NCBI GenBank assembly: GCA_019058445.1
Contig: JAHPZA010000001.1
Span: forward strand, 96,001-160,000
Length of the DNA: 64,000 nucleotides
Source of the DNA: Promethearchaeota archaeon
GTDB lineage: Archaea > Asgardarchaeota > Lokiarchaeia > Sigyniarchaeales > SOKP01
Reading direction: 5' to 3'
Numbering within the stretch: position 1 is the stretch's first letter; each line of letters starts with the position of its first letter. Under the pieces are notes generated by a model. The model saw only the letters and a program-made list of their open reading frames with translations. It was not told where the DNA came from and ran no database searches. Shown piece after piece: positions 1 through 64,000 of the stretch. The position numbers and the translations under genes were made by a program.

Positions 1-440
1 AATTTTTTTATTAAATCCGTTTTGGCTGCTAAATCACTAGAGATTTGCTTAATATCTGATAATGTTCTTTCTTTATCTAAACGTTCTCTTCTTTTCATTA
101 GTGAATTATAACTAAATATATTTATTACTGACTGAATTAGCTTATTAATACGGAAGACAATGTTCGAATTAAAATTGATTACATCTTGAGAATCTTTAAT
201 TATAGTAAGTAATTTAAGGGACGTATCTAAACTTAGATATTTTTGGGAGGGGTCCTCAAATAAATCAATAAACTTTTTAATTTGAATCGAGTTATAGTCT
301 TTTCTAACCTTAAAAAACTCGTCTTTTTGAATTTCTTCTATGAGATCCTTTTTAAATTTTCCAAGAATTAATGTAAATCTATCATTAATGGAGATTTCAT
401 TATTTCCAATTATAAGATTAAATATTTTTGAACTTATAGA
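1..440 (-). CDS. partial hypothetical protein (runs off window start); last visible gene of the AAA+ operon
   Basis: Minus-strand frame reads ..NLIIGNNEISINDRFTLILG.. near 400 and ..SLMKRRERLDKERTLSDIKQISSDLAAKTDLIKK at the window edge; start codon not clear. Confidence 0.55.
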
Positions 441-450
441 GGATCACATC

Positions 451-1500
451 TTATTTTTTAGCATTTTTGAATTTTTTTATATGGTCTTTATATTCTTCAT
501 CTTTTTCTTTTTTTCTTTTCCTAATGATATCAAGTGGATCTATTTCATCATCTTTTTGCACCAGATATTTTTCCTCAAAACTATCTTCAAATTTAGATTT
601 AAACTTTTCTATTTTCTCTGTTATTTCTTCACTTATTTCTATTTCTTCTGATAATTCTTGTTTTGTTGCAAAATCTGATAATTTCTTTCTTCTTTTTTTT
701 CGGCTCATTTTTTCGAATTCTTTATCAGATAATCGCAAATAATCCTCATAAGATTGACGTTGAGCCTCTTGTTTTTTTTGTAATTCTTTTAATTTTTCCT
801 TTTCTTTAGTTTGTTGAATAATAACTCTTCGACTGTCTAATTGTTCCTCGGTTAATTTTTTTTCAATAATTTGCAGGAATTCTTTAAAAGATATATTAGG
901 GTTTCTTAAATAAGTTGTTCTAAACTCATTTATTAATACCGGATCAGTGTCTTCGGGGATCTTATTTAATTCAATTGAAAGATTTTGCTTCACTAACAAA
1001 GTATAAAATTTTTCACATTGGTCAATAGATGATTGAAAAAGAGAATTTAATTTTAATGATTCTAATAACTCTAGCCATTCATTTATTTCAATAGCGCTAA
1101 CGAAGGAAGATTTATCAATGATTTTGCTAAGTTTCCTATTTTCGATGAGAAAAATTCCAATTTGCTTTGTTTTTATTGGGTCTATCTTCAGTTTTTTAAG
1201 ATTATTCTTAATAGAGTCTTTATACCTCTTAATTAGATTATCTTGAAAAATTAAGAATTTATTTATGTTAACATTAGAAAGTTTTATCAGCTTTTTATAT
1301 ATATCTTCGAGTAATTGAGTAATAGTTTGGATCTGATTTGAAAATTCTTGATTCTTTGATAAGTCTGAAATTTCGGTTTTTTTATATTCATTAAACTTAG
1401 TATAATTATATTCTAATTGAAACACATTTCCTTGTAATTCTGTAATCGGTCTTGTTAAGTCTTTAATTTTTTCCAAATCAAATATCTGCTGTTCATTCAT
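451..1500 (-). CDS. hypothetical helical/coiled-coil protein, charged C-terminus
   Basis: 349-aa ORF, K/E/Q-rich, tightly packed in operon. Confidence 0.7.
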   Translation of the reverse strand: MNEQQIFDLEKIKDLTRPITELQGNVFQLEYNYTKFNEYKKTEISDLSKNQEFSNQIQTITQLLEDIYKKLIKLSNVNINKFLIFQDNLIKRYKDSIKNNLKKLKIDPIKTKQIGIFLIENRKLSKIIDKSSFVSAIEINEWLELLESLKLNSLFQSSIDQCEKFYTLLVKQNLSIELNKIPEDTDPVLINEFRTTYLRNPNISFKEFLQIIEKKLTEEQLDSRRVIIQQTKEKEKLKELQKKQEAQRQSYEDYLRLSDKEFEKMSRKKRRKKLSDFATKQELSEEIEISEEITEKIEKFKSKFEDSFEEKYLVQKDDEIDPLDIIRKRKKEKDEEYKDHIKKFKNAKK

Positions 1501-1548
1501 TTTTTAATTGTATTATTCCTTGTTATTACAATTTTAAAACTATTTTAT

Positions 1549-2658
1549 CTATATTTCTGGAGGGCCAGATAATTTATTGTCTTGATATTTCTTTTGATCC
1601 TGTTTTCCTTCAAATGATCGTACATTACTTAATAAATCCTGTCTTTCCACATGGATGGCAGTTCCACCAACTAATTCTAACGAGTTATAAAATACATCAT
1701 AAGTTAACAACTCAGTGCTCATAGCTTTAAATAGAGCTACTCTTGTTCCTCTTTCGATATCTGAACCTGAATATCCATATGTTAATTTTAATAATCCTCC
1801 CGTTTTATGTTTTTTATTAAGTTCATTTCGTAGAAAATTGTCATTAAATTCAGATATCTTATGTCCTAATTTGGTTTCTAAATCTCTTGAAATGTCTTGA
1901 ATTATCTCATACTCCTCATCTAATTTGCTAAAAATCGAATCGTCAACTCCAATTTTAGCATTCTTAAGTTTATTGATAAAAGATTCAATAATTTTTTTTC
2001 TTACATGATAATCTGGAAAATCAAAATGAAGATGAAAGGTAAATCGGCGCCATATAGCTGAATCCAGTTGATGAGAATGATTTGTAGCACCAAAAATTGC
2101 CAGTGGTAATCCCTCATAATTAACTCGATCAATAACTTGCAAAAATGAAATAACGGCACGTTTAATTTCTCCCACTTCATGAATATTAGATCGTTCAGAA
2201 CCTATCGCATCGATCTCATCAAAAAAAAGGACAAATGCCCCTCTATCTTTTGCGATATCTGCGGCTAATTCAACTACACCTCTAATGTTTTTAATAGTAT
2301 CACCCAACAAGGGGGATACAAGTCTATCAGATTCTACGATACAGATCGGTATATTATACCTTTTTGCAAATCCTCGTGTTAAAGATGTTTTTCCTGTTCC
2401 TGGAGGTCCATATAATAGTACAGTTAAATTTGGAGTTAGTTTTGAGTTTTTTAATTGTTCTGTAAATTCCTCATATTTCATTAAGGCTTTAAAAAAATCA
2501 TCTAAAATTTCTTTTTTAATTTCATTTCCAATAATATCATCAACAGATTCTTTTATATCTGAAGGTAAATATACCGCACCATATTTACTAAGACGTTCCT
2601 TAATGATATCATCTGTATACGTAATATTTAATTCCTTTTCATTATTCGAATTACTCAT
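1549..2658 (-). CDS. single-domain AAA+ ATPase (classical clade)
   Basis: Walker A GPPGTGKT, Walker B FFDEID, SRH ATNHSHQLDSAIWRRF, lid GYSGSDI. Confidence 0.92.
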   Translation of the reverse strand: MSNSNNEKELNITYTDDIIKERLSKYGAVYLPSDIKESVDDIIGNEIKKEILDDFFKALMKYEEFTEQLKNSKLTPNLTVLLYGPPGTGKTSLTRGFAKRYNIPICIVESDRLVSPLLGDTIKNIRGVVELAADIAKDRGAFVLFFDEIDAIGSERSNIHEVGEIKRAVISFLQVIDRVNYEGLPLAIFGATNHSHQLDSAIWRRFTFHLHFDFPDYHVRKKIIESFINKLKNAKIGVDDSIFSKLDEEYEIIQDISRDLETKLGHKISEFNDNFLRNELNKKHKTGGLLKLTYGYSGSDIERGTRVALFKAMSTELLTYDVFYNSLELVGGTAIHVERQDLLSNVRSFEGKQDQKKYQDNKLSGPPEI

Positions 2659-2689
2659 TTTTTATCATTTCCTCTCTTTATTAGATTAA

Positions 2690-3967
2690 TTATTTATTCT
2701 TTTTTTCATCCATAGCTTCGCAGTAAATTGCAATTTCTTCTATAAAATCTTTTAAATTATCAATTTGACTGCCAATAAAATTAAAGATTTCTTTCCTATA
2801 TTGAACTGAATCTCGAATTTTCATCTTATCTAATCCAAGATAGTTAGGAAAGCACATCAGTTTCATTAAATAAGGTAACACTTTTTCATTTGTTTGTAAA
2901 TCTTTAAAGATCGCATAAAATATATTTTCATCGCTCAATTTCCATTTTAAAATTCCCATATACGTTAAAAAAGCAAAATTCATGGAAATCCAATTAATTA
3001 GTTCCTTTGATAAAAAACCCCGTCGTAATGAGGCGAAAGCTACATAATATAGAATTAAAGTCTCATTACTAAATTGAGGTATAAGCCTTATTGTACCGTC
3101 TGCTTGTTTATTTTCACGCAGAAAATTATGCTCCAAGAAAATCTCAACCGTTTTTTTTTCAGGAGCCAAGAAAATCCCATCCAAAATACGGAATCCTATA
3201 CGCTCTGCGATGTTTTCAATAGCATCTTCCTCTGCATTCGCAATTGAATCAATATATGGTAAGAAAACTTCATTCGTCAAAATCATGGGAATTTCATGAT
3301 TGTCTTTTTCAGGAAAACTTCCAAAATTGGGATCTAAATTGTAAAGTGAGGTTATATTATTGATAATTTGATAAACTTTTGGTGAGACTCCCGGAATCAT
3401 AAAAAAATCAGGATTCTCGATTTTTTCACGATAATACGTATGAGGCATTAAGAGATGCCGTTGGCATTCATAAAATTTCGGAGCATGAGTCAATAATTTT
3501 TTATAAATATGTTTAATATTGTTTCCTCTTGAAAAGATGATTTCCTCGATAAATTTGGCTAAACGATAAAGATAGGTTTTTTCCAAATTTCTTTCATCTG
3601 GATTGGTAATATTTTGCAAAATACTTAACGCATCTACAGATTCATAAAGAAAATCTACTATGTAATCTTTAATATCAATGATGGGAATATTATCGCGGTA
3701 TTTAACAATAAAATCTTTAATTATCTCGTACACGTTAGATCTATACATAGCAGAGAACTCCGAAAGTGCCCTCACTTTCCGGATATTTCTTTTCTCTTCT
3801 TCTTGTCGGATTTTGTCTAATACTTCTGTATCTAAGAGTAAATCGGCATCTAGATTCATTATAATTCTCCTTGTTTCTCTAAGAATAGGTCTCATATGAC
3901 TAATAAACGTCATATATCTTGGCAATAAGTCTGTCCATTTTTCTCTTCTGCTGCTTATTTTTACCAC
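2690..3967 (-). CDS. hypothetical protein
   Basis: 425-aa ORF in operon, no recognised family. Confidence 0.7.
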   Translation of the reverse strand: MVKISSRREKWTDLLPRYMTFISHMRPILRETRRIIMNLDADLLLDTEVLDKIRQEEEKRNIRKVRALSEFSAMYRSNVYEIIKDFIVKYRDNIPIIDIKDYIVDFLYESVDALSILQNITNPDERNLEKTYLYRLAKFIEEIIFSRGNNIKHIYKKLLTHAPKFYECQRHLLMPHTYYREKIENPDFFMIPGVSPKVYQIINNITSLYNLDPNFGSFPEKDNHEIPMILTNEVFLPYIDSIANAEEDAIENIAERIGFRILDGIFLAPEKKTVEIFLEHNFLRENKQADGTIRLIPQFSNETLILYYVAFASLRRGFLSKELINWISMNFAFLTYMGILKWKLSDENIFYAIFKDLQTNEKVLPYLMKLMCFPNYLGLDKMKIRDSVQYRKEIFNFIGSQIDNLKDFIEEIAIYCEAMDEKKNK

Positions 3968-3979
3968 CTTAAATTATAA

Positions 3980-5122
3980 TCATTCTTTTGAGTTTGTTCC
4001 TACAGTTATTTCAGTGAATATATTAGCGATTTCTACAAATATCGGAATCTCTACTCTGCATAAGTTTCCCAAAATCCATTTATTTACATCTTTTATTAAA
4101 AATCGTATTTGATTATGTATTTTTTTATTAATCTCACTATCAATAATTTTGGAGTACCATAGGCCACCACCTAGCCTATAGGCAACTACTTTAATAAGCG
4201 GCTCAAAAAGAGGTTCTAATACCTGTTTCATCATCCAGGATTTGGGGATAACACTCATATTTTGTTCATTGAAAGTGGGATCTCTCAATATGGGATTTGT
4301 TTCATCAACGGAAAGCTTTGGCATAAAACTTAATAGTAAAATTAGAGCAAATATCGCACATATTCCATTGACAGTATAAGATCCCCCGATTTTTTCGAGA
4401 TCATCCCTATTAATAGTAATATTTGCTAAAAACATACAAATAAATACAGTCCTGTCAAATTCCTCGGAAACATAAGCATGTCCAAGTTCATCATCGATAA
4501 TAATATATTTTTCTTTTAAAATTTTTAAGATTTCATCAGGAAACGTATAAAAGGTATATACTTTTCGTTCACTTGTTCGTTTATCCTTTTCAACCACAAG
4601 CTCTTTTGAGATTAAACCAAACATATTTACAAGCTCTTCTAGTTGCTTTTTAATATAGCTTCGGGGTTTATTTGGATCTCCAAACATGGCAAAAAATTGA
4701 TGATCAACAATATGAAAATCATTTCGCTTGCTAAAGGCTTCAACCATTCGATCTATTACAGGAGTTTGTGTTCCTAAAGCAATTGCTTTTGCTTTAGAGG
4801 TAACAAATCCATTAAGTAGTTCATTTATAATAAAATCTTGTTCATGCGTTCTAGATTTCAATATTTTTTCGAAGGCAGCTACAAAATCTTGAGTATCGGG
4901 AAAAAAAGCATTTTGTATTTTATCATTAATGGACCTAATGAAAATTTCTCCATCATTGGTGGGAAAATGGAGTTTCATATTATTTAATCGTTGTAATAAT
5001 GCTTGTTTGGCACCTGGTATGTTTTCAACATCCCTTTCTTCTAAGACTTCAATAGCTTTATCGATCCCTTTTATAAATTCTTGTAATAATTCTTTCCATG
5101 TACGATCTTGATTCTCTGTCAT
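3980..5122 (-). CDS. hypothetical protein, possible winged-helix segment
   Basis: 380-aa ORF; YIKKQLEELVNMFGLISKE..RKVYTFY resembles a helix plus wing. Confidence 0.6.
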   Translation of the reverse strand: MTENQDRTWKELLQEFIKGIDKAIEVLEERDVENIPGAKQALLQRLNNMKLHFPTNDGEIFIRSINDKIQNAFFPDTQDFVAAFEKILKSRTHEQDFIINELLNGFVTSKAKAIALGTQTPVIDRMVEAFSKRNDFHIVDHQFFAMFGDPNKPRSYIKKQLEELVNMFGLISKELVVEKDKRTSERKVYTFYTFPDEILKILKEKYIIIDDELGHAYVSEEFDRTVFICMFLANITINRDDLEKIGGSYTVNGICAIFALILLLSFMPKLSVDETNPILRDPTFNEQNMSVIPKSWMMKQVLEPLFEPLIKVVAYRLGGGLWYSKIIDSEINKKIHNQIRFLIKDVNKWILGNLCRVEIPIFVEIANIFTEITVGTNSKE

Positions 5123-5142
5123 ATCACACTACTAATTTATGT

Positions 5143-6120
5143 TTAATTATTATCAATATCCCAATTTAATTCTTTTGCGGCATTTTTTAATGCGTTAATT
5201 AAAGGTTTTAACAGTTTTTTATCATAAAGATTAGGTGATGATACCCCCTTTTGAACCTTCCAACCCATTTGAGTACCATTTCCCATTTCTCGCTGTCCGT
5301 ATTTTAATATATTTTGTAAATCTCGATTCCACCAATAAAATCTGAGCCATTTTTTATTCGGATTATCTTTTGAATAAATAACTACTAATGCTTTCCATTC
5401 TCCCATTAACCATTTCACCGTTATCCCTGCTACGGGCATATAAAAGTTAATAGGGAAATCTCCTTGAAAATTTAAATCCAAATCAGAGGGAGCTATATTA
5501 AATATTGGCTGATTATATCCTTCTAAAATTACGATTTCTCCACAATGTTGGCATTCATAATGGGATTTCATTTTATCCATTTTCTTCTGGCATCTTGGAC
5601 AAGTTCGATTTTCTAATATCCTATATTTAATGATATCTAATTTCTTTTCTTTTTCTAGCTGTTCCTCGGTTTTTGGACTTTTTCTCCTAAATTTTCCCCG
5701 AAAAGTCCACATTTCATCAAAATTATCGTCAATTTTTTCTAAACTTTTCACTATATTTTTAAGCACATCTTCCTCGTAAATCTTAAACATACCTGCATGT
5801 TGATAAAATGATTTCTTCCACCAAGATAATCTAATATATTTCTCATTTTGTAAAAGAGGGCTATGGCAGATTAAAACCGAAAACCAACGGTTAGGAGTTT
5901 TTGAGATGGTTACACCCTTTTCTACGATCTCATATTGTTTATTTAAACTCGCATTTTGATGGAAATAATCACCTTCCTGAAATCCATCATCTTCAGTGAT
6001 TTTTTGAGTTGTAATTACTTTCTCTTTAATGCCGTCTTTCATTATTTTTTTGCATTGAGGACATTGGAAGATTCCCGCAACTAACTGTTCCATATCAATA
6101 TTACAGGCAGGACATTTCAT
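5143..6120 (-). CDS. protein with two tandem [Zn-ribbon + PC4-like] modules
   Basis: CPAC..CPQC and CPRC..CQHC ribbons, each followed by a similar unit (YIRLSWW / WLRFYWW ... Y..LK.I..L). Confidence 0.6.
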   Translation of the reverse strand: MKCPACNIDMEQLVAGIFQCPQCKKIMKDGIKEKVITTQKITEDDGFQEGDYFHQNASLNKQYEIVEKGVTISKTPNRWFSVLICHSPLLQNEKYIRLSWWKKSFYQHAGMFKIYEEDVLKNIVKSLEKIDDNFDEMWTFRGKFRRKSPKTEEQLEKEKKLDIIKYRILENRTCPRCQKKMDKMKSHYECQHCGEIVILEGYNQPIFNIAPSDLDLNFQGDFPINFYMPVAGITVKWLMGEWKALVVIYSKDNPNKKWLRFYWWNRDLQNILKYGQREMGNGTQMGWKVQKGVSSPNLYDKKLLKPLINALKNAAKELNWDIDNN

Positions 6121-7229
6121 TATTCATCATCACTGGTTGTTATTATATATCTTTCATAATCTAGATTAAGGAGTTTTATCTCTTTTTTGGTGAATTCTGA
6201 AAGTTTCTTATTTATATCAATAAGTTGTTCTCTTAAATCTAAAAGTGAGTTCTGAATCTCATCTACTATGTTATCTTCATTAAATGAAACCTTTTCAATA
6301 AATTCTAAATACCCATATTTGCTATTTTTACCAGAATAGTAATTTTTGATTTCTAACAATTTCTTATCAATTTTTTGAATTTGGAATCTAAAATGTAATA
6401 ATTGCATAAGCTTAGAATTCCATTCTTTATAAATTTGAGCATCCTTTATATTCCCCTTGCTCTTAAACTTATCAGATAGCTTTACTTTCTCTTCTTTGAG
6501 GGTTTTGATAATATCATTGTTTTGTTCTATTGCTTGATTTATAATTTTAACTACACTCTTACTGTTTAAAGCGGAGTCAAATATTTCAATAAGCTCTTCG
6601 ATTTTTTTAGCAATCTCTTCAAATCGTTGATAGAATCTCTCAATGGTGATTTCCATTTTTATAGCTTGATAGACATTTCCATATTGATCTAAAATGTAGT
6701 AGAGAGCTTCTGATAATGTTAAATCTGATTGTCCAATCTCAAAAACCAAAGAGTGTATTGTGCTTGTTGTTTCACATCTCACTCCTTTTAACCTTGTGAG
6801 TGCCAAATTAAAATTTCTTCTAGTGAGAAACTTAAACTTTTTCGTTATCATAAGAAATAAGAGATCTATGGGAATCATGATGGTATTTTTTTCAATAGTG
6901 ATTGTTTCTTCGCCCATTTTTAAAATAAAGTCATCATCTTTCTGTTCAAATTCTCTTAAGCTTCTAATATTCTTAAATAACCCTAAATCGATAGCTACCT
7001 CAATAAAGTTTTGATTCTCGCCCATGAAATTGATTACATTCGCTTTAAAGATATCATCCAAAATCAGAATTCTTTCATAAGATTCCAGTAATTTTTCATT
7101 TTTTAAATCTTCAAATAAATCATTTCTAATAACATATTGAAAGAGGATGATATATCTCATATTGATATCATCCAAAATTTTATTAATCAAATTCTTATCG
7201 TATTCTAATGATAATTTTTTATGCTCCAT
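6120..7229 (-). CDS. hypothetical protein with C-terminal coiled coil
   Basis: 369-aa ORF, stop overlaps next start, heptad-rich C-half. Confidence 0.7.
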   Translation of the reverse strand: MEHKKLSLEYDKNLINKILDDINMRYIILFQYVIRNDLFEDLKNEKLLESYERILILDDIFKANVINFMGENQNFIEVAIDLGLFKNIRSLREFEQKDDDFILKMGEETITIEKNTIMIPIDLLFLMITKKFKFLTRRNFNLALTRLKGVRCETTSTIHSLVFEIGQSDLTLSEALYYILDQYGNVYQAIKMEITIERFYQRFEEIAKKIEELIEIFDSALNSKSVVKIINQAIEQNNDIIKTLKEEKVKLSDKFKSKGNIKDAQIYKEWNSKLMQLLHFRFQIQKIDKKLLEIKNYYSGKNSKYGYLEFIEKVSFNEDNIVDEIQNSLLDLREQLIDINKKLSEFTKKEIKLLNLDYERYIITTSDDE

Positions 7230-7441
7230 AAACCATAAACCTAAAATCCACTAACATTATTTAAATATCAGACAAAAAGAGTTAGTTTAACTAATAAAGC
7301 ATTGCTAAAAAATTTTTCTATTTTTAGCTTAGAAAGCAAAAATTTTTTAGTTTTAATTACCTATGTACTTATGAATAAGAAATTAACTAATTTTCTTTTT
7401 TAATATCTATATTTTTAAAAATTCAGATTAAGGAGATGTAA

Positions 7442-8023
7442 ATGGGAAGAAGAAAGAGAAAACAACAAACCTATAAAAGAGTAAAAAGAGTCCCCAAAAT
7501 CTTTAATTGTCCAAATTGCGGGGAAAAGTCTGTAAAAGTGGAAAACATTAGGAAATCAGCAATAGCAACTGTAAAATGTGGTTATTGTGGATTAACTAAA
7601 GATGTCTTAGTGAATTCTATATCAGAACCTGTCGATGCGTTTGGTGATTTTATCGACATTTATTATGCAGATCAGGAGCTTTTAAGATTAGAAAAACGTG
7701 TTGACAAACTAAAAAGTGAGAAAGAATGGGCAGATTTAGCCTTTTGTTATTCTGTATTATCTGACATATGTAAAGCTAAAGCAGCTGAATCGTTAGAAGA
7801 TGATGAAAATGTTGATATAGAGGAGGCTAACAAATGGAAGATAAGGGCAGAGGAATATAAAAGAAAGGAGAAGGATGCTTTATTGACATTAGACACAAGT
7901 GAATTAGAGAGTGGTATTAAAACTGATGATGAGTCATTATTTACCGAGCACGATGAAAGTTCAATGAAAAAAGAGAAAAAGATTGAGGATATTTTCGACG
8001 ACCCAGGCTTTCTTGAGTTTTAG
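7442..8023 (+). CDS. elf1: transcription elongation factor Elf1 with long C-terminal extension
   Basis: MGRRKRK..PKIFNCPNCG..CGYCG..EPVDAFGDFID Elf1 signature; AAGGAG RBS upstream. Confidence 0.88.
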   Translation: MGRRKRKQQTYKRVKRVPKIFNCPNCGEKSVKVENIRKSAIATVKCGYCGLTKDVLVNSISEPVDAFGDFIDIYYADQELLRLEKRVDKLKSEKEWADLAFCYSVLSDICKAKAAESLEDDENVDIEEANKWKIRAEEYKRKEKDALLTLDTSELESGIKTDDESLFTEHDESSMKKEKKIEDIFDDPGFLEF

Positions 8024-8116
8024 GAGAGATAGAAACAGATTTTGGGTAATTTCGTGCATCTAAAGCTGATTTTACTTCTTAATTAAGGATTATACTAATC
8101 CGATTGAAATAAATGA

Positions 8117-9853
8117 TTAAGAATTATAGCCCCGTATTTTATTTTTAACACTTGAGGGAATATGAGTCCAAATAGGCAATTTTAAGACAAAATTAAAGAA
8201 TTGGTTAGGACTCATATTTTCATGCTTAATAAAATGGCTCCAATTATAATAAGCTAAATTATTGAAAAGATTCATCAGGTTTACTCCCATAGGATTATAT
8301 TTTGATGAAAAAAATCTAGCTAAATAACTTCCGATACGATTTGTCTGGGGGCTTGATTCCGGATACACTGATTCTGCCAATGGTCTGTTGAAGATTTCAT
8401 AAATAGAAATAATAGGAATGAGTTTATCCAACAATTCGTTTATTTTTGCACCATAGCTATCATCATCCAAAGAGAGAGAACTTAATTCGTTCAATTTTCT
8501 GACAGCATAGCGATAATGTCTCTCTTTGAAATATAGCCACATTTTAGCCATTTGATCCCGTAGTTCTTTAATTGATTCAATCACTTCAGCATCTTTAAAA
8601 TTAAATCCTTGTAATTTTTCGAATCTTTTAATAAAAGTCAATAATATTGAGTTTGTAGATTCTTGATCAAAATCGTCTTCACTCTCATCCTTACTTAAAA
8701 GCTTGTATTTTAACTCCTTTTCAGTAGGGGTATGTATTGTGTGTGTAAATAATGGTGTTGTCCATAAGTATTCCCGGAGTTTTTCCATTAATTTTATCGT
8801 TTGGCCATAGTTTTTAATAACCGTAAATTGTATTGATAAATACTTATCTGGGATTACTTGTTCTATGAAATACCTTATTTTATCTTTAATTTTTAAATAT
8901 TTTACTACGTTCTTCTTTTTTTTCTTGAGAGCAGAGACTTTTCTACTTAATAACTTATCAAGATTCATCAATTTTTCGATATATGAATAGAAATCTATAT
9001 CATACTTTTGAATAATGTTAGTATGTGATATTAAGGGAGTCTTTAATACTTGTGGTGAGGATGAGTCAAGAGCTATCTTGTCAACACTCATCGCATGATC
9101 TCCAATGGTATATGAAAAGATCACATTTTCAAGCGCTTCTTCTAGTGAAGCAAATTTTCCTAAGTAGTTTGGAACGCCCGTAAAAACTCCATGTAATAAG
9201 GTATTAATTCCTTTGAAAGTATCATTATCATATTCTGAAATAATAACTGATTCAAATTCTCCCGGATGATGTCTTTTCGATTTGATTTTCTTGTTAACAA
9301 GCACAATGGCTTGATTCGCTTTATGGCATACAGTATAGCTCCATTTTAAAAATGGTTGTATATATTTTACCATATTAAGATGATAGTTATAAAATTCGGG
9401 TCCGAAATAGATTGGAAATCCAAAACCTCGTGAAGTAGCAAAGATAAACTGAAATACATTTCTTGTTTTCTCTCCTTTTAGTAGCCCTGGAAATTTAAAG
9501 TGTAACACAATTTTAGGGTATAGCGCAGCTAACCCTAAGTTCATCCAAGCTTCAAACAGAATAATACTATCAGGAAATCTAAATGAATCTCTTTTACTTA
9601 AAAAATCATCACTTAACGTATTAAGAGCTATTGGGATGGTAAAGAGCCAATCTCCTTTTTTTCTAATAGTTGTTAATCCTTCTTTAAACTTTTTAAAGAT
9701 GAGCGGTTGGATTTGTTTTTGTATTTCACTTTTTTTATGATAATAGTTATTCATTACTCGAAACAAAGAGAGCATTTCAAGTATCTGCCTTTGAGAATTA
9801 TGGGCTACCTTTACATGAGAGCTTTTTTCCAATTTAAGTGTAGAATTCTGCAC
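8117..9853 (-). CDS. hypothetical protein
   Basis: 578-aa ORF, no recognised motif. Confidence 0.7.
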   Translation of the reverse strand: MQNSTLKLEKSSHVKVAHNSQRQILEMLSLFRVMNNYYHKKSEIQKQIQPLIFKKFKEGLTTIRKKGDWLFTIPIALNTLSDDFLSKRDSFRFPDSIILFEAWMNLGLAALYPKIVLHFKFPGLLKGEKTRNVFQFIFATSRGFGFPIYFGPEFYNYHLNMVKYIQPFLKWSYTVCHKANQAIVLVNKKIKSKRHHPGEFESVIISEYDNDTFKGINTLLHGVFTGVPNYLGKFASLEEALENVIFSYTIGDHAMSVDKIALDSSSPQVLKTPLISHTNIIQKYDIDFYSYIEKLMNLDKLLSRKVSALKKKKKNVVKYLKIKDKIRYFIEQVIPDKYLSIQFTVIKNYGQTIKLMEKLREYLWTTPLFTHTIHTPTEKELKYKLLSKDESEDDFDQESTNSILLTFIKRFEKLQGFNFKDAEVIESIKELRDQMAKMWLYFKERHYRYAVRKLNELSSLSLDDDSYGAKINELLDKLIPIISIYEIFNRPLAESVYPESSPQTNRIGSYLARFFSSKYNPMGVNLMNLFNNLAYYNWSHFIKHENMSPNQFFNFVLKLPIWTHIPSSVKNKIRGYNS

Positions 9854-10028
9854 TGACTATAATCAACTGAAGATCTAAATGATCTTTTTAATTAATGTAA
9901 TTATTTATTATGATTTTAAATATTTGAATCTTAATTAAAAAAATGATTTCTTGTAGAATATCAATGATAATAGCTGAAGGATAGAAAATTAAGATTTAAA
10001 AAATGAGAAAAATAATAAGCTATTTTAT

Positions 10029-10490
10029 CTACTTCTTCCGCTTTGCGAAAAGCTGCTTCAACTCACCCATGATTGCCCCACGTAGGCTTTGAGGGCTTGC
10101 GGGTCGGCTAGGTCCGGGTGGTGGGCCTCCAGGGGGACCTCCGGGTGGACCTCCAGGGGGAGGTGGTGGACCTCCAGGGGGACCTCCGGGTGGACCTCCA
10201 GGGGGACCTCCAATAGAAGGTGCTATAGGTGCTACAGGCGCAGCGCCAGGAGAAGCTGGAGCTGCCACACCTCTAGTTTTTATAGCATTTAAATCGTTCG
10301 TCATCGTGTTAACTCTAGATTGTAGACTTGAAATTTGTGTTTTTAAATCAGCTAAAGATCCATCAACAAGGTCAGGTATTCGTAAAACAATTGTCATTAT
10401 TTTTTCAACAATGTCCCCAAACGCATTTACTTTTTCTTCTATTGGGGATTTCTTGGCTTTATCAAGGAAGCTTGCAAATTCTTCGGCTAT
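10029..10490 (-). CDS. coiled-coil + polyproline (GPPG)n + WH2-like helix protein
   Basis: Frame stays open 31 codons upstream of the track ATG (10397) to an ATA at 10490 preceded by GGTGA; GPPG repeats, PPPPP, C-terminal LRGAIMGELKQLFAKRKK. Confidence 0.7.
   Translation of the reverse strand: MAEEFASFLDKAKKSPIEEKVNAFGDIVEKIMTIVLRIPDLVDGSLADLKTQISSLQSRVNTMTNDLNAIKTRGVAAPASPGAAPVAPIAPSIGGPPGGPPGGPPGGPPPPPGGPPGGPPGGPPPGPSRPASPQSLRGAIMGELKQLFAKRKK
10110..10211. repeat. GC-rich 12-bp coding tandem repeat (GGACCTCC[A/G]GG[G/T]) encoding GPPG
   Basis: Visible tandem units inside the proline-rich ORF. Confidence 0.85.
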
Positions 10491-10648
10491 GGCTAATCAC
10501 CAATAATTTTTGTTAATAATTACATTTTGAAAGATTATTTTTTCTAATAATTATATAATAGTTTTGTTTAATAAAAATATGTTTTGATGCAAACTTACCT
10601 TATACCTTGAAAAATAAGAGTAGAAAAAAAGTATAATATATATAGGAC

Positions 10649-11269
10649 TTAACTCATCTCAGTGGTTGAATCCTTTAGTTTTAACCATAAATCGTCAAGT
10701 TCGTCTTGCATTTGAACAAATTGTTCAATTTCTTTAAGTAAAATATTTCTGGCCCTATCGAAATCTCTTTGTAAATCATTTAACTCGTTTTCAAGCATAG
10801 TAAGTTTACTTCCCTCAATCATTTTATTTTTAGTTTTTTCTATGCTTAAAGCTTTTTTAATTACGCCTGATCTCCTGCCGGCAATAGTAGTAAGAGCTTC
10901 TGCAAATAAATCTCCCCTAGTTGCTAAATCATCTTTTCGAATAGCTAGATCTTTGATTGAGTTAACAAAATCATTGCTTGCTTCAATATATTTATCATTT
11001 TTGTGGATAAAATCTTGATAGTAATTTATTTCATCATCTTTTACATTTGATTTTGATTCTCTTGCAAGGGTTTGCATTTGTTTTAACACATCTCTAAATG
11101 TTCGATTAAGCAATTGCCGGGCGATATTTAATTTCGCAATATTGTCTGCAAGTTTTTTATGAGAATCAGAAACTGTTCTCTGTAATCTTGCGACTTTTTT
11201 AAGATGGGAAGCTAAATCTTTTTCCATTTTCGCAAGATCTAATTCATCTTCATGGGTTATAATTGGCAT
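10649..11269 (-). CDS. all-helical coiled-coil protein, BAR/IMD-like size
   Basis: 206 aa of continuous amphipathic helices, no Pro after residue 2. Confidence 0.55.
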   Translation of the reverse strand: MPIITHEDELDLAKMEKDLASHLKKVARLQRTVSDSHKKLADNIAKLNIARQLLNRTFRDVLKQMQTLARESKSNVKDDEINYYQDFIHKNDKYIEASNDFVNSIKDLAIRKDDLATRGDLFAEALTTIAGRRSGVIKKALSIEKTKNKMIEGSKLTMLENELNDLQRDFDRARNILLKEIEQFVQMQDELDDLWLKLKDSTTEMS

Positions 11270-11359
11270 TTTATCAAATCTCGAAAAAATTTTTTGTTTT
11301 ATTCAACTACGTTATTATGATCATAATAACTTTTTTTATATATTTTTATGCAATCAAGT

Positions 11360-12394
11360 TCAGAAAGGAAAAATCGCAGTAATGATATTATCTTTATAGT
11401 TAGCCTTTATGACTTTAGCTTGTATTTCTTTTCCTAGTAAATTATCCGAATATTGAAATGGCTTATTTAGAAGTATCTTTATTCCAATGTCTTTAGCAAT
11501 TTTGCCTATGCATTCATTCGGCCATCTTCCTATGGAGACTATTTCTAATTTTATAACATCCCCCTTTCTATACGGTAAAGGCATACCTACTTTTCTTTTT
11601 TGGATATTAAAATCCGTAGGGCCCAGTTTTAATTTTAAATCATATCTCCTTTCTAGTTTAGATAATTGTTTATAAAAGTAGTCCCATGATTTAGGTCTAA
11701 TTTTTTTCAATTTTCGACCTGTTTTATAAACTAAATATTTTTGAATTCCGAGTTGAATTTTTTTCTTAGAAAATCCTTGATTTCTTAAATTAATTACGAA
11801 TTCAATGATATCTTCGATATCCTTGTCATTCTCTCCAGGAAACCAAACCGGAGCTAATAAAACGTCGATATTTGTATTAAGTATCGAATATATGTTTTTA
11901 ATTAAGTTTTTTAAATCATAATTTTTACAATCACAAAAATATTCGGCTTTTTCTTGGTTTAAGGTATTGAGGCTAATGTTTATACGTGAAAGTTGGACAT
12001 CTGCCAATTTTTTTATATTTTCATTAGTTAATAATAACCCGTTACTTTGCATCGAAATGGTTTTCACACCTTCTAATTCCCAGAGCATTTCTATTAAACC
12101 AAATAATTCAGAGTATAATAAGATTTCTCCATAAGGAGCTAAGTGAATTTCTATATTGTATGATCCTTTAATGTCTATGAGTTGCTTAATTTTTTGAATT
12201 AAATATTGAGGTTCTACGATAAAATTATTTATAAAATCTCCTGCGCTCACAAAACAATATTTACATTTGAGATTACAAAGGGTTAGAGGTTTGAGTTCAA
12301 TAATATTTGTCCCCCGATCAATTACACCTATGAAATCGACTCCATAGAGCGGAATAGCCGAGCTTTGATTGACATAAATCGTATTTGGACTCAT
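11360..12394 (-). CDS. radical SAM protein with C-terminal TRAM-like domain
   Basis: CNLKCKYC motif, GEILLY, SNG. Confidence 0.85.
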   Translation of the reverse strand: MSPNTIYVNQSSAIPLYGVDFIGVIDRGTNIIELKPLTLCNLKCKYCFVSAGDFINNFIVEPQYLIQKIKQLIDIKGSYNIEIHLAPYGEILLYSELFGLIEMLWELEGVKTISMQSNGLLLTNENIKKLADVQLSRINISLNTLNQEKAEYFCDCKNYDLKNLIKNIYSILNTNIDVLLAPVWFPGENDKDIEDIIEFVINLRNQGFSKKKIQLGIQKYLVYKTGRKLKKIRPKSWDYFYKQLSKLERRYDLKLKLGPTDFNIQKRKVGMPLPYRKGDVIKLEIVSIGRWPNECIGKIAKDIGIKILLNKPFQYSDNLLGKEIQAKVIKANYKDNIITAIFPF

Positions 12395-12406
12395 TTTGGG
12401 ATATGG

Positions 12407-13480
12407 TTATAATTTATATCTTAATATACCTACAATGGAACCTAAATCTATTATTTGTTGACCAGTAGAAGTTTGACTACTAACTATATCAACTTCCCCT
12501 CCAGAATATTCCACGTTGGTAATAATTCTCTCAATACTAAGTTTTTGAGTTTTTGAAGTCCCTCGAATTAATATATCTGCCACAAATAATTGTTTAATAG
12601 CACCCCTCTCAGAAGCTTCGCTGTTTTCATTAATACCAATTGAAATTAAATCGGGGTCTGTATTAAATAATTTAAAAATTTCTTCAATTTTTTCCGTTTC
12701 TTGTAATATTTTTATTTTCTCTTTTAATCCCGCCAATTCTTTAGATTTTAATGTCTCTCGAATAGCACTTTCCGTACCGGAGCTAGCGTGTATGCTTCTA
12801 ATTTTATGTATGTAATTGGGATTATATTTTTCTTTTAAATAATTTAGTAATAAATCTCTTGTATTTCCCGGGCCACAAAAAACAATTAAATTAATATCAG
12901 TTGAGTTTAGATTTTCTTCAATAATTTTTTTTAAATTTTCAAAAAAGTCAGTTAACGCTTTATTTCTTTGTGATTGTTCGTATCTTTTACCTGGTATGTG
13001 TGATTTTATTGTAGCTATCTTATTTTGACTAAAGTTTGTAATAATTTCGATTGTTGCAAGTCCCGTTTCAATCGCTATCATTAATATTACAAAGTTAGAC
13101 TCAAACTTAGAGGATTGTTTTAATCTTTTCATTTCTTGAGAAGACCATTTTTCTTTTATGATCGCAATTTTCTGTCCTTTTTCGATATTAAAGGTATGGT
13201 ATGTACCAAAACTTACAAAATCTTCTGGTCCCTCTATAATTGTCCCTTTAACTCTCAATCTATTTGAAAATTCATGAAAGGAAACATCCTCAACATTTAA
13301 TTTTAAAAACATAGGTTTTCTCTCACCTTTAGAGCCCTCTTTAAGTACTACTCTTCTTTGGGTTCGCGCAGCGACTTTATCATTTTTCGAGATGATATTA
13401 TACAGTGTCCACAGATCGTTTAAATTTTCTATTTTAACGATAATCTCTCCTTGTTTTTGATTGATTTCACGTATTTTCAA
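12407..13480 (-). CDS. pelA: pelota (Dom34) ribosome rescue factor
   Basis: NLNDLWTLYNII, RLRVKGTI, GTYHTFNI, IPGKR, eRF1-like three-domain layout. Confidence 0.95.
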   Translation of the reverse strand: MKIREINQKQGEIIVKIENLNDLWTLYNIISKNDKVAARTQRRVVLKEGSKGERKPMFLKLNVEDVSFHEFSNRLRVKGTIIEGPEDFVSFGTYHTFNIEKGQKIAIIKEKWSSQEMKRLKQSSKFESNFVILMIAIETGLATIEIITNFSQNKIATIKSHIPGKRYEQSQRNKALTDFFENLKKIIEENLNSTDINLIVFCGPGNTRDLLLNYLKEKYNPNYIHKIRSIHASSGTESAIRETLKSKELAGLKEKIKILQETEKIEEIFKLFNTDPDLISIGINENSEASERGAIKQLFVADILIRGTSKTQKLSIERIITNVEYSGGEVDIVSSQTSTGQQIIDLGSIVGILRYKL

Positions 13481-13610
13481 ACTTAAATCTAAACTCCAAT
13501 AAAATTTTCTTATATTATAAGAAGAATAGATAGTAGAAAAATTGATTTACTATTAGAATGAAGTGAAGTTTAAAAAAATAGAAAAAAAATAAAGAAAAAA
13601 GAAATCTGAA

Positions 13611-13760
13611 TTATCCCTCTCCTAAAGCCTGCTTAACCTTCTCTAATTCTTCCATACGCTTCCTTTTTTCCTCTTCTCGCTTTTTCATCTCTGCTTCGTC
13701 TGGCTTAGCTAGAGATACTCCTTTCTTAATTTCATTTTCAAGCTCTTTATCTATTGGCAT
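13611..13760 (-). CDS. unannotated 49-aa microprotein, WH2-like N-terminus + charged helix
   Basis: MPIDKELENEIKKGVSLAKPDEAEMKKREEEKRKRMEELEKVKQALGEG*; ATG preceded by AAGGTG; GC higher than flanks; T-rich tract after stop. Confidence 0.75.
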   Translation of the reverse strand: MPIDKELENEIKKGVSLAKPDEAEMKKREEEKRKRMEELEKVKQALGEG

Positions 13761-13835
13761 ATTTCAGCAACACCTTTTTTTTTTATCTTATTATAAAAAA
13801 ACTTATTTATAAGTTTTAGTTTATAGAAAAATCAT

Positions 13836-14285
13836 CTAAAGAATATCTAATTTCATTAAATATGCGTCCTCTTTTGATTGGTAATATTGATTTATTTTCT
13901 GTACTATTTTGAAGCCAAACTTACGATATAATTTTATAGCGGTAGAGTTTTTGACTTGTACATTTAGGACGACTTTTTTGATATCAGTTGATTCCTTGAT
14001 TTTTTTAACGGTGTTGAATAAAAGAAAAGAGCCATACCCTTTATTGTGATAGTTAGGATTAACCAAAAAATTAATTATATTTGCTCTATCAATTCTATCT
14101 TTTACTACAATAATGAACCCTATAATTTCTTTTCTAATTTTATTTTTTTCTAATTTTAAAAAATAGAGATTATTTCGAATTAATTTTTTTATTAAGGCTT
14201 TCGAAAATGCATTTTTATTGAACACCGATTTTTCCAGAAAAAAGATGTCATTTACATCTTTCGAAGATACTTGTTTAATTTTCAT
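13836..14285 (-). CDS. rimI: GNAT N-acetyltransferase (RimI/Ard1-like)
   Basis: VNPNYHNKGYG acetyl-CoA motif, N..AIKLYRKFGF, YY..EDAYLM. Confidence 0.88.
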   Translation of the reverse strand: MKIKQVSSKDVNDIFFLEKSVFNKNAFSKALIKKLIRNNLYFLKLEKNKIRKEIIGFIIVVKDRIDRANIINFLVNPNYHNKGYGSFLLFNTVKKIKESTDIKKVVLNVQVKNSTAIKLYRKFGFKIVQKINQYYQSKEDAYLMKLDIL

Positions 14286-15427
14286 TTAGATCCCTTCATT
14301 TCATGCTTGAAAACCTTAATGGGTGTTTTCTCTGTAATTTGACGGTATTCTCCTCTAAAAGGGATAATCTCTTCAACAAATCCATCCAAATTTTTATTTT
14401 CCAAAAATTCTATAAATTTATCTGTCAAAGCAATATAATATGGTAATCTTATTTTATTTTTTTCGATGGTTATTTGTTCTTTAGGGACATTAAATTTTGA
14501 GATAATTAATTCTTTTAGAGATGTTAAATTTTCGTCACTACCCTCAATTTGACCATATATAAGGAGCCCCTCCTCAGTTATTACTTCATATGGTAATTTA
14601 ATTGTTTTTGCTCTTCTTAAATAGCGGTTTTTTAATTGATGATAATCTTTTGCTTTAATTGTACAAAAATGAATTTTAAGAGAGGTTTTAGGAGCTAATT
14701 TTGTAATGAGCTTCATGGCCGTTTCTTTACTATTTTCAACAGTTGCAACCGTGTCTTTTTTTAATTTAAACCCTTTTTCCTTTAAATATTGACTATTAGG
14801 ATAACATATTTCAAATTCATTCAGATTAATGAATTCTGCTCCAATTTTATTTAAAAAAAGAATAAGATTTTCAAGATTATTGTTATATTCAAATCCGGGA
14901 ATTACAGGAACTTCAGCTCCCACAGAAAATCCTTTATTTAAAGCAAATTTAATATTTTCCCATTTATTTAGAGGAGGATGAAAGCGTATCTCATCTAGAC
15001 CAACTTCTGCTAATTTTTCTGCAATAGATTCATTGAAGTTCATTCCATTTGTGTACAAGTGTACATGAAATTTCTTCCCTTTCATTTTTTTAACATATTT
15101 TATGTAATCATAAGTTTTTTCTAAATTTGATTCTAAAAGTGGTTCTCCGCCAGTTATACTCATTCCTTTCGCATTGATTTTGTTAATCTCAATTAATAAA
15201 TCCTTATGAGAGAATACATGAATTTCATCAGCAAATGTTATATCCTTACCTCTCCTCTCTTCTGAGATGGGACAATACCATGAACAATGAGCAGGTTTTT
15301 GACATATGCCATTTAGAAATAATACAACTTTTACTCCCTTTAAACAAAGTTGACAACCTTTTGGGAGGTTTCTCCCCTTTATATAAAATGTGCTTCCTTT
15401 AGATTCTAAGATCTTGGTACTTTTCAT
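14282..15427 (-). CDS. archaeal radical SAM protein (PFL-activase-related family)
   Basis: LPKGCQLC, C-x5-C-x3-C cluster motif, ITGGEPL, GLDEIRFHP. Confidence 0.85.
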   Translation of the reverse strand: MKSTKILESKGSTFYIKGRNLPKGCQLCLKGVKVVLFLNGICQKPAHCSWYCPISEERRGKDITFADEIHVFSHKDLLIEINKINAKGMSITGGEPLLESNLEKTYDYIKYVKKMKGKKFHVHLYTNGMNFNESIAEKLAEVGLDEIRFHPPLNKWENIKFALNKGFSVGAEVPVIPGFEYNNNLENLILFLNKIGAEFINLNEFEICYPNSQYLKEKGFKLKKDTVATVENSKETAMKLITKLAPKTSLKIHFCTIKAKDYHQLKNRYLRRAKTIKLPYEVITEEGLLIYGQIEGSDENLTSLKELIISKFNVPKEQITIEKNKIRLPYYIALTDKFIEFLENKNLDGFVEEIIPFRGEYRQITEKTPIKVFKHEMKGSK

Positions 15428-16125
15428 CTTTGATATAATTTTTTTCGAATTATTGTCTTTTTATTTGATAATTTTTTGAGAACTTCTTCCGTTGATTCAT
15501 TTATATCAAGCGATCTTTTTAAAAATACCCCCGTTTTTCCATGCTTCTCTCTTTTTAAGAGAACTTTTTTTCGTTCTAATATGGTATCAATACCAATACC
15601 TAATACTTTGGCTGCTACTGCTTCATTATCAATTATAGATAGTTCATCATGTCCTTGTGTGTTTGGCTGAATTAAGACCAATCTTTTATCAATGCCCGGT
15701 ACTCTCATACCTAATTTTAATTCATTTAAGCTTATTTTTCCTCCAAAATCATAAAATTCCAATGATTTCTTTGGTAGTTTAGTTAATGGTATAGTAATAC
15801 TTTCCAATTCGCTCAAATATATATAAAGCTTTATTGAATCTTTTGGAGTTGCCATAATAATTTCTCTAAAATAATGTTTGAAGCCATTTTTATTTAATAT
15901 AAATTCAATTCGGAATGATTGAATTGGTTCCGTGAAAATAATATCTATATCACTATTTTTATGTACGTTCCCTCGTGCGATGCTTCCATAAACATGCGGG
16001 TTTAAGCCCTCAAACATTTTTAAGAAGATAGCAGCCCTATCTCGTTTAATTTTAAGTAGAGCCCAATCAGATTTAGTGTATAGTATTGATTCGGAATACT
16101 CTCTTAAAATCTTTTCTTTTGACAT
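15424..16125 (-). CDS. Pol-beta-like nucleotidyltransferase domain protein
   Basis: YGSIARG..SDIDI, RVPGIDKRL, GKTGVF. Confidence 0.85.
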   Translation of the reverse strand: MSKEKILREYSESILYTKSDWALLKIKRDRAAIFLKMFEGLNPHVYGSIARGNVHKNSDIDIIFTEPIQSFRIEFILNKNGFKHYFREIIMATPKDSIKLYIYLSELESITIPLTKLPKKSLEFYDFGGKISLNELKLGMRVPGIDKRLVLIQPNTQGHDELSIIDNEAVAAKVLGIGIDTILERKKVLLKREKHGKTGVFLKRSLDINESTEEVLKKLSNKKTIIRKKLYQR

Positions 16126-16128
16126 GAA

Positions 16129-16983
16129 TTAGGATAATTTTTGGGATTTTAATATATTTGATTCTACTAAATTAATGATTATCCCTAAAAGAATGGTCTC
16201 ATAGCATTTAAATAAACTCTTGCTTTTATCTAATATCCATAAATTAGTATTGGGAAGATTATAATCTGCTAAATGGGTGGATAGCAGTTTTATCTTTTTA
16301 CTTGTTAGAATTTTACTTGATTTCTTACTAAAAATAATAAACAGTTTAGACAATATATCCTCTTTCTCAGTAATGCCAGTGATATGTTTCTTGGCTATTA
16401 ATTCAAATTTCGGATTAATTAAAATCACTCCAGCATTATTTTTATCATATATAAGGGGAGTAATAAAAACCATTATTTTATGATGAGTAATAAGTATATA
16501 GTTAGAATTGGTGATCACTTCTTTTTGTTTTAGGGAGTGTAAGATAGAGGAACTTAGATTTGCAGATTCTAAATGTAGTTCTTTATCTAAATTACCATGA
16601 TTAAGAGAGCATTTATTACTAAGAACTATATTAATCACATCAAATCCATAGCTAGCCAAACCTTCGGTTAAAACGTTAAATAATCTATTATACTTGTGAG
16701 ATCTAATTAATAGAATTGATGGATTTTGCATAGCCTTCCTTTTTAAAACATGATTAATGGTTATAGTAATTTTTTTGAGTTTAACGGATTGATTTATTGG
16801 TTTAAAGGACTGAATATTTAATATAACCCGGGACAAATAAACGTTAGATAATGTGGATCTCCACCTAACTCTTTCCTTAAAAATTCTCACACTAACCAAG
16901 AACACAATTAATAATAGAATTACGACGGTATCAATGAAAATCCAATCAAACTGAAAAAAATTTATAGCCAAATTATTCAACAA
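16129..16983 (-). CDS. membrane-anchored degenerate alpha/beta-hydrolase-fold protein
   Basis: N-terminal TM helix; LASYGFDV and GVILINP strands, no GxSxG. Confidence 0.45.
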   Translation of the reverse strand: MLNNLAINFFQFDWIFIDTVVILLLIVFLVSVRIFKERVRWRSTLSNVYLSRVILNIQSFKPINQSVKLKKITITINHVLKRKAMQNPSILLIRSHKYNRLFNVLTEGLASYGFDVINIVLSNKCSLNHGNLDKELHLESANLSSSILHSLKQKEVITNSNYILITHHKIMVFITPLIYDKNNAGVILINPKFELIAKKHITGITEKEDILSKLFIIFSKKSSKILTSKKIKLLSTHLADYNLPNTNLWILDKSKSLFKCYETILLGIIINLVESNILKSQKLS

Positions 16984-17299
16984 CTTCCTTTATCCAATTT
17001 AAATATTTTTCAGAACCCTTTTCAATTTTAAATCCAATACATTCAGGTATATCATAGCTATGTATCTCACTGATCTTCTGAATAAGTAAATTACTTTTTT
17101 CCTCCGTGGTTTTTATCAATAATAGATGCTCGTTGTCTTCTTCGATGTTGCCTTTCCATGTATAGATGGAAAAAATCTTTTGAATAATATTGACACATGC
17201 TGCAAGGTTAGCCTCAACTAAAATTCTTGCTATGCTTTTTCCTTCTTCAATGGTTGGCACAGTTACAAGAAATAAATAGTAACTCATATCACACTTCAC
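16973..17299 (-). CDS. cutA: divalent cation tolerance protein CutA
   Basis: LAACVN..SIYTWKG..E..LLIKT..HSYDIP. Confidence 0.95.
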   Translation of the reverse strand: MKCDMSYYLFLVTVPTIEEGKSIARILVEANLAACVNIIQKIFSIYTWKGNIEEDNEHLLLIKTTEEKSNLLIQKISEIHSYDIPECIGFKIEKGSEKYLNWIKEVVE

Positions 17300-17587
17300 A
17301 CATTTCTTTTTTCACTTATTGTTATAAAAGATGGTTCTCTTAAATTTTATTTTATATGTTTTCAAAATAGTATGTAATTATCAAATTATGTTATTTTCGT
17401 AAGCTATTAAGAGGGATGTTAAAAAATTCATAGAAATAAAAATTAATGATTTACTCAAAAAGAATATATAAATACTCGAAATATTATTAATAATAAAACT
17501 ATAACAGAAAGTAAAATTATAGTTGTTAAATAAGTTAAGCTTTAAATTAAAATACAAGAGTAAAAACTTATGCAAGAGGTTTATTAA

Positions 17588-18313
17588 ATGTTACATAATC
17601 TCTATCTCATTCACCAACATACGGGCATTTGCCTAATCCATAGGAAATATGGCACCATAGAATTTAACCAAGATTTAGTGTCCGGCTTTCTTACGGCATT
17701 AAAAGATTTCTCAGTTGAATTTTCTAAAGGATCAGGTGAATTGAAAGTAATTGACATGCAGGTTTTTTATTTAATGCTGGTTTTCAAGGAGGGTGTATTG
17801 GTAACGGCCGCAGCAGACAAAAATGATGATAGTAAAATCACTCACCGGGCTTTAAGTGATATTATTGATAAATTTACGACGGAATTTGGTGAAAGCATCA
17901 AAACATGGAAAGGTGATGTACGGATTTTCAAAGATTTTCATGAAAAAATTGATACTATTTTAGAGAATGGTAGAGTTGCTGAAATAAAACTAAGAATTCC
18001 TATTCTAAAAATTTATAAGAAAGATTTTGTGAAATCTCAGAAAAAACTAGCAAAAAGCGGATTGCTTATTTCTGAAGAGGATTTAAGGGAAGTTTCGGAT
18101 AAAAAACCCGAATGGACTAAAAAGAGGCTACCGAAGCAAGTGATATCTCAAGGATTTTTGGACAAGACACAATATGAAATTGCTCATTTGGCAGATGGAT
18201 TTCATACGGTTTCGGATATTGCCGAAGAAGTGGGAGTACCTGAGGCAGATGTTCAAGTTATAATCGACAGTCTGGATTCCCTGGGATTACTCCAATTTAT
18301 AGAAATAGAATAA
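17588..18313 (+). CDS. longin-like domain + C-terminal winged HTH
   Basis: NLYLI..GICL..DLVSGFLTAL longin pattern; DGFHTVSDIAEEVG..L.SLGLL wHTH. Confidence 0.75.
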   Translation: MLHNLYLIHQHTGICLIHRKYGTIEFNQDLVSGFLTALKDFSVEFSKGSGELKVIDMQVFYLMLVFKEGVLVTAAADKNDDSKITHRALSDIIDKFTTEFGESIKTWKGDVRIFKDFHEKIDTILENGRVAEIKLRIPILKIYKKDFVKSQKKLAKSGLLISEEDLREVSDKKPEWTKKRLPKQVISQGFLDKTQYEIAHLADGFHTVSDIAEEVGVPEADVQVIIDSLDSLGLLQFIEIE

Positions 18314-18550
18314 ATATTGTCCCAAAATTCTTTACTTTTTCTTATTGAAAATACGTTGATAAATAGTTTTTTCAGTAAACTATACATATTTCACTAAATT
18401 TTAACTTTGGGATTTGGATTTCTTTCAAGTAGTTAAAAAATTCTTATTTTCTGTTATTACAATAAAAAATTTAAATGATTTTGAAATTAAACAATTAACC
18501 TTTTGAATTAACTTTTTGAAACTTGTATTATTAAAATATTGTGATCAAGG

Positions 18551-20023
18551 ATGAATTTGAACAAAATAGACGATAATATCTATGAAATTCCACCTAAGAC
18601 AATAATGGTAAGAGTTCATGGTGAAATTAAAAAGTTTCACATGAAGGTTCCTGCCCATATTTATGCAAACGAATATATCTTAGGCAGGATTCAACAGGAT
18701 AGAACTTTAGATCAGATAAGTAATGTTGCCTGTTTACCCGGAATTGAAAAACATGCAATAGCTCTTTCAGATGCTCATCAAGGATATGGATTTTGTATTG
18801 GTGGTGTTGCTGGAACTGATGCCAATTCTGGTATGGTCTCCCCAGGAGGAGTGGGCTACGATATTAATTGCGGAGTGAGATTACTTCGCACCAATTTGTT
18901 GTTAAATGATATCGAAAAAATACTTCCAGATTTGTTGAATTCCATTTTTAGAAATATCCCTTCAGGATTGGGGTCCAAAGGGAAATTAAATATAAATTAT
19001 TCAGATTTAGATAAAGTATTAGATAATGGATTAAATTGGGCGTTAGAGAAAGGATATGCAATAGAAGAGGACCTAAAACATTGTGAAGAAAATGGGTGCT
19101 TAAAAGATGCAGATGCGAGCTTAGTATCTGAAAAAGCAAAACAAAGAGCAATTAAACAATTGGGCTCTTTAGGGAGTGGGAATCATTTTCTTGAAATACA
19201 AAAGGTTGATGAGATATATAATCAAGAAATTGCACAAAAATTAGGATTTAATGAGAAAAATCAAATTACTGTAATGGTGCATACTGGTAGTAGAGCATTA
19301 GGGCATCAAGTATGTACCGATTCACTGCGAAATATTGAACGTGCAATGAAGAAATACCAAATTAAAGTCCCTGATAGAGAACTCGCATGTGTACCCGCTG
19401 ATACACCAGAAGCACAAAATTATTTAAGTCAAATGGCTTGCGCTGCAAATTTTGGATTTAATAATCGGCAATTAATTACTCATTGGTTAAGAGAAGCGTT
19501 TCAGGGAATATTTAAAAAACAATTTGAAGATTTAGATTTAAACCTAATATATGGTGTTTGCCATAATATTTTAAAAATCGAAGAACATGAAGTGGACGGA
19601 AAGAAAATGAAACTAAATGTCCATAGGAAAGGCGCTACTAGAGCGTTTCCTCCCGGTCATCCAGAGATCCCACAAGATTATAAAGATATTGGACAGCCTG
19701 CATTAATTCCAGGAACCATGGGTTCTGCCTCTTATGTATGCGTTGGAAAACCAAAAGCAATGGATTTATCATTTGGTTCAACAGCTCATGGTTCTGGAAG
19801 ATTAATGTCTCGTTCTAAGGCTAAAAAGAAATACTGGGGAGAGCAAATTAAAAAAGATTTAAGTAAAAAAGGTATTCTTGTAAAGGCGGCTTCCATGCAG
19901 GTTATTGCTGAAGAAGCTCCCGGAGCATATAAAGATATTGATCAAGTAGTAAATGTGAGCCATGATCTTGGAATTGTTGAAAAGATCGTTAGGTTAGTAC
20001 CTGTAGGCGTTGTAAAAGGTTAA
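18551..20023 (+). CDS. rtcB: tRNA-splicing ligase RtcB
   Basis: DAHQGYG, VGYDINCG, GSGNHF, HTGSR, HRKGAT, HGSGR, EEAPGAYK. Confidence 0.97.
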   Translation: MNLNKIDDNIYEIPPKTIMVRVHGEIKKFHMKVPAHIYANEYILGRIQQDRTLDQISNVACLPGIEKHAIALSDAHQGYGFCIGGVAGTDANSGMVSPGGVGYDINCGVRLLRTNLLLNDIEKILPDLLNSIFRNIPSGLGSKGKLNINYSDLDKVLDNGLNWALEKGYAIEEDLKHCEENGCLKDADASLVSEKAKQRAIKQLGSLGSGNHFLEIQKVDEIYNQEIAQKLGFNEKNQITVMVHTGSRALGHQVCTDSLRNIERAMKKYQIKVPDRELACVPADTPEAQNYLSQMACAANFGFNNRQLITHWLREAFQGIFKKQFEDLDLNLIYGVCHNILKIEEHEVDGKKMKLNVHRKGATRAFPPGHPEIPQDYKDIGQPALIPGTMGSASYVCVGKPKAMDLSFGSTAHGSGRLMSRSKAKKKYWGEQIKKDLSKKGILVKAASMQVIAEEAPGAYKDIDQVVNVSHDLGIVEKIVRLVPVGVVKG

Positions 20024-20029
20024 AATAGA

Positions 20030-20467
20030 TTATATATCAAAAACGATATCAATTTCCACTCTATTTAGTTCTTCTTCTATTTTCATAAAAGAATAGGTAA
20101 TTGCTTTGACTTCAATTCCTGTATCGTGTTTTAATTTATCGAATTTCTCTCCTTTTAATATAGCGAATAATTCAAATTGTCCATTAATTTTTTTAATGTG
20201 TTTTATTTCAATGTCTCTAAATACTAAATCTTCCACATCAAAAATATATAGGAATTCACTGAGAAAATCAAACAAAAGAGCCTCTTTATCCTCTGCTTTA
20301 ACTTCTAAAACTTTCTCAATTTGAGGAGTTATTTTATTCAAATCTGGAGTAATTGTCGCCATTAGACTGTATGCGGTTTGAGCAAAGGCTTGTTCAAGAT
20401 TGTTACCCCAAGATTTAACTTGTACATCAGCAGTGTGATCAATAAATTTATATCCAGATTCCTTCAT
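20030..20467 (-). CDS. archease
   Basis: DHTAD, VKAITY, C-terminal FDI; adjacent to rtcB. Confidence 0.95.
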   Translation of the reverse strand: MKESGYKFIDHTADVQVKSWGNNLEQAFAQTAYSLMATITPDLNKITPQIEKVLEVKAEDKEALLFDFLSEFLYIFDVEDLVFRDIEIKHIKKINGQFELFAILKGEKFDKLKHDTGIEVKAITYSFMKIEEELNRVEIDIVFDI

Positions 20468-20570
20468 GAATTCCTTTATTTTTCAACTATTTTCTTTTTA
20501 CTATTGCATAATTGTTAGTAGTAAATAAAAATATATGAGTTTAAAATGGTTTTAATAAATTTGATTATGT

Positions 20571-21152
20571 ATGTTAAGCTTATATAATGCATTCGTAATT
20601 TATTTTACTTGCTTACTTTTGATTGAATTCCTTATCATCATTCTACTTTACAGCCATTCTAATTTTTTTGAGACAGACAGTTTGTTTTCAATGCGTGTTT
20701 CGATGAAGAAACGATATATGAATGATGAACTCAAATATTATCGTTACTTTTACCAAAAAATTAAAGTAAAACCGGAAAATATTATAATTGTAGGGAATTT
20801 TGTCTTTTTTTTCGTTAAAGGGAGTGATTTTTTCAAAGTAAAGGCCCATTTGGGCTCATTAAGAAGGAATCTAGGAAGTAAGGTGCTAATAATAAGGGCA
20901 GAGAATACATTGATAACTCTGCTATTCAGCTTTTTTCCCGACCTTTATATTCATGACATAGTGAGTATTATGAACAAATATACAGGGAATATAAATATTA
21001 CGATTTATTTTATATCTTTTGAAGAGAGAGGGATTGCTATTGGGCGAAATGGGGAATATATTAAAGCAGTTAACGAAATTTTTAAAAAATATATTACTTT
21101 TGAAAAAGACATCGATTCTATTAAAATCAAATGTGAATTTTTTCAACTTTGA
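20571..21152 (+). CDS. NusA-like KH-domain protein (true start probably ~20691-20718)
   Basis: RGIAIGRNGEYIK KH GxxG motif. Confidence 0.65.
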   Translation: MLSLYNAFVIYFTCLLLIEFLIIILLYSHSNFFETDSLFSMRVSMKKRYMNDELKYYRYFYQKIKVKPENIIIVGNFVFFFVKGSDFFKVKAHLGSLRRNLGSKVLIIRAENTLITLLFSFFPDLYIHDIVSIMNKYTGNINITIYFISFEERGIAIGRNGEYIKAVNEIFKKYITFEKDIDSIKIKCEFFQL

Positions 21153-21157
21153 AGTCC

Positions 21158-21922
21158 TTACCAAGGGACATCTTTTAAACCTAATATAAACGCAATAGTA
21201 TTAGCAATTACACTTACGCTGGGGGTTAAAATCATAAGAAATATGATTATATTAATATCTGGAATCCAAAATAATTCCGGTAATAATAATGCGGGAATAG
21301 ATGCTAAGATTATAGCAAAGAAAGCAAAATCCAATTGATCAATGATAGGTGCTGGTGCTCCGCTCTCAAGATTGAATCGACGTTTTAAGAAGGAACCAAT
21401 CAAATCACCAATCGCGGCACCATACGCACATAGAATAATTCTTATAATAAGAGAAATAAATCCTGATGGAAAGGTTCCTCCGATGAAATAATATTTATAA
21501 TAAGAAATATCTTCATAAATTACAAATAATCCTTCTTTTGCAGACCCTTTTTGGTATTCAGCAATATAAGGCCAAAAAATTAGAAATAAAAACCCTACTG
21601 CAACAGATATAGGAATTCCAATATATAAAGGTCCCTTGATTAATCCATTCCAAGTCTTATGATCTCCAAAAATCCTCCTTCCATCACTCCAATTTCTCCC
21701 TCCATCTATGGGTTTACCACCTCCTACAAGAACCATTCCAGCATTTGAGAGATAAGCAGGAAAAATAAAGAGGAGACTAAAAACTAGAATCGAAATCCAA
21801 TCAGAATAACTATAAAGTAGAGTTATAATGAGGAAGTCTAAAAACAACAAACTTGCAAAAAAAATCGTTAATCCAAATGTTATTTTTTTATGCTTCTGTT
21901 CTATAGTATTATTTTCATCCAC
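21158..21922 (-). CDS. carS: CDP-archaeol synthase
   Basis: PAYLSN, PIDGG..DGRRIFGDHKTWNG, GDLIGSFLKRR, DQLDF. Confidence 0.93.
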   Translation of the reverse strand: MDENNTIEQKHKKITFGLTIFFASLLFLDFLIITLLYSYSDWISILVFSLLFIFPAYLSNAGMVLVGGGKPIDGGRNWSDGRRIFGDHKTWNGLIKGPLYIGIPISVAVGFLFLIFWPYIAEYQKGSAKEGLFVIYEDISYYKYYFIGGTFPSGFISLIIRIILCAYGAAIGDLIGSFLKRRFNLESGAPAPIIDQLDFAFFAIILASIPALLLPELFWIPDINIIIFLMILTPSVSVIANTIAFILGLKDVPW

Positions 21923-22169
21923 GATGTATCCTTCTAATTATAAGAAATTTGAGAAAATTAGATAATTAAATGTTGTTTTATTAATAATATTATTTTTTTA
22001 AAATTTTTATTAATATGCACTTAACTGATATTGTTTGGCAAATAATTATCTTTAAAATTACCGACAATAATATTGTTAATTATTGATAAGGGAATTTAAT
22101 TTAGACTTTATATTAAGCATTTAACATTTATATTTTGATTTGACTATTAATAAGTAACTTTATAAATGG

Positions 22170-22260
22170 GTTTCGACTGCAATATATACAATGAAATGGT
22201 TCTTGAAGTTGGAAACGATGACCAAAATCTGCATTTTTAGAACCATTTTTTCGATTGGAA
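22170..22260. promoter_or_regulatory. cluster of mini-ORB-like boxes upstream of cdc6 (candidate origin or autoregulatory sites)
   Basis: TTGCAGTCGAAAC (-, 22170-22182), TTGAAGTTGGAAAC (+, 22203-22216), TTCCAATCGAAA (-, 22249-22260) next to an AT-rich tract. Confidence 0.4.
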
Positions 22261-22281
22261 TGATTAATAAGGTGCAACGAT

Positions 22282-23577
22282 GTGTTGAAAGATCCAAAGG
22301 AATTTAACATAGACAAATTCTACGAAAAATATAGAAATGGACCGAAGATTTTTAAAAAGAGAGGTGCCTTAGAGCCATCATTTATACCAGATGAATTACC
22401 TCATAGAGATGCACAAATCCAAAAAGTTGCTGAATTAACGGCTTGTGCCTTGCTTGGAGACACTCCACCAAGCTTTTTATGCTATGGGCCAACAGGTACA
22501 GGTAAAACGGCAACAATTCGTTACGTGAGTCAAAAATTAGAACAACAATGTACACAAGATAAGCCATGGTGGATTTACATTAATTGCAGCGTAGTTTCTA
22601 CCCCCTATCGGATTTTAGCTCACATTTATAATAGGATTTCTGGTTCTGAAAAGATACCTCCAACAGGGCTTCCAAAAGATATTATCTTTAAAAAACTCTT
22701 AGGTATTTTAGATCAAAAGGTACAATCTATATGTTTTTTGGTTTTTGATGAAATAGATATGTTAACTGAGAAAAAAAAGGGAACAAAAATTTTATACGAT
22801 TTAACACGATTAAATGAGAACTTAGATTCCTGTAAAACGAGTGTAATTGGGATTTCAAACAAGTTAAAATTCAAAGAATATTTAGATCCAAGAGTGATAT
22901 CAAGTTTAGGACAAGAACACATAGTTTTTCCGTCTTATAATGCTGATGAGTTAAGAGATATCCTCAATGAAAGAGCAAAGATTGCATTCCATGAAGGAGT
23001 TATAAAGGATGACGTAATTCCTTTATGTGCGGCATTGGCAGCCAAGGAACATGGAGATGCTAGAAAAGCGCTGCAATTGTTAAGAAAAGCAGGAGAGTTG
23101 GCAGCAAGAGCTCAAAATAAATTAGTGACACATAAGCATTTAGAAGATGCTCAAAAAGATTTAGATCAAGACCATATTGTCGATTACATTAAAGGGTTGC
23201 CCCTTCAAGCTCAAGTAGTGTTAGCTGCGATCTTTTTAATTTCAAAATATGACCCTAATCATATTATAATTTCAGGTGACATTTATGATATCTATTTCGA
23301 ATTAACCCAAAAAATACCCGGAATCCGCAGATTAACAGAGAGAAGAATAAGTGATTACATTAATGAATTAGATCAGGCAGGCATAATTATTACAAATTTA
23401 AAGTCAGCAGGTCATTATGGGAGGACAAAAATCATCAAATTAGACATAGATTTAGAGTTATTAGAAAATATTTTCTTGGAAATTGACAAATTTCAGAACA
23501 TAATAAATTATAAACCAGTGTTTCTTCAATCCGATAAAGTTAAAGTCAAAAATAACATTTACAAAAAACTAATTTAA
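22282..23577 (+). CDS. cdc6: Orc1/Cdc6 replication initiator
   Basis: LPHRD, GPTGTGKT, FDEID, HGDARKAL, C-terminal wHTH GHYGRT. Confidence 0.96.
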   Translation: MLKDPKEFNIDKFYEKYRNGPKIFKKRGALEPSFIPDELPHRDAQIQKVAELTACALLGDTPPSFLCYGPTGTGKTATIRYVSQKLEQQCTQDKPWWIYINCSVVSTPYRILAHIYNRISGSEKIPPTGLPKDIIFKKLLGILDQKVQSICFLVFDEIDMLTEKKKGTKILYDLTRLNENLDSCKTSVIGISNKLKFKEYLDPRVISSLGQEHIVFPSYNADELRDILNERAKIAFHEGVIKDDVIPLCAALAAKEHGDARKALQLLRKAGELAARAQNKLVTHKHLEDAQKDLDQDHIVDYIKGLPLQAQVVLAAIFLISKYDPNHIIISGDIYDIYFELTQKIPGIRRLTERRISDYINELDQAGIIITNLKSAGHYGRTKIIKLDIDLELLENIFLEIDKFQNIINYKPVFLQSDKVKVKNNIYKKLI

Positions 23578-24257
23578 CTCATAAACTCCCATTTATTAAT
23601 ATTTTCTGCTATTTCACGTAAAAAGTTTGTAGCAGACTTTTCATCTTTTTCTCTTAGTAAAAGGAATAACTTAGCTAAATGCTTACAAAATTTCTTATTT
23701 TGTGATCTTCTCGTTTGGAAATCATGACAGTTATGGATTAGTTTTTGGTTGTTAGTATTAATATCAATCACATAAGGTTCTTTTTTTGAGCCCATATACT
23801 CTGATTTAATACTTCCTTTTTCAAAATTAAATTCATTTATTTTAAAATCTTGTTCTGAAATAGATACTGTCCTATTTATCGTTCCTTTATCTAAGAAAGC
23901 TTTTAAAAGGATATTAAAATTCGAAGTTTTATCCGTTTTAAAGTTATTCACAGCTCTACTATCCCGTTGAGCGCCATCTATTTTGGATATAATTATCTCT
24001 TTTCTTTCCAGTTGCCAATTATTTAGCATTTTCTTTAAATTTCGAGATAATGTAAGAGTTTTTTGCTCATCTATTTCCAATAATTTATTATCAATAGAAT
24101 TTTGAATAAATTTTTCCGCATTTTGAGGAGGAAACAGAAATAATTCAAATGAAATTTTATACATTAAATCATTTAGGGCTATGTGAGGAAGGTCTATAAT
24201 TTTCCAAATATACAAAACAAGATCTGACGGATTTTTACGAGGAATTGCAAAATTCAT
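23574..24257 (-). CDS. SWIM-type Zn-finger protein
   Basis: GSKKEPYVI..HNCHDF..FCKH. Confidence 0.7.
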   Translation of the reverse strand: MNFAIPRKNPSDLVLYIWKIIDLPHIALNDLMYKISFELFLFPPQNAEKFIQNSIDNKLLEIDEQKTLTLSRNLKKMLNNWQLERKEIIISKIDGAQRDSRAVNNFKTDKTSNFNILLKAFLDKGTINRTVSISEQDFKINEFNFEKGSIKSEYMGSKKEPYVIDINTNNQKLIHNCHDFQTRRSQNKKFCKHLAKLFLLLREKDEKSATNFLREIAENINKWEFMS

Positions 24258-24292
24258 TTAGATTCAAATTTTAAATCTATAATTATAATAAA

Positions 24293-26083
24293 TTAATGAT
24301 TCTTAAAATCAATTGGGCTTGGATTAAGAGTATTTAGCTCAATAATTGGCACGATACCTGGTGTAGGATGGATCCCGAAGCTCTTCATAAAGTCTGTTTG
24401 AGATTGAAAACATCCTGAGTTGACTAAGGGCACATTATTATAATCTCCCATTCCAAAAATATGTACATGTCCTGTATGAAATATATCAGGAATTTTATCA
24501 ATTACAAGCCAATCTTTATTCACTGGAGCAATTTGTGTCTTTTTTCCAAAAATGGGTGCCAAATGTCTACAAATCAGTAACTCTTTCATTGTTTCGATTG
24601 GATTATTATTATCTAATCCAGGAATCAATTGATTCATATCAATTAAGCTATCTCCATGGAAAACAAGTGTTTTTACATTATGAGTTTTAATCACAGCTGG
24701 ATTTCCAATACATTTAACTCCATTATTAATTAAGGGTTCAACATACTTTTTTGGCACAGCAGGTCGAGGAATAGCATTCCTTACGGGTTCATGATTACCA
24801 GAACTATAAAAAATCTTAATATAATCGGGAATTTCAGAAAGTAATTCCGAAGCTTTTTCATATTGATGATATAAATCTTTAATTATAAGGTCTTCCTCCT
24901 GCATAGGATAAACACCTATTCCGTCGATTAAATCTCCATTAATAACAAGATATTTTATCTTTCCAGCAATTTCTCTTAATTTTTTATTGCCAATTTTGCC
25001 ATTTAAGAACATTACAAATCTATTCCATAGATCCTCCTCAAATTCCTTACTTCCAATATGAGTATCAGAGATAAGGGTTATTGATAGAGGCTCAGAAGAG
25101 ACTTCTGGTTGAAAGTCTTGGGGAATATCAATTTTTGTTAAATTATTTGAAAACATTATACCCTTTTTCCCATTTTCTCCTGGATTATAAGTCCCATCTA
25201 CAAAAATCATCTGATCTAGAATTGTCCTTCCAAGGGTTTTAATTATTTCTTGATCTTCAATATCTTTTCTAATAATAACATTAATTTTACCAGTTTTATC
25301 TTCTAAGGTTAAAAAATAATTTCCGTTTTTAGTTTTTCTTATTTCATTGACCATTCCAATAACAGCAATCTCTTGGCTTTTTGTATTCCTTAAAACATTA
25401 TTAATCGTTGTAGCTGAGAGAGTATCGCCTCGATTTTTCATCAATTTTGAAAGTTGGTTAAACTTATCTATAGTCAGTTCATAAAACTCATCATAATCTC
25501 CTTTTGTGTATATTTTTCCTGTTGGATCCTTTAAGACGTCATATTCAAAACTGTATTCTTTTGCAATTGGTTTATATATCAGAGATGATTTTGCAGACTC
25601 AGTTGGTCTAATCCTAAGTGCTTCTTTTACTATTTTTTCGGGAGATTTATATGATTTTGAACTTTCTTGAAAGTGTACTTTTGTACCATCACTTTCGGCT
25701 TTAATTTTTTTGAAATCTTTTGATATGATATGATGTTTTTGCTCTTTATCAGATGTTTCTGAGAGATTTTTAGAATTTTCAAGTGGAATTATAGTAGTAT
25801 CCCTCTTATTTGAAGTTTCATAAGAGAGCGTAAGTTCTTCTTTCATTGAAAGCCTGTTTAAAGCTTTTTGGATTTCTTCGTTGGAAATCGTTTTTAAAAT
25901 ATGTTTAGTAAGATGTCCATTGAATGTTGGTATAAAACTTACTTCTCTGATGATCTGGTCGGTAAAAGCGACAGGATCATTGAGATTACTAATAAAATCC
26001 AGCATAAATGGCGTTAAATTTATTCCAGAATCAACAAATTTTTTAAGAATTAGGTTATGTTTCTCTGAATTTAATTCATTCAA
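24293..26083 (-). CDS. polB: DNA polymerase D small subunit DP1
   Basis: OB fold, SDTHIGS, GDLIDG, GNHE, FHG, HTGHVH calcineurin-like motifs. Confidence 0.95.
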   Translation of the reverse strand: MNELNSEKHNLILKKFVDSGINLTPFMLDFISNLNDPVAFTDQIIREVSFIPTFNGHLTKHILKTISNEEIQKALNRLSMKEELTLSYETSNKRDTTIIPLENSKNLSETSDKEQKHHIISKDFKKIKAESDGTKVHFQESSKSYKSPEKIVKEALRIRPTESAKSSLIYKPIAKEYSFEYDVLKDPTGKIYTKGDYDEFYELTIDKFNQLSKLMKNRGDTLSATTINNVLRNTKSQEIAVIGMVNEIRKTKNGNYFLTLEDKTGKINVIIRKDIEDQEIIKTLGRTILDQMIFVDGTYNPGENGKKGIMFSNNLTKIDIPQDFQPEVSSEPLSITLISDTHIGSKEFEEDLWNRFVMFLNGKIGNKKLREIAGKIKYLVINGDLIDGIGVYPMQEEDLIIKDLYHQYEKASELLSEIPDYIKIFYSSGNHEPVRNAIPRPAVPKKYVEPLINNGVKCIGNPAVIKTHNVKTLVFHGDSLIDMNQLIPGLDNNNPIETMKELLICRHLAPIFGKKTQIAPVNKDWLVIDKIPDIFHTGHVHIFGMGDYNNVPLVNSGCFQSQTDFMKSFGIHPTPGIVPIIELNTLNPSPIDFKNH

Positions 26084-26331
26084 TATAAATCCATCCGTAG
26101 GTGAATTATAATATTTATTGTAAAGTTAAATTAAATCATTTGTTATTAAAGGAAAAACATTTTTTCTTTTTATATAATAAGGCAGTGATAAATTAACAAT
26201 CTCTCTTGATTAAAAAACAAAATCGAATAGTGGATTAATAACTGTATTTATTTTTCACAGAAGAATAATCATATTATATTCGGAGAATATTTTATTAATA
26301 ACTCCAAAATTAGATTGTAAGGTTTTAATTC

Positions 26332-29300
26332 ATGGTAGAAATGAGTAGGGAGATGCAGAAGTATTTTGAATTATTACAACGTAAAGTTAATCAATGTTAT
26401 GACATTGCTGAAGAAGCCCGTAAAAAGGGTGTTGATCCAGAACTCTCTGTTGAATCACCACAAGCTAAAGATTTAGCTGGAAGAGTAGAGAAGTTAGTAG
26501 GTCCCGAGGGGGTTGCTGAAGTAATAAGGAGCTTAAAAAGGCAGGGGCAAAGCGATGATAAAATTACATTTCATATTGTATCAGATATTTTAGATGGGAA
26601 AATTGGTAATATAGAATTGTTGGAAGAGAAAGTAGAGAGAGCAATTAGAGTTGGCTTGGCAATAAAAACCATGGGAGTAGTAAGCGCCCCTCTTGAGGGA
26701 ATTTCAAAAATTAAAGTTCGAAAAGATCAACAAGGAAATCAATATTTATCATTATACTTTGCGGGTCCTATTAGGGCAGCGGGGGGTACTACAGCAGCGT
26801 TATGTGTGCTTATCGCAGACTATGTAAGAAAAAAATCAAATATTCCAAAGTATACTGCTACTGAAGGAGAGATTGGAAGATATGTGGAAGAAGTAAAATT
26901 ATATGATAGAAGAGTTCACCTCCAATATCCTTCATCAAATGATGAAATAAGATATGCTGTTGAGCATCTACCAGTTGAGATCAATGGAGACTCGACAGAA
27001 ATTGAGGAGGTTTCGGCATTTAGAGATCTGCCCAGAGTAGAAACTAATAACATCCGAGGAGGTGCTTGTCTCGTATTAAATGACGGAATACTCCTGAAAG
27101 CACCGAAACTTCTTAAAATAGCTAAAAGTATGAACTTGGAAGGCTGGGATTGGTTAAGTAATTTAAAAAAAATTTCATTAAAAGAAGAAAAATCTGATGA
27201 AAATAGCAATATTAACGAAAAAAGTCATATTCAAAAGAAACCATTGGAAAAAATATTACCAAATAATAAATTTGTTGCCGATATTATTGCAGGTCGACCA
27301 GTTTTTAGTTACCCATCCGTAATAGGAGGGCATAGGATTAGATATGGTAGATCACGTAATACAGGTTTAGCTGCAGGAGGAATTCATCCAGCGACTATGG
27401 CATTATTAGATAATTTTATTGCTATCGGAACCCAACTTAGGATAGAGCGTCCTGGAAAAAGTGCGAGTATTTGTCCAGTAAGCAGTATTGAGTCTCCAAT
27501 CGTGAAAGTAAAAAATGGGGATATTCTTAGAGTTAACACAATTAAAGAGGCAAATGAAATAGCTCCAGATATTGATCAAATCCTTTTTATTGGTGATATC
27601 CTTTTTGGATTTGGCGAATTTGCTGAAAATAATCATAAATTAGTCCCTTCTGGTTATGTTGAAGAATGGTGGGCTAAAGAATTAGAAGAGGTCGTTCAAA
27701 ATAAAGACAAAGAAATAGAGATCTATTACAAAAAACCTTTCGAAAAGGTGCCAACCCCAGAGGAAGCATTAAAAATCTCTTTGAAGTACAATATCCCTCT
27801 GCATCCTAAATATTTGGATTTTTGGGGGAACTTAACCGTTGAAGAAATAATAACTTTAAGAGATGAGCTTATAGAAGCATTTGATGAGTCAACAAAAACC
27901 ATTATATTGAAAAATAAAGCCCCGATAAAGCAAATCTTAGAAAGGGCCTTTGTACTTCATATTGTAAAAGATAATAACCTTATATTCTCACAAAATATGA
28001 CCCAAATTTATGAAATCATCTTTGACTTACATAATAAAAGAACTATTAAAAAAAGCGACAATGATACGGTATTCACTTATTTCAATAAAATTTCACCCAT
28101 AAAAATTAAAAATAAAGCACCTTATTATATGGGAAGTCGCATGGGGCGTCCAGAGAAATCTGAAAGAAAGAGCATGAAAGGCATTCATACATTATTTCCT
28201 TTAAGCGATAAAGTGGGAAATTCTAGACTTGTTGAGAAAGCAATGGAATTAGAAATAAAAGATGATAACAGCGAGGATAATCAAAATAAAGGTCTGAATT
28301 TTGGATCCAAAGAAAAAAAAAATTTTCGAATAAATATAGATGTTTGTAGAAAAGAATGCCCTAGTTGTGGAAGAACTACAATATTCAATTTATGCCCCAA
28401 ATGTAAGGTTCATACAGAACTAAGATCAATCTGTGAAAAATGTAAAAAACGATTTCCGCCAAGCGATCCTAAAGATCAGGCAAAATGCCCTCAATGTGGT
28501 GAAATTTTAAAGAGTTCAAGTCAAACCCCATTTAATATTAAATCATATGTTAATTTTACTTTAAAATCGCTTCAATTACAATTTCCTAAAAAGTTAAAAG
28601 GGATTTTTGGTTTAACTAATAGCTTTAAAGTTCCTGAACCTATAGAAAAGGGAATTCTCAGAGCAAAAGATGACGTTCTTGTATATAAAACAGCAGAAAT
28701 TAGATATGACGCTACAGACATACCTCTTACTCATTTTAAACTAAAAGAAATTGGAACATCCATTGAACAACTCAAAGATCTAGGCTACATGACTGATTAT
28801 CAAGGGAATCCTATTGATGATGAAAATCAAATAATTGAATTAAAAGTCCAAGATGTTGTACTCTCTGATGATTGTGCTGATTATTTCGTCAAGATAGCTA
28901 ATTTTGTTGATGATGAATTAGAATATTTTTATAAAATGAATCGCTTTTACAATATCAATAAGAAATCAGATCTTATTGGTCACCTTGCAGTTGGTTTAGC
29001 TCCTCATACTAGTGCAGGGATAATAGGACGAATAATTGGTTTTACCCTTGCAAGATCCATTTATGCTCATCCTTATTGGCATGCCGCCAAAAGAAGAAAC
29101 TGTGATGGTGATGAAGATGGGATAATGCTCCTTTTGGATCCTCTTTTAAATTTTTCAAGACACTATTTACCAAGTAAGATTGGAGGAAGGATGGATGCTA
29201 CATTAGTAATAAGTTCACTATTAGATCCAAATGAAATAGATCCAGAAGCACATAATTTGGACACTCTTTGTCAATATCCCCTTGAGTTTTACGAAGCGAC

Positions 29301-29856
29301 TGAACGATATGCACCTCCTTCAGAAATAGAAAAAATAATGAACTTAATTAAGAACCGATTAGGATCTAAAGAACAATTCGAGGGAATTGGATTTAACATT
29401 CCAACCACTGATATTAATGAAGGTCCTACAATTTCCAAATACAAGATAGGAGAAATGGATGAAAAAATAGATGCGCAGTTGCATCTCGCAAAAATCATTA
29501 AAGCTGTTGAAGCGAAAAATGTGGCAAAAAAGATTTTATCCTCTCATTTTAATCCCGACATCTTAGGTAATTTGAGAAAATTTGCGGTACAGCAGTTTAG
29601 ATGCGTAAAATGTAATGAAAAATTTAGGAGACCCCCAATTTCGAACGGAGGTAAATGCCCTATCTGTGGAAATAATGTAATTTTAACGGTGAACCGTGGT
29701 GGTATTGAGAAATATATCCCCCGTGCTCTTAAACTATGCAAAGAATTTGATTTAGATAGTTACACACAACAGCGTATGGAATTAATTGAAGAATATGTTG
29801 TTAGTCTTGCGAATAATCCTAAAATCAAACAGCAAAAGTTATCGGACTTCTTTTAA
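26332..29856 (+). CDS. polC: DNA polymerase D large subunit DP2 (no intein)
   Basis: AGPIRAAGGT, RYGRSRNTG, HAAKRRNCDGDED, C-terminal PIP box QQKLSDFF. Confidence 0.97.
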   Translation: MVEMSREMQKYFELLQRKVNQCYDIAEEARKKGVDPELSVESPQAKDLAGRVEKLVGPEGVAEVIRSLKRQGQSDDKITFHIVSDILDGKIGNIELLEEKVERAIRVGLAIKTMGVVSAPLEGISKIKVRKDQQGNQYLSLYFAGPIRAAGGTTAALCVLIADYVRKKSNIPKYTATEGEIGRYVEEVKLYDRRVHLQYPSSNDEIRYAVEHLPVEINGDSTEIEEVSAFRDLPRVETNNIRGGACLVLNDGILLKAPKLLKIAKSMNLEGWDWLSNLKKISLKEEKSDENSNINEKSHIQKKPLEKILPNNKFVADIIAGRPVFSYPSVIGGHRIRYGRSRNTGLAAGGIHPATMALLDNFIAIGTQLRIERPGKSASICPVSSIESPIVKVKNGDILRVNTIKEANEIAPDIDQILFIGDILFGFGEFAENNHKLVPSGYVEEWWAKELEEVVQNKDKEIEIYYKKPFEKVPTPEEALKISLKYNIPLHPKYLDFWGNLTVEEIITLRDELIEAFDESTKTIILKNKAPIKQILERAFVLHIVKDNNLIFSQNMTQIYEIIFDLHNKRTIKKSDNDTVFTYFNKISPIKIKNKAPYYMGSRMGRPEKSERKSMKGIHTLFPLSDKVGNSRLVEKAMELEIKDDNSEDNQNKGLNFGSKEKKNFRINIDVCRKECPSCGRTTIFNLCPKCKVHTELRSICEKCKKRFPPSDPKDQAKCPQCGEILKSSSQTPFNIKSYVNFTLKSLQLQFPKKLKGIFGLTNSFKVPEPIEKGILRAKDDVLVYKTAEIRYDATDIPLTHFKLKEIGTSIEQLKDLGYMTDYQGNPIDDENQIIELKVQDVVLSDDCADYFVKIANFVDDELEYFYKMNRFYNINKKSDLIGHLAVGLAPHTSAGIIGRIIGFTLARSIYAHPYWHAAKRRNCDGDEDGIMLLLDPLLNFSRHYLPSKIGGRMDATLVISSLLDPNEIDPEAHNLDTLCQYPLEFYEATERYAPPSEIEKIMNLIKNRLGSKEQFEGIGFNIPTTDINEGPTISKYKIGEMDEKIDAQLHLAKIIKAVEAKNVAKKILSSHFNPDILGNLRKFAVQQFRCVKCNEKFRRPPISNGGKCPICGNNVILTVNRGGIEKYIPRALKLCKEFDLDSYTQQRMELIEEYVVSLANNPKIKQQKLSDFF

Positions 29857-29880
29857 TTTTAAGAGAGAAATTTCTATACA

Positions 29881-31242
29881 TTACATAAATCTATTGCTTA
29901 AAACAGGAGAGCCTACTCTTTGATGCATTCTTCTTCCAGTTGTCCTAAAGATACCGGGCTTACTCTCATTATTTAATAACTTTAAAGATTCAACCATGGT
30001 AAGAAGATCATCTAGATCGTCAAGATATTCTGGATCTCTTTCAGCGCTAATTATTTGTTGTGATAAATCGTCATCATCTGACGTATTAGTCTCTAAAATT
30101 TTAATCCTCTTAGATTTTATATTATATCCCATTTGACCTCCACCCCACGGTGAGTAGTTTTGTTGATAAAGATAGGTAGTGATGTCGGGAGCAAAAGGAA
30201 AAGGATAAGTCCAACAGGAAGCATGAGCCCATAAAATCTGTCCACTTCTATGATTTGCTATATCATGTATAATTTCATCCGAATGAATTTCATTTAGATC
30301 ATAAGCTACAATCAGGCCCTCTGTATTTGTATCAACTTCATTCCAAATTTTAAAAGGTTTTTTAAAAATTTCTGAAGTGGCCAGTGCCAGTATTCGACTA
30401 GAACGGTCTGGTAAGGACAATATACAGGGTACTTCAATTTTAGCCTTGTCTATTACACTTTTTAATCTGTCAATTCCTTGACGACATAAGGAATAGGAAT
30501 CAGAAATATAAGCATAGCGTCCATTCATTTCATCATCTATTCCATAGGGAGATAGATGTAGCAGAATTGAACCATTAAGAACCATATGCCATCCACGTAA
30601 ATCTGTATTATCTAATGAGCGAGAAGTTTTCAAGGTTGATGCTCTTGTTATCATTCCTTTTAAGGAATTTACCATAAATTGAATATCCATATCTTGACTA
30701 TCTTGAATAGTAAGAAGAAGTTTCTTGGTTTCATCAATGTTGCCTGTCATTATTCTATTAAATCCTAATAAGTACCTACAAAATTCACTAGTTTCAAGTA
30801 CTTCCTTTGCTTCAGTTAATAAATTACAAGCCTCTTGGTTCATCATCATAAATTCTAAATTCACCACTAGCTCAGATAAGATTTTTTCATCTTGAGGTTT
30901 TATTTTATTTGCTCTTGATAAAAAAGTAGCTGCAATACCATGAGCACTTTCCTCATATAAGTAATATGCGAGGTCATATAATGCATCGATATCATTCGGA
31001 TTTTCACGAACATTTTTCACCAAATCCCCCCAATCATCACCAATTAGTTCTCGAGTAATCTTTTCGAATAACTCGATTACATCACCCCATACAGTTTCAA
31101 GATAAAAATAACCCGGATAATCAAGAATCTCTCTAATATTTGAGTATGCGTCTTGTAACTTTTTTTGTTTCAGATTTTTTAAAAAAGCTCCTCTGATTTG
31201 CTTATATTCTTCTGGAAATTTTACATTGGTATCTTTAGACAT
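29881..31242 (-). CDS. TPR-containing hypothetical protein
   Basis: NPNDIDALYDLAYYL..A..L.RA..P TPR-like repeats. Confidence 0.65.
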   Translation of the reverse strand: MSKDTNVKFPEEYKQIRGAFLKNLKQKKLQDAYSNIREILDYPGYFYLETVWGDVIELFEKITRELIGDDWGDLVKNVRENPNDIDALYDLAYYLYEESAHGIAATFLSRANKIKPQDEKILSELVVNLEFMMMNQEACNLLTEAKEVLETSEFCRYLLGFNRIMTGNIDETKKLLLTIQDSQDMDIQFMVNSLKGMITRASTLKTSRSLDNTDLRGWHMVLNGSILLHLSPYGIDDEMNGRYAYISDSYSLCRQGIDRLKSVIDKAKIEVPCILSLPDRSSRILALATSEIFKKPFKIWNEVDTNTEGLIVAYDLNEIHSDEIIHDIANHRSGQILWAHASCWTYPFPFAPDITTYLYQQNYSPWGGGQMGYNIKSKRIKILETNTSDDDDLSQQIISAERDPEYLDDLDDLLTMVESLKLLNNESKPGIFRTTGRRMHQRVGSPVLSNRFM

Positions 31243-31437
31243 TTCTATCTATTTATTTTTTCAAATCATGTATAGCAATAACATTCTTCAATTTTGATAG
31301 TAAAGGTTTGTTCATTTAAAATTTTAGCAATTTTACTACTGCAATTTTGTTAAAAAAATATCCCCAATTTGCTTATATAAATGAATTATTGATAACAGAG
31401 AACGTTTAAGAAATTTTTTTAGAATAACTGTGAAAAA

Positions 31438-31552
31438 TGTAGGAGGGGGGATTTGAACCCCCGAAGGACTATTCCACTAGAGCCTCAGTCTAGCGCCGTA
31501 GACCAGGTTGCCATAGCTTACCATTAGGTTCAGCTATCTTGGCAACTCCTAC
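31438..31552 (-). tRNA. tRNA-Leu(GAG) with 30-nt D-loop intron (31508-31537, position 15/16)
   Basis: GTAGGAG/CTCCTAC acceptor, CTAGA-CTGAGGC-TCTAG anticodon arm, long V arm, GGGGGTTCAAATCCCCC T arm; BHB-type intron. Confidence 0.9.
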
Positions 31553-31674
31553 CCTACTCCTACTTTAATCGAAATATTTTCTTTACTATCTTTGATATTA
31601 AAATTATAAAATTATAGAAATTTTATATTCTTTATTATCTTTTAATATTGAACTAATCATATTAATGATAGGTT

Positions 31675-32469
31675 ATGTCAAAATTAGAAACTATTATTCT
31701 AGAAATAGAGGAATCTGAAAATTATGCAATAATCTATTTGAATCGTCCCGATCAATTAAATGCTTTAAATTTTCAGTTAGCTGAGGATTTCTATTCTGTG
31801 ATGGAAACAATTGCCAGAAATGAAACCATCCGAAGTATAGTTATTACTGGGAAAGGTAATGCGTTTTGTGCTGGAGGTGATTTAGGGGCCTTTAAAAAGG
31901 CAGAAGAACCGGATACGTTTTTGTTCGATTTAGCCACGATTTTCCATAAGGGGATAAAACTGTTGAAAACATTAAACGCTCCATCAATCGCAGCGGTAAA
32001 TGGTGCGTGTTTTGGAGTTGGGTTGAGTTTAGCGTGTGCCTGTGATTTAAGAATATGTTCCGAAAAAGCTAAATTTGGGGTTGCTTTTACAAGTGTTGGT
32101 CTTTCTCCTGATTCTTCACTGACCTTTCATCTACCTAAGATAGTTGGGTTACCACTAGCAAATGAAATGGCAATCTTAAATAGAATTCTAAATGCTAATG
32201 AAGCGATTAAATTTAATTTAGTTTCAAAAGTCACCCCTGAAGATTTGTTATTAGAAGAGGTAAAAGGAATTGCTAAAAAAGTTAGTCAGGGACCAACAAT
32301 GGCCTATGGGAGTACGAAAAAATTATTCACAATGTCATTTTCTAATGATTTGGAATCTCAACTGAATCAAGAAATAATAAATATCAAAAAAAACGCGATT
32401 TCAGAAGATTTTCAAGAAGGTGTCAATTCGTTCTTTGAAAAGCGAAAGCCAGATTTCAAGGGAAGGTAA
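31675..32469 (+). CDS. enoyl-CoA hydratase/isomerase (PaaG-like)
   Basis: LNRPDQLNAL, FCAGGDL, AAVNG, GLSPD, F.EKRKP. Confidence 0.92.
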   Translation: MSKLETIILEIEESENYAIIYLNRPDQLNALNFQLAEDFYSVMETIARNETIRSIVITGKGNAFCAGGDLGAFKKAEEPDTFLFDLATIFHKGIKLLKTLNAPSIAAVNGACFGVGLSLACACDLRICSEKAKFGVAFTSVGLSPDSSLTFHLPKIVGLPLANEMAILNRILNANEAIKFNLVSKVTPEDLLLEEVKGIAKKVSQGPTMAYGSTKKLFTMSFSNDLESQLNQEIINIKKNAISEDFQEGVNSFFEKRKPDFKGR

Positions 32470-32693
32470 TAAATAAGGAAAAATTGCTAATTTTTACTAA
32501 ATCTAGGTTCATAAAGACTAATTTAGGTAATAATTTACAAAGAATTCTGATAAATTCATTAAGGGTCAATTTTTTTCAAAACATAAAGGTTAAATTCCTA
32601 TATTTTTTATTTTAAAGAGGACAAATGAATTAAATAGATTAATAAATTCTAATATTATAAATCATAAAAATCACAAAATATCGGTATTGATTC

Positions 32694-33710
32694 GTGAGTG
32701 TTGATAGAAAAAGATTAGACGCTTTATTAAAATGGTATAAACAAGAAGTCGGTAAGGATCTCATTGCAGCGATTATAGTAAATCGAGAAGGTTTGGTTAT
32801 GGAAGCGATCTCGGGGAGTTCGGATAATAAAGCAATTGATGAAGAGATTGTAGGTGGTGTGAGCGCTTTAGTAGAGCCTGTACTCAATAGAATCACTAAA
32901 GAGTTTAGTTCTGGTGCTTTTGGAACTGGAACATTTGACACCGAAGAGTATAGATTAATTTTTTGTGAAGCTGGACCAGAATCTATATTCGTAACTGTTC
33001 TAGATAGCATGGGGATGGTTGATCCCGTTTTTCCATATGCTTACTTAGCAGCAGAAAAAATTGCTCGAATCTTTGATGGGCGCACAGTCAGTCCCGTTAT
33101 ACCTAAAATTATTACAGGTAGAGCAGCAAGTCAAATTGAGCGAAAAATTGATAAAATTCAAAAACTTAAAATAAAATCTGGAGAATATGCTTTTAAATTG
33201 GTCCTAGGCGGTGATGGATCTGTTGGTAAGACGAGCATGGTACACCGTTTTGTAGAAGATATATTCCATGTGGATTATAAATCAACGATCGGAACGTCTA
33301 TAATGAAAAAAGAATGTAAATTTGAGGGATTAGAATCAAAAGTTCGGTTTGTCATATGGGATTTAGCAGGACAGTCTCAATTTAAACGAGTGAGACAAAC
33401 CTATGTTGCCAATGCGGAAGCAGGAATTTTAGTGTTTGATGTGACAAGAAGAGAGACTTATGATAATGTGAAGCTCTGGTATGATGAAACAGTTAAAGAA
33501 GCACAAGGTATTACCTTAATTTTAGTCGGTAATAAAATTGACTTAACCGATTCAAGACAAGTTTCAAAAGAAGAGGGGGAAGCATTAGCTAATCAGTTAG
33601 GATTAAGCTATATCGAGACCTCTGCTAAGACTGGTGAAAATATAGAAGACGCTTTTAAAATGCTCGCTTTAAATATAATAAAAATTTATGTTGAAGCAAT
33701 TGAAGTATAA
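32694..33710 (+). CDS. roadblock/LC7 domain fused to Rab-like small GTPase
   Basis: N-terminal AAIIVNREGLV roadblock; GDGSVGKT, YKSTIG, WDLAGQ, GNKID, ETSAK. Confidence 0.9.
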   Translation: MSVDRKRLDALLKWYKQEVGKDLIAAIIVNREGLVMEAISGSSDNKAIDEEIVGGVSALVEPVLNRITKEFSSGAFGTGTFDTEEYRLIFCEAGPESIFVTVLDSMGMVDPVFPYAYLAAEKIARIFDGRTVSPVIPKIITGRAASQIERKIDKIQKLKIKSGEYAFKLVLGGDGSVGKTSMVHRFVEDIFHVDYKSTIGTSIMKKECKFEGLESKVRFVIWDLAGQSQFKRVRQTYVANAEAGILVFDVTRRETYDNVKLWYDETVKEAQGITLILVGNKIDLTDSRQVSKEEGEALANQLGLSYIETSAKTGENIEDAFKMLALNIIKIYVEAIEV

Positions 33711-33812
33711 AGCCTCTGGGGGGACTTGAACCCCCGGCCGAATCATCCAATCGAATGTATTAATCGATCAATTGATTACGAATCAATCGCTCTACCACTA
33801 AGCCACAGAGGC
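33711..33812 (-). tRNA. tRNA-Thr(CGT) with ~30-nt intron at the anticodon-stem/variable-loop junction (~33741-33770)
   Basis: GCCTCTG/CAGAGGC acceptor, ATTGA-TTCGTAA-TCAAT, T arm GGGGGTTCAAGTCCCCC, extra hairpin TTGATCGA..TCGATTGG. Confidence 0.85.
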
Positions 33813-33864
33813 AATAAATATAGCTTATTAATTATAAATCATACAGAATTTTAAATTTTTTCTA

Positions 33865-34881
33865 ATGAATAATAATCCTCAGATAGGGAATATTGGAGAA
33901 TTTGAATTAATAAAACTAATTGAAGATCTGGTTTCAAAAAAAACTGGAAAAGAATTATTAAGAGATGATTCTTTTTTTTTTTCCCATCGTAATGAAGAAG
34001 TAGATAAAGATGTAATCCTAAATTCTGATATGCTTGTGTCCACGACAGATATACCTCCTCAAATGAATTTTTATCAAATGGGGCGTAAATCTGTTATTAT
34101 GAATATTAGTGATTTAATCGTAAAAGGCGTCAAACCAAGGGGAATTATCATCTCTTTGGGGTTACCAAAAGAACTTAAGAGAGAGGATTTTATTAATTTA
34201 ATGCTAGGAATTATTGATTGTACCCTGAATTTTAATATTGAGTATATCGGTGGAGATCTCAATGAGACGATAGAAATTATCATAAATCCAACTACTTTTG
34301 GTTTTAAGGCCCCTTCCGCTATAATTTTCAGAAAGGGGATGAAATCAGGTGATATACTTATAACTAACAATAAATTTGGCTTAACCGGCGTTGGTTTTGA
34401 TCTTCTTTTGAATAAAAACATGGATCTGAAAGACATTACGAATTATAAACGTTCTGTAATGAGTGTATTGGAGCCTAAAATACCTGGAAATGAAGCATTA
34501 ATTTTATCTGAACATAATTTAGCTACATCGAGCATTGATTCTTCTGATGGTCTTGCCAAATCGTTAAGAGATTTAATATTATCTAATCCTGATTATGGCT
34601 TTGAGATTGATTTTACTGAAGAACTAATAGATCCAGAAGCCCTAATTTATTCTCAAGAATTTGATGTTCCTTTAGAAACACTTGTGTTTAATGGAGGTGA
34701 AGAATTTAATCATTTATTTACTATTAATCCAAAAAGCTTTAATGCTGCTCAAAAAATAATTAATGCGCAAGGGGGGCAAATCTTTAAAATTGGAAAGGTG
34801 ATTTCAGAAGAAAAGATTTATTTTTTAAAAGAAAATGAAAAACTTGAATTAAAAAGTCATGGATTTGAACATTTTAAATAA
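33865..34881 (+). CDS. thiL: thiamine-monophosphate kinase
   Basis: GEFELI, DMLV, NISD, GGDLNE, DSSDGL, GGEE, GFEHF. Confidence 0.93.
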   Translation: MNNNPQIGNIGEFELIKLIEDLVSKKTGKELLRDDSFFFSHRNEEVDKDVILNSDMLVSTTDIPPQMNFYQMGRKSVIMNISDLIVKGVKPRGIIISLGLPKELKREDFINLMLGIIDCTLNFNIEYIGGDLNETIEIIINPTTFGFKAPSAIIFRKGMKSGDILITNNKFGLTGVGFDLLLNKNMDLKDITNYKRSVMSVLEPKIPGNEALILSEHNLATSSIDSSDGLAKSLRDLILSNPDYGFEIDFTEELIDPEALIYSQEFDVPLETLVFNGGEEFNHLFTINPKSFNAAQKIINAQGGQIFKIGKVISEEKIYFLKENEKLELKSHGFEHFK

Positions 34882-35024
34882 TTTTTTACTATAGAAGAGT
34901 TCAAGCAATTTGCTAGTTTTATTAGACACAGAAAAAGTTTTATATTATTATAGATTTAAACTATTACAATTTTACCCTTTAATTAATTTTTAAAATAACG
35001 ATAATGTTTAAATTTTATGTTTAA

Positions 35025-35127
35025 GGGCCATTAGCGCAGAAAAACCGCAATTCGCGTTTTTTGCGTAAGCAGGTAGCGCAGCAGGCTTTTAACCTGAAGG
35101 TCGTGGGTTCGATTCCCACATGGCCCG
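35025..35127 (+). tRNA. tRNA-Lys(TTT) with 29-nt D-loop intron (35040-35068, position 15/16)
   Basis: GGGCCAT/ATGGCCC acceptor, CAGG-CTTTTAA-CCTG, GTGGGTTCGATTCCCAC; BHB-type intron. Confidence 0.9.
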
Positions 35128-35239
35128 TGATTTTCTTTTATTTTTTATGATATTTTAGATTGTTAACAGCACACAAAAATAACAAAAATAAAATTCAATT
35201 CTACCCTACTTTTAATATATACGAATCGTCTCATAATTC

Positions 35240-36253
35240 TTGAATATGGAAAATTCCGAATTTAAGCTTCCATCAGATGAGTCAGAGCAACTTTTAATTA
35301 AATCACAAGAAAATTCTAATCCTGACTATGGATGTGAACCAGAAAAGCGAGATATTAAAACTCATCTTGAATATGGGGTTATTAATCTAGACAAACCCAG
35401 TGGACCAACTAGTCATGAAGTTGTTTCTTGGGTTCGTAAAATTCTTGGAATTTCAAATGCGGGTCATGGGGGGACATTAGATCCAAAAGTTACTGGCGTG
35501 TTACCATGTGCACTTGGAAAAGCAACACGAGTTCTATCAGCACTATTGACTGCTGGAAAAGAATATGTAGGGGTAATGACTTTACATTCTACTGAACCAA
35601 GTAAAAAAGTGGAATCTGTTTTTAAAGTATTTACCAATAAAATTTATCAACGCCCTCCTTTAAAATCTTCTGTTGCTCGAAAATTAAGAATTAGGGAAAT
35701 TTATTATCTTAAATTATTAGAACTTAAAGATAATCGTGTACTATTCCGAGTAGGATGCGAAGCAGGAACCTATATTAGAAAATTATGTTTTGATATCGGT
35801 GAGGCACTCTGTTCAGGGGCTCATATGCTTGAATTAAGACGTACGAAAGTGGGTAATTTTAAGGAAGAAACAAATTTACAAACACTTCAAAATTTAAAAG
35901 ATGCTTATACTATTTATCAAACAGAGGGAGAGGAGTATTATTTACGAAAAATAATTTCTCCTATGGAAAAAATGGTGGAACATTTACCGAAGATTTTTGT
36001 GAGAGATACTGCGGTTGATGCGCTTTGTCATGGAGCAGATTTAGCTGCAGCTGGCGTTTGTTATATCGACGCGAGAATAAACCATAAAATGTTAATAGCA
36101 TATATGACACTTAAGAAAGAACTTATCGGATTTGGTATTGCACAGAAAAAGGCAATGGATATTTATAAAGCTAAATCGGGAATTATGGCTAAGACGAAAA
36201 AAATTTTTATGGAACGTGGCGTGTACCCTCGATGGAGTGAAAAAAACAAGTAA
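35240..36253 (+). CDS. cbf5: H/ACA pseudouridine synthase Cbf5
   Basis: DKPSGPTSHEV, GHGGTLDP, GTYIRKL, PUA domain. Confidence 0.96.
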   Translation: MNMENSEFKLPSDESEQLLIKSQENSNPDYGCEPEKRDIKTHLEYGVINLDKPSGPTSHEVVSWVRKILGISNAGHGGTLDPKVTGVLPCALGKATRVLSALLTAGKEYVGVMTLHSTEPSKKVESVFKVFTNKIYQRPPLKSSVARKLRIREIYYLKLLELKDNRVLFRVGCEAGTYIRKLCFDIGEALCSGAHMLELRRTKVGNFKEETNLQTLQNLKDAYTIYQTEGEEYYLRKIISPMEKMVEHLPKIFVRDTAVDALCHGADLAAAGVCYIDARINHKMLIAYMTLKKELIGFGIAQKKAMDIYKAKSGIMAKTKKIFMERGVYPRWSEKNK

Positions 36254-36280
36254 ACTAAGATAATTTAATGCATTGAGATT

Positions 36281-36940
36281 ATGAATCAAAAAAATCAGCA
36301 TTATTCAACTGAATATCCAGATGTAAAATTAAAGATCTACACGATATCTGAAAGCTTACGAAGACATCTTTATATATTTAAAACCGCGACTGGTGTGTTT
36401 TCTTTTAAGAAAATTGATTTAGGAACACAGATATTAATCGAGAATATGACAATTCCTAAAAATCCTAGCGTTTTATTAGATTTAGGATGCGGATATGGCC
36501 CAATAGGAATTGTTTTAGGATATGAATCTCCCTTAAGTCAGATTTTCTTCATAGATATTAATAAACGAGCAACCTGGTGTTCAAAGCAAAATATTAAGAT
36601 TAATTTTCCGGAGAATAGGAATCGGTTTAAGGTACTAACAGGGAATTACCTTGAACCAGTAATAAAAAAGAGTATAAAGTTCGATGGAATATTTATGAAT
36701 CCTCCTATAAGAAAGGGAAGAGCAGAATTTCTAAAAATACTTAATGAAGCTCTAAACGTCTTAAAACCAAATGGATTTTTTCAATTTGTAATTAGAAAAA
36801 AAATGGGGGCTTCTTATATAGAAAACTTTATTAATAAAAATTTTCCGAGAAATAAATATAGTTTTAATATTTTATGTAAAAGAAGTGGCTATTGGGTTTT
36901 CAATCTTATGTTAAATACAGCATTTTCTGATGAAAATTAA
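36281..36940 (+). CDS. class I SAM methyltransferase (RsmC-like)
   Basis: GVFS..IDLGT, LDLGCGYG, NPP. Confidence 0.88.
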   Translation: MNQKNQHYSTEYPDVKLKIYTISESLRRHLYIFKTATGVFSFKKIDLGTQILIENMTIPKNPSVLLDLGCGYGPIGIVLGYESPLSQIFFIDINKRATWCSKQNIKINFPENRNRFKVLTGNYLEPVIKKSIKFDGIFMNPPIRKGRAEFLKILNEALNVLKPNGFFQFVIRKKMGASYIENFINKNFPRNKYSFNILCKRSGYWVFNLMLNTAFSDEN

Positions 36941-37025
36941 AAACGTGTTAAGAAAAAATCGTAAAATTTTTTACGAAAGCGAAATTATTTATAAATAATT
37001 TGGAACTTTAAGAGGAATTATTTTT

Positions 37026-37283
37026 TTGACCAAGAAAAAAAAAATCGACGTATTATTACACGAACTTGTTCCGAAACATAAACTTTTAACTAAGAAAGAA
37101 ACATCTGATCTCTTAGAGAAATATCAAATCAGCGTTATTGATTTACCACAGATATTTGAAAAAGATCCGGTTGCAATTGCTATTGGAGCAAAGGAGGGCG
37201 ATGTAGTAAAGATTATACGTGATTCAAATACTACAGTAAAGACAATAAACTATTTTCGATATGTTAAAAAAGAAAAAGCCTAA
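37026..37283 (+). CDS. rpoH: RNA polymerase subunit H (Rpo5)
   Basis: HELVPKH, LPQI..DP, GDVVKIIR. Confidence 0.96.
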   Translation: MTKKKKIDVLLHELVPKHKLLTKKETSDLLEKYQISVIDLPQIFEKDPVAIAIGAKEGDVVKIIRDSNTTVKTINYFRYVKKEKA

Positions 37284-37334
37284 AAGAAGTTCTTTTTATA
37301 TAAATTCAAAGTAATAGTTGGTGTAAATTAAAAT

Positions 37335-40300
37335 TTGATTTCTGAGAATTTATCAAATGAGGATAAATGGGTAATATTAAAGAGTCTTTTTGATGAGAAG
37401 GGATTAGTAAGGCAACATTTGGATTCTTATAACAATTTCATTGAGCTTGAAATGCAAGATATTGTGAATGAATCTGGAGAAGTAGTACCTGATATTCCCG
37501 GATTTAAGATTAAATTTGGAAAAATAAAAGTTGGCAATCCGAAAGTTCGTGAGGCTGATGGGGCCACAATGGAAATAACTCCAATTGAAGCAAGGATAAG
37601 AGAACTTTCATATGCTGCTGATATCACTTTAGAAATGACCCCAATCACAATAGACGAGAGAACACAGAGAGAAGAAGCAGAAGAAACGCTCGACATCTAT
37701 ATTGGTAAAATTCCAATAATGCTAAAAAGTTGTCGCTGTCCATTAGAGAATTTATCGGAACCCGAATTGATAAATCGTGGTGAAGATCCATTAGATCCAG
37801 GAGGATATTTTATAATAAATGGTACTGAAAGAGTCTTAGTGACTCAAGAAGATCTAGCTCCTAACAGAATATTAGCCGAAGAAGCAAGTAGAAGTTCAAG
37901 TGCAACTCACCAAGCTAAAGTATTTTCTACTCGTAGTGGATTTAGAGCCCCAGTCACGATAGAAAGAAAGAAAGATGGTAATTTAAGGGTTTCATTCCCT
38001 TCTGTTCCAGGAAAAATACCATTAGCTATACTTATGCGTGCTCTAGGCTTACATTCTGACAGAGAAATTTTCGAAGCAATATCAGAAAATCCAGAAATAG
38101 AAAAAGAATTAATTCCTGTAGTGGATGTTGCTGCTGAAATTCAAGTATTAAAAGATCCTGAAAAATCTCAACAAAATGCTTTAGATTATATTGGTAAACG
38201 TGTTGCTATTGGCCAAACTAAAGATTATCGTATCCGTAGAGCTCTTCAAGTTTTAGATAGATATCTTTTGCCACATATTGGTAATAATGAAGAGGATAGA
38301 ATCAAAAAAGCCTATTATTTAGGACAAATGGCCCAAAAAGTTATGGAACTTGCATTAGCATTTAGAGACCCAGATGATAAAGATCATTATGCCAATAAAC
38401 GTTTGAAGTTAGCAGGGGAATTATTCACATCATTATTTAGAGTTGCCTTTCTTAACTTGGTTAAGGATATTAAGTATCAATTAGAGCGAACAGCCGTTCG
38501 AGGCAGAGCTCCAAATATAAAAACCGCGGTAAGAGCGGATGTAATAACTGAAAGAATAAGACATGCTTTAGCAACTGGAAATTGGGTTGGTGGAAAAGCG
38601 GGAGTTAGCCAATTATTAAATAGAACTAATCATGTAGGTACTTTGAGCCACCTTAGGAGAGTGATATCACCTTTAAGTCGAAGTCAACCACATTTTGAGG
38701 CAAGAGATCTTCATCCTACTCAATGGGGTAAAATATGTCCTGCTGAAACTCCTGAGGGTCCTAATTGTGGTTTGGTCAAAAATCTTGGCTTAACTTCAAT
38801 AATCTCTGTTGGAACTGATGAGAGAATTCTCGAGAATATATTACTCGATTTGGGGGTAATTCCTATAAATCAGGTTACAAATATTAGGGGAGATAAAGTT
38901 AAAGTGTTCCTTAATGGTAAATTAATTGGAATTCATCAGCAATACAATGCTTTCATACGGCAAATTAGAGAGAAAAGAAGAAAAGGAGAGATTGGTCAGT
39001 ATGTCAATATTGGCTATTATCACGATTCAAAGGAAGTACAGATAAATTGCGACGCCGGGAGAGCAACCAGACCGCTTTTTGTATTAAAAAACAAGAATTT
39101 ACTAATTAATAGTGAAGATATCGAAAAACTCAAACAAGGTAAATATATTTGGTCAGACTTAGTGCAAAAAGGGGTTATAGAATATTTAGATGCTGAAGAA
39201 GAAGAAAATGCCTATATTGCAATGTTTGAAGAAGATATTACCGCAGAACATACTCATTTTGAAATATCTCCTGCTGCAATCTTAGGGATTTGTGCCTCTA
39301 TTATACCTTTTCCTGAACACAATCAATCACCACGAAATACATACGAAGCTGGGATGGTCAAGCAAGCATTAGGATTATTTGCCGCGAATATGCATTTGAG
39401 GTTGGATACTAGAGGTCATACTTTACATTACCCTCAACAACCACTTGTTAAGACAAGTCCCATGGAAATTGTCGGATTTAATCAACGTCCAGCAGGTCAG
39501 AATTTTATTATTGGAATGATGAGTTTTGAGGGTTTTAACATTGAGGATGCTATTATTATAAATAAAGCCTCAATAAATCGAGGATTAGCTCGTAGTCATT
39601 TCTTTAGAACGTATGATGCTGAAGAAAGAAAATATCCGGGTGGTGAAGTAGACAAATTTGAAATTCCTGAAAGAGGAGTTAGAGGTTTCAAATCTGCCGA
39701 ATCATATCGATTATTATCAGAGGAAGACGGAATTATAGAGCCTGAAACTAAAGTAGATGGAGGAGATGTACTAATTGGAAGGACATCCCCTCCAAGATTC
39801 ATAAAATCTTATGAAGAATTCGAGTTAATGCAACCAAATCGAAGAGAAACTTCTAAGAATATGAGACATAATGAAAAGGGAATTGTGGATACAGTAATTA
39901 TTTCAGAAACAGTTGATGGAAATAAGCTTGTTAAAATTAAAGTGAGAGATTTAAGAATTCCAGAATTAGGAGATAAATTTTCTTCGCGTCATGGACAAAA
40001 AGGTGTACTTGGACTATTAGTACCTGAATGCGACATGCCATTTACTTCGAAAGGAGTAATCCCTGACATAATAGTTAATCCCCATGCTATGCCTTCGAGA
40101 ATGACTTTAGGTCAGTTATTTGAGGGTATTAGCGGTAAAATCGCATGTAATGTGGGGAAGCTGGGCGATGCAACAGCTTTCGAATGGAAAGATATCACTA
40201 AACTTCAAGAACAGTTAGTTCAGGCGGGATTTGAATTTAATGGAAGAGAAGTAATGTATAATGGGATTACGGGAGAAAAGTATGAAGCGGGAATTTATTG

Positions 40301-40706
40301 CGCTCCCATTTATTATCAAAAATTGTATCATCTAGTAGCAGATAAACTGCATGCCAGAGCAAGAGGTCCAGTCCAAATTTTAACTAGGCAACCAACAGAA
40401 GGTCGTGCAAGAGAGGGGGGATTAAGATTTGGAGAAATGGAACGAGATTGCCTTGTTGGTCACGGTTCTGCTTTATTATTAAAAGAACGATTGTTAGACG
40501 AGTCAGATCGAACTGTAATTCTTGTATGTGAAAAATGTGGTCTTCTTGCGGTCTATGATAGAAATAGAGATAAACGCTATTGTCCAGTATGTGGAGAGGG
40601 GACAATCATTTCAAAGGTTGTTTGCTCATATGCTTTTAAACTACTTTTACAAGAAATGATGAGCTTAGGACTCGCACCAAGATTAAAACTCAAGGAAAAA
40701 ATTTAG
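37335..40706 (+). CDS. rpoB: RNA polymerase subunit B (Rpo2), unsplit
   Basis: GGYFIINGTERV, GDKFSSRHGQKG, GLRFGEMERD. Confidence 0.98.
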   Translation: MISENLSNEDKWVILKSLFDEKGLVRQHLDSYNNFIELEMQDIVNESGEVVPDIPGFKIKFGKIKVGNPKVREADGATMEITPIEARIRELSYAADITLEMTPITIDERTQREEAEETLDIYIGKIPIMLKSCRCPLENLSEPELINRGEDPLDPGGYFIINGTERVLVTQEDLAPNRILAEEASRSSSATHQAKVFSTRSGFRAPVTIERKKDGNLRVSFPSVPGKIPLAILMRALGLHSDREIFEAISENPEIEKELIPVVDVAAEIQVLKDPEKSQQNALDYIGKRVAIGQTKDYRIRRALQVLDRYLLPHIGNNEEDRIKKAYYLGQMAQKVMELALAFRDPDDKDHYANKRLKLAGELFTSLFRVAFLNLVKDIKYQLERTAVRGRAPNIKTAVRADVITERIRHALATGNWVGGKAGVSQLLNRTNHVGTLSHLRRVISPLSRSQPHFEARDLHPTQWGKICPAETPEGPNCGLVKNLGLTSIISVGTDERILENILLDLGVIPINQVTNIRGDKVKVFLNGKLIGIHQQYNAFIRQIREKRRKGEIGQYVNIGYYHDSKEVQINCDAGRATRPLFVLKNKNLLINSEDIEKLKQGKYIWSDLVQKGVIEYLDAEEEENAYIAMFEEDITAEHTHFEISPAAILGICASIIPFPEHNQSPRNTYEAGMVKQALGLFAANMHLRLDTRGHTLHYPQQPLVKTSPMEIVGFNQRPAGQNFIIGMMSFEGFNIEDAIIINKASINRGLARSHFFRTYDAEERKYPGGEVDKFEIPERGVRGFKSAESYRLLSEEDGIIEPETKVDGGDVLIGRTSPPRFIKSYEEFELMQPNRRETSKNMRHNEKGIVDTVIISETVDGNKLVKIKVRDLRIPELGDKFSSRHGQKGVLGLLVPECDMPFTSKGVIPDIIVNPHAMPSRMTLGQLFEGISGKIACNVGKLGDATAFEWKDITKLQEQLVQAGFEFNGREVMYNGITGEKYEAGIYCAPIYYQKLYHLVADKLHARARGPVQILTRQPTEGRAREGGLRFGEMERDCLVGHGSALLLKERLLDESDRTVILVCEKCGLLAVYDRNRDKRYCPVCGEGTIISKVVCSYAFKLLLQEMMSLGLAPRLKLKEKI

Positions 40707-40888
40707 TCCAACATTTTTTTTATTACTCTTTTTAATGATATTCTAATAAAAATTCTGATATATGTAATTTAAAAAGCTTTAAAGTTCAGATTTGAACAAA
40801 TAATTTGGTTACATTGATCATTTTGTATGAGAAATTTATTCTTAAATAATTTATTCACAAAAATTCATTGAAAGATTGTAGAATAGAT

Positions 40889-41179
40889 TCAATAGCCCGC
40901 TTGGAGCAAAAAGAAATGCAATGAAAAACCTAAAAATATGGAACCAACCAAAATTGTGATAATAGACAGTCTAATTGAGGTTTCCCTTCCATACTTAGTA
41001 TAGAGTACTAAAATTAATAAAGCTACTATCCCTATTCCAAAAAAAATCCAAGCTAAAACCCATAAAACAAGTGAAGGGCCCTCAAATAGTTCTTCTGGAG
41101 GTCTTTCTTCTTCCCAAGGCCATTCAAAGTCATTTTGTAATATTGTACTAGTTAACACAAAAAGTAAGGTAAGAATCAT
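40889..41179 (-). CDS. small membrane protein
   Basis: 2-3 hydrophobic segments. Confidence 0.6.
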   Translation of the reverse strand: MILTLLFVLTSTILQNDFEWPWEEERPPEELFEGPSLVLWVLAWIFFGIGIVALLILVLYTKYGRETSIRLSIITILVGSIFLGFSLHFFLLQAGY

Positions 41180-41320
41180 TTGTATTCAAATTTTAATTTT
41201 AAAGCTTGTTTAAGCTATAAATTTTTCATTTTTTTTTAAGTTTTTCAATAAATAGAATTTTAAAGAGATGTTCGCTTATTATTATTAAAATTTTTAAAAA
41301 AAATAAAACTCTAAGTTAAA

Positions 41321-42097
41321 ATGCATTATTTAAGTGAGCTAATTAAAACCCCTTCTTTACAGGATCCAGCAAAAAAGCATATGAATATTCACCGTCATTT
41401 TTATAGATACTCTAAAGGTGATTTTATCGGTCCTGCATTAAAGATAACTATTACAAAAGCAAGAATAACGCTTAGGGGATCACATGAATATGAAGATTTA
41501 ATTCAGGAAATTGTAGTTCGTACAATGGGTGGTAACGATATCAATATTAATGGGGTTTTAATTACAGGGAGCGATATTAATGAAGATCTTCAAAATCTTG
41601 GGTTAGATTGGAATTTAAAAAAATCCACTGGTAAAACAAAGAATTATAAGGCTGAAGTATCGGATAAAATTACAGCAGAACTTTTACTCAAAATTATTGA
41701 AAAGTTTCGAATAAATTCATATCTCCTACTATCTTTTAATGTTAATCCAACATGTAAGGTTAGTACAAAAAAGAGAATCCCTCAACCTTCTAAGAAAAAA
41801 GTGGATGAAGATGATATAAATAAGAGAGTTCAATTCTGCACAGGAGTAATTAACAATACCCAAGAGAATCTAAAATTGATAATTGATTTAGCATTATCAG
41901 ATTTTAAAGCAGACCTTCCTAATCAATTTAAAAACATAATATTACTAAATAACTATAAAATAGAAGAAATTATCCTCCCCAAAGATGTTAAAAATTCTAT
42001 GTTGTTAAGAATAATAGCAATCAGAAAAGGGAAAATGTTTCGTTCCCTTGAATATGATGGAGACATAATAGAGAAACAGTATAATATCGTTGTCTAA
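41321..42097 (+). CDS. hypothetical protein
   Basis: 258-aa ORF upstream of tfe. Confidence 0.7.
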   Translation: MHYLSELIKTPSLQDPAKKHMNIHRHFYRYSKGDFIGPALKITITKARITLRGSHEYEDLIQEIVVRTMGGNDININGVLITGSDINEDLQNLGLDWNLKKSTGKTKNYKAEVSDKITAELLLKIIEKFRINSYLLLSFNVNPTCKVSTKKRIPQPSKKKVDEDDINKRVQFCTGVINNTQENLKLIIDLALSDFKADLPNQFKNIILLNNYKIEEIILPKDVKNSMLLRIIAIRKGKMFRSLEYDGDIIEKQYNIVV

Positions 42098-42183
42098 ATT
42101 TAATTGTTAAAAAATGTTGGCATAATTTAGTAAAATTTAATTCTTATAAAACACTAAAAAATATCATAAAAAGACTAAAATAT

Positions 42184-42780
42184 ATGAGTCAGAGAGGAAT
42201 GTCTTTAAATCCCTTTTTAAGATCTCTTCTATATCTTATTGGTGGCGATGTAGCAATAGAAGTCGGAATAGAACTTTTAAATTCTGAAAATGAAGATATT
42301 ACAGATGAGGATATTACCGAAAATATTAAGGATCGGATTGAGGGGAAAGGAATAGATTTCGAGCCCGATGATAGCGATATATTAAAATTAAATACTGTTC
42401 GAAAAACGCTTTATAAATTATACAGTGAAAAATTGGCTCAATTTAGAAGGATAAGGGATAAAAGCACTGGATGGTTTATCTATTACTGGTGGCATGAATT
42501 TGACTTTCTTGAGAGTATTTTACTAGAAAAAAAGAATTATGTCCAAAGAAAGCTCAGAGACAGGCTCCAATATGAAGAAAATAATTATTTCTTCATTTGT
42601 AAAGCTTGTGAAATGTCAAATATGAAATATAGATTTGATGAAGCATTTGAATTAAACTTTAGGTGCCCAGAATGTGGGGGCCCCTTAGAAGCTCAAGATA
42701 ATCAAAAAATAATTGATTTTTTAAAAGAAAAAATTGTACTCAATCAAAATGTAACAATTAGTAAGGAGTTTGAAGAGTAA
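42184..42780 (+). CDS. tfe: transcription factor E alpha
   Basis: LNTVRKTLYKL wHTH, TGWFIYYW, F.CPECG ribbon. Confidence 0.93.
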   Translation: MSQRGMSLNPFLRSLLYLIGGDVAIEVGIELLNSENEDITDEDITENIKDRIEGKGIDFEPDDSDILKLNTVRKTLYKLYSEKLAQFRRIRDKSTGWFIYYWWHEFDFLESILLEKKNYVQRKLRDRLQYEENNYFFICKACEMSNMKYRFDEAFELNFRCPECGGPLEAQDNQKIIDFLKEKIVLNQNVTISKEFEE

Positions 42781-42785
42781 TATAC

Positions 42786-43355
42786 TCACTTTTTCTTTTT
42801 GATAAATGCAGTATCGCCCATTGAAGTAGTTGATGTCTTTTTCATATATTTTTTTGTATTAACTTTTACATCATCAGTGGCCTTGAGGATCTGAATTTTA
42901 TATACTTCTTCAATCTTTTTTGCTAATTTTAAATTCGGCTCTACTTTCCCAGATTCAATCCTCCTTAGTAGGGATGGTTTTTCATTTAATTTTTGAGCAA
43001 ATTGTTCTTGAGTAAGGTTTTTCTGCGTTCTGACATTTCGAATTCTCTTTGAGTAATCAGATACAATTTCCACTGAAGGTTCCAGAATACTGCTTTGTTT
43101 AGTAGACGGTTTTCTTTTAATAATTTTTTGTGTATTTTTAGAGGTTCTTTCAAAACTGGAGATTTTAGGTTTACTTATTATTTTTTTACCTAAATGTGCG
43201 CAACTTTGACATACTGTTATTTTTGCTCCTTCTATTAAGACTTTTTGACCTTTACCCCATATTTTGCCTCCACAAATGGGACAGTCATCATCTATTCTAG
43301 CATTTTTTTTTTTATACATGGATAAACTTAAATCTATTATATATTTAAAAATCAA
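42786..43355 (-). CDS. mbf1: multiprotein bridging factor aMBF1
   Basis: CPICG..IEGA..VCQSC ribbon + HTH LTQEQFAQKLNEK, T.MGD. Confidence 0.92.
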   Translation of the reverse strand: MIFKYIIDLSLSMYKKKNARIDDDCPICGGKIWGKGQKVLIEGAKITVCQSCAHLGKKIISKPKISSFERTSKNTQKIIKRKPSTKQSSILEPSVEIVSDYSKRIRNVRTQKNLTQEQFAQKLNEKPSLLRRIESGKVEPNLKLAKKIEEVYKIQILKATDDVKVNTKKYMKKTSTTSMGDTAFIKKKK

Positions 43356-43535
43356 TGGTGTTATATGATATAAATTAGCTAAAGGAAATTCTTATAATTT
43401 ATGTTTTTATGGAAATTTTATAAAATATAATATATAGATTTTTTTTACATCAAAGATTTAATTTTGATGAAGAGATAGACTTAAATTTATATGAATAAAA
43501 GTTTATTATTAAATTAAAATCGTTCAAATAAAAAC

Positions 43536-44762
43536 TTGGGTTTACTGAATGTGACAACTACTAAAGATAAAAAGAAGAAGGAAGAGACGAAAGATGGAGA
43601 GTATCTAATCACTTATACGAGGCATCTTGAAAAAAGGCTCCGTAATTTAGAGACTGAGAAACAGCTATTAGATGCAGAAAGATTAAGATTAGAGCAAGAG
43701 CTTCATAGTCTTAGGAATGAAATTGACAGATTAAGAGAGCCACCCCTAGTTTCAGCAACCGTTATTGATATTTTAGATGATAGTAGAGGAAGAGCAATTG
43801 TAAAAAGTTCAACCGGTCCTAGTTTTGTAGTCAATGCAAGTAGAAAAGTGAAGAATGAGAAGTTGAATCCTGGTATGAGAGTTGCTTTAAACCAACGTAC
43901 TTTTGCGATAATGGAGGTATTGCCAACAAAATTGGATCCTTTCGTTAAAGGGATGGAAGTTATTGATTCAATTCCAGATATCTCCTATAATGATGTTGGT
44001 GGTCTGGAGGACCAAATGCAAGAAGTGAGAGAAACTGTGGAATTACCCCTTAAAAAACCAGAGTTATTTAAGAAAATCGGGATAGAACCTCCCAAAGGAG
44101 TATTGCTATATGGAGCTCCTGGTACGGGAAAAACATTATTAGCAAAAGCAGTTGCTCATGAAACTGAAGCTACTTTCATAAGAATCATAGGTTCTGAATT
44201 AGTTCAGAAATTTATTGGGGAAGGAGCTCGATTAGTGAGAGAGATTTTTAATCTAGCAAAAGAAAAAGCTCCAACAATTTTATTTATTGATGAATTAGAT
44301 GCGATTGGTTCTCAAAGACTTAAAATCGCAACATCTGGAGATAGAGAGGTCCAAAGAACTTTAATGCAGCTGTTAAGTGAACTGGACGGATTTGATATAA
44401 GAGGAGATGTAAAAATTATTGGCGCAACAAACAGAGTTGATATCTTAGATCCCGCATTATTAAGACCTGGAAGATTTGACCGAATGATTGAATTTCCTAT
44501 TCCAGATGAATTTTCAAGAGAATCAATTTTTAAGATTCATACTAGGAATTTAACTGTGGAAGATGATTTAAATCTGAAGAAATTCGTTAATCTTACAGAA
44601 GGTGCAACAGGAGCGGATATTAAAGCAATATGTACTGAGGCTGGGATGTATGCTATACGAAGAGAAGCTGAAATGATTAAGGAAAGCGATTTTTTTGATG
44701 CCGTAAATAAAGTAATGCGAAAAGCAAAAGAAAAATTCGTAGACTCAAGACTATATATGTAA
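43536..44762 (+). CDS. pan: proteasome-activating nucleotidase
   Basis: Coiled coil + [29 protein letters not shown]-terminal HbYX LYM. Confidence 0.96.
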
Positions 44763-44857
44763 AGATATTTTACTTCTTACATTTTTATTTTAATATTAAC
44801 TATTCTAATAATAGTTAGTTTATTATCTAAACAAAATCTACAAGCTACATTAATAAA

Positions 44858-45349
44858 TTGAATGTTGAATATTTATTAGGATTGCGGAAAATTACAGCTA
44901 TATGTGATTATCAATTTGATCCAGAAATAACCGACGTCCTATTTAGTAATAAAGAAAATATTCACCTTGAGAGGTCAAAAAATACTAATAAAATTAGATA
45001 TATATACGTAAAAGACAATCTACTATTAACATTGAGACCAACTAACGGTTTGTTTACATTAAGTTTTTTCTCCGCCCAAAAAATAATAGATAATACCCCT
45101 CCACCTAAATTAAGGGCTATTGTATTGAATGAAGTCTCAGATTATATTAAAAAGGGGAGAAATGTCTTCTGTAAACATATTATTGATATTGACGAAAATT
45201 TAAGACCTATGGATGAAGTTATTATAGTTGATCAAAATGACGAATTATTAGCATTGGGTCGTTTAAAACTTCCGATTACCTATATCAAGACTTTTAAATA
45301 TGGTGTGGGTATTAATGTTAGAAAAGGAATTAATAAATCAAAAGGTTAA
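44858..45349 (+). CDS. PUA-domain protein (archaeosine TGT C-terminal-like)
   Basis: DYQF, GRNVFCKH, LRPMDEV, VRKG. Confidence 0.8.
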   Translation: MNVEYLLGLRKITAICDYQFDPEITDVLFSNKENIHLERSKNTNKIRYIYVKDNLLLTLRPTNGLFTLSFFSAQKIIDNTPPPKLRAIVLNEVSDYIKKGRNVFCKHIIDIDENLRPMDEVIIVDQNDELLALGRLKLPITYIKTFKYGVGINVRKGINKSKG

Positions 45350-45387
45350 AAATCAAAATTAATTTTATATAGTAAATTGTTGTAAAT

Positions 45388-45876
45388 GTGAAAATAAGTA
45401 TGAAATTACCTAAAGAAATGCAGAAAAAAGAGAAGAGTAAACCAAAACGCCCTCAAGCAGTTAAAAAGAGAGAAGGTCAACAATTTGGGTCTAGACAAAT
45501 GCGTAGAAAAATGCAGCAACAAGGGATAGATATGGATCAAGTCGACGCAACACGAGTAATAATTGAAGGCCCTGAGAAAACACTTGTTATTACTCAACCT
45601 GAAGTGGTTTTAATGAAACAAGCAGGTCAGGAAATATACCAAGTAATTGGAACAGCAGAAGAATTTTCTCCAGAAGAAATTTCAATCGATGAGGCAGAGA
45701 AAATAGATGATAGTGAACCATTAGATGAATCCGAGATGAAACCTACCATTACTGAGAATGATATTATGTTAGTAGCGGCACAGGCAAATGTTGAACGAGA
45801 CGAAGCTGAGGCTGTTTTAATAGATTGCAATGGTGATATTGCTAAAGCTATTTTGCTTCTTAAAAATAGACCTTAA
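45388..45876 (+). CDS. nac: nascent polypeptide-associated complex protein
   Basis: RQMRRKMQQQGI, YQVIG, UBA DIMLVA.QA..GDIAKAIL. Confidence 0.92.
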   Translation: MKISMKLPKEMQKKEKSKPKRPQAVKKREGQQFGSRQMRRKMQQQGIDMDQVDATRVIIEGPEKTLVITQPEVVLMKQAGQEIYQVIGTAEEFSPEEISIDEAEKIDDSEPLDESEMKPTITENDIMLVAAQANVERDEAEAVLIDCNGDIAKAILLLKNRP

Positions 45877-45970
45877 ATTCTTAAAAGTAAAATTTGAATA
45901 ATAAGAAAACATTAAGAATAATGAACCTATTTAAAATATATTCATAAGGAATTATAATTAATGAGTTAAC

Positions 45971-46327
45971 ATGTCTAAAATTAAAAAAAAACCCGCCGAT
46001 CGCTCAACAACAACTATTTCGAAAAAGGATATCGCATTTGAGAAATCAATCCAGTTTTGTGCGTGGATGTTTTTAATCTCATTAAGCATATTTCTTGTTT
46101 ATTATGGTATTTTTGATATCATCTTAGAAGAAATTGATATTGAAATCACCGCTATGCTATTTTCCTACGCTCTTTTTACGGGAACATCTTCTGCACTTTG
46201 CTTTGCTTTATCAACAAAAATAAGAAGAAATAGAGATAGAAAGAAAGAGATATTTATAGACTGGATTATAGCTGAGTTTTTGTTTTGTATGTTTGCGATA
46301 TTTTCAGTAGCGGTTTATCAATGGTAA
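45971..46327 (+). CDS. 3-TM membrane protein
   Basis: Three hydrophobic helices. Confidence 0.65.
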   Translation: MSKIKKKPADRSTTTISKKDIAFEKSIQFCAWMFLISLSIFLVYYGIFDIILEEIDIEITAMLFSYALFTGTSSALCFALSTKIRRNRDRKKEIFIDWIIAEFLFCMFAIFSVAVYQW

Positions 46328-46330
46328 AAA

Positions 46331-46663
46331 TTATTTATAATCCTCCCTCGCAGGACTAAAAACTTCTACAACTTCAGCAGTTTCAAGCACTTTTGCGCCA
46401 TGTTTTTCCCACGAATCAAAAACATAGCTATCTCCTTCTTGAGCTAAAAATTCACCTCTAGTTTCAGTAACAAATTGGATTTTTCCAGACACTACGTACC
46501 CAATCTGATGGGCATCGTGATCATGGAGAGGAATTTCAGCGTTTTTTTCAAGATCAAAAAAACATAACATAACTGAATCATTATAAGTCATGGTTTTTCT
46601 AAAAATTCCGTCTAGCGCTTTGACTTTTTGGATATTGTCTTTATTTACGGGTCCTTTAATCAT
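46331..46663 (-). CDS. cupin-domain protein
   Basis: PLHDH..Q.GYV.SG, GDSY..H, EVFSPARED. Confidence 0.88.
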   Translation of the reverse strand: MIKGPVNKDNIQKVKALDGIFRKTMTYNDSVMLCFFDLEKNAEIPLHDHDAHQIGYVVSGKIQFVTETRGEFLAQEGDSYVFDSWEKHGAKVLETAEVVEVFSPAREDYK

Positions 46664-47057
46664 TTATTTTTTACCTCTTACATCCATTTAATATTTTTTT
46701 TATTTAAATATATACAAGACTAATTCTTATAAAATTTTATAGTTAAAACTGAAAGGCGTTTTACTGACTAGCGACAGAAATCCCTAAGAAGAGAAATTAG
46801 AAAACTAGTTAACCCTCTAAATAAAAAAATCCTAAAATGATTAGGATTTCAAGAGGAAACTCTTTTACAAGAACATTGTTACATTAATAGGAAAAACTTA
46901 AATTAAAAATACAAATAAATTTTTATATTCATCGAAGAAAAATATAATGTAATTAACTGAAATATTATTCACATGAATTATCTAATTAGGTTGGGATTGC
47001 CGACAAAAATTCTTTATTTGTGAATCTTAAAGATAAGTTTATTTATAAAAAGATAAA

Positions 47058-49208
47058 ATGGAAACAAAAGATAATGGAAGGTTAAAAATGGTTTTTGTAG
47101 AACAAACGAGTGCACATAAAAAGAAAAGTAAATATCTAAAAAATTTATTACCTAGAGTGTTTAGAACGGAAGGGGATGTGGTTAAGTTTGATCCGTTAAA
47201 AATTGAAAATAGTATCATTAAAGAAACTGGTTTGGATAAAGAAAATGCTGATAGATTAACTGAAATCGTTGTGAGAAGGATCATATCATCAGGAATTCAA
47301 TTTCTCTCAGGACCCCATATTCGAGAAATAGTTTGCTCTGTTCTTTCAGAAGAACACTATGAGGACCAGAGAAAGTTATATACTCGAATTGGAATGCCTT
47401 TAATGGATTATGAAGCTATTTTAGACCAAGGCATAAATGAAAATGCTAATCAAGATATGAATCCTGAGAGTATCCATCACTGGGCTGCAAATCGAATCTC
47501 CGAAGAATATGCGCTTTTAAGGCTTTTAGATTCAGAAGAAGCTAAAGCTCATTTGTATGGTGATATCCATATCCATATGCTAAGATATTTCGATCTTCGT
47601 CCTTTCTGCCAGGAATGGGACCCTCGCATGATTCTCGAGCATGGTTTACCCCCTGTTGAAAGTTGGCCGCATTGTAGTAAATCGGCTCCTGCTGGAAGCT
47701 TGAGAGTGGCTGTAACTCATTTAGCAAAATGGTTAGGCATAATACAAGGGGAATTTTCAGGAGGACAAGGTTATGATTATATTACAACGTTTTTAGCTCC
47801 TTATGCGAGAGGAATTTCTGACAGGGAAATAGAACAATCAATGCAATGCTTAATTTTTGAAACTAACCAAATTTTTGCTGCAAGGGGTGGGCAAGTACCA
47901 TTTACTTCAATATCCTGTACTCCAACAGTACCAGAAGGGTTACTTGATATTTCAGCAATAGGACCTCATGGAAAAATAGTTGGATCTTATGGAGATTATA
48001 AAGATGAATGCCTACAGCTATTTGATGCATTAACGGATGTGTACATTAAAGGAGATCAAAATGGAAAACTTTTTGCTTTTCCAAAACATGAAATAAAAAT
48101 TAAAAAAGAATGGATAAATGATTTCGAACCGTCTTATTTGAAATTGATGGAAGAAGTGGCAACTATGGGTACTCCTTATTTCCTTAATATGTGTCCTGAC
48201 TGGATGCCTGATGAAATACATAGTCAATGTTGTAGAAAATTTCTCAGTGGAAATGAAATCATTAGTAAATGTATCCTTGATCCCGAAAAAAGAAAAGATG
48301 CAAATGTTTGGGAAAATTACGTGACTATTGGCTCTCTTCAAAGTGTAAGCTTAAATCTACCTAGATATGCCTATTTATCTCGAAATGAAGATGATTATTT
48401 GGAAATATTAGATGAAAAAATGGAATTATCTGCTAGAATTTTGATAAAAAAATGGAAGTTAATGGAAAAAAGATTACAATCAGGTCACCTCCCACTGTGC
48501 TGCGGAAAAATAAACGGAAAACCAATTTTTAATATAAACGATCAAAACCTCTCTATAGGTTTTACAGGATTAAATGAAGCCGTTAAAAGTTTAACTGGAG
48601 AAGAACTCCACGAAAGTAAAGATGCGTATAATTTGGGCAAAAAAATATTGGAATTCATGGTCGCAAAATGCAATACAATGACAGAAAGAGATGGATATTC
48701 ATATTCACTCTGGGAACAGCCCGCCGAGAGCAGTTCAGGACGCTTTGCTAAATTGGATTTGAAACATTTTCCTAAAAAAGCAATTCCTCAATCATCTGGT
48801 AAATCTGCTTATTACACAAATTCGGGTCATTTCAGATATGATGCTGATATTCCACTATCAGAAAGAATAAAAAAGCAAGGAGATTATCATCCAATCGTGA
48901 GTGGGGGTGTTATTACTCATATTTTTCTAGGAGAACAAAAACCAGACATAAATGGATTGTGGGAGCTTACAAAAAATATTTGTCTTAACACAAATACGGC
49001 ATATTTTGCATATTCTCCCGATTTTACATACTGTCCGCATTGTCGAAAGATGTTTCGAGGGGGAAGCTTTACCTGTTCTCAGTGTGGATCTCAGGACGCA
49101 AAAGTTTATTCGCGTATTACCGGATATTATAGTGAAGTTAATAGATATAATGCTGGAAAGAGAGCAGAATGGGAAACCCGAAAACGACAAAATATAGTTC
49201 ATATATAA
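47058..49208 (+). CDS. nrdD: anaerobic (class III) ribonucleoside-triphosphate reductase with ATP cone
   Basis: ATP cone, GDIHIH, SGGQG, SQCCR, PAES, YYTNS, CPHC..CSQC, glycyl-radical RITGYY. Confidence 0.95.
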   Translation: METKDNGRLKMVFVEQTSAHKKKSKYLKNLLPRVFRTEGDVVKFDPLKIENSIIKETGLDKENADRLTEIVVRRIISSGIQFLSGPHIREIVCSVLSEEHYEDQRKLYTRIGMPLMDYEAILDQGINENANQDMNPESIHHWAANRISEEYALLRLLDSEEAKAHLYGDIHIHMLRYFDLRPFCQEWDPRMILEHGLPPVESWPHCSKSAPAGSLRVAVTHLAKWLGIIQGEFSGGQGYDYITTFLAPYARGISDREIEQSMQCLIFETNQIFAARGGQVPFTSISCTPTVPEGLLDISAIGPHGKIVGSYGDYKDECLQLFDALTDVYIKGDQNGKLFAFPKHEIKIKKEWINDFEPSYLKLMEEVATMGTPYFLNMCPDWMPDEIHSQCCRKFLSGNEIISKCILDPEKRKDANVWENYVTIGSLQSVSLNLPRYAYLSRNEDDYLEILDEKMELSARILIKKWKLMEKRLQSGHLPLCCGKINGKPIFNINDQNLSIGFTGLNEAVKSLTGEELHESKDAYNLGKKILEFMVAKCNTMTERDGYSYSLWEQPAESSSGRFAKLDLKHFPKKAIPQSSGKSAYYTNSGHFRYDADIPLSERIKKQGDYHPIVSGGVITHIFLGEQKPDINGLWELTKNICLNTNTAYFAYSPDFTYCPHCRKMFRGGSFTCSQCGSQDAKVYSRITGYYSEVNRYNAGKRAEWETRKRQNIVHI

Positions 49209-49457
49209 ATAACAAAATTTTATGCACTCTATCAATTTAAAAATCATTATATTTGAAATATTTGCATCATTAGTGAGAGATTTACTCTAGTTATATAACT
49301 TGAATGAAGATATAAATCCGAAAAAATAATATCAAGCAAATAACGAAAGACATTTTGAGATATTCACTAATAAAATTAATGATGAATTTAGAAAATTATT
49401 TAAGAAACTAAGACCTATGAACATAGGACAAAAGATTAAAGATGAGTAGATTTTTCA

Positions 49458-52400
49458 ATGAAACAAACAGAAAGATCATATTTTTCTTATTCAACAAAAT
49501 TAAAAATTGCTGCATATTGTAATAATACTTGCGCTTTTCCTTCATGTGGTAAAAAAGTTCTTAGTGGGAGGATTAAGGCAGAAGATCTCGAAAATGGATT
49601 TTCTAAAGGTGAATTTGCTCATATAGTTGGTGTATCTCCTCAAGGACCTAGGCGATCTCAAGATGTGTCTCTAGAGAGCATTAATGATGTTTCAAATGGG
49701 ATACTACTATGTGCAGAACACCATGCATTAATAGATGCAAATCCTAATGATTATCCTATAGAAACCTTAAGAAAATGGAAAAGGAATATTGAAGATAATT
49801 ATAAAAATCTTCTGTTTATCAGTGATTATGATTCATGGGATGTTGACATAAATAATTTAATTAAAACTTCTGAATTTATTCAATATTCCGAAGAATTAAA
49901 TAAATTTTTAAATAGTTCTGAGAATCTAATTGTGCACGTAGACGGCGAAATAGGAGTCGGGAAAAAAACTTTTGTAAAATATTGCTTTTCTCAATTACCT
50001 AAAAATCTGCAGAACGAAGTTATTATAATACAATCTAATGATTTTGATCTCTCAAATTTCTCATTGTTTAATAAAATGATTAAATCAAGATTCCTTATTT
50101 TGCTTGAGACTTCTCCAAATTATCTTAAAAAATTAGTTGATAGAATTAAACAAGTTAATCCAACTAGTTATAAAGTCATTTCGATTGGTTCGGGTGAATT
50201 AGTAACTAAAAAAATAAATGGAATTATAAAAAAATATACTTTAAACCGTTTAGATTCGAAAAGTTCAAGGAAATTAATCAGCCAATTAAGCAAAATTATT
50301 TCTCAGAATAATATAAAATATATTTTGGATTTGACAAAAGGAAATCCAGGAATTATTGCATCATTGGTCAAATATAATGAAAGAAAATATGATTTCACAG
50401 ATGATTCCATAATTTCTGAAATTTTCGAGAATTTCAATGAAAGAATTAAAAAAATGGGGATAGAGTTAATTCTAGTTAAAAAAATTATATTAGGTTTCTC
50501 AATCTTCTCTGAATTAGGATGGTATAAAGGATTATATAAGACATTATTTGAGAAAGGAAAATGGAGTTATGAATTTGAAGAGATACCTAACAAATTTTCC
50601 AAGATAATAAATGTTGATCTAGACAAGATTGACATTATTATTACAGAATTACTTGAACTAAAAGTTTTAGAAAGAAAAGGGAGATTTTTAACTTTATCTT
50701 TACCATGTTTATCAGGTCTTTTCATTCGTCAGACACAGGAGGTATTTCTCAAGTATTTTAAGCGAATTATGGATTTACAAGATCCACATTTATTACAAAA
50801 ATTTTTAAAACGATTAAAACAGTTTGCTTATGAAGAAGTCCTAATTTCATCAATTGTTAAGGAAATTCTCGATACTGGGTTATTATCAACTATAGACTGC
50901 CTAAATATTAATTTTTTTTCTACAATCCTCTTAAATCTTGCACAGCTTAATAATAAACTAGTGGCTGACCATCTTGAATTATTATTCAAGCATAAAAATC
51001 CACTAGAATTAAAAGAAATTTTAATCAATCGAAGAAACTTAATAACAGCTCTTGAGCATCTGATATGGTATCCAGAAACATTTAAGACGGGAATGGATAT
51101 TTTAATTAAACTAAGCATAGGTGAAAATGAAGACTGGGCTAATAATGCAACAGGATTAATACCTGAAAAATTTAGAGTATATTTACCTGGAACGTCAGCA
51201 AGTTTAGATTTGAGATTGAATTATTTATCTGAGTTTATTGCTAATTCAACTGAAGAGCATTTTTTTTTGATTCCAATGATTTTCAAATCTATTTTCTATC
51301 TAAATACTAGTTCTAGATTGATATACGCTGAGATACAATCATTTAAGCCAATACCAAAAGAATTCGTACCAAATCCAAAAGAATTGTCAAAGTATTTAAA
51401 TGAAACTTTTAAAATTTTTAAAAATCAATTTGAAAATGAAAAATTTGAAAAAGATGGATTAGAAATCATAAATAATAATTTGAAACTTTTTGTAGAACTA
51501 AACAAGTTTGAAGAAATTAAATCAATATGGAATAAAATAATAAGTAAAGATAGAGATTTTAAAATCAGATTAATAAATTTTTTCGAATATCGATTCAAGA
51601 ATGATACAATCTATCCAGATATTAAAGAGTATATAAACAAATTAAAAGAAGATTTTTCCCTACTTGATTCAATTAAAGAGTTTTCTTGGAAAAGCCCATT
51701 AGATTTTAAAGAAGAAGATATGAAATCCAAATCTCTTGAAGTAAAAAAAGTATTATCTAGTTTAGAAAAGGAAGAAATTCAAGAGATTCTAGAATGGTTA
51801 ATGAAAAATTCTGGTGATTTTGTCATACAAATTGGAATTTTGTTATCATTGGACAAAGATTGGATTGATCAATATGAAGATGTATTAGAAAGCTTTCTAA
51901 AATTAAAGGAAAATAGGGAATTTGATTTCTTTCTTGCGGTCTCTTATAACATTAGAATTAAGGACCAAGAAAGGTGGAGATCTATATTAAAAAAAATTGA
52001 AGCAAATGAAGGACTTTCACATGATTACTTTAGATTGTTAAGAGCAACTCCAATTCTCGATGATTGGGTTGTAAATAAAATAGTTGATTTAGCTGAACAT
52101 GATTTCCTAAATGAAAGTGATTTATATCAATTTTCATGTTTAGAAAATGTAATTGAATTGGATGAAAACTTGTTTAAAAAAATAATGAGAATCTATTATA
52201 ATAGATTTCCTAATGTAATTTCTGTTAAGCCTCAACAATGGAATGATAATTTATTCTTAATAAAACGATATATTGAAAAAAATCCCAATTTTATCAAAAG
52301 AAATGTTGAAGATCTATTAAAAATTCTTTTAAATTTTGAGTGTCATGAAGTTGAGATTGGTGATAAATTTTCAAGCCTTTGGTTAGAAATTATTCTTATA

Positions 52401-53009
52401 ATTATTAAAGAATGTCCGGGAACAATTAAGGAAATAAGAAAAAAAATAATTAGTTTAATTCCTAGCAAATATTTACCAATGGATTTTGACAAAACAACTA
52501 TTAACACTCTATTTATCAATTTTTATGAAATAGAAGCAGAAGATACCTGGGAAGATTTTAAAATTTTATTTAAATCCAAATCAATTGATTATGTAGAGTT
52601 TTATTTCAACCTCTTATTTCTAAAATTAGTGCCTATCAATAAAATTTTAGAATTATGTGAGGAAAATGTAGAAAAAAATCCTTTAATTCTTGTTAAAATT
52701 GTAGGAGAGGATATCCAATCTCAAAAAGGTCAAGATCTTGTTCGTGAAATTTGGTATAACTACTCGAATATTAGCAATCTTTCTTTTGAAATATATTCTA
52801 ATTATACTTCTGGTGTCAAAATATTCTCACCTGGTGAAAGCGCTAAAATTCAAGAATTTCAATTAAAAAGACTTGAGGAGTGGCTTGAAAAAGAAAAAAA
52901 AATGGAAAAAACTAGAGAAAAAATGACGATATTAATAAATGAATTGAAAAGATTAATCTCGAGGGATGAAATACACGCAAAACAGAATGATGAAGAAACA
53001 AAAATTTAG
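49458..53009 (+). CDS. HNH nuclease + STAND-like NTPase + helical repeat protein (putative defence)
   Basis: CAFPSC..AHI..GPR..NGILLCAEHH..ID HNH; GEIGVGKK P-loop; GNP motif; long alpha-helical C-terminus. Confidence 0.75.
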   Translation: MKQTERSYFSYSTKLKIAAYCNNTCAFPSCGKKVLSGRIKAEDLENGFSKGEFAHIVGVSPQGPRRSQDVSLESINDVSNGILLCAEHHALIDANPNDYPIETLRKWKRNIEDNYKNLLFISDYDSWDVDINNLIKTSEFIQYSEELNKFLNSSENLIVHVDGEIGVGKKTFVKYCFSQLPKNLQNEVIIIQSNDFDLSNFSLFNKMIKSRFLILLETSPNYLKKLVDRIKQVNPTSYKVISIGSGELVTKKINGIIKKYTLNRLDSKSSRKLISQLSKIISQNNIKYILDLTKGNPGIIASLVKYNERKYDFTDDSIISEIFENFNERIKKMGIELILVKKIILGFSIFSELGWYKGLYKTLFEKGKWSYEFEEIPNKFSKIINVDLDKIDIIITELLELKVLERKGRFLTLSLPCLSGLFIRQTQEVFLKYFKRIMDLQDPHLLQKFLKRLKQFAYEEVLISSIVKEILDTGLLSTIDCLNINFFSTILLNLAQLNNKLVADHLELLFKHKNPLELKEILINRRNLITALEHLIWYPETFKTGMDILIKLSIGENEDWANNATGLIPEKFRVYLPGTSASLDLRLNYLSEFIANSTEEHFFLIPMIFKSIFYLNTSSRLIYAEIQSFKPIPKEFVPNPKELSKYLNETFKIFKNQFENEKFEKDGLEIINNNLKLFVELNKFEEIKSIWNKIISKDRDFKIRLINFFEYRFKNDTIYPDIKEYINKLKEDFSLLDSIKEFSWKSPLDFKEEDMKSKSLEVKKVLSSLEKEEIQEILEWLMKNSGDFVIQIGILLSLDKDWIDQYEDVLESFLKLKENREFDFFLAVSYNIRIKDQERWRSILKKIEANEGLSHDYFRLLRATPILDDWVVNKIVDLAEHDFLNESDLYQFSCLENVIELDENLFKKIMRIYYNRFPNVISVKPQQWNDNLFLIKRYIEKNPNFIKRNVEDLLKILLNFECHEVEIGDKFSSLWLEIILIIIKECPGTIKEIRKKIISLIPSKYLPMDFDKTTINTLFINFYEIEAEDTWEDFKILFKSKSIDYVEFYFNLLFLKLVPINKILELCEENVEKNPLILVKIVGEDIQSQKGQDLVREIWYNYSNISNLSFEIYSNYTSGVKIFSPGESAKIQEFQLKRLEEWLEKEKKMEKTREKMTILINELKRLISRDEIHAKQNDEETKI

Positions 53010-54261
53010 CGAATTGATTCCAAAATTCGATAATTGTTATATTCCTTTTAGATCAAACCTTGAAATTAAGATAGATCAAATTCATTTTAGAAAAAAAGGA
53101 CAAGATGAATGGTCATATTTTTCTAAATTATTCAGTTATGAAGATGATTATAATCATATAGTTGAAATTAATAACGAAATTGATGAAAATCTAATAATTA
53201 TCTACTATAAATCACTTGATCCTATAAAGTTTTCGTCAGAATTTGTCCAACTTCGAGTTATTATAAATAATGAGATTTATAGATGTATGTGCTCAATAGA
53301 ATGGATAAAAATTGAAGATGATTTACTTCCAAAGATCGTAATTAATTCAAATTTAGGATTTAAAAAGGAAAGAATTACCTGCCTATGTCTAAAATTAAAC
53401 GACAATTGTTTGAAATTCCTTAAACAATTTAACCAATTAATTGAAACTCAAAATATTACAGATTTGACTGATATTCGTGGAATTAATATTAAAAATTATG
53501 ATATCGCAATTGTAAATATCAAATTCTTAGATGATATAAATTTATACTTGAGATTTCTAAAGAATATTGGACAAATATACATCTCTGATGACATTGGAAA
53601 ATTATCAGAAAATTGTCTCAATATCAACAAACACAATTCATCTTATTCCTTTCATTATCGTATATCTGAATTTTTAAAAATAAAATGTTTAAACATTGAG
53701 AAAAATGATAAAGTCGATTTTTGGGAACAAAATAAAGATGAATCCGAGAGATTTTGGCAAAAATACTTACAAAAGCATACTGATATCTTTTCCTCTGCTC
53801 TAAACTATACTATGGAATTTATCTGTGATGAAGGATCTGTAAGAGGGCAAGATATATATGGAAAGGGAGAAAAAAGAATAGATTTTCTATATAAAGGAAA
53901 TGATAATAATGCTATTCTAATCGAAATAAAAGGACCAAAAACTCAATTAATTATGAATATGGAATATCGTGAAGGAATATATCCTCCCACAACTGATTTA
54001 TCAGCTTCAGTCCTTCAGGTAATGGATTATAAGAAAATACTAATCGAAAATTATAATGAAATTAAAAAAAGATGTGATTGTGATGGTTTAAAGACAGACA
54101 TCATTAAATGTTATGTTATAATTGGAAACTTAGAAGATTTAAAAGAGGAACAAGAAAAAAGTTTTTCTTATTTTAAAGAAGTCGTAAACCCATATGTGGA
54201 GATAATCACCTTTGATGATCTTTTTGATAAATATAAAAAAAGCTATTTAATGGTCATTTAA
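52966..54261 (+). CDS. sduA: Shedu (DUF4263) anti-phage nuclease with unknown N-terminal domain
   Basis: ESERFWQKYL, RIDFL, LIEIKGP.T.L..YR..DLSASVLQV.DYK, VIIG, VEIITFDDL. Confidence 0.82.
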   Translation: MKYTQNRMMKKQKFSELIPKFDNCYIPFRSNLEIKIDQIHFRKKGQDEWSYFSKLFSYEDDYNHIVEINNEIDENLIIIYYKSLDPIKFSSEFVQLRVIINNEIYRCMCSIEWIKIEDDLLPKIVINSNLGFKKERITCLCLKLNDNCLKFLKQFNQLIETQNITDLTDIRGINIKNYDIAIVNIKFLDDINLYLRFLKNIGQIYISDDIGKLSENCLNINKHNSSYSFHYRISEFLKIKCLNIEKNDKVDFWEQNKDESERFWQKYLQKHTDIFSSALNYTMEFICDEGSVRGQDIYGKGEKRIDFLYKGNDNNAILIEIKGPKTQLIMNMEYREGIYPPTTDLSASVLQVMDYKKILIENYNEIKKRCDCDGLKTDIIKCYVIIGNLEDLKEEQEKSFSYFKEVVNPYVEIITFDDLFDKYKKSYLMVI

Positions 54262-54323
54262 TTACAAATTATCTTTTTGGATTATGGAAAATATATAAAA
54301 ATGAGTTTGGAATACTTAAAAAT

Positions 54324-56222
54324 TTATTTATTGTCTTTTATGAAAGTTTGAAGATCTATAAAGAAATTGAAATTATCGCTTGTAATATTAGTTTTAAGTG
54401 TTTCTACTTCTTTATAAGTAACTGTCTCTGCTTCAGTATTATTTCTTTTCTTACAAACAAATTTCCCATCTTCCTGTTCTACAAGAATTGGTTCCCTTGT
54501 TTGCTTAATAGCAACAATCAAAATGATTTTTTCTATATCGAAATCATCTATCAATTTTATCTCTTTACATTTAATAAAATCCTTTTTTGGTTCTGTAAAT
54601 TTCCTTAATACTTTCTTAATTTGTTTAATTTTTTCCTCTAATCCATCAATTCCGACAATCTTTTTTGGATCATCATCTGTAATACCAATAATTAATAAGC
54701 CACCATCATAATTGGCAAAACTTGTTACTTGATTGCAGAATTTAATTTTAGCCCTCTTTTTTTCTGATTTGCTGGATTTTTCCCAAAAGTCAAGTGTTTG
54801 CTTAAAGTCCCATAAATCATTTTCAATGCGGTTAGGTTCTATAGCTTTTTTTATAAAAAGAATTAAAGCTTCTTCATTATATAAAAAGGTTTGTTGCAGT
54901 CTATATTTGTTAATATCTAAATCTAATTCTTCATAAATTTCTTCAAAATCTTCTTCAAGAATTTTGTTCACAATGGATTTAGTGTTTTCTTTTTGAATTA
55001 AATATACAGAGCATTCCTCTTCATTTTCGTATAAAAATTCTCTAGAATGCGTAGTTATAAAAATCTGATTAGATTTTGATTCTTGAAGGAATTTATCCCT
55101 TAACTTAATTTCTAATCCAGGATGTAAATGAAGCCCAGGTTCTTCTATACATAGTATATTATCTTGCCCAATTTCCATGATATAAGCAATAAAGTGTGCT
55201 ATGTTAAGTATACCAGCACCCATATTGTCCAAATTCAATTCTATGTTTAAATCATTTTCTTTTAAAATTAATATAGTATAATCATTTTCGATCACTTCTT
55301 GCCTTAGTATATCAATTTCAGGAATAAATTCTAATAATTGCTTATTAAGTTTTGAGTTCCAATCATGTTCATTGGTAACCAATTTCTTATATATTATAGT
55401 AACTAAATTACTTCCTACCGGATCCAGACTTAAGCGAGTGGCCCCTGAGGTCTCAGCCCTTGGATTAAATCTACGTTTATCTGGAATAATATGGATATTT
55501 TCAAAAAATTTAATTAATTCTTTAGCTATAAATGGAATAGGGGGATAATTTTCAAGATTCAAATGTTCTTCTAAAATTTGTTTTATATATCGAATTCCAC
55601 CAGTTCTTATATTTGCAAAATAATTTTTTAGAAATACTCTATCAATTGAAACATTTTGTTTTTGAATAGCTTTAGGATTATATACTGAGTTTTGAAAATT
55701 ATCATTATCAAGTCTTTTAAAATGGAACAAATCTTGATAGTTATTATCCATATGTAAAATTTGAATTCTTTCAATATATAAAGCCTTTCCAATATCGTAC
55801 TTTTTCAAAAAAATTTTAATTTTATTGAAATATTCATTTGATTTAAGCCAGTCTAAAGCGACTTTTGTGTCATTCCAATTAAATTCTTGAAATTTTGGAT
55901 CATTTTTCCTTGTATAATCAAAAACTCTATTTAAAAAATTTCGAGTGATAAGTTCCAATATAATTTTATTTCTAAACTCTGATGTTAGGGAAAAAATTAG
56001 ATTAAGTTCTAATGGTAGTGTTTCGTCTCCATCATAATATTGTTCTCTATTTACTTTTCTTTCTGAATAAGAATCTTGGAGTATCTTAAATATTTTAAAT
56101 AAATTTGATTTACCTGAACTATTTTTTCCTATTATAACATTGTAATCTTTAAAATCCTCAAATTTAGCATCTTTATAACTCAAGAAATTTTTGATTTCTA
56201 TTCCTGAAAGCTTAATATTCAA
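54324..56222 (-). CDS. OLD/PrrC-type ABC ATPase fused to C-terminal Schlafen (AlbA_2) domain
   Basis: GKNSSGKSN, MGAG, IEEPGLHLHP, ITTHS; WDFK..SFANYDGGLLIIGITDD..IVGI. Confidence 0.82.
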   Translation of the reverse strand: MNIKLSGIEIKNFLSYKDAKFEDFKDYNVIIGKNSSGKSNLFKIFKILQDSYSERKVNREQYYDGDETLPLELNLIFSLTSEFRNKIILELITRNFLNRVFDYTRKNDPKFQEFNWNDTKVALDWLKSNEYFNKIKIFLKKYDIGKALYIERIQILHMDNNYQDLFHFKRLDNDNFQNSVYNPKAIQKQNVSIDRVFLKNYFANIRTGGIRYIKQILEEHLNLENYPPIPFIAKELIKFFENIHIIPDKRRFNPRAETSGATRLSLDPVGSNLVTIIYKKLVTNEHDWNSKLNKQLLEFIPEIDILRQEVIENDYTILILKENDLNIELNLDNMGAGILNIAHFIAYIMEIGQDNILCIEEPGLHLHPGLEIKLRDKFLQESKSNQIFITTHSREFLYENEEECSVYLIQKENTKSIVNKILEEDFEEIYEELDLDINKYRLQQTFLYNEEALILFIKKAIEPNRIENDLWDFKQTLDFWEKSSKSEKKRAKIKFCNQVTSFANYDGGLLIIGITDDDPKKIVGIDGLEEKIKQIKKVLRKFTEPKKDFIKCKEIKLIDDFDIEKIILIVAIKQTREPILVEQEDGKFVCKKRNNTEAETVTYKEVETLKTNITSDNFNFFIDLQTFIKDNK

Positions 56223-56648
56223 ATCTCCTTTCCCCCTTAATAATGATTTAAGACTCTTCTGATATTCTTTAGCAAAATATAATATTTATTCTCTTTGGTA
56301 AATTAGAAATTATAGAATAATAATTTAATAATATTAATTAAAAAGTAAAAATAAAGAGAGTCTAATTATTTTTTACAATTCATTAAACACAATTTTACAA
56401 ATTTTGAAGCAGATCTTCATTCTTTTAAATCTTAATATAATTCTAAATTATTGAATTCAATATTTTCGTATATACTAGAACTATAATTTCAATTTTTATC
56501 AATACTCATGTATAGTAATCCTTAAGGTTAGTATTTAATTATGAATATAAATATAAAGCTATCAAATAGTTATAGATTACTAGTATATATTTAAATTCAC
56601 TTAATTACAAATAATTTTATATATTAATACATAAAAAAAGATTTTTTA

Positions 56649-58190
56649 ATGATAAAAATGAACGAGGCAAGCGTTATTGTACCAAAAAGTGAAATTAGTG
56701 ACGATTTCTTAATTAAGAATTACTGTAAGCTCATTAAAAAAGGGGAGATTGAATTTCTAGAGAAAATGGATAGTTTTGACATATATGATAAGAATTATGA
56801 AGAATTAAAGGATGAGTCTAACTATATAAAAATTGATACTAAGAATCTTGTTAATATTTTAAATGATCTCACTATAGAAGATAAAAAAGAAGAAGAAAAA
56901 GTAAAGATTCTGAAAAAGAAAAAAATAATATTTCAGAAACTATGGCCGAATTTTGTAAGGAGTGCTATTAAATATCTAAGAATAAAAGATACTCGAGATA
57001 AAGGTACCTTTAAATTTGATTTTGGAGTCAACAATTTAACAAAATATTTTGAAGAATTCTCAAAATTTGAAGAAATTCTTTATGGAATTGACGAATACTA
57101 TCGAGATCATTCCCTACATGTTTTTAGAGTGTATCTTTTAGGAGTATATTTAGTAAGAAAATTTTTTAAAGATTATGATCAATTGAAGATTAAAAATAAA
57201 CCTTCTATAATCGGTAAAATCTTTTCTGATGAAAAAGAAGCGATTTGGTGCGTTATAGCATTATGTCATGATTTAGGATATCCATTACAGAAATTAGATG
57301 AATTAAATAAAAAACTTGTTAAAATACTCGAATTTTTTGGTACTTCAAATTTTAATCCTTTAAGATTTAGCTTACCTCTTGAAGGAACAATCTTAGACAA
57401 ATTTATTTTAAAATTAATTTCGTCAAGAATCAATGACAACTTATTGATTCAACATCAACCTAAATTTTATGCAAAATACTCTAAGGCTTATGAAAAATTG
57501 AGCCATGGAATAATGTCTTGTATCTTATTAATGAAAAATTTAGTATATTTTAAAGAAACAGATTATGAACCTGATTTCCAAAAAGGTTTTAAATATATTA
57601 AAGAGCCTTCTACAAATAGCAACGATTTTGATGAAAGAACTTTAGAGGATGCAAGACAATATGTAATTAGAAGAGAAATACTACGATCAATTGCTTCCCA
57701 TGATAACGAAGATATTTATCATATAGAAATGAATAATTTTCCCTTTTTATTGATAATGTGTGATGAAATCCAGGAATGGAGCCGACCTGCTTCAAAAATA
57801 AGACTACTATATGCCTTAGATGAAAAAAATAGAGAGATAATTAATATCAATGCTTTTAATGAAAATATAATAGATATCTTAATAAATTTAAATTTTGATG
57901 AAAATGATTTATTAAATTATGTTGCAAAGAAATATATGAAATTTATTCGATTATTGAGAAGTGCTGTAGATTCAGATAAACGGAAATTTAATTTTATAAT
58001 GTCGATACAAAATAGGGAAGGCATAAAATACCAGTTTATTTATGAAAGTCCTAATGAATTCTATACTGATGAAGAAAAGAAAAAAATGGAAATCTCGTAT
58101 GAAGAACCAAAATGTATAAAATTTATAAATGAAAAACCAATAGAAGATTTCTCATTAAGGAATATTATTGATTTAATAAATAAAAAATGA
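56649..58190 (+). CDS. HD-domain metal-dependent phosphohydrolase
   Basis: RDHSLH, CHDLGYP, HG..S, SHD, LIMCDEIQEW.R. Confidence 0.78.
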   Translation: MIKMNEASVIVPKSEISDDFLIKNYCKLIKKGEIEFLEKMDSFDIYDKNYEELKDESNYIKIDTKNLVNILNDLTIEDKKEEEKVKILKKKKIIFQKLWPNFVRSAIKYLRIKDTRDKGTFKFDFGVNNLTKYFEEFSKFEEILYGIDEYYRDHSLHVFRVYLLGVYLVRKFFKDYDQLKIKNKPSIIGKIFSDEKEAIWCVIALCHDLGYPLQKLDELNKKLVKILEFFGTSNFNPLRFSLPLEGTILDKFILKLISSRINDNLLIQHQPKFYAKYSKAYEKLSHGIMSCILLMKNLVYFKETDYEPDFQKGFKYIKEPSTNSNDFDERTLEDARQYVIRREILRSIASHDNEDIYHIEMNNFPFLLIMCDEIQEWSRPASKIRLLYALDEKNREIININAFNENIIDILINLNFDENDLLNYVAKKYMKFIRLLRSAVDSDKRKFNFIMSIQNREGIKYQFIYESPNEFYTDEEKKKMEISYEEPKCIKFINEKPIEDFSLRNIIDLINKK

Positions 58191-58750
58191 CAGTAAATGA
58201 TTATACTGATATAAAAACTATTGAAATTAAGAAAAGGGATTTAATATTTTCTAAAAAAACTCGTTTGTGGTGTAGATTACCATATCCAAATCATCCTTAT
58301 GGATGTCCAAATTATAATAAAAATCCATTATGTCCCCCTTTTGCCGATTACATGGATTATATTAAAAAAAAATATTCTCATTTTTATTTAATTTATGCTA
58401 TTTTTAAATTAAAAAGTCAAAGAGAAAGAATGCTTTCAATCCATCCAAATTGGTCAATAAAAAAAGCTAATTGTTTGTTATATTGGCAGGGTTCTGTAAA
58501 AAAAGTCTTAAAAAACTATATTCAAAGGATTATACTAAAAAATAAAAATAGAAAAACCTATATTTTAGCATGTGGTTCTGGATTTAAATTTAGTAGTATT
58601 CATCAAAATAAAGTCTATAGTATGGAAGCTGTAGGAATAAATGTATTAAAAACTTTAGATAATGTGGGAATAGAATACGAACTTAAACCTAAGAATAAAG
58701 TATTACTAGTTACACTATTATGTTCTCAAGAGTACCTTTTATTTTTTTAA
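58187..58750 (+). CDS. DUF2284-like Cys-rich metal-binding protein
   Basis: C..GCPNY..CPP, SMEAVGINV..T. Confidence 0.75.
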   Translation: MTVNDYTDIKTIEIKKRDLIFSKKTRLWCRLPYPNHPYGCPNYNKNPLCPPFADYMDYIKKKYSHFYLIYAIFKLKSQRERMLSIHPNWSIKKANCLLYWQGSVKKVLKNYIQRIILKNKNRKTYILACGSGFKFSSIHQNKVYSMEAVGINVLKTLDNVGIEYELKPKNKVLLVTLLCSQEYLLFF

Positions 58751-59771
58751 ATTCTTCAGGTATATAATCTTTAGTTAAATCTATTTGTTTAATGTTATTG
58801 CATACTAATTTTTGAATTGGACAAATTTCATTACATATTTTTCTTTCTAAACAATATCCACATTTTAGATTTTCTTTAAAATGCTGTAATTCTATATCTA
58901 ATAACCTATTAGAAATAACTTTTCGAAGCGAATTTTTATCATTCAGTTTCACGAAGCAATTTGAAATATTTTTAAAAGCAGTACAAGGAAATAATTTAAG
59001 ATCAGATGTAATCATAAATTTATTTTTTCCAGCTTCACACTTAAAACAAGAATTACTAAGGTTAGAAAATGCCGATCCTATTTCGACTTTAGAGGAAGGA
59101 TAATTTAATTTCACATTATTTAAAATGATAGCTAGATCTTCTTTGCTAAATACTAATTTCTCATGATTTTTTAAAGCCCTACCATGTAATATAAGGCGAA
59201 GTATCTTGACATGTTTAATATTTAGCTCATTTATTAAATATTCTATTGTATCTTCAAGGTATTTAATATTTAAACAATTAGGGATGATATGAACTTCAGT
59301 ATTGATATTTAAATCTATACATGATTTAATTGAAGTTATAGTATTTTCAAAACCAAATGTGGTTTTTGTTAATTTAGCAAAATTTTCTTTATCAATGGTT
59401 TGAAAATTATATCTTATTGTCAAATTAGGATGATTTTTATATCTCATTAAGATATTTTTAGGAATAGGCAAATACTCCCTATCTTTATAAATACATCCAC
59501 AAGAGTAAATTTCCAGCAAAAAATCACAATTTAGAATATAATCAATAAATTCTATAATGTTTGGATGAAGAAATGGTTCTCCTCCTGATAATTGGATAAT
59601 ATCAAGACCAAGTTTTTTAGCATCTTGAATAAGTTCGATAAATTTCTTTTTTTCTATATATTTCTTCTTATAGATGGTTGAATCACTAGAACAAAAAATA
59701 CAATTAAAAGGACATTTGTTAGTTATTTCAATCAACAATTCTTTTTTCTTTTTCAATTTTGCTTTCCTCAA
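58710..59771 (-). CDS. radical SAM/SPASM-domain protein
   Basis: EITNKCPFNCIFC, SGGEPFLHP, CEAG..PC..CGYC..ICNEICP. Confidence 0.88.
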   Translation of the reverse strand: MRKAKLKKKKELLIEITNKCPFNCIFCSSDSTIYKKKYIEKKKFIELIQDAKKLGLDIIQLSGGEPFLHPNIIEFIDYILNCDFLLEIYSCGCIYKDREYLPIPKNILMRYKNHPNLTIRYNFQTIDKENFAKLTKTTFGFENTITSIKSCIDLNINTEVHIIPNCLNIKYLEDTIEYLINELNIKHVKILRLILHGRALKNHEKLVFSKEDLAIILNNVKLNYPSSKVEIGSAFSNLSNSCFKCEAGKNKFMITSDLKLFPCTAFKNISNCFVKLNDKNSLRKVISNRLLDIELQHFKENLKCGYCLERKICNEICPIQKLVCNNIKQIDLTKDYIPEEFKKIKGTLENIIV

Positions 59772-60065
59772 CGATTCAATTCTAATATTGACTTAGATAC
59801 TTTTAATCTTTTTCTATATAAAAAAATAAAAATATCTTGGTTTTTTCTCATCATCTCCTAAACTTGTTTAACTCTATATTATGCTTAAATATTAGAAATA
59901 TTTTAAATCTTTTAGCTTTTCTCATTTAAAATATATTTCTTAAAAATATTTAAAATTATTGGCAATGAAATTATTCGAAATTTAATAAAATCTCATTTAA
60001 TTAATAAGATTTTGATTTCAATTTAACTTATAATAAAAAAATAGATTTAACCGACAAATTTATAT

Positions 60066-60093
60066 TATTCTCTTTTCTTAAGAATTGAGAATA
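60066..60093. promoter_or_regulatory. 28-bp imperfect palindrome, candidate operator
   Basis: TATTCTC-TT-TTCTT|AAGAA-TT-GAGAATA just upstream of the wHTH gene. Confidence 0.45.
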
Positions 60094-60127
60094 TTTAAAA
60101 ATGCTTGTTTATAATTTAATTATGTAG

Positions 60128-60454
60128 ATGATTGCCCTTGAAAAAGAGATAATTATTATAAATTTTTTAAATGAGAAAGCTATAAATTTATTATATATTC
60201 TAGCTAAAAAATATCCAATAACTAGCGTTAATTTGAGGAATAAGGTTATTAAAAATGAAATAATGTCTATAAGTTCTTACTATAGGTATCTGGATTTCCT
60301 TTTGAAACATAAACTGATAAAAAAAGAAAAATATAGAAAGAAGACAGGGGGTTATATTTATAATATAAGTAATTTTGGTAAGTATTTCCTAGAATTAATT
60401 TTAAAATCAAACATTCCTTTTTATAATAATCTAAATCATGATCTAAACTCATAA
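60128..60454 (+). CDS. winged-helix DNA-binding protein
   Basis: SSYYRYLDFLLKHKLIKK..GYIYNISNFGK. Confidence 0.7.
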   Translation: MIALEKEIIIINFLNEKAINLLYILAKKYPITSVNLRNKVIKNEIMSISSYYRYLDFLLKHKLIKKEKYRKKTGGYIYNISNFGKYFLELILKSNIPFYNNLNHDLNS

Positions 60455-60499
60455 ACTTATAGAATAGCGGATTTTTATTTAAAAAATTTAAAGTGTTTA

Positions 60500-60940
60500 A
60501 TTCCTCAATCTTCTGATAATTAGGCTTACTATACAAATTCAAGTTATTTCAGATATGATGCTGAGATTTTACATTCAGAAAGGATTAAAAAACAAGGAGA
60601 TTACCATTCTATTATAAGTGGTTGAGTAATTATTCATAAAAGCTTAGGCGAGCAAAAATCAGACATACAAGGATTATGAGAATTAACTAAAAATATTTGC
60701 CATAATAATAACACAGCATATTATGCCTACACTACAGATTTCACTTATCACCCTTATTGAAGAAGAATCTTTCGAGGGGACAGTTTTACCTTTTAAGAAT
60801 GTGGTGCTCAAGATGCCAGAATTTACTCCAGAATTACTGGCTATTATAATGAAGTAAATAAATATAATGAGGGAAATAGAGCAGGATGGGAAGCCTGTAA
60901 AAGAGATTATATCAACGTATTACAGAGATTAAAAAAATAA
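60500..60940 (+). pseudogene. nrdD: decayed copy of nrdD 3' end (Zn-ribbon + glycyl-radical domain)
   Basis: One frame reads IPQSSDN*AYYTNSSYFRYDAE..ERIKKQGDYH..YSRITGYY..W with 5 internal stops; colinear with 48783-49208. Confidence 0.92.
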
Positions 60941-60959
60941 GAATCATATATTTTCTTCT

Positions 60960-63164
60960 CTAATTTTTAATATAGATTTGTCCTATTCCTGATGTAAAGA
61001 TTTCATAGAATGGAACTGTTAAATCATAAATATTATTATTTTCATTATTAAATTCTATAGATTTTACTTTAGTGAAAGTATTTTTAGCAAATTTCATCCA
61101 TAACTTCTCAACAACAGGAGTATTATATTTCTTTTTTATAAGAAAACTCAATGTATCTAATAATTTTCCTTCAGATATATTCATTGTACTATTCTTTTGA
61201 GCACATCTCGCTGCGATATATGGAATTTTTCCTTTTTCAGATAACATTCTAAGAGATATAGCATAATTCTCTTTTAATTCTACATTCATTTTTTTCATCC
61301 ATGGATTTAAATCGATGACTGGTTCTATATCCCTCCCAAAATGTCCAATTTCTGGAATAGATGGAATAAACTTCCTTAATATAGATAGATTTCTTTTTCC
61401 TTTTATTTCTAAATGATAAGCATTATACCAACTAGGATGTTCTACATTATCAAATTCTCGTTTCCTAATATAAGATGAAATCCCTAAGCGTTTTAATAAA
61501 AAACTCAAACCAAAAACTAATTTGCGTGAAGATGTGTAAAAACTCACTAAAACATCTCTTCGTGGTGAGCCTTCACGTGTATATACTACTTCAGATCCGT
61601 CTCCTTCTAAATAAGCAGCGATAAAACCTTTCACACATTCAATGGGAGCATTATATAGAAATGAAGGAATTTCCTTAAACGGTGCTTTTTCAAGTTTTAA
61701 TCCTAATCCCGTTGAAAACATAGATTTAATTAGAATGGAATTACTATTGACGCTATATACAGTGTTATAATCCGCTTTATCATGTGTAGCAATATAAGGT
61801 GTATATCCAAAATTCCTTTCTATAAGAAATGCTACTTTTTCCATCTCAGTTTTATTATTTCCACAAGTGAACGTAATATGTTTCATAGAACCTTCGGAGC
61901 AGTAATGCCCTAAGATATATCCAACCTCGAAATTTTTCTCAACAAATCTAAAGGCTTTTGTTAATGCATTTTTAACATACTCAATGCCTTTCTCCACAAT
62001 AATTTCTCCACAATTACTAAAGTCTAAGGGGGAATCGTCTTCATTAACATCGATGACTCGAGGCATTAGAATTGGAGTTCCTTCTTTAACGTTTTCTGCT
62101 GTAATTTGGATTATATTAAGATTTTCATCAACAGAAAGTAGCTTATGTTGTTTTGATAACGATAATATCCCATGCTTCAATGTTAAATTTAATGAAAAAT
62201 CTCTATACTTTTTTTTAATTCCTTCAATGGGGATTTTTTTTAATTCAAAATTCTCGTCCAATCCAAAGATATAAGAGTTTTTATAATTTTCTATTTCTTT
62301 AATTTCTATTAGATTATATGAATTTGTATTTAAATCGAACAATAGAACGAGCTCGTTTTGCTGCATTTTAGAAAAAAGATTCTCTTCAATGGGGGTTCGT
62401 TCCTTCTCATACACATCATTAATTCGCTGAAGTTTATCTTCTTGGATAATTTCTTCATCAAAGAATACTTGATTATTTATTTCTTTTTCTTTAATATTCA
62501 CACTCGTTTCTAATCCAAAAAATTGGATTAAATCTTTTCGAATTACTTTTTCGAGGTTAAATAATCCCTCCTCAGTATCAATTTGACTCATTATTTTAAA
62601 TATTATTTCTATTATCCAACACAAGTAGACAAAAAAAGCCTTGCGGTATTTCTTGTTTTTTTTAATTTTCCTTTGGTATATTTTTAGTTCTGAGAGGAAT
62701 CCACTGTAGTTAGCATTTTCGAGATATTTCAAAATATTTAATATTGGTTTTTTAGTTATAATTGGAGTCAAATGAGCTTCAATTCTTTTAATTAGTTCAA
62801 TGGTTAGTTCCATTTGTGAAATCGGCGTGTTTACTTCTCTCTCAAATTTTTTTAATTTAACATAACTCATTCGAGCAATAAATAGAAGATAAGTATCCTT
62901 AAATCGTTGTGAAAATTCTGGATCGTAAATAATAAGCTCTAAGGCACTATTCAACTTATCATTATTATTTTTTTTATAAATTAATTGAACTTTATCAATA
63001 GTTTCAATCGAATAATTCTTAAAGTCAATTTTTTTGCCACATTCTGAGCAGAATATGAATTTTAAATCAATATTAGCAATATTTAAAATTGTATTCACTG
63101 TAATTAACATGCCACATTCTGGACAGTAAATATGTGTTTGTTTAAGTTTGTCTTTGCTTTTCAT
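60960..63164 (-). CDS. Zn-ribbon/helical N-domain fused to terminal intein-derived Hint + LAGLIDADG endonuclease
   Basis: CPEC..CSEC; block B SKQH, block C LGHYCSEGS, block E FIAAYLEGDG, block H, block F IYDLTV, ends IYIKN-stop. Confidence 0.85.
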   Translation of the reverse strand: MKSKDKLKQTHIYCPECGMLITVNTILNIANIDLKFIFCSECGKKIDFKNYSIETIDKVQLIYKKNNNDKLNSALELIIYDPEFSQRFKDTYLLFIARMSYVKLKKFEREVNTPISQMELTIELIKRIEAHLTPIITKKPILNILKYLENANYSGFLSELKIYQRKIKKNKKYRKAFFVYLCWIIEIIFKIMSQIDTEEGLFNLEKVIRKDLIQFFGLETSVNIKEKEINNQVFFDEEIIQEDKLQRINDVYEKERTPIEENLFSKMQQNELVLLFDLNTNSYNLIEIKEIENYKNSYIFGLDENFELKKIPIEGIKKKYRDFSLNLTLKHGILSLSKQHKLLSVDENLNIIQITAENVKEGTPILMPRVIDVNEDDSPLDFSNCGEIIVEKGIEYVKNALTKAFRFVEKNFEVGYILGHYCSEGSMKHITFTCGNNKTEMEKVAFLIERNFGYTPYIATHDKADYNTVYSVNSNSILIKSMFSTGLGLKLEKAPFKEIPSFLYNAPIECVKGFIAAYLEGDGSEVVYTREGSPRRDVLVSFYTSSRKLVFGLSFLLKRLGISSYIRKREFDNVEHPSWYNAYHLEIKGKRNLSILRKFIPSIPEIGHFGRDIEPVIDLNPWMKKMNVELKENYAISLRMLSEKGKIPYIAARCAQKNSTMNISEGKLLDTLSFLIKKKYNTPVVEKLWMKFAKNTFTKVKSIEFNNENNNIYDLTVPFYEIFTSGIGQIYIKN

Positions 63165-63339
63165 ACTAATGAAATAAATTACTTATATTTAAAACAAAAA
63201 AAAGTTTTAAAATTGATTTCAATATGAGATAAAGCACGTTGGTATTAATAAAAAATTCAGAGAGTCATCAAATTTTTAGAGTTATATTTGCTCCCTAATA
63301 TAAAGATTTAATTGAATCTGTAACACTTTTGATGATATA

Positions 63340-64000
63340 ATGCGAATTGGCGGAATAATTGATATTTCTACAAAAGATATTCCAAATAAAGCATGCATGG
63401 TTATCTTTACTAATGGGTGTAATTTTAATTGCGAATTTTGTCATAACAAACATTTATTACAAAATAATCGCGGTAAAATTATAAAAGTAGAAGAGTTAAT
63501 GAAACTAATAAATAATAACCTACTAGTTAATAGTTTAAGTATCACAGGGGGCGAACCGACGCTTCAGGAGGATTTAGTAGAGTTATGTAGAGAAATCACT
63601 AAGTTAGGGAAATATCTAAGTATAGATACTAACGGTTCTAGACCTGAAATCATTCAAAAAGTTATTCCATATATTAATAGAATTGCTTTAGATATAAAAG
63701 CACCGTTAAAGCAACATCAATTAGAGAGAGTTGCTAGAAAAAGTATAGACCCTACGTTAATTACTCAGACATTTCTTATGCTAAATACCAGTAAGACTAT
63801 TGATTTTGAAATTAGGACCACTTATGCTGAAAACTTATTGACACCAGGGGATATTCATGAGATAATTTTCTTTCTTAAGGAGCATAATTTTAGAGGCAAT
63901 TATGTCTTACAACAATATAACTATTCTGAGGGGGTGGGTAAAGAGTTTAGAAATAAGTTTCATAAGCCGTCGCATCTTTCTTTAGTCAATATTCTTGGTT
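63340..64000 (+). CDS. nrdG: anaerobic RNR activating protein (partial, runs off window)
   Basis: MRIGGIIDISTKD..FTNGCNFNCEFCHN, ITGGEPT, DTNG, DIKAP, EIRTT. Confidence 0.9.
   Translation, partial: MRIGGIIDISTKDIPNKACMVIFTNGCNFNCEFCHNKHLLQNNRGKIIKVEELMKLINNNLLVNSLSITGGEPTLQEDLVELCREITKLGKYLSIDTNGSRPEIIQKVIPYINRIALDIKAPLKQHQLERVARKSIDPTLITQTFLMLNTSKTIDFEIRTTYAENLLTPGDIHEIIFFLKEHNFRGNYVLQQYNYSEGVGKEFRNKFHKPSHLSLVNILG

Follow-up and report, generated by a model that had tools for sequence, protein, structure and literature searches.

A small Asgard-specific protein with a conserved terminal helix on a proline-rich arm: a candidate multivalent adaptor related to the tails of Rag/Arf-like GTPases

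The gene and its initiation codon

A stretch of 64,000 nucleotides from a Promethearchaeota archaeon (GCA_019058445.1, JAHPZA010000001.1:96001-160000; hereafter the window, with positions counted from its first letter) carries a small gene on its minus strand at 10029..10490, which translates into a protein of 153 amino acids followed by a stop codon at 10029-10031. A first-pass annotation of the window had described this interval as encoding a coiled-coil, polyproline and WH2-like protein, and it does correspond to exactly one coding sequence. The gene is free-standing, with stops on both flanks and no GTPase domain attached. Its homologues are 141-157 aa long, and each covers 97-99% of the 153-aa frame.

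A standard ORF caller returns only a 122-aa form, which starts at an ATG at 10397. The longer frame opens with an ATA codon (10488..10490, minus strand) at the position where orthologues have ATG; it reads ATA-GCC-GAA-GAA-TTT, and the orthologues begin M-A-E-E-F or M-C-A-E-E-F at exactly that codon. An in-frame TGA (10497-10499) lies 9 nt upstream of this first codon and is overlapped by a Shine-Dalgarno-like GGTGAT site (10496..10501, minus strand) placed 5 nt upstream of the ATA. Five assemblies, including the source, have ATA as the start codon and 82 have ATG. The four other ATA assemblies, which belong to the same clade, share the upstream TGA and the GGTGAT, and the upstream purine runs of the 82 ATG-start orthologues are weaker; ATA is also retained in contigs of two other runs (another sample, another study). 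Given the start position of the orthologues, the TGA and the GGTGAT, we take 10029-10490 to be the true coding sequence, and initiation at ATA is the simplest reading.

Architecture of the 153-aa protein

An AF2 model built from a 65-sequence alignment places helices at residues 2-14 and 17-72 (pLDDT 90-97), leaves residues 73-132 without structure (pLDDT 50-65) and ends in a helix at residues 133-152 (pLDDT about 90). Together with the sequence, the model agrees with the three elements proposed in the first-pass annotation, namely a helical and coiled-coil N-terminus, a linker of proline/glycine repeats with PPPPP, and a terminal helix; the order of the last two, with an amphipathic helix and basic tail behind polyproline, had also been described correctly. 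The conserved N-terminal part (residues 2-43; 10362..10487, minus strand) is delimited by invariant columns, by the AF2 model and by an hhalign match to the start of the GTPase tails described below. It consists of a short helix, an S/A-P turn and the first half of the long helix, and carries the motif AEEF..F..P.EEK..FG..E..M..L.I.DL., with many invariant positions in the first 43 residues.

The remainder of the long helix (residues 44-72; 10275..10361, minus strand) is a variable heptad coiled coil, delimited by its AF2 confidence (pLDDT 93-97) and by profile matches in the PDB. A PDB profile search with the family returned mostly trimeric coiled coils at E 4e-6 to 1e-2, with autotransporter adhesins, coronavirus HR1, Lpp and P22 gp26 among the matches. 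Since the core of residues 44-72 is rich in N/Q/S, the coiled coil is probably trimeric, and the stalk as a whole is probably a parallel trimer. Other comparisons were less specific: a Pfam search of the 153-aa protein gave a weak LPP match alone, Foldseek found no match to the AF2 model, and VIA-align of the model retrieved generic long helices only (Z <=6.2), with the end helix never inside the alignments.

The disordered Pro/Gly/Ala arm (residues 73-132; 10095..10274, minus strand), recognised from the AF2 model, TRF and GC content, comprises (GGPP)n repeats and a PPPPP core. Its DNA contains tandem repeats at 10117-10212 (TRF; periods of 12, 24 and 45 nt) and has a GC content of 58-63%, against roughly 30% for the genome. 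Arm length varies around a near-invariant PPPPPGG core, which in Lokiarchaeia reads GPPPPPG with almost no variation, and the length variants found in other samples, of 45 nt and 9 nt, are both in frame. Runs of at least four prolines are rare in the source genome, occurring in only 14 of its 4,855 ORFs of at least 100 aa. This rarity, the in-frame length variants and the layout shared by the homologues described below show that the architecture is not a product of chance.

The putative docking helix and its basic tail (residues 133-153; 10032..10094, minus strand) have the sequence SLRGAIMGELKQLFAKRKK. Conservation of this helix, on which the first-pass reading depended, is borne out, as it is the most conserved part of the family. 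Among close homologues the end R-P-A-x-P-x-S-L-R-G-A-I-M-G-E-L-K-x-L-F-x-K-R is almost invariant, with S-L-R-G-A-I, E-L-K and L-F invariant throughout that set; distant relatives at 30-45% identity retain R..phi..ELK.phiF.[KR][RKM]. Across the free-standing family E143 is invariant, and L144 and K145 are conserved in at least 90%.

Distribution and gene neighbourhood

The homolog search in Asgard genomes that the first-pass annotation had proposed yields more than 200 homologues that keep the same layout; all are annotated 'hypothetical' and none has a Pfam family. Pfam, NCBIfam and the ESM Atlas hold no named family for the 153-aa protein, and the only ESM Atlas clusters matched are uncharacterised ones from Promethearchaeota and Thorarchaeota. 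The gene is present in all 64 genomes of the source order that are at least 95% complete. With a profile made from Loki sequences only, it was found in 129 of 251 genomes of the phylum, mostly as a single copy; a broader profile recovered a full-length homologue in a family missed by the Loki-only profile, and partial matches in others. The matches include Ca. Lokiarchaeum ossiferum, Promethearchaeum syntrophicum and Ca. Harpocratesius, and the gene also occurs in Odin-, Thor-like and Heimdall lineages (one matched family is presumably the Odinarchaeum lineage). The 153-aa gene is thus a single-copy core gene of its order and is Asgard-only.

The neighbours of the gene encode a 206-aa helical protein and a 578-aa unknown protein. 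In the source order, the run of genes reads Pelota, radical SAM, the 206-aa helical protein and the 153-aa gene, followed by either the 578-aa unknown protein or Elf1. Elsewhere the upstream gene encodes phosphoglucomutase (Thor-like family) or a VTT-domain protein (Odin), and housekeeping genes lie around the Heimdall copies; no neighbour gene is conserved across the classes compared (source order, Thor-like, Odin and Heimdall). Small GTPase genes lie close by in some lineages, and small GTPases are abundant in these genomes.

Homology to the tails of Rag/Arf-like GTPases

An exhaustive search of representatives retrieved proteins of 399-464 aa that end in the whole module, and Pfam places an HhH motif and an Arf/Gtr1_RagA G domain ahead of it. 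When the free-standing family was aligned with 82 such GTPases by hhalign, family columns 5-140 matched GTPase columns 298-419 over 116 aligned columns with 99.0% probability (E 3.8e-18). These profile alignments show the 153-aa protein to be homologous over its whole length to the GTPase C-terminal tail. The tail-bearing GTPases (about 405-430 aa) are annotated 'ADP-ribosylation factor-like protein', and their tails follow the same plan, in which a conserved helix leads into a coiled coil, a low-complexity linker and finally the end helix, with ..R..phi phi.ELK.LF.K[KR] common to both end helices. The free-standing protein differs in having neither HhH nor G domain, and in its regular (GGPP)n/PPPPP linker, whereas many GTPase tails have non-proline linkers: the tails retain the end helix throughout, and their linkers contain polyproline in some cases and are wholly different in others. 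In the literature searched, the GTPase tail module is undescribed.

Four genes for tail-bearing GTPases of 415-428 aa are present in the source genome, and contig 10 carries three of these as a tandem array. When that genome was scanned with a regular expression of the end motif, ELK.[LIFAV][FL].[KR][RKM] within 15 residues of the C-terminus, the only matches were the 153-aa gene, these four GTPases and one 54-aa ORF (probably spurious). For the G domain, the nearest solved structure is that of a homotetrameric RagA-like GTPase of Lokiarchaeota (8YL2); in an HMMER alignment, the first stalk segment of the source-genome GTPase tail corresponds to the segment C-terminal to the 8YL2 G domain. Among the genomes tested, full-length tail-bearing GTPases were found in the source family and P. 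syntrophicum only; those of L. ossiferum, Harpocratesius and the Odin, Thor-like and Heimdall lineages yielded none. Because these GTPases are limited to few lineages, the free-standing form is the more widespread of the two, and because it occurs in genomes that lack them, it must work without them. It is thus firmly established that the family constitutes a new, universal Asgard module, which exists as a free-standing protein and, in Lokiarchaeia, also as the tail of Rag/Arf-like GTPases.

The long form of Heimdallarchaeaceae

In Heimdallarchaeaceae, the family takes a 280-320-aa form that is present in 27 of 31 genomes, including those of Ca. Heimdallarchaeum aukensis and H. endolithica. 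Its N-terminal stalk matches the 153-aa family (hhalign 87%), and its C-terminus is the family end helix, ALQGELRDAF. The linker between them carries one to three motifs consisting of a short helix and L[QKT]K[AV], of which LKKV occurs in 4 of 13 and LTKV or LTKI in 9 of 13, as well as a helix ALNMEVKDALAKR and an acidic DDDEDEEDF stretch.

Two subunits of the WAVE and WASH complexes, Brk1/HSPC300 and CCDC53, resemble the stalk in being a single long helix and in having a trimeric precursor. The Pfam CCDC53 model matches the Heimdall form at 5e-4 and 5 of 65 members, all below cut-off; we rejected kinship with this WASH subunit, as the scores lie below the cut-off and more members match unrelated coiled-coil families. 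Brk1 (3PP5) superposes on the AF2 model with an rmsd of 1.5 A over 63 residues (Z 5.6), and this likeness was set aside because the structural match is tied with those to dozens of unrelated coiled coils.

A tentative model: a multivalent tethered-helix adaptor

The explanation that we favour, although tentatively, is that the 153-aa protein is a small, Asgard-specific, multivalent tethered-helix adaptor whose end helix docks on a conserved protein partner. The stalk would oligomerise, probably as a parallel trimer, and so present several arms per particle, while the arm would set reach and avidity. Each arm would end in a helix along which I/V, M/L, L, L and F form a hydrophobic stripe; a conserved Arg and a Lys/Arg cap the stripe, and the invariant Glu and Lys flank it. 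This helix is proposed to dock into a groove of a protein partner, perhaps the same one to which the GTPases are directed by their own tail in cis. The conserved GPPPPPG core of Lokiarchaeia may be a second site, for proline recognition. The invariant E143 and the conserved L144 and K145, together with the net-negative end helices of the Heimdall forms, point to a protein groove rather than an anionic membrane as the docking surface. The design is simple and testable, and it recurs attached to Rag/Arf-like GTPases in Lokiarchaeia. The partner, once found, would reveal either the first archaeal actin assembly factor or how the tail-bearing GTPases are addressed; both outcomes bear on eukaryogenesis.

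Likeness to actin-assembly factors

In its design, which is that of a multivalent tethered-ligand protein, the 153-aa protein does resemble the business end of VASP. Ena/VASP proteins likewise carry a short, basic amphipathic helix preceded by GPPPPP-type tracts, and an oligomerising coiled coil, which in the 153-aa protein is predicted from sequence. This coil is N-terminal and looks trimeric, whereas that of Ena/VASP is a C-terminal tetramer; unlike Ena/VASP, the 153-aa protein has no EVH1 domain and no GAB/LKKV. The Pfam WH1 and VASP_tetra models do not match it, and no homology to Ena/VASP is detectable. Asgard archaea produce dynamic actin-based protrusions and crawl. Their known actin regulators comprise only profilins and gelsolins; neither formins nor Ena/VASP-type polymerases are known, nor have WASP-like nucleators or elongators been found (10.1101/2025.11.30.690169).

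The first-pass annotation went beyond layout and proposed a possible archaeal actin-assembly promoter. In its developed form, this alternative states that the particle nucleates or elongates Lokiactin filaments: the stalk would cluster the arms, the GPPPPP tracts would recruit profilin-actin or another proline reader, and the end helix would bind actin in the manner of WH2 helices or of the Ena/VASP FAB helix. We consider this unlikely on balance, yet a serious contender. Sequence features in its favour are the probably trimeric coiled coil, the near-invariance of the GPPPPPG core in Lokiarchaeia in a genome where polyproline is rare, the sub-threshold match of the N-terminal stalk to CCDC53, and the Heimdallarchaeaceae long form with its L[KTQ]K[VA] motifs, second helix and acidic stretch. 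The source genome also encodes two strong Lokiactin genes, further actin-family genes and gelsolin-domain proteins, along with one weak profilin match that falls below cut-off.

The end helix bears most directly on this question. The N-terminal helix of WH2 has the comparison motif R-x-x-L-L-x-x-I, and the end helix, through R-x-x-I-M-x-x-L, shows the same spacing (R-x-x-phi-phi-x-x-phi, that is, an Arg, a hydrophobic pair at +3 and a further hydrophobic residue at +3 from there) in an amphipathic helix behind polyproline; the corresponding R-G-A-I-M-G-E-L is invariant in close homologues. The helix of the 153-aa protein is, however, about twice the length of a WH2 helix and has KRKK in place of the WH2 LKK[TV]. 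The latter motif consists of Leu, two basic residues and Thr or Val (PMC9433394), and the Loki protein, which ends in ..LFAKRKK, lacks any such Leu-basic-basic-Val/Thr. Pfam WH2 (PF02205) gives no match to the 153-aa protein at E up to 0.1, and none to the Heimdallarchaeaceae long form or to that form's motif block even with the threshold relaxed to E 10. PDB profile searches, run with the family, with the Heimdall form and with its motif block alone, retrieved no WH2, WASP or VASP chain. Thus, of the WH2 resemblance that the first-pass annotation noted, the helix spacing stands and domain membership does not. All WH2-like motifs so far described from Asgard archaea are located within gelsolins (PMC9433394).

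The helix matches the FAB helix of human VASP (sequence from PMC10340426) even better than it matches WH2: aligned without gaps, 6 of 16 residues are identical and 6 more are similar. On a PSSM of the family helix, in the register that places FAB on A-I-M-G-E-L-K-Q-L-F-A-K-R, VASP FAB scores 8.45 bits, a value reached by a fraction of 2.2e-5 of the 1.4 million 15-mer windows of the genome. The match is too short to establish kinship, however: a 15-residue match at 2e-5 per window would recur many times per proteome, and this one is notable only because it lies behind a GPPPPP tract in a probably oligomeric protein.

Several observations weigh against an actin partner. The same end helix occurs on GTPase tails whose linkers are often without polyproline, and this sharing opens the alternative that the first-pass annotation had itself named, a non-actin partner. 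In none of the lineages examined does an actin, profilin or gelsolin gene lie near the 153-aa gene, and the reported failure of Loki and Odin profilins to bind VASP polyproline (PMC8410842) also counts against this reading. In L. ossiferum, the 'Arf' enriched in the Lokiactin co-IP (GNAMCCOK_04696, 38.1 kDa) maps to a 329-aa GTPase of 38.12 kDa that lacks the family tail. The orthologue of the 153-aa protein in that organism lies at CP104013:2,628,799-2,629,257 and has a mass of 16.14 kDa; its predicted tag, GNAMCCOK_02059, obtained with GNAMCCOK_02062 (34.84 kDa) as the anchor, is not among the listed rows of the proteome and co-IP table, which is weak evidence.

The existence of the feature is confirmed and the first reading is, overall, partly supported: the likeness to actin-assembly factors such as VASP and WASP is real as a matter of sequence motifs, and the VASP-like layout holds, while the lack of synteny with actin genes and the sharing of the module with GTPase tails speak against an actin-assembly promoter. 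Actin would nonetheless be a testable, if doubtful, candidate partner. It is similarly doubtful, though conceivable, that the family is the missing Asgard actin-filament assembly factor, as an analogue or even a forerunner of Ena/VASP/WASP-type proteins. If so, the Heimdallarchaeaceae form would be a WH2-C-A-like elaboration, and the Lokiarchaeal Rag/Arf-like GTPases, having captured the module, would link their switching to actin without an intermediary.

Possible membrane targeting and possible co-assembly with GTPases

The end motif may also resemble terminal helices of the MinD/FtsA type. In a second alternative, which we judge to be unlikely, the end helix is an in-plane amphipathic targeting sequence with a basic tail, the Pro-rich arm a hypervariable linker and the free-standing protein a membrane-tethered oligomeric scaffold, while anchor-less Asgard GTPases use the helix in cis. 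By a HeliQuest-type discriminant, for which values above 0.68 indicate possible and values above 1.34 likely lipid binding, the end helix of the 153-aa protein scores 1.97 (net charge +5, muH 0.34), and the medians of 1.33 for free-standing and 1.16 for fused helices correspond to 'possible to likely lipid-binding'. A membrane-targeting helix is therefore physically plausible in Lokiarchaeia. It would answer how anchor-less Asgard GTPases reach membranes, a route that is open for the Asgard Rab-like GTPases, which lack prenylatable C-termini (PMC10933270). Membrane-targeting helices do not usually show an invariant Glu, a near-invariant Lys or near-identity between classes, however, as this helix does, and its hydrophobic moment is only moderate. 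The tail is acidic in several members, and the helix of some fused tails has a low or negative charge; all Heimdall end helices have a discriminant below 0.68 and a net charge of about -2.

The whole-length homology to GTPase tails could also mean that the free-standing protein is a stalk-mediated regulator, which co-assembles with tail-bearing GTPases into mixed oligomers and tunes their valency or competes for the end-helix site. The presence of both forms in the source genome and in P. syntrophicum would suit such a role, as would the HMMER alignment of the tail's stalk segment with the post-G-domain segment of the homotetramer 8YL2. We nevertheless regard it as improbable: genomes of L. 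ossiferum and of the Odin, Thor-like and Heimdall lineages contain the free-standing gene but yielded no full-length GTPase with the tail, and the tail-bearing GTPases of the source genome lie on another contig instead of adjoining the 153-aa gene.

Ribosomal stalk and ESCRT-III parallels

It is very improbable that the protein belongs to another known terminal-peptide system, whether as a MIM helix for the MIT domain of Vps4 or as a GTPase-recruiting stalk like P1/P2. The MIM1 consensus is (D/E)xxLxxRLxxL(K/R) with a central Arg, and the hydrophobic spacing phi-x-x-x-L-x-x-L of the end helix also fits it; we rejected a MIM1/MIT pairing, as the helix has its invariant Glu at the position of the MIM1 Arg and a Phe at the last basic position. 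Pfam gives no Snf7 match, and the N-terminal part of the AF2 model is not an ESCRT-III hairpin.

Homology to P1/P2 was considered because the best PDB match of the Heimdall profile is ribosomal protein P2, at E 0.02; it was rejected, as hhalign against the lineage's own aP1 alignment gave probabilities of only 1.6% and 0.4%. The only PF00428 match in the source genome is the canonical aP1 (C6:1024892-1025140). The oligomerisation domain, flexible hinge and conserved C-terminal helix of the 153-aa protein are nevertheless arranged as in aP1/P2, and the ribosomal-stalk likeness is, by this analogy, architectural only: the two share the principle of an oligomerising N-domain, an Ala/Pro/Gly hinge and a C-terminal docking helix present in multiple copies, and they differ in the end motif, which is ELK.LF.KR in the 153-aa protein and GLGALFG in aP1.

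Start codon and linker of the stalk-arm-helix gene

The gene for the 153-aa stalk-arm-helix protein (window 10029-10490, minus strand) begins with a non-canonical ATA codon (region 10488-10501, minus strand), which is conserved in five independent assemblies of one clade (comparison loci L073, L074, L075 and L079), while the same codon position is ATG in 82 orthologues. In all five ATA-start assemblies, the start codon is closely preceded by an in-frame TGA as well as by GGTGAT, a strong Shine-Dalgarno-like site. Because the start codon is non-canonical, gene-caller models of these genes are either too short (111-122 aa) or wrongly extended (170-186 aa).

The proline-rich linker (10117-10238) is naturally polymorphic in length. 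One 45-nt repeat unit (10126-10170) is missing from one contig of another sample in the same study, and 9 nt at 10219 are missing from one contig of another study; both deletions preserve the reading frame.

Related architectures

The stalk-arm-helix architecture also occurs as a C-terminal tail on four paralogous HhH + RagA/Arf-like GTPases (415-428 aa) of the window genome, three encoded in tandem (contig C10:626911-631029) and the fourth at C10:674713-675963 (loci L040-L043). Two of the four have TTG or GTG starts, and a polyproline linker is present in only one.

A long form of the family (280-320 aa; alignment A4) is found in Heimdallarchaeaceae, as exemplified by Ca. Heimdallarchaeum aukensis CP084166 (L071:6001-6963). 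Its elements are repeats of GAPNLSAAP, 'helix + L[QKT]K[AV]' motifs in tandem, the helix ALNMEVKDALAKR, a stretch of acidic residues (DDDEDEEDF) and an end helix that is likewise acidic. This order of elements is similar to the WH2-C-A layout, a likeness for which profile searches gave no support.

Actin-related observations

In a 2025 preprint, an 'Arf GTPase' of L. ossiferum (GNAMCCOK_04696, 38.1 kDa) was enriched together with Lokiactin. By mass and position, this entry is no canonical Arf of 20 kDa but matches a 329-aa Arf-like G-domain protein (CP104013, about 5.472 Mb; locus L165) that bears a long C-terminal extension. Among the six actin-family matches of the window genome, two contain in-frame TAA stops, with two such codons at C10:653495-654577 and one at C9:593898-595019; these may represent pseudogenes, split genes or assembly errors.

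Genomic neighbourhood

Directly upstream of the stalk-arm-helix gene lies a gene (10649-11269, minus strand) whose 206-aa product is probably all-helical; it belongs to no Pfam family, and a PDB sequence search with it returned no match. The two genes adjoin in six loci of the order (five from the window genome's family, one from a sister family) and are not neighbours in L. ossiferum, P. syntrophicum or Harpocratesius. Downstream, a 578-aa protein (8117-9853, minus strand) with no match in Pfam or NCBIfam is kept in four of the five loci examined from the window genome's family. An Elf1-type zinc-ribbon protein (7442-8023, plus strand; comparison loci L020, L156 and L157) is extended at its C-terminus by a long segment that is acidic or coiled (total lengths 193-243 aa), and its gene lies at most two genes from the stalk-arm-helix gene in eight of the nine Lokiarchaeia loci examined; in L. 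ossiferum, P. syntrophicum and Harpocratesius, it immediately precedes that gene in the same orientation. Elsewhere in the window, a Lys/Glu-rich ORF of 49 aa (13611-13760, minus strand) sits behind the Pelota gene.

Follow-up and report, generated by a model that had tools for sequence, protein, structure and literature searches.

The window, by which we mean the whole 64,000-nucleotide stretch of DNA analyzed here, comes from an archaeal genome with a G+C content of approximately 28%. On its minus strand, positions 13611 to 13760 hold an ATG-initiated coding sequence for a 49-amino-acid (aa) microprotein (P0001), an assignment that draws on conservation, purifying selection, and an AF2 model. 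The gene lies between pelota (12407 to 13480) and a RimI-like GNAT gene (13836 to 14285), all on the same strand, and the encoded peptide is acidic (pI 5.5). An earlier note on this DNA had described a clean open reading frame (ORF) with an RBS-like AAGGTG and a T-rich 3' tract, and we found each of these elements in place. Specifically, the Shine-Dalgarno-like AAGGTG occupies positions 13771 to 13776 (minus strand), 10 nt 5' of the ATG, and oligo-T runs extend past the stop codon at approximately 13571 to 13604 (minus strand). An A/T-rich, TATA-box-like element (13802 to 13816, minus strand) lies within the 75 nt that separate the GNAT gene from the microprotein gene. All three signals are conserved. 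A TATA-like motif occurs upstream, and T-runs follow the stop codon, in all eight orthologous loci compared, while an SD-like element has been kept 5 to 10 nt before the start in 8 orthologous loci. The TATA-like element points to a putative promoter belonging to the microprotein gene itself, and the T-runs likely represent an archaeal terminator. Taken together, the conserved TATA-like box, SD element, and T-runs point to an independent small transcription unit.

The microprotein gene is part of a ten-gene same-strand block (window positions 10029 to 17299, minus strand) that is conserved across family f1. The order of the block is CutA, an unknown 284-aa protein, a nucleotidyltransferase, a radical SAM protein, the RimI-like GNAT, the microprotein, pelota, a second radical SAM protein, a 206-aa helical protein, and a Gly/Pro-repeat protein. 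The conserved neighbors of the microprotein are the RimI-like GNAT and pelota genes and not cytoskeletal genes.

The ORF is a genuine gene under purifying selection. The earlier note had named conservation as a check on the microprotein, and this was borne out: a word-indexed search of 5.8 billion proteins returned 132 homologs of 44 to 61 aa, nearly all of them 49 to 51 aa long, with identities of 63 to 98%, and a match was present in 38 of 41 related genomes. Among 8 orthologs (42 aligned codons), dN/dS ranged from 0.04 to 0.22 where it was computable. In most ortholog pairs dS was saturated, yet only 3 to 15 residues differed. The expectation that annotation pipelines would miss the ORF did not hold, as NCBI and JGI list several homologs as "hypothetical protein."

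To describe the spread of the family, we used a taxonomy-based sample of 301 genomes from across the phylum. Matches at E ≤ 0.001 were found in 63 of the 68 genomes of family f1 and in 6 of the 7 genomes of family f2. Outside these two families, a single genome (1 of 226) was matched, and that match was marginal. Families f3 and f4, which belong to the same order as f1 and f2, also contained matches in the search of related genomes. As far as searched, the family appears to be restricted to one order; the prospect of an Asgard-wide family thus narrowed to the only order with confident matches in the 301-genome sample. Some homologs carry NCBI labels such as Thor-, Hod-, Hermod-, or Sigyn-archaeota. 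We set these aside as a sign of wider spread because the loci labeled Thor- and Hod- have the ten-gene order of the window.

P0001 contains a WH2-like pattern made up of Leu7, Ile11, Gly14, Leu17, and Lys19, followed by an E/K/R-rich helix. A WH2-style regular expression matched 25 times in the ORFs of the source genome, against 30 matches expected from shuffled sequences, and we therefore rejected the single-sequence motif as evidence by itself. The pattern reported in the earlier note is present, and family-invariant residues fall on it, but alone it occurs at chance frequency. The family in question is a Loki-order family of modules of approximately 45 aa, which was defined in this analysis and is without a database name. 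P0001 scores 85 bits against the family hidden Markov model (HMM), has residues matching all of its invariant columns, and contains both conserved blocks of the family (I-K-K-G-V-x-L-x-K and K-x-K-R-x-x-E-L). In the first block, I11, K12, K13, G14, V15, L17, and K19 are invariant in 28 homologs and correspond to WH2 core positions, which upholds the description of P0001 as a stand-alone microprotein with a WH2/beta-thymosin-like N-terminal half. In the second block, K32, K34, R35, E38, L39, K41, K43, A45, and G47 are invariant in the same homologs. Across 52 more diverse members, G14, L17, R35, E38, and L39 are still invariant. The second block, a charged helix bearing a hydrophobic stripe, is without a WH2 counterpart. 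The E/K/R segment, described in the earlier note as single-alpha-helix-like, is not featureless but forms this second strongly conserved block (K32, K34, R35, E38, and L39).

Individual positions vary within limits. Position 7 is Leu, Met, or Ile, while I11 and G14 are invariant in the 28 homologs, and the tandem and fusion copies of the module described below also carry the double hydrophobic pair in helix 1. At the LKKT/V-type site, position 18 is variable and position 20 is Val or Pro, with L17 and K19 invariant. P0001 reads Leu-Ala-Lys-Pro at this site, where canonical WH2 motifs have Lys and Val/Thr in place of Ala18 and Pro20, and some family members have the canonical four residues.

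An AF2 model of P0001 (input alignment A5 with 52 sequences; mean pLDDT, 92.7) placed helix 1 at residues 5 to 13, a loop that carries L17-x-K19 at residues 14 to 21, and helix 2 at residues 22 to 48. The model is without a globular core and has the thymosin-like layout of a stand-alone helix-loop-helix peptide. The conserved hydrophobic residues would thus lie exposed in the monomer and would need a partner to cover them, consistent with a peptide that binds a partner. Searching with the 49-aa model, Foldseek returned no match, and VIA-align (an all-against-all structural search) returned only long helices, which came from assorted complexes and had Z < 4 in every case.

We compared the family with WH2 in both directions. 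First, we searched with existing models. The earlier note had proposed scoring with the WH2 HMM (PF02205), whose gathering cutoff of 23.1 bits was reached by neither P0001 nor any of the 52 family members. P0001 had no match to this model at E ≤ 1, and the whole source genome had none at E ≤ 10. Subthreshold matches were seen in 1 of the 28 homologs and 3 of the 52 members (best, 16.5 bits; E = 0.007), and a tandem relative scored 13.3 bits. Subthreshold matches to DUF3006 (PF11213) were more common than those to WH2, occurring in 19 of the 52 members (best E = 4e-4). Those examined scored 11.8 to 16.5 bits (cutoff, 32.3) and covered only model positions 26 to 67, with the N-terminal part of the model absent. 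What we take to be a DUF3006-type N-terminal start was found in none of the forward-profile-search matches examined. The Pfam thymosin model did not match P0001 at E ≤ 1 and did not appear for the homologs at E ≤ 10 among the matches listed (the first 25 of 43 families), and an NCBIfam search with P0001 gave nothing meaningful.

Second, we searched with the family profile. Among 1.84 billion representative proteins, there were only 59 matches at E ≤ 1e-3. The matches examined were family members, Asgard fusion proteins, or one of five WH2-type repeat proteins (P0162, P0166, P0174, P0177, and P0180). Four of these five pass the Pfam WH2 cutoff, with scores of 45.8, 25.8, 80.8, and 23.3 bits, and the fifth is actobindin-like. 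The top PDB sequence match was an N-WASP tandem WH2 construct (3m3n_W), and the WH2 of MIM was also listed. Per-unit scores were weak (5 to 8 bits for N-WASP units and 13 bits for MIM), the significant E values reflecting summed tandem repeats. Aligning the family to 15 WH2 units with hhalign gave a probability of 94.7% over 22 columns, a value that is biased upward because the units were selected by the profile. On sequence grounds, the resemblance to WH2 is real at the level of the motif and falls short of formal Pfam membership.

The module also occurs in other formats. Exactly one other module-bearing protein is encoded in the source genome, a 258-aa protein (L010:1017-1793:+; G000:C3:76016-76792) that consists of an N-terminal Asgard profilin domain, one module, and a conserved C-terminal domain of approximately 55 aa and unknown fold. 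Its profilin domain matched Odin profilin 5zza_P (phmmer E = 1e-10), and in a Foldseek search it matched a solved Asgard profilin with a TM score of 0.88 (rmsd, 1.7 Å), with Loki profilins and then eukaryotic profilins next in line. The linker of the module has a pLDDT of <50 in the model of this protein. The profilin-module architecture comprises approximately 50 clusters, some with two to four modules; P0146 has four. Sister genera in family f2, including "Candidatus Lokiarchaeum ossiferum," encode tandem proteins of approximately 480 to 500 aa with 9 or 10 modules of approximately 47 aa each, arranged as two blocks around a different central segment. Examples of approximately 480 to 490 aa are encoded at L009:1194-2672:-, L011:1309-2748:-, and L066:1336-2802:-. 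Further fusions join the module to leucine-rich repeats (LRR) plus a zinc ribbon or to a ribbon-helix-helix (RHH) domain. Separately, a metagenomic protein of 412 aa (P0242) has the same profilin-like subfamily fused to a TrmB-type winged-helix domain, without the module. P0242 could be an actin-sensing regulator, or it could be a sign of nonactin roles for its profilin subfamily. The LRR, RHH, and TrmB fusions temper the argument for actin.

Both the stand-alone and the tandem form are present in cultured "Ca. Lokiarchaeum ossiferum" B-35 (genome G320). The stand-alone ortholog (P0250) has 55 aa, follows a GNAT gene, and is annotated as a 69-aa protein (UYP46132.1), and the tandem protein has 488 aa (G320:C1:4726360-4727826). 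Proteome and Lokiactin coimmunoprecipitation (co-IP) values for this organism are given under in-house locus tags, with masses, in Supplemental Table 2 of a preprint (bioRxiv 10.1101/2025.11.30.690169). Its monoisotopic mass (56.41 kDa), together with neighboring masses that fit in genome order, allowed us to map the tandem protein to GNAMCCOK_04085. The fitting neighbors were GNAMCCOK_04082 (47.31 kDa) and GNAMCCOK_04087 (57.98 kDa), the latter only if its ORF starts two codons downstream of the called start. The stand-alone ortholog was mapped to GNAMCCOK_02436, whose 8.24-kDa mass is the one calculated for the 69-aa annotation and whose tag falls inside the interval predicted from the accession offset.

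In the Lokiactin co-IP, the tandem protein had a log2(actin/IgG) of 4.53 (adjusted P = 0.0021), with 44 peptides and 70.5% coverage (bioRxiv 10.1101/2025.11.30.690169). In the same experiment, log2 values were 4.44 for Lokiactin itself, 3.97 for the best gelsolin (2DGel1), 2.1 to 2.6 for the other gelsolins, 1.34 for an Arf GTPase, 1.07 for profilin-2, and 0.31 for the other profilin (bioRxiv 10.1101/2025.11.30.690169). The text of the preprint does not mention GNAMCCOK_04085 (bioRxiv 10.1101/2025.11.30.690169). These values are strong evidence that the tandem form of the module associates with Lokiactin, possibly indirectly, as a co-IP is not proof of direct contact. The stand-alone ortholog was detected in 16 of 16 proteome columns, with a mean log2 of 18.4 that is similar to those of the gelsolins and above that of profilin-2 (bioRxiv 10.1101/2025.11.30.690169). 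This is direct evidence that it is translated in "Ca. L. ossiferum," and it answers the question of expression, for which the earlier note had suggested proteomics. In the co-IP set, the same protein was represented by 5 peptides (43.5% coverage) with a log2 of 0.57, which lies between the two profilins and was not significant after adjustment (P = 0.042; adjusted P = 0.105) (bioRxiv 10.1101/2025.11.30.690169). An association of the single unit with Lokiactin is weakly indicated by these numbers. As a separate observation, three further proteins that the preprint does not discuss ranked above Lokiactin in the co-IP: GNAMCCOK_00333 (37.5 kDa; log2 of 9.2), GNAMCCOK_02751 (67 kDa; log2 of 7.7), and GNAMCCOK_04250 (20.6 kDa; log2 of 5.1).

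We propose, with a probability of roughly 55%, that the microprotein is a lokiactin-binding peptide with a WH2/thymosin-like N-terminal half and is the stand-alone form of the ~45-aa module. What ties the family to actin is its natural fusion to profilin, together with the strong Lokiactin co-IP of the tandem relative. The source genome encodes lokiactin: it has six actin-family loci, and the highest-scoring one reaches 441 bits against the Pfam actin model. Loki actins have kept the LKKT-binding surface, and Loki gelsolin makes use of it (PMC9433394), which makes an LKKT-type binding site plausible. By analogy with WH2 and beta-thymosin peptides, the N-terminal amphipathic helix (Leu7 and Ile11) would enter the hydrophobic cleft that an actin monomer has at its barbed face. 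Gly14 would terminate helix 1, and the extended V15-x-L17-x-K19 stretch would take the role of LKKT/V on the actin surface. Helix 2 (residues 22 to 48, with a stripe of M36, L39, V42, and L46) might run along actin toward the pointed face or might provide a second contact or a spacer. As a result, free actin monomers would be buffered or handed over. By the same analogy, we infer direct binding by the 49-mer, its site, and the nature of its effect, which could be either sequestering or assembly promoting.

Two described systems provide precedents for this mechanism. In Leishmania profilin, an inserted WH2-like helix occupies the actin cleft, and the helix and the profilin contact one actin monomer (PMC10907219). 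The Loki profilin-module fusions parallel this arrangement in that profilin and a WH2-like element share one polypeptide. In the Leishmania protein, however, the motif is inserted within profilin, whereas the Loki modules, as read from sequence and model, are C-terminal and are followed by an extra small domain. In Crenarchaeota, the short C-terminal helix of arcadin-2 binds the hydrophobic groove of crenactin and depolymerizes or sequesters it, and the authors called arcadin-2 a functional analogue of thymosin beta-4 (PMC5173319). Arcadin-2 has 203 aa and, according to its authors, no detectable sequence similarity to actin sequesterers (PMC5173319). By its description, it differs from the Loki module in belonging to another lineage, acting on another actin, and being encoded in the actin gene cluster. 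Within Asgard archaea, the only WH2-like element described in the literature surveyed is the four-residue LKKT-type linker of gelsolins (PMC7444086, PMC9433394). That linker joins gelsolin domains and is neither a self-contained module of helix plus motif nor a protein by itself.

Among eukaryotic actin binders, the module most resembles WH2 and the beta-thymosins. With WH2 (PF02205; N-WASP, WAVE, WIP, and MIM), it shares a short amphipathic helix followed by a Gly, and at the same spacing it appears to have a Leu-x-Lys-Val/Thr-type stretch. WH2 motifs, including the tandem forms of Spire, Cordon-bleu, and bacterial effectors, also occur singly, in arrays, beside proline-rich regions, and with profilin. 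In contrast to WH2, the module scores below the Pfam cutoff, varies at the equivalent of the first Lys of LKKV, and always has an additional conserved charged helix of approximately 25 residues; the family is archaeal and was found in only one order. With beta-thymosins and actobindin (thymosin beta-4, ciboulot, and actobindin), P0001 shares the format of a stand-alone acidic peptide of 43 to 50 aa with an N-terminal helix, an LKKT-like motif, and a C-terminal helix, and the family profile retrieved the actobindin-like repeat proteins P0166, P0174, and P0180. The "Ca. L. ossiferum" ortholog P0250 has a longer helix-to-motif spacing, which we take to be of the type found in thymosin beta-4. Unlike beta-thymosins, the module is without a Pfam thymosin match, its C-terminal helix is longer and has a conservation pattern of its own, and sequestering is only a putative function.

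It is possible, although we consider it rather unlikely, that the module is a generic helical interaction or oligomerization unit whose partner is not actin. The likeness to WH2 would then be coincidental or convergent, and the co-IP of the tandem protein would be indirect. Several results fit such a unit. The motif alone occurs at chance frequency, the Pfam WH2 matches are subthreshold and fewer than those to DUF3006, WH2 does not explain the conserved helix 2, and the best structural neighbors are assorted long helices (Z < 4). The module has also been fused to LRR and RHH domains. Nevertheless, a partner other than actin does not account for fusion specifically to profilin or for a tandem protein whose enrichment in the Lokiactin co-IP is on a par with that of actin. 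Furthermore, in the search of 1.84 billion proteins, every match examined from outside the Asgard family was a WH2-type repeat protein.

A second alternative keeps actin as the partner and places the module on the side of the filament. The tandem protein would be a nebulin- or tropomyosin-like side binder, bundler, or ruler, and the stand-alone form would be a competitor for the site or its cap. The 9 or 10 regularly spaced, mostly helical units of approximately 47 aa are what such a protein would have, helix 2 is long and conserved, and the strong coprecipitation of the tandem protein and the weak coprecipitation of the single unit form the pattern expected for avidity on filaments. However, weak pulldown was also seen for low-affinity G-actin binders, namely, the two profilins (log2 of 1.07 and 0.31). 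The conserved residues match the core of WH2, which is a monomer binder, and profilin, the fusion partner, binds monomers. We regard filament side binding as improbable. Finally, a role linked to translation or the ribosome, such as that of a pelota cofactor or a substrate of the RimI-like acetyltransferase, is very improbable. In its favor, the order GNAT, microprotein, pelota, and radical SAM is kept in family f1 and, within family f2, in genus g17, where pelota is only ~40% identical, and the RimI model gives the GNAT a score of 84.4 bits. Against it, family f4 and genera g14 and g21 have lost this gene order; the protein, with a pI of 5.5, is acidic to neutral, unlike ribosome-binding factors; its gene has promoter-like and terminator-like signals of its own; no translation-related family appeared among the Pfam and NCBIfam matches listed for P0001 and its homologs; and the paralogous fusions point to actin.

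Given the profilin fusions and the copurification of the tandem relative with Lokiactin, the microprotein is probably an undescribed archaeal actin regulator. The known Asgard regulators of actin are profilins and gelsolin/cofilin-type proteins, and a WH2/thymosin-like module that comes as a peptide, as a profilin fusion, and as a ten-unit array would add a third class. It would also put a name on one of the strongest, uncommented proteins in the Lokiactin pulldown, in a cultured organism that has the module in both forms, stand-alone and tandem. Since it was found in only one order, the family says less about the eukaryotic ancestor than about the ways in which actin regulation can be invented or exchanged. 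We consider it doubtful that the module and the eukaryotic WH2/beta-thymosin motif are truly related by descent. If they were, one Asgard lineage would already have had all three WH2-type formats, and WH2-type control would either predate eukaryotes or have passed between Loki archaea and early eukaryotes. In that case, the stand-alone form would be an archaeal "thymosin," and the ten-unit protein would be an archaeal Spire/Cobl-like nucleator or filament organizer.

We made several additional observations in the window and its genome. The last gene of the conserved block (window positions 10029 to 10397, minus strand) is a 122-aa ORF (P0248) that explains a local G+C content of 0.56. We rejected the GC-rich region from 10000 to 10400 as a candidate RNA gene, since Rfam gave nothing there and the region is the Gly/Pro-repeat part of this protein gene. 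P0248 begins with a coiled coil, continues with a Gly/Pro repeat that includes poly-proline, and ends in an invariant amphipathic helix with a basic tail. We found no Pfam family for it, and its relatives (138 to 156 aa) start further upstream (alignment A7). Its layout recalls VASP/WASP-type proteins, and its N terminus resembles trimeric coiled coils. The motif of its C-terminal helix recurs in the extended helix 1 of P0156, P0163, P0173, and P0179, which are fusions of the module to LRR or RHH domains. A P0248-type amphipathic helix, preceded by poly-proline, also forms the C terminus of P0249 (G000:C10:674719-675966; L064:2220-3467:+), a 415-aa Arf/Rag-like small GTPase (Gtr1_RagA, E = 1e-26) with several paralogs nearby on contig C10. 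We dropped P0249 as a counterpart of the coimmunoprecipitated Arf GTPase (UYP48373.1) because it has no close full-length ortholog in "Ca. L. ossiferum" (best E = 8e-29). The 206-aa protein of the block (window positions 10649 to 11269, minus strand) is all helical and has only weak Pfam matches, to CDK5RAP3 (E = 9e-4) and to coiled-coil families.

Two of the six actin-family loci contain in-frame TAA codons (two at G000:C10:653495-654577 and one at G000:C9:593898-595019) and may be pseudogenes or assembly errors. The g17 orthologs of the microprotein (L055:4004-4165:+ and L058:4031-4192:-) sit directly after a RimI-like N-acetyltransferase gene and start with what we take to be the first five residues of thymosin beta-4, a shared N terminus that is probably a coincidence. 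Elsewhere in the window, a tRNA match at positions 33711 to 33812 (minus strand) spans 102 nt against the 71 positions of the model, which suggests that this tRNA gene probably contains an intron.

Follow-up and report, generated by a model that had tools for sequence, protein, structure and literature searches.

A recombinase-free block of mostly defence-type genes between two copies of the nrdD end in a Promethearchaeota genome, and its probable origin by import from related Lokiarchaea

In Escherichia coli, partial lacZ duplications of 109-950 bp are formed in conjugation by the single crossover of a re-circularised fragment (PMC3240628). For the T6SS clusters of Vibrio cholerae, one-sided HFIR with sequential displacement has been proposed to account for stacked 3' remnants (PMC5361080), and Rhs C-terminal displacement is cited there. 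Prophage e14, integrated in E. coli icd, encodes intE and xisE, has a fixed att core and is accompanied by the pseudogene icdC (NC_000913.3). The class of mechanism discussed here is already known from bacteria; what is new is the serial reuse of nrdD tails across a family, direct evidence for 3'-end replacement in two relatives, and a putative endonuclease linked to nrdD. A term search of two papers on Asgard genome dynamics (PMC11529989, PMC13247210) gave no mention of gene-end scars.

The window (the whole stretch of DNA analysed, 64,000 nucleotides; C1:96001-160000) belongs to a 4.6-Mb metagenome-assembled Promethearchaeota genome of Lokiarchaeia type with a contamination of 4.3%. Its nrdD gene (47058..49208, + strand) encodes a class III ribonucleotide reductase of 716 aa (TIGR02487 above cut-off, PF13597), in which the ATP cone, the Zn-site cysteines and the RITGY glycyl-radical loop are all intact. 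The initial annotation had noticed that the last ~140 codons recur 11.7 kb downstream with stops but in an unbroken frame, and this is confirmed: the copy in use (48782..49195, +; codons 576-713) aligns without gaps over 414 bp with positions 60499-60912 of a 3' remnant (60499..60940, +; the frame closes at 60938-60940), with 74.2% identity and an offset of 11,717 bp. The remnant carries five in-frame stops (60521, 60623, 60677, 60758, 60794) and no frameshift, and has lost three of the four Zn-site cysteines. The abrupt onset of homology is also as described earlier, with the identical 12-mer AATTCCTCAATC at exactly 48782 and 60499 and only 22% likeness in the 90 bp before it, and the differing serine-arginine codons (TCG CGT vs TCC AGA) are located at 49110 and 60827.

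Downstream of the remnant lies the nrdG activase gene (63340..64000, +, continuing to 64086; TIGR02495 above cut-off), with a MazG-like gene next to it, so that nrdD and nrdG are 14.1 kb apart. In the sister species of the same genus (G003) this gap is 41 bp and in G007 the two genes are likewise adjacent, which makes the arrangement in this genome an insertion and supplies, by synteny, the empty locus that had been asked for. The earlier statement that the island separates nrdD from nrdG stands as far as the empty site is concerned, but the last 2.4 kb of the distance, occupied by an ORF with intein/LAGLIDADG domains, lie outside the repeat. A comparison on the origin of nrdG met only a partial copy (55%) in G008. 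A candidate for a decayed nrdG start behind the stop of the active nrdD was rejected, as 513 of 1000 shuffles scored equally well.

The cargo between the copies (49209..60498, 11.3 kb) has a GC content of 24.7%, against 31.9% upstream, and domain and profile searches of its seven ORFs found no recombinase or transposase domain, in agreement with the previous remark that the island has no integrase. Judged by domain matches, the cargo appears to consist mostly of anti-virus genes, with three ORFs recognisably of defence type. The first ORF (49458..53009, +) encodes a protein of 1183 aa with an N-terminal HNH nuclease and a P-loop region (PF13391; PADLOC HNH effector matches), which is probably a STAND-like defence protein, its nSTAND-like atlas neighbours being a lead; it has one relative (35%) among 134 family genomes, and the search for a donor of this gene gave only that homologue, with no nrdD in its retrieved flank. 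It is followed by a Shedu (SduA) nuclease (52966..54261, +; PF14082, E 1.6e-23; PADLOC SduA, E 1e-39), an ABC/AAA ATPase fused to a Schlafen/AlbA_2 domain (54324..56222, -; Pfam and PADLOC), a protein of 513 aa without a Pfam match for which atlas features give HD/HD-CE as a lead (56649..58190, +), a DUF2284 metal-binding protein (58187..58750, +; Pfam), a radical SAM protein that is not of NrdG type (58710..59771, -; Pfam, family score), and an ORF of 108 aa with a weak DUF4364 match (60128..60454, +), which ends 44 bp before the remnant. The three genes from 56649 to 59771 (HD-like, DUF2284, radical SAM) are also present as a block in G061 (L260:3200-6320), away from nrdD, so the cargo is a patchwork.

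About 105 family genomes with this nrdD were surveyed, and in most of the family the MazG-like gene stands directly behind nrdD. At least seven relatives have nrdD remnants: in G088 and G100 (two each), G072, G093 and G080 they precede the MazG-like gene, and G008 and G128 have them as well, while partial matches in G129 (L073), G007 and G147 were left out of the count (split gene or contig edge) and the search for short remnants in 11 other gaps downstream of nrdD gave only chance AT-rich matches. The remnants in relatives start at about codons 563, 572, 621, 630, 640, 646, 648, 658 and 678, and all of them run to the stop region; the starts are spread over about 115 codons, with three of them, including codon 576 in this genome, clustered at 563-576. 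Tails are stacked in some relatives, and the cargo is different each time. In the active nrdD of G088, identity to its kin amounts to 92-95% over codons 320-439 but 68-71% over codons 640-679, and its first remnant reaches 86-90%. Two contigs of G111 are identical over 96 bases and part ways in a fork at codon 556, one leading into an allele that is linked to cargo and jumps clade, the other into an allele with the MazG-like gene directly behind it, although a repeat or the presence of two strains may account for the fork. We take these as foreign active tails seen in the alignments of G088 and G111. Allele switches lie inside the nrdD tails of G088 and G008, with a mixed signal in this genome. 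At the joint of cargo and second remnant in G100 there is a 7-nt microhomology (GTAGAAA), which could be the original illegitimate joint or the product of later trimming.

Some further arrangements were noticed at nrdD. In G072 (L078:6132-11589), the stretch from the nrdD remnant to the MazG-like gene contains CBASS-like genes (SMODS, Cap17-like) and a gene with a TniQ domain. Although the nrdD site of G128 itself is empty, another of its contigs (C66, L081:9871-10146) bears an nrdD tail of 93% identity, behind which come the gene of an ATPase of 2025 aa and an HNH-like gene; this tail is either an ectopic copy or from a second strain. The nrdD of G129 (L073:2644-10354) is split between codon 184 and about codon 592 by some 6.8 kb, and codon 184 is the intein insertion point in L044, L053, L059 and L091. 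A paralogue of about 605 aa, which ends before the Zn-site and the glycyl-radical loop, is encoded elsewhere in the present genome (G000 C3:120459-122258; L030), and in G005 such a short paralogue occupies the nrdD locus itself. In L063:12072-14598 the MazG-like gene is present twice behind nrdD, with a distance of 2.2 kb from copy to copy.

The geometry is not confined to nrdD. For 3,780 ORFs of this genome, segments of 120 bp from the start, the middle and the end were compared with non-coding DNA within 35 kb. Copies of 3' ends on the same strand were found downstream for 43 genes and upstream for 8, and copies of 5' ends upstream for 25 and downstream for 12, with 4 mid-gene cases (Fisher p 1.3e-6). 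After removal of paralogues and tandem repeats 34 and 13 were left, about 30 of them clear scars. The scars are 50-720 bp long and 65-97% identical, bracket 0.2-29 kb of cargo and mostly have pS above pN (pooled 0.54 vs 0.20); the genes include leuS, adk, an EF-2-like gene, DedA, a creatininase-like gene and an MBL gene. The leuS, DedA, Lrp-like and crotonase-like genes have empty sites in relatives, and all four sites continue as remnant plus downstream flank, that is, no host DNA was deleted. Where the scars of this genome have decayed least, it is more often the remnant than the active end that relatives match. No junction motif shared among the scars is visible. A short identical target duplication at the remnant starts was considered and discarded, since similarity at the starts is on average lower than in the remainder (0.73 vs 0.80); the scars of G008 and of the EF-2-like gene begin with 31-34 identical bases. 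Scar density is roughly 10 per Mb here, compared with icdC alone, the one real case and a positive control, in 0.78 Mb of E. coli; among the other controls, all small samples, 400 kb of a single-contig family member gave 3 matches, and 400 kb of a complete genome of another family gave no 3' scar and one 5'-type match.

We also noticed a 29-kb block between 721-bp, 96-97% identical 3' ends of the EF-2-like gene (G000 C10:652105-682716; L105, L106), the youngest large scar. At G000 C5:110967-115533 (L097) 2 kb of cargo are flanked by two copies of the 327-bp junction at which two convergent genes meet, so that both 3' ends are repeated together. The sister species too has an adk 3' remnant behind adk (G003 L162:494-567).

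The scar at nrdD is probably the result of an integrase-free import of a gene tail together with its cargo from related Lokiarchaea. DNA of a related Lokiarchaeon, comprising an nrdD tail and the genes behind it, would recombine into the resident nrdD via the tail alone, either as a re-circularised fragment that enters by one crossover inside the tail, or by pairing on one side and illegitimate joining on the other (HFIR-like); the two routes are taken as one class because the data do not separate them. In either case the gene would stay intact and be followed by the cargo and by a second tail that lacks a promoter, starts at the break of the fragment and subsequently decays, and repeated events would stack tails and cargo. 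At nrdD, the LAGLIDADG gene was probably first to arrive, behind one tail, and the defence block would have been placed before that tail later. We infer this route, the order of events and the way in which donor DNA enters the cell. The pattern agrees with a single crossover in that the duplication is direct and partial, has a variable length and comes with no host deletion. A donor allele in the restored gene, as in HFIR, is seen in G088 and G111 and is favoured at the least decayed scars here, but is not shown for this nrdD.

Several observations count against the import reading. Classic HFIR usually deletes host DNA instead of duplicating it (PMC3240628). Three of the remnant starts cluster, and later microhomology deletions could have made part of the spread. 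ComEC (PF03772) is absent from all ten genomes of the genus, and DprA (PF02481) is present in two of the ten, this genome not among them. The complete genome of the other family has no 3' scar in the small sample scanned. No excision or circle joint occurs among those listed from the contigs of four runs, contigs being a form of data that drops rare forms, and no donor molecule was seen.

The ORF outside the repeat (60960..63164, -) suggests a different explanation. It encodes a free-standing protein of 734 aa with a Zn-ribbon N-terminus and an intein-derived Hint/LAGLIDADG module, which ends at the stop codon with no C-extein, and both LAGLIDADG motifs look intact. Of its three closest homologues in 154 genomes (51-53%; L079:4644-6068, L090:13234-14634, L076:3-1568), those in G072 and G019 face nrdD tail-to-tail and the one in G100 immediately precedes a remnant, so that each of the four close homologues, that of the window included, is located at a tail or a remnant of nrdD. 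They belong to two genera, their N-termini are variable and a C-extein is absent. A gene tied to one locus in this way is what is expected of a free-standing homing endonuclease, and the protein may be one aimed at nrdD. In that case it would cut nrdD near codons 556-576, one end of the break would copy the donor tail and cargo, and the other end would be joined illegitimately and turn into the remnant. The starts at 563, 572 and 576 and the fork of G111 at 556 do cluster there. Nevertheless, we find homing unlikely as the origin of the scar, since the LAGLIDADG gene lies outside the repeat in this genome, most nrdD remnants of relatives and nearly all other scars here have no adjoining LAGLIDADG gene, and a fifth, more distant homologue is located elsewhere; such a putative enzyme may account for the start cluster but not for the other scars. 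A 36% homologue in G072 adjoins a nadC-like gene (L271).

The initial annotation had read the locus as an integrative element at an att site within nrdD. Site-specific integration of the e14/icd type, with the 12-mer as core, an integrase acting in trans or since lost, and remnants of relatives trimmed later, is in our assessment very unlikely. The geometry is that of icd-e14-icdC, with the target gene restored, the displaced 3' end at the far border and an empty site in relatives; moreover, 12 identical bases open the repeat, the starts cluster at codons 563-576, and the genome encodes two tyrosine recombinases (both on other contigs, neither inside a scar; no serine resolvase was found). However, the cargo has no recombinase of its own and a fixed crossover core is missing. 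The 12-mer is present at four further places in the genome and is shorter than the longest identical run within the repeat (19 bp, at 48829). The starts are spread over ~115 codons, with 3' ends that reach the stop region, though later trimming could explain a part of this, and young, uneroded scars begin at different codons, 621 in G008 (100% over the first 30 bp) and 646 in G128. The patchwork nature of the cargo, with its three-gene block in G061 away from nrdD, is also not in favour of an element. With variable starts and the same scar at about 30 unrelated genes, dozens in all sharing the geometry with no common core or junction, the att-site reading is not supported.

Returning to integrase-free import, the question is which of the two copies is foreign. 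They differ with pS 0.64 and pN 0.15 (dN/dS 0.116, dS about 1.4), while among the 157 first and second codon positions at which 37 active copies show no variation the remnant is changed at just 20, which corresponds to about 13% neutral decay, a level that the five stops fit. As dN/dS is 0.12 and dS is tenfold the measured decay, we are dealing with different alleles and not with a decayed duplicate, and the earlier view that they diverged under selection before one of them decayed is borne out. It is hence highly improbable that the end of nrdD was duplicated within the genome and then decayed neutrally, with cargo added separately: the active tail does group with those species that are closest to its own 5' part, but the dS equals between-species distances, a sister grouping of the two copies is rejected (AU test, p 0.041), and the second copy would have to have been functional for long, which is unlikely for a promoterless tail of 138 codons. 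A tree built from codons 576-711 places both copies inside the clade of the genus. There the active tail is joined to G002 (98/94), which for the 5' part is likewise one of the two nearest relatives, and the remnant sits on a long branch beside G008 (89/82), a more distant species; a topology constrained to keep the remnant with G002 and G003 is rejected as well (p 0.016). The proposed foreign C-terminus of the active gene, and with it a chimeric enzyme, is thus not shown in this genome. Of the counter-scenario that had been named, an active tail clustering with its own 5' part is found, but the remnant is no neutrally decayed duplicate. The active tail may have come from a donor of the same genus, the foreign piece may instead be the remnant, or the remnant may derive from an earlier import; after integration of a circle, either copy can look foreign, depending on the position of the crossover. 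Windows and informative sites gave a mixed signal for the crossover in this nrdD, which cannot be placed because the relatives (82-89% identical) are too distant.

Misassembly or a bin chimera, also raised initially, has a vanishingly small probability even for a metagenome-assembled genome with 4.3% contamination, as a separately assembled Logan contig of the probable source run (same reads) covers 47831-64000 and so spans both copies with 0 differences and a flat depth of 27.6, core and cargo pieces were found again at 99% in three other samples, and a repeat of 74% identity would not collapse during assembly.

The single nrdD locus is ordinary in mechanism; it is the scale and the serial reuse of the tail across the family that matter. 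If integrase-free import is general, Asgard archaea would gain defence and accessory genes without enzymes of mobile elements, the ends of housekeeping genes would be mosaics, with relevance to marker phylogenies, and the scars would be datable records of DNA exchange between uncultured relatives. A stronger proposal, which we regard as doubtful, is that the family has a dedicated and hitherto undescribed capture of genes via gene ends, for example by host-encoded circularisation of incoming DNA or by intein-derived free-standing endonucleases that open conserved genes, nrdD among them, and that this is its main route to accessory genes and not a by-product of ordinary recombination.

Among the described systems, the single crossover of E. 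coli (PMC3240628) shares with the scars here the partial duplication of a gene end, a length that varies (109-950 bp in E. coli, 50-720 bp in this genome), the cargo in between and the independence of an integrase. It is a rare laboratory event with identical homology, whereas the scars here are natural, join alleles of 65-97% identity, are serial and affect dozens of archaeal genes, with no circle observed. The T6SS arrays of V. cholerae (PMC5361080) are alike in the conserved anchor, the new 3' end with cargo, the old end pushed downstream, the stacking and the lack of an integrase, and the microhomology at one joint in G100 may be a further likeness to HFIR; on the other hand, the targets here are housekeeping or ordinary genes and not polymorphic toxins, no host deletion is present at the scars checked, and the competence genes ComEC and DprA were not found in this genome. 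With e14 in icd (NC_000913.3) the locus has in common a restored gene, cargo and a displaced 3' end as a pseudogene, but the cargo comes without intE, xisE or a fixed att core. Phage T4 mobE (PMC2790892) is likewise an endonuclease gene beside a ribonucleotide-reductase gene and in principle able to co-convert flanks; it is, however, of HNH type, with two-sided repair and no remnant, while the gene here encodes a putative endonuclease, an intein-derived LAGLIDADG protein in a cellular genome.

What the first reader, a model, noticed from the sequence alone, without database searches (positions are those of the whole stretch)
60960..63164. Non-splicing, HO-like domesticated intein endonuclease between the nrdD remnant and nrdG
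Seen: a complete intein architecture (Hint-N, two LAGLIDADG motifs with acidic catalytic residues intact, Hint-C) forms the C-terminus of the protein. The terminal Asn is followed directly by a stop, so there is no C-extein or +1 nucleophile. The penultimate His is Lys and block A looks degenerate (FSKMQQNELVLL). It is fused to an N-terminal Zn ribbon plus a helical domain. Established: RNR genes are intein/HEG hotspots, and yeast HO is an intein-derived, non-splicing nuclease with a Zn domain. Inference: a free-standing nuclease that may cut naive nrdD alleles and drive homing or gene conversion of the neighbouring island, which would explain mobility without an integrase. A repurposed DNA-binding regulator is the alternative.
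Basis: partly seen in the sequence, partly recalled or inferred. Interest (0 to 1): 0.8.

Follow-up and report, generated by a model that had tools for sequence, protein, structure and literature searches.

The report
Escaped NrdD intein turned homing nuclease
This Asgard archaeon carries, just behind its ribonucleotide reductase gene nrdD, a DNA-cutting gene that descends from a self-splicing intein of nrdD, can no longer splice, and most likely behaves like the yeast "WHO" selfish elements, which until now had no counterpart in published work on prokaryotes.

Summary
ORF 60960-63164 (-) encodes 734 aa in four parts: a Zn ribbon, a helical domain of unknown fold, a disordered linker, and a complete Hint + double-LAGLIDADG intein fold that ends ...IYIKN-stop.

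- **Splicing residues are lost.** Position 1 is Lys, the penultimate His is Lys, and there is no C-extein. Both LAGLIDADG acids (E424, D522) are kept.
- **Its closest splicing relative is an NrdD intein.** P0025 is 44% identical (E 1e-110) and sits at QPAE|SSSGRF, which is codon 558 of the window's nrdD.
- **The nuclease domain tracks nrdD.** In every related contig long enough to show it, the domain lies convergent to the nrdD 3' end, whatever its N-terminus.
- **Stranded nrdD tails respect the old intein site.** None of twelve tails starts upstream of it. Four start 0-53 nt after it, and one lies within 2 nt.
- **nrdD evolves as a mosaic.** Close alleles diverge abruptly from that site on, and the six codons after it are hypervariable.

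This matches the yeast WHO elements at FBA1 (PMC7282813). It is selfish rather than domesticated. Cleavage is inferred, not shown. The scan reached the same reading on another genome (e1-5604805).

The parts
60960..63164 (-). Gene for the 734-aa free-standing, non-splicing intein-derived endonuclease (P0001)
   Evidence: Open frame. Pfam Intein_splicing + LAGLIDADG_3. Full-length orthologues of 69-71% identity.
63024..63134 (-). N-terminal Zn ribbon (residues 11-47; C14, C17, C39, C42)
   Evidence: The cysteines are nearly invariant in 33 homologues. The model shows two beta hairpins. Only weak zinc-finger profile matches were found.
62517..62972 (-). Helical domain of unknown family (residues 65-216)
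   Evidence: pLDDT is about 85-95. No convincing fold match: Foldseek found nothing and VIA Z was 6.7 or less. The domain is shared with proteins that carry HNH, LAGLIDADG or other C-terminal modules.
62370..62516 (-). Disordered linker (residues 217-265)
   Evidence: pLDDT is below 50. dN/dS is 0.6-2.3, so it evolves roughly neutrally.
60963..62369 (-). Intein-like domain (residues 266-734): Hint-N, double-LAGLIDADG nuclease, helical DNA-recognition region, Hint-C
   Evidence: It is 44% identical to the in-frame NrdD intein of P0025.
61887..61922 (-). LAGLIDADG motif 1 (GYILGHYCSEGS; catalytic E424)
   Evidence: E-G is invariant in all 14 aligned family members.
61593..61628 (-). LAGLIDADG motif 2 (GFIAAYLEGDGS; catalytic D522)
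   Evidence: G-D is kept in all 13 free-standing copies in the alignment. It is lost (GKKS) only in the splicing NrdD intein P0025.
60499..60940 (+). Stranded former 3' end of nrdD (pseudogene, codons about 575-716; weak homology back to about 60461, codon 562)
   Evidence: Direct repeat with 48782-49081 at 74% identity. DNA alignment. tblastn read-through shows in-frame stops. It ends 20 nt from the nuclease gene, as the intact nrdD does in L001.
48718..48741 (+). Predicted target: the ancestral intein insertion point in the live nrdD (between E557 and S558, nt 48728|48729)
   Evidence: P0025 carries its intein exactly here. The L002 junction starts within 2 nt of it. Mismatches between close alleles spike here. 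The next six codons are hypervariable. Cleavage is not shown.
47058..49208 (+). Live nrdD; its last 427 nt or more (from 48782) duplicate the remnant region and arrived with the island
   Evidence: Pfam NRDD E 7e-143. Repeat D1.
49209..60498 (.). 11.3-kb cargo island between the live nrdD and its old tail (HNH-NTPase, Shedu, ATPase-Schlafen, HD, DUF2284, radical SAM, wHTH); no integrase found
Evidence: Pfam scan.
63340..64000 (+). nrdG (activase), divergent from the nuclease gene; runs off the window
   Evidence: Radical_SAM + Fer4_12. The same neighbour is seen in L001 and L002.

Best explanation
The gene encodes a free-standing LAGLIDADG homing endonuclease that arose when an intein of nrdD left its host gene.

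It kept the whole intein fold and both catalytic acids but lost every splicing residue. It was fused behind a Zn-ribbon/helical module and now lives as its own gene, convergent to the 3' end of nrdD.

Inferred mechanism:
1. The nuclease still recognises the old intein homing site in nrdD (around codon 558, QPAE|SSSGRF) in sensitive alleles.
2. It makes a double-strand break there.
3. The break is repaired from another nrdD copy. This replaces the 3' end of nrdD with the donor's version and copies whatever lies behind it, whether the nuclease gene or passenger genes.
4. The recipient's old 3' end is pushed downstream as a dead remnant.

This is the working principle of the yeast WHO elements at FBA1.

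In this window the ancestral arrangement was nrdD - nuclease - nrdG, as in L001. A later event of the same type most likely brought in a new nrdD tail plus the 11.3-kb island and stranded the old tail next to the nuclease gene.

Shown: the architecture, the residue losses and retentions, descent from the NrdD intein lineage, synteny, the remnants and their boundaries, and the mosaic evolution of nrdD.

Inferred: cleavage, its site, and its causal role in the island insertion.
For: **Fold and residues**
- Intein + LAGLIDADG by Pfam and by fold.
- Position 1 is K/E/T/I/D in all free-standing copies and Ser only in the in-frame intein.
- The block B His and the terminal HN are not conserved.
- The E-G and G-D catalytic motifs are kept in all free-standing copies down to 33% identity.

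**Ancestry**
- P0025 is NrdD with a canonical intein: Ser1, TNSH, HN, +1 Ser. It matches residues 267-734 at E 1e-110.
- In the tree it is basal to a monophyletic family.

**Synteny**
- The nuclease domain lies convergent and 0-100 nt from the nrdD stop in L001, L006, L007, L008, L010, L018, L019, L020, L031 and L033.
- It lies a little further away in L002, L014 and L017.
- This holds with at least four unrelated N-termini.

**Mobility**
- The domain was found in only 10 of 151 genomes of the class.
- Same-genus genome G076 has the empty site: nrdD, about 40 nt, then nrdG.
- G031 keeps only a 124-aa fragment of the gene.

**Remnants**
- Twelve stranded nrdD tails were found, and none reaches upstream of codon 558.
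- L002 starts within 2 nt of the insertion point, joined illegitimately to a truncated nrdG.
- G056 starts at +15 nt, L009 at +41 nt, and the window at +53 nt (weakly at +18 nt).

**Host-gene mosaic**
- L001 and L002 nrdD are 95.7% identical 5' of the site and 86.2% identical 3' of it.
- There are 17 mismatches within the 34 nt around the site.
- Pairs L010/L006 and L007/L019 show the same pattern.

**Site hypervariability**
- The six codons after the site vary within an otherwise invariant 25-residue stretch.
- Rare variants (QAANRL, HTARRL, SASNRL, SMSNRL) occur only in nuclease-adjacent alleles.

**Selection**
- dN/dS is 0.20-0.27 in the nuclease domain and about 1 in the linker.

**Published precedent**
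- WHO elements (PMC7282813; 10.64898/2026.08.13.744650).
Against: - No biochemical or genetic test of cleavage exists.
- The window's own live nrdD carries the common SSSGRF site. It is therefore unclear which alleles are sensitive and how the resident copy is protected.
- The window's robust remnant boundary is 53 nt from the site, not at it.
- The exact-site junction (L002) comes from a single metagenome contig.
- Several genomes (for example G056) have nrdD tails and cargo but no copy of this nuclease. The nuclease is therefore either lost afterwards, acts in trans, or is not required.
- A bias towards short 3' remnants is expected from any mechanism that must keep nrdD functional.
- Homing needs two nrdD alleles in one cell, and no DNA-exchange route is known for these archaea.
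Confidence: 0.68

Rival explanations
1. The nuclease is real, or was recently active, but is a bystander to the island. The nrdD 3' end is a general integrase-free insertion hotspot driven by another mechanism, such as replication or transcription breaks or an unrecognised recombinase. The nuclease gene is just one more passenger that landed there.
For: - G056 has two nested nrdD tails with SUKH/DUF6891 and DUF285 cargo and no intein-like gene.
- Isolated tails occur on other contigs in G041, G097, G082 and G005.
- In the window the island, not the nuclease gene, lies next to the live nrdD.
- The window's clear homology starts 53 nt after the site.
Against: - It does not explain why the closest splicing relative sits in nrdD at the very point that no remnant crosses.
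- It does not explain why the nuclease domain alone, with four different N-termini, always abuts nrdD.
- It does not explain why close alleles diverge most within 34 nt of that point.
Confidence: 0.17
2. The protein is a domesticated DNA-binding protein, for example a regulator of nrdD/nrdG. It would use the former endonuclease surface to bind but not cut, as WhiA does.
For: - It lies between nrdD and nrdG and shares a 175-nt divergent intergenic region with nrdG.
- It carries an added Zn ribbon and helical domain.
- It is under purifying selection.
Against: - Both catalytic acids are kept in every free-standing copy.
- It is present in only 10 of 151 genomes of the class, while nrdD was found in 110 of 121 genomes of the family.
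- A same-genus genome lacks it.
- The N-terminus is not conserved across nrdD-linked copies.
- In L006-L008 it is not next to nrdG.
Confidence: 0.07
3. It is an inactive relic: a dead element on its way to decay, with no present function.
For: - A truncated copy exists in G031.
- The homing-element life cycle predicts decay after fixation.
- dN/dS of about 0.25 is relaxed for a housekeeping gene.
Against: - The 734-codon frame is intact here and in L001, L002 and L014 at 67-73% identity.
- dN/dS is well below 1 in both folded domains, while the linker is about 1.
- The catalytic residues are intact.
Confidence: 0.08

Closest known systems
WHO ('weird HO') homing elements of Torulaspora/Lachancea at FBA1 (Coughlan et al. 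2020, PMC7282813; Osborne et al. 2026 preprint 10.64898/2026.08.13.744650)
   Same: - An intein-like LAGLIDADG protein without exteins and without the C-terminal splicing motif, fused to a Zn-binding domain.
- It is its own gene, downstream of an essential host gene, and can be in the opposite orientation.
- Dead fragments of the host gene's 3' end are interspersed.
- The host gene's 5' and 3' parts have different histories, with the break at the cut site.
- The target site is hypervariable.
- Family branches have moved to other loci (here leuS and nadC).
   Different: - Independent origin: the nearest relatives are archaeal, and the ancestor is an NrdD intein still found in frame at the presumed target site, whereas FBA1 has no intein.
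- The Zn module is an N-terminal Zn ribbon plus helical domain, not a C-terminal GATA-like finger, and it is replaced by other N-termini in sister copies.
- The host is a prokaryote without meiosis.
- Large passenger islands ride along.
- Cleavage is shown for WHO6 but not here.
Yeast HO endonuclease
   Same: A non-splicing intein-derived LAGLIDADG nuclease with an added Zn-binding domain and no exteins.
   Different: HO is domesticated: it is fixed, tightly regulated, cuts MAT, and is not part of the repair template. The archaeal gene is patchy, sits next to its presumed target and shows signs of mobility. 'HO-like' therefore describes the protein, not the biology.
Canonical NrdD intein at QPAE|S (P0025, contig JBHLML010000130.1)
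   Same: 44% identical over the whole 468-residue intein; same fold and same lineage. It defines the site where remnants begin.
   Different: P0025 is in frame in nrdD and keeps Ser1, TxxH, HN and +1 Ser, but it has lost the second LAGLIDADG Asp (GKKS). The window's protein is the mirror image: nuclease residues kept, splicing residues lost.
Mobile ORFs of fungal mitochondria (atp6/cox C-terminal duplications) and free-standing phage homing endonucleases using 'intronless homing' (T4 seg/mob genes, including mobE between nrdA and nrdB).
   Same: An endonuclease gene beside, not inside, its target gene. It moves together with a replacement copy of the flanking gene segment.
   Different: Those nucleases are GIY-YIG or HNH proteins with no intein ancestry.

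Membership tests
Functional (splicing) intein | Hint fold interrupted by a homing-endonuclease domain | tested here: met
   Pfam PF14890 spans residues 280-724 around PF14528. The model matches TliVMA, PI-TkoII, PI-PfuI and PI-SceI.
Functional (splicing) intein | Cys/Ser/Thr nucleophile at intein position 1 | tested here: not met
   Lys266 aligns with Ser1 of P0025. Other free-standing copies have K, E, I, D, and T in one.
Functional (splicing) intein | Block B TxxH | tested here: inconclusive
   P0001 has SKQH, so the His is kept. Across the family the His is replaced by Q, D or N.
Functional (splicing) intein | C-terminal His-Asn followed by a C-extein that starts with Cys/Ser/Thr | tested here: not met
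   The protein ends IYIKN followed by TAG. Homologues end at different residues with no common extein.
Functional (splicing) intein | In-frame insertion in a conserved host protein | tested here: not met
   The N-terminal part is a swappable module also found with HNH and other nucleases, and other nrdD-linked copies have unrelated N-termini.
LAGLIDADG homing endonuclease (two-motif, monomeric) | Two LAGLIDADG helices, each ending in an acidic residue + Gly | tested here: met
   E424-G425 and D522-G523. Both are invariant or nearly invariant in the family.
LAGLIDADG homing endonuclease (two-motif, monomeric) | Site-specific double-strand cleavage with 4-nt 3' overhangs | not testable with these tools
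   Only indirect evidence is available: a junction within 2 nt of the ancestral insertion point in L002.
WHO-type homing element (by way of working) | Extein-less intein-like nuclease gene lying downstream of an essential host gene | tested here: met
   Convergent to nrdD in 13 or more independent contigs.
WHO-type homing element (by way of working) | Duplicated, decaying 3' fragments of the host gene in the cluster | tested here: met
   Seen in the window at 60499-60940, and in L002, L007/8/20, L009 (two) and G056 (two).
WHO-type homing element (by way of working) | Host gene is a chimera: low divergence 5' and high divergence 3' of the cut site | tested here: met
   L001/L002 are 95.7% versus 86.2% identical, with the step at nt 1630-1680 of 2151. 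L010/L006 are 96.9% versus 91.5%.
WHO-type homing element (by way of working) | Allele-specific cleavage of the host gene | not testable with these tools
   Needs expression and cleavage assays.
WHO/HO protein family (by descent) | Common ancestry with yeast WHO/HO/VDE | tested here: not met
   The nearest relatives in 1.8 billion representatives are archaeal. The nearest canonical intein is in NrdD. PI-SceI appears only as a fold match, below the archaeal VMA and Pol inteins. This points to convergent origin.

The most novel reading that the evidence does not exclude
Asgard archaea harbour a whole class of WHO-like homing elements: intein-derived nucleases that escaped from their host genes (nrdD, and a sister clade at leuS). 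Together with a swappable Zn-ribbon/helical module shared with HNH and LAGLIDADG nucleases, they act as an integrase-free engine that repeatedly rewrites the 3' ends of essential genes and loads defence islands behind them. That would imply frequent allele-to-allele DNA exchange in these archaea, and it would preserve, with intermediates still extant, the intein-to-free-standing transition that in yeast led to HO.
Probability: 0.35. Interest if true: 0.85.

Novelty: new variant of a known kind. Interest (0 to 1): 0.74.

Why it matters
[quoted passage not shown] The authors stated then that WHO and HO were the only intein-zinc finger fusions known in any organism (PMC7282813). None of my literature searches found an archaeal or bacterial counterpart. 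An independent archaeal version would show the strategy is a convergent solution rather than a yeast oddity.
- **Keeps the ancestor in view.** The ancestral in-frame intein still exists at the presumed target site. The step from intein to free-standing element can therefore be studied directly.
- **Offers a mechanism for integrase-free islands.** It gives a concrete, testable explanation for gene islands, including defence islands, that sit behind essential genes without an integrase.
- **Bears on DNA exchange in Asgard archaea.** Homing needs two alleles in one cell, so it bears on whether and how these archaea exchange DNA.
- **Supplies new enzymes.** The family adds natural LAGLIDADG scaffolds with diverging specificities.

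Tried and rejected
- **Read-through or frameshift past the terminal Asn.** None of the three frames downstream of 60960 continues the protein. The opposite strand there encodes the nrdD tail.
- **Single-protein scan of genome contigs with residues 266-734.** It found nothing. The alignment-based scans were needed.
- **Identity of the N-terminal domain.**
  - Pfam gave only sub-threshold Zn-ribbon hits.
  - Foldseek against the PDB gave nothing at E 0.001 or better.
  - VIA-align wide gave a best Z of 6.7 on helical bundles, within noise.
  - A PDB sequence profile matched only zinc fingers over residues 9-54.
  - PADLOC gave no hit, and PHROGs gave one weak hit of unknown function.
  - I considered a TFIIB-like reading (Zn ribbon + helical repeats), but no search supported it.
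- **The N-terminal domain as the locus-specific part.** Rejected. Proteins that share it but carry other nucleases (P0017, P0020, P0022) are not at nrdD.
- **Window versus same-genus G076 nrdD.** Divergence is uniform (85.8% 5', 82.6% 3'). It is too high to reveal a mosaic, so the donor or breakpoint of the window's own event could not be mapped.
- **Remnant versus all available nrdD tails.** No close donor or relative was found; identities were 62-74%.
Full report
**1. What is there**

The minus-strand ORF 60960-63164 is complete and encodes 734 residues.

- Pfam places an Intein_splicing match across residues 280-724, wrapped around a LAGLIDADG_3 match at 509-598.
- A model of residues 260-734, built on 14 homologues, has mean pLDDT 84.9.
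- That model is most similar to full-length intein homing endonucleases: TliVMA 7qss (E 1e-24), PI-TkoII, PI-PfuI and PI-SceI.
- The first 47 residues hold four nearly invariant cysteines in two hairpins, forming a Zn ribbon.
- Residues 65-216 form a confident helical domain that matches no solved fold or family.
- Residues 219-262 are a disordered linker.
- The protein ends ...GIGQIYIKN followed by a stop.
- Nothing downstream continues it in any frame. The other strand there carries a dead nrdD tail.

**2. It cannot splice, but the nuclease is kept**

I aligned 13 free-standing relatives (33-73% identical) with one canonical intein.

| Feature | Canonical intein (P0025) | P0001 | Other free-standing copies |
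|---|---|---|---|
| Intein position 1 | Ser | Lys266 | Lys, Glu, Ile, Asp, Thr |
| Block B His | present (TNSH) | present (SKQH) | replaced by Gln, Asp or Asn in many |
| C-terminal end | HN, then +1 Ser | KN, then stop | KN, VK, VN, KKIN, TF and others, then stop or a few unrelated residues |
| LAGLIDADG Glu-Gly (motif 1) | kept | kept (E424) | invariant |
| LAGLIDADG Gly-Asp (motif 2) | lost (GKKS) | kept (D522) | kept in every copy |

Splicing and cutting have thus been partitioned in opposite ways in the two forms.

Codon analysis against the orthologues in L001, L002 and L014 gives these dN/dS values:
- nuclease domain: 0.20-0.27;
- N-terminal domain: 0.27-0.44 (one pair at 0.72);
- linker: about 1.

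**3. Ancestry**

I searched 1.8 billion representative proteins. After the free-standing relatives, the best hit with exteins is P0025 (363 bits, 44% identity over 468 residues). The next canonical inteins score 75 bits or less.

P0025 is an NrdD of 1162 residues. Its intein has:
- Ser1;
- TNSH in block B;
- His-Asn at the end;
- Ser at +1;
- an insertion point at ...LWQQPAE|STSGRFAKLDL...

In the window's NrdD this point lies between E557 and S558, at nt 48728|48729.

In a maximum-likelihood tree with six other inteins as outgroup, the family is monophyletic (support 91/86). The NrdD intein branches at its base.

**4. What tracks nrdD is the nuclease domain**

Full-length orthologues:
- In L001 the order is nrdG, the nuclease gene, then an intact nrdD. 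The two stops are 20 nt apart. This is the window's locus without the island.

Copies with unrelated N-termini also abut the nrdD stop in convergent orientation:
- P0015 (885 aa), P0010 (787 aa), P0005, and the short form in L009.

Proteins that share the Zn-ribbon/helical module but carry other C-terminal nucleases lie at unrelated loci:
- two phage-type HNH domains (P0019/20; one such gene is also in this genome);
- a plain LAGLIDADG domain (P0022);
- other C-terminal ends (P0017, P0032, P0035).

A sister clade of the nuclease domain (33-36% identical) sits beside leuS in five loci from four genomes and two metagenome contigs, and beside nadC in one.

**5. Signs of mobility**

- With the family profile at E 1e-30 or better, the domain is found in 10 of 151 genomes of the class. 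All ten are in one family, spread over three genera.
- nrdD itself is found in 110 of 121 genomes of that family.
- A same-genus genome (G076) has nrdD and nrdG about 40 nt apart with nothing between them.
- G031 keeps only the last 124 codons of the nuclease gene next to nrdD.

**6. Stranded nrdD tails and where they begin**

The window has one tail, at 60499-60940. It is 74% identical to 48782-49208 and is riddled with stops. Weak in-frame similarity reaches back to codon 562.

Across the loci and genomes searched I found twelve such tails. Approximate start codons are 558, 562-575, 563, 572, 592, 619, 621, 630, 630, 646, 646-658 and 654. None reaches upstream of the intein insertion point, although the queries would have shown it.

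At the DNA level four tails start close to that point:

| Locus | Start relative to the insertion point |
|---|---|
| L002 | +0 to +2 nt |
| G056 | +15 nt |
| L009 | +41 nt |
| window | +53 nt (weakly +18 nt) |

The L002 case is the most telling. A truncated nrdG (its first 429 nt) is joined without homology to an nrdD tail that begins ...C AGT TCT GGT CGT TTC GCT. That is the first codon after the insertion point. This is what a captured DNA end made by a LAGLIDADG cut at the homing site would look like. It rests on one metagenome contig.

Other arrangements also fit serial replacement:
- L007/L008/L020 have the tail on the far side of a [213-aa gene + nuclease] cassette.
- L009 and G056 each have two nested tails, which fits serial events.

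**7. nrdD evolves as a chimera**

Nucleotide identity 5' (codons 258-557) versus 3' (codons 576-713) of the site:

| Pair | 5' identity | 3' identity |
|---|---|---|
| L001 / L002 | 95.7% | 86.2% |
| L010 / L006 | 96.9% | 91.5% |
| L007 / L019 | 85.1% | 79.5% |
| L002 / L014 | 70.8% | 83.1% (reversed) |

For L001/L002 the mismatches rise sharply at nt 1630-1680 of the gene. Seventeen mismatches fall in the 34 nt around nt 1672.

In 40 distinct alleles, the six residues after the site vary inside an otherwise invariant YSLWEQPxE......A[KR]LDLKHFP block. The main types are SSSGRF and ST(S/A)NRL. The rare types QAANRL, QAASRL, HTARRL, SASNRL and SMSNRL occur only in alleles that have the nuclease gene next to them. 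These alleles are related to one another, so this is not a statistical test.

**8. Interpretation**

All of this reproduces, feature by feature, the WHO elements of Torulaspora and Lachancea. WHO elements have these published properties (PMC7282813, 10.64898/2026.08.13.744650):
- they are extein-less intein-like LAGLIDADG proteins with a Zn-binding domain;
- they are encoded downstream of the essential gene FBA1;
- they cut sensitive FBA1 alleles;
- at each homing event they replace the FBA1 3' end and strand the old one;
- they make FBA1 a chimera and drive an arms race at the cut site.

The archaeal version differs in four ways:
- it arose independently, and its ancestral intein is still present in frame at the presumed target site;
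- its Zn module is N-terminal and exchangeable;
- its host is a prokaryote;
- large passenger islands are carried.

The most likely history of the window is as follows:
1. The locus began as nrdD - nuclease - nrdG.
2. A break occurred at or near codon 558.
3. The upstream end invaded a foreign nrdD and copied its tail plus the 11.3-kb island.
4. The newly copied DNA joined illegitimately to the resected resident tail.

I give the overall reading 0.68. The specific claim that this nuclease caused this island's insertion I put at about 0.45.

**9. What weakens it**

- No cleavage data exist.
- The resident live allele carries the common site sequence.
- Cargo-only replacements occur in genomes without the nuclease (G056).
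- Any mechanism that must preserve nrdD favours short 3' duplications.
- How two alleles meet in these archaea is unknown.

The main rival is that the nuclease is a passenger at a hotspot created by something else.

**10. Relation to earlier notes of this scan**

After reaching this reading I found two relevant notes.
- Another agent had proposed the same WHO-like interpretation for an nrdD locus in a different Loki-type genome (e1-5604805).
- The island of this window has its own report (e1-5497922).

They agree with the results here but are not independent evidence.

Noticed in passing
G000:C6:924903-925607 (own genome, outside the window): A second gene carries the same Zn-ribbon/helical N-terminal module (49% identical over residues 2-234) in a 713-aa frame. 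It is the same size as P0019/P0020, which carry two phage-type HNH_3 domains. The module seems to be a general front end for free-standing nucleases in these archaea.
   Followed up: partly
L023 4138-6402, L026 4057-6321, L036, L037 (convergent to the leuS 3' end); L038, L039 (upstream of the leuS 5' end); L012 9458-11380 (between nadC and a hydrolase): A sister clade of the intein-like nuclease (33-36% identical, also extein-less) is linked to the leucyl-tRNA synthetase gene rather than nrdD. This suggests a target switch. I did not look for leuS fragments or a LeuRS intein relative.
   Followed up: partly
L040 (G031:C98) 1501-1872: Only the last 124 codons of the nuclease gene (57% identical) remain next to an intact nrdD whose site reads QAAGRL. 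This looks like a decayed element.
   Followed up: no
G072, G113, G136, G064 (about 1186-1190 aa), G138, G145, G075 (1214-1228 aa), G109, G040 (1658-1687 aa) nrdD frames: Several family members have nrdD open frames 470-970 residues longer than normal, while codons 501-713 are uninterrupted. They probably carry one or two other in-frame inteins at sites upstream of codon 501. These were not detected by the family profile at E 1e-30.
   Followed up: no
L072 (G056:C6) 2221-10819: An intact nrdD is followed by two nested dead nrdD tails. Between them lie SUKH/DUF6891 (immunity-protein-like) and DUF285 repeat genes, with no recognisable nuclease gene.
   Followed up: partly
L001 930-3134 versus L002 4291-6495: The nuclease gene itself is a mosaic between these two close genomes. 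Identity is 95-99% over the N-terminal module. It falls to 66-71% in two patches of the intein-like domain (residues about 430-497 and 664-734). This could reflect recombination or diversifying selection on DNA-contact regions.
   Followed up: partly
L004 3925-4869 and 7189-8727; L005 1160-2506: The two N-module proteins with other nuclease ends (P0017, P0020) both lie next to Arf/Roc-type small GTPase genes. This may be chance, given how many such genes Asgard genomes have.
   Followed up: no
window 49458-60454: The island holds an HNH-NTPase giant protein, a Shedu SduA_C nuclease, an AAA_15 ATPase fused to Schlafen/AlbA_2, an unassigned 513-aa protein, DUF2284, a radical SAM enzyme and a small wHTH protein. 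No integrase was detected by Pfam.
   Followed up: partly
L030 254-3742: The intein-bearing nrdD (P0025) has no free-standing nuclease gene behind it. A ResIII/DEAD helicase gene lies there instead. This fits the two forms being alternatives.
   Followed up: no
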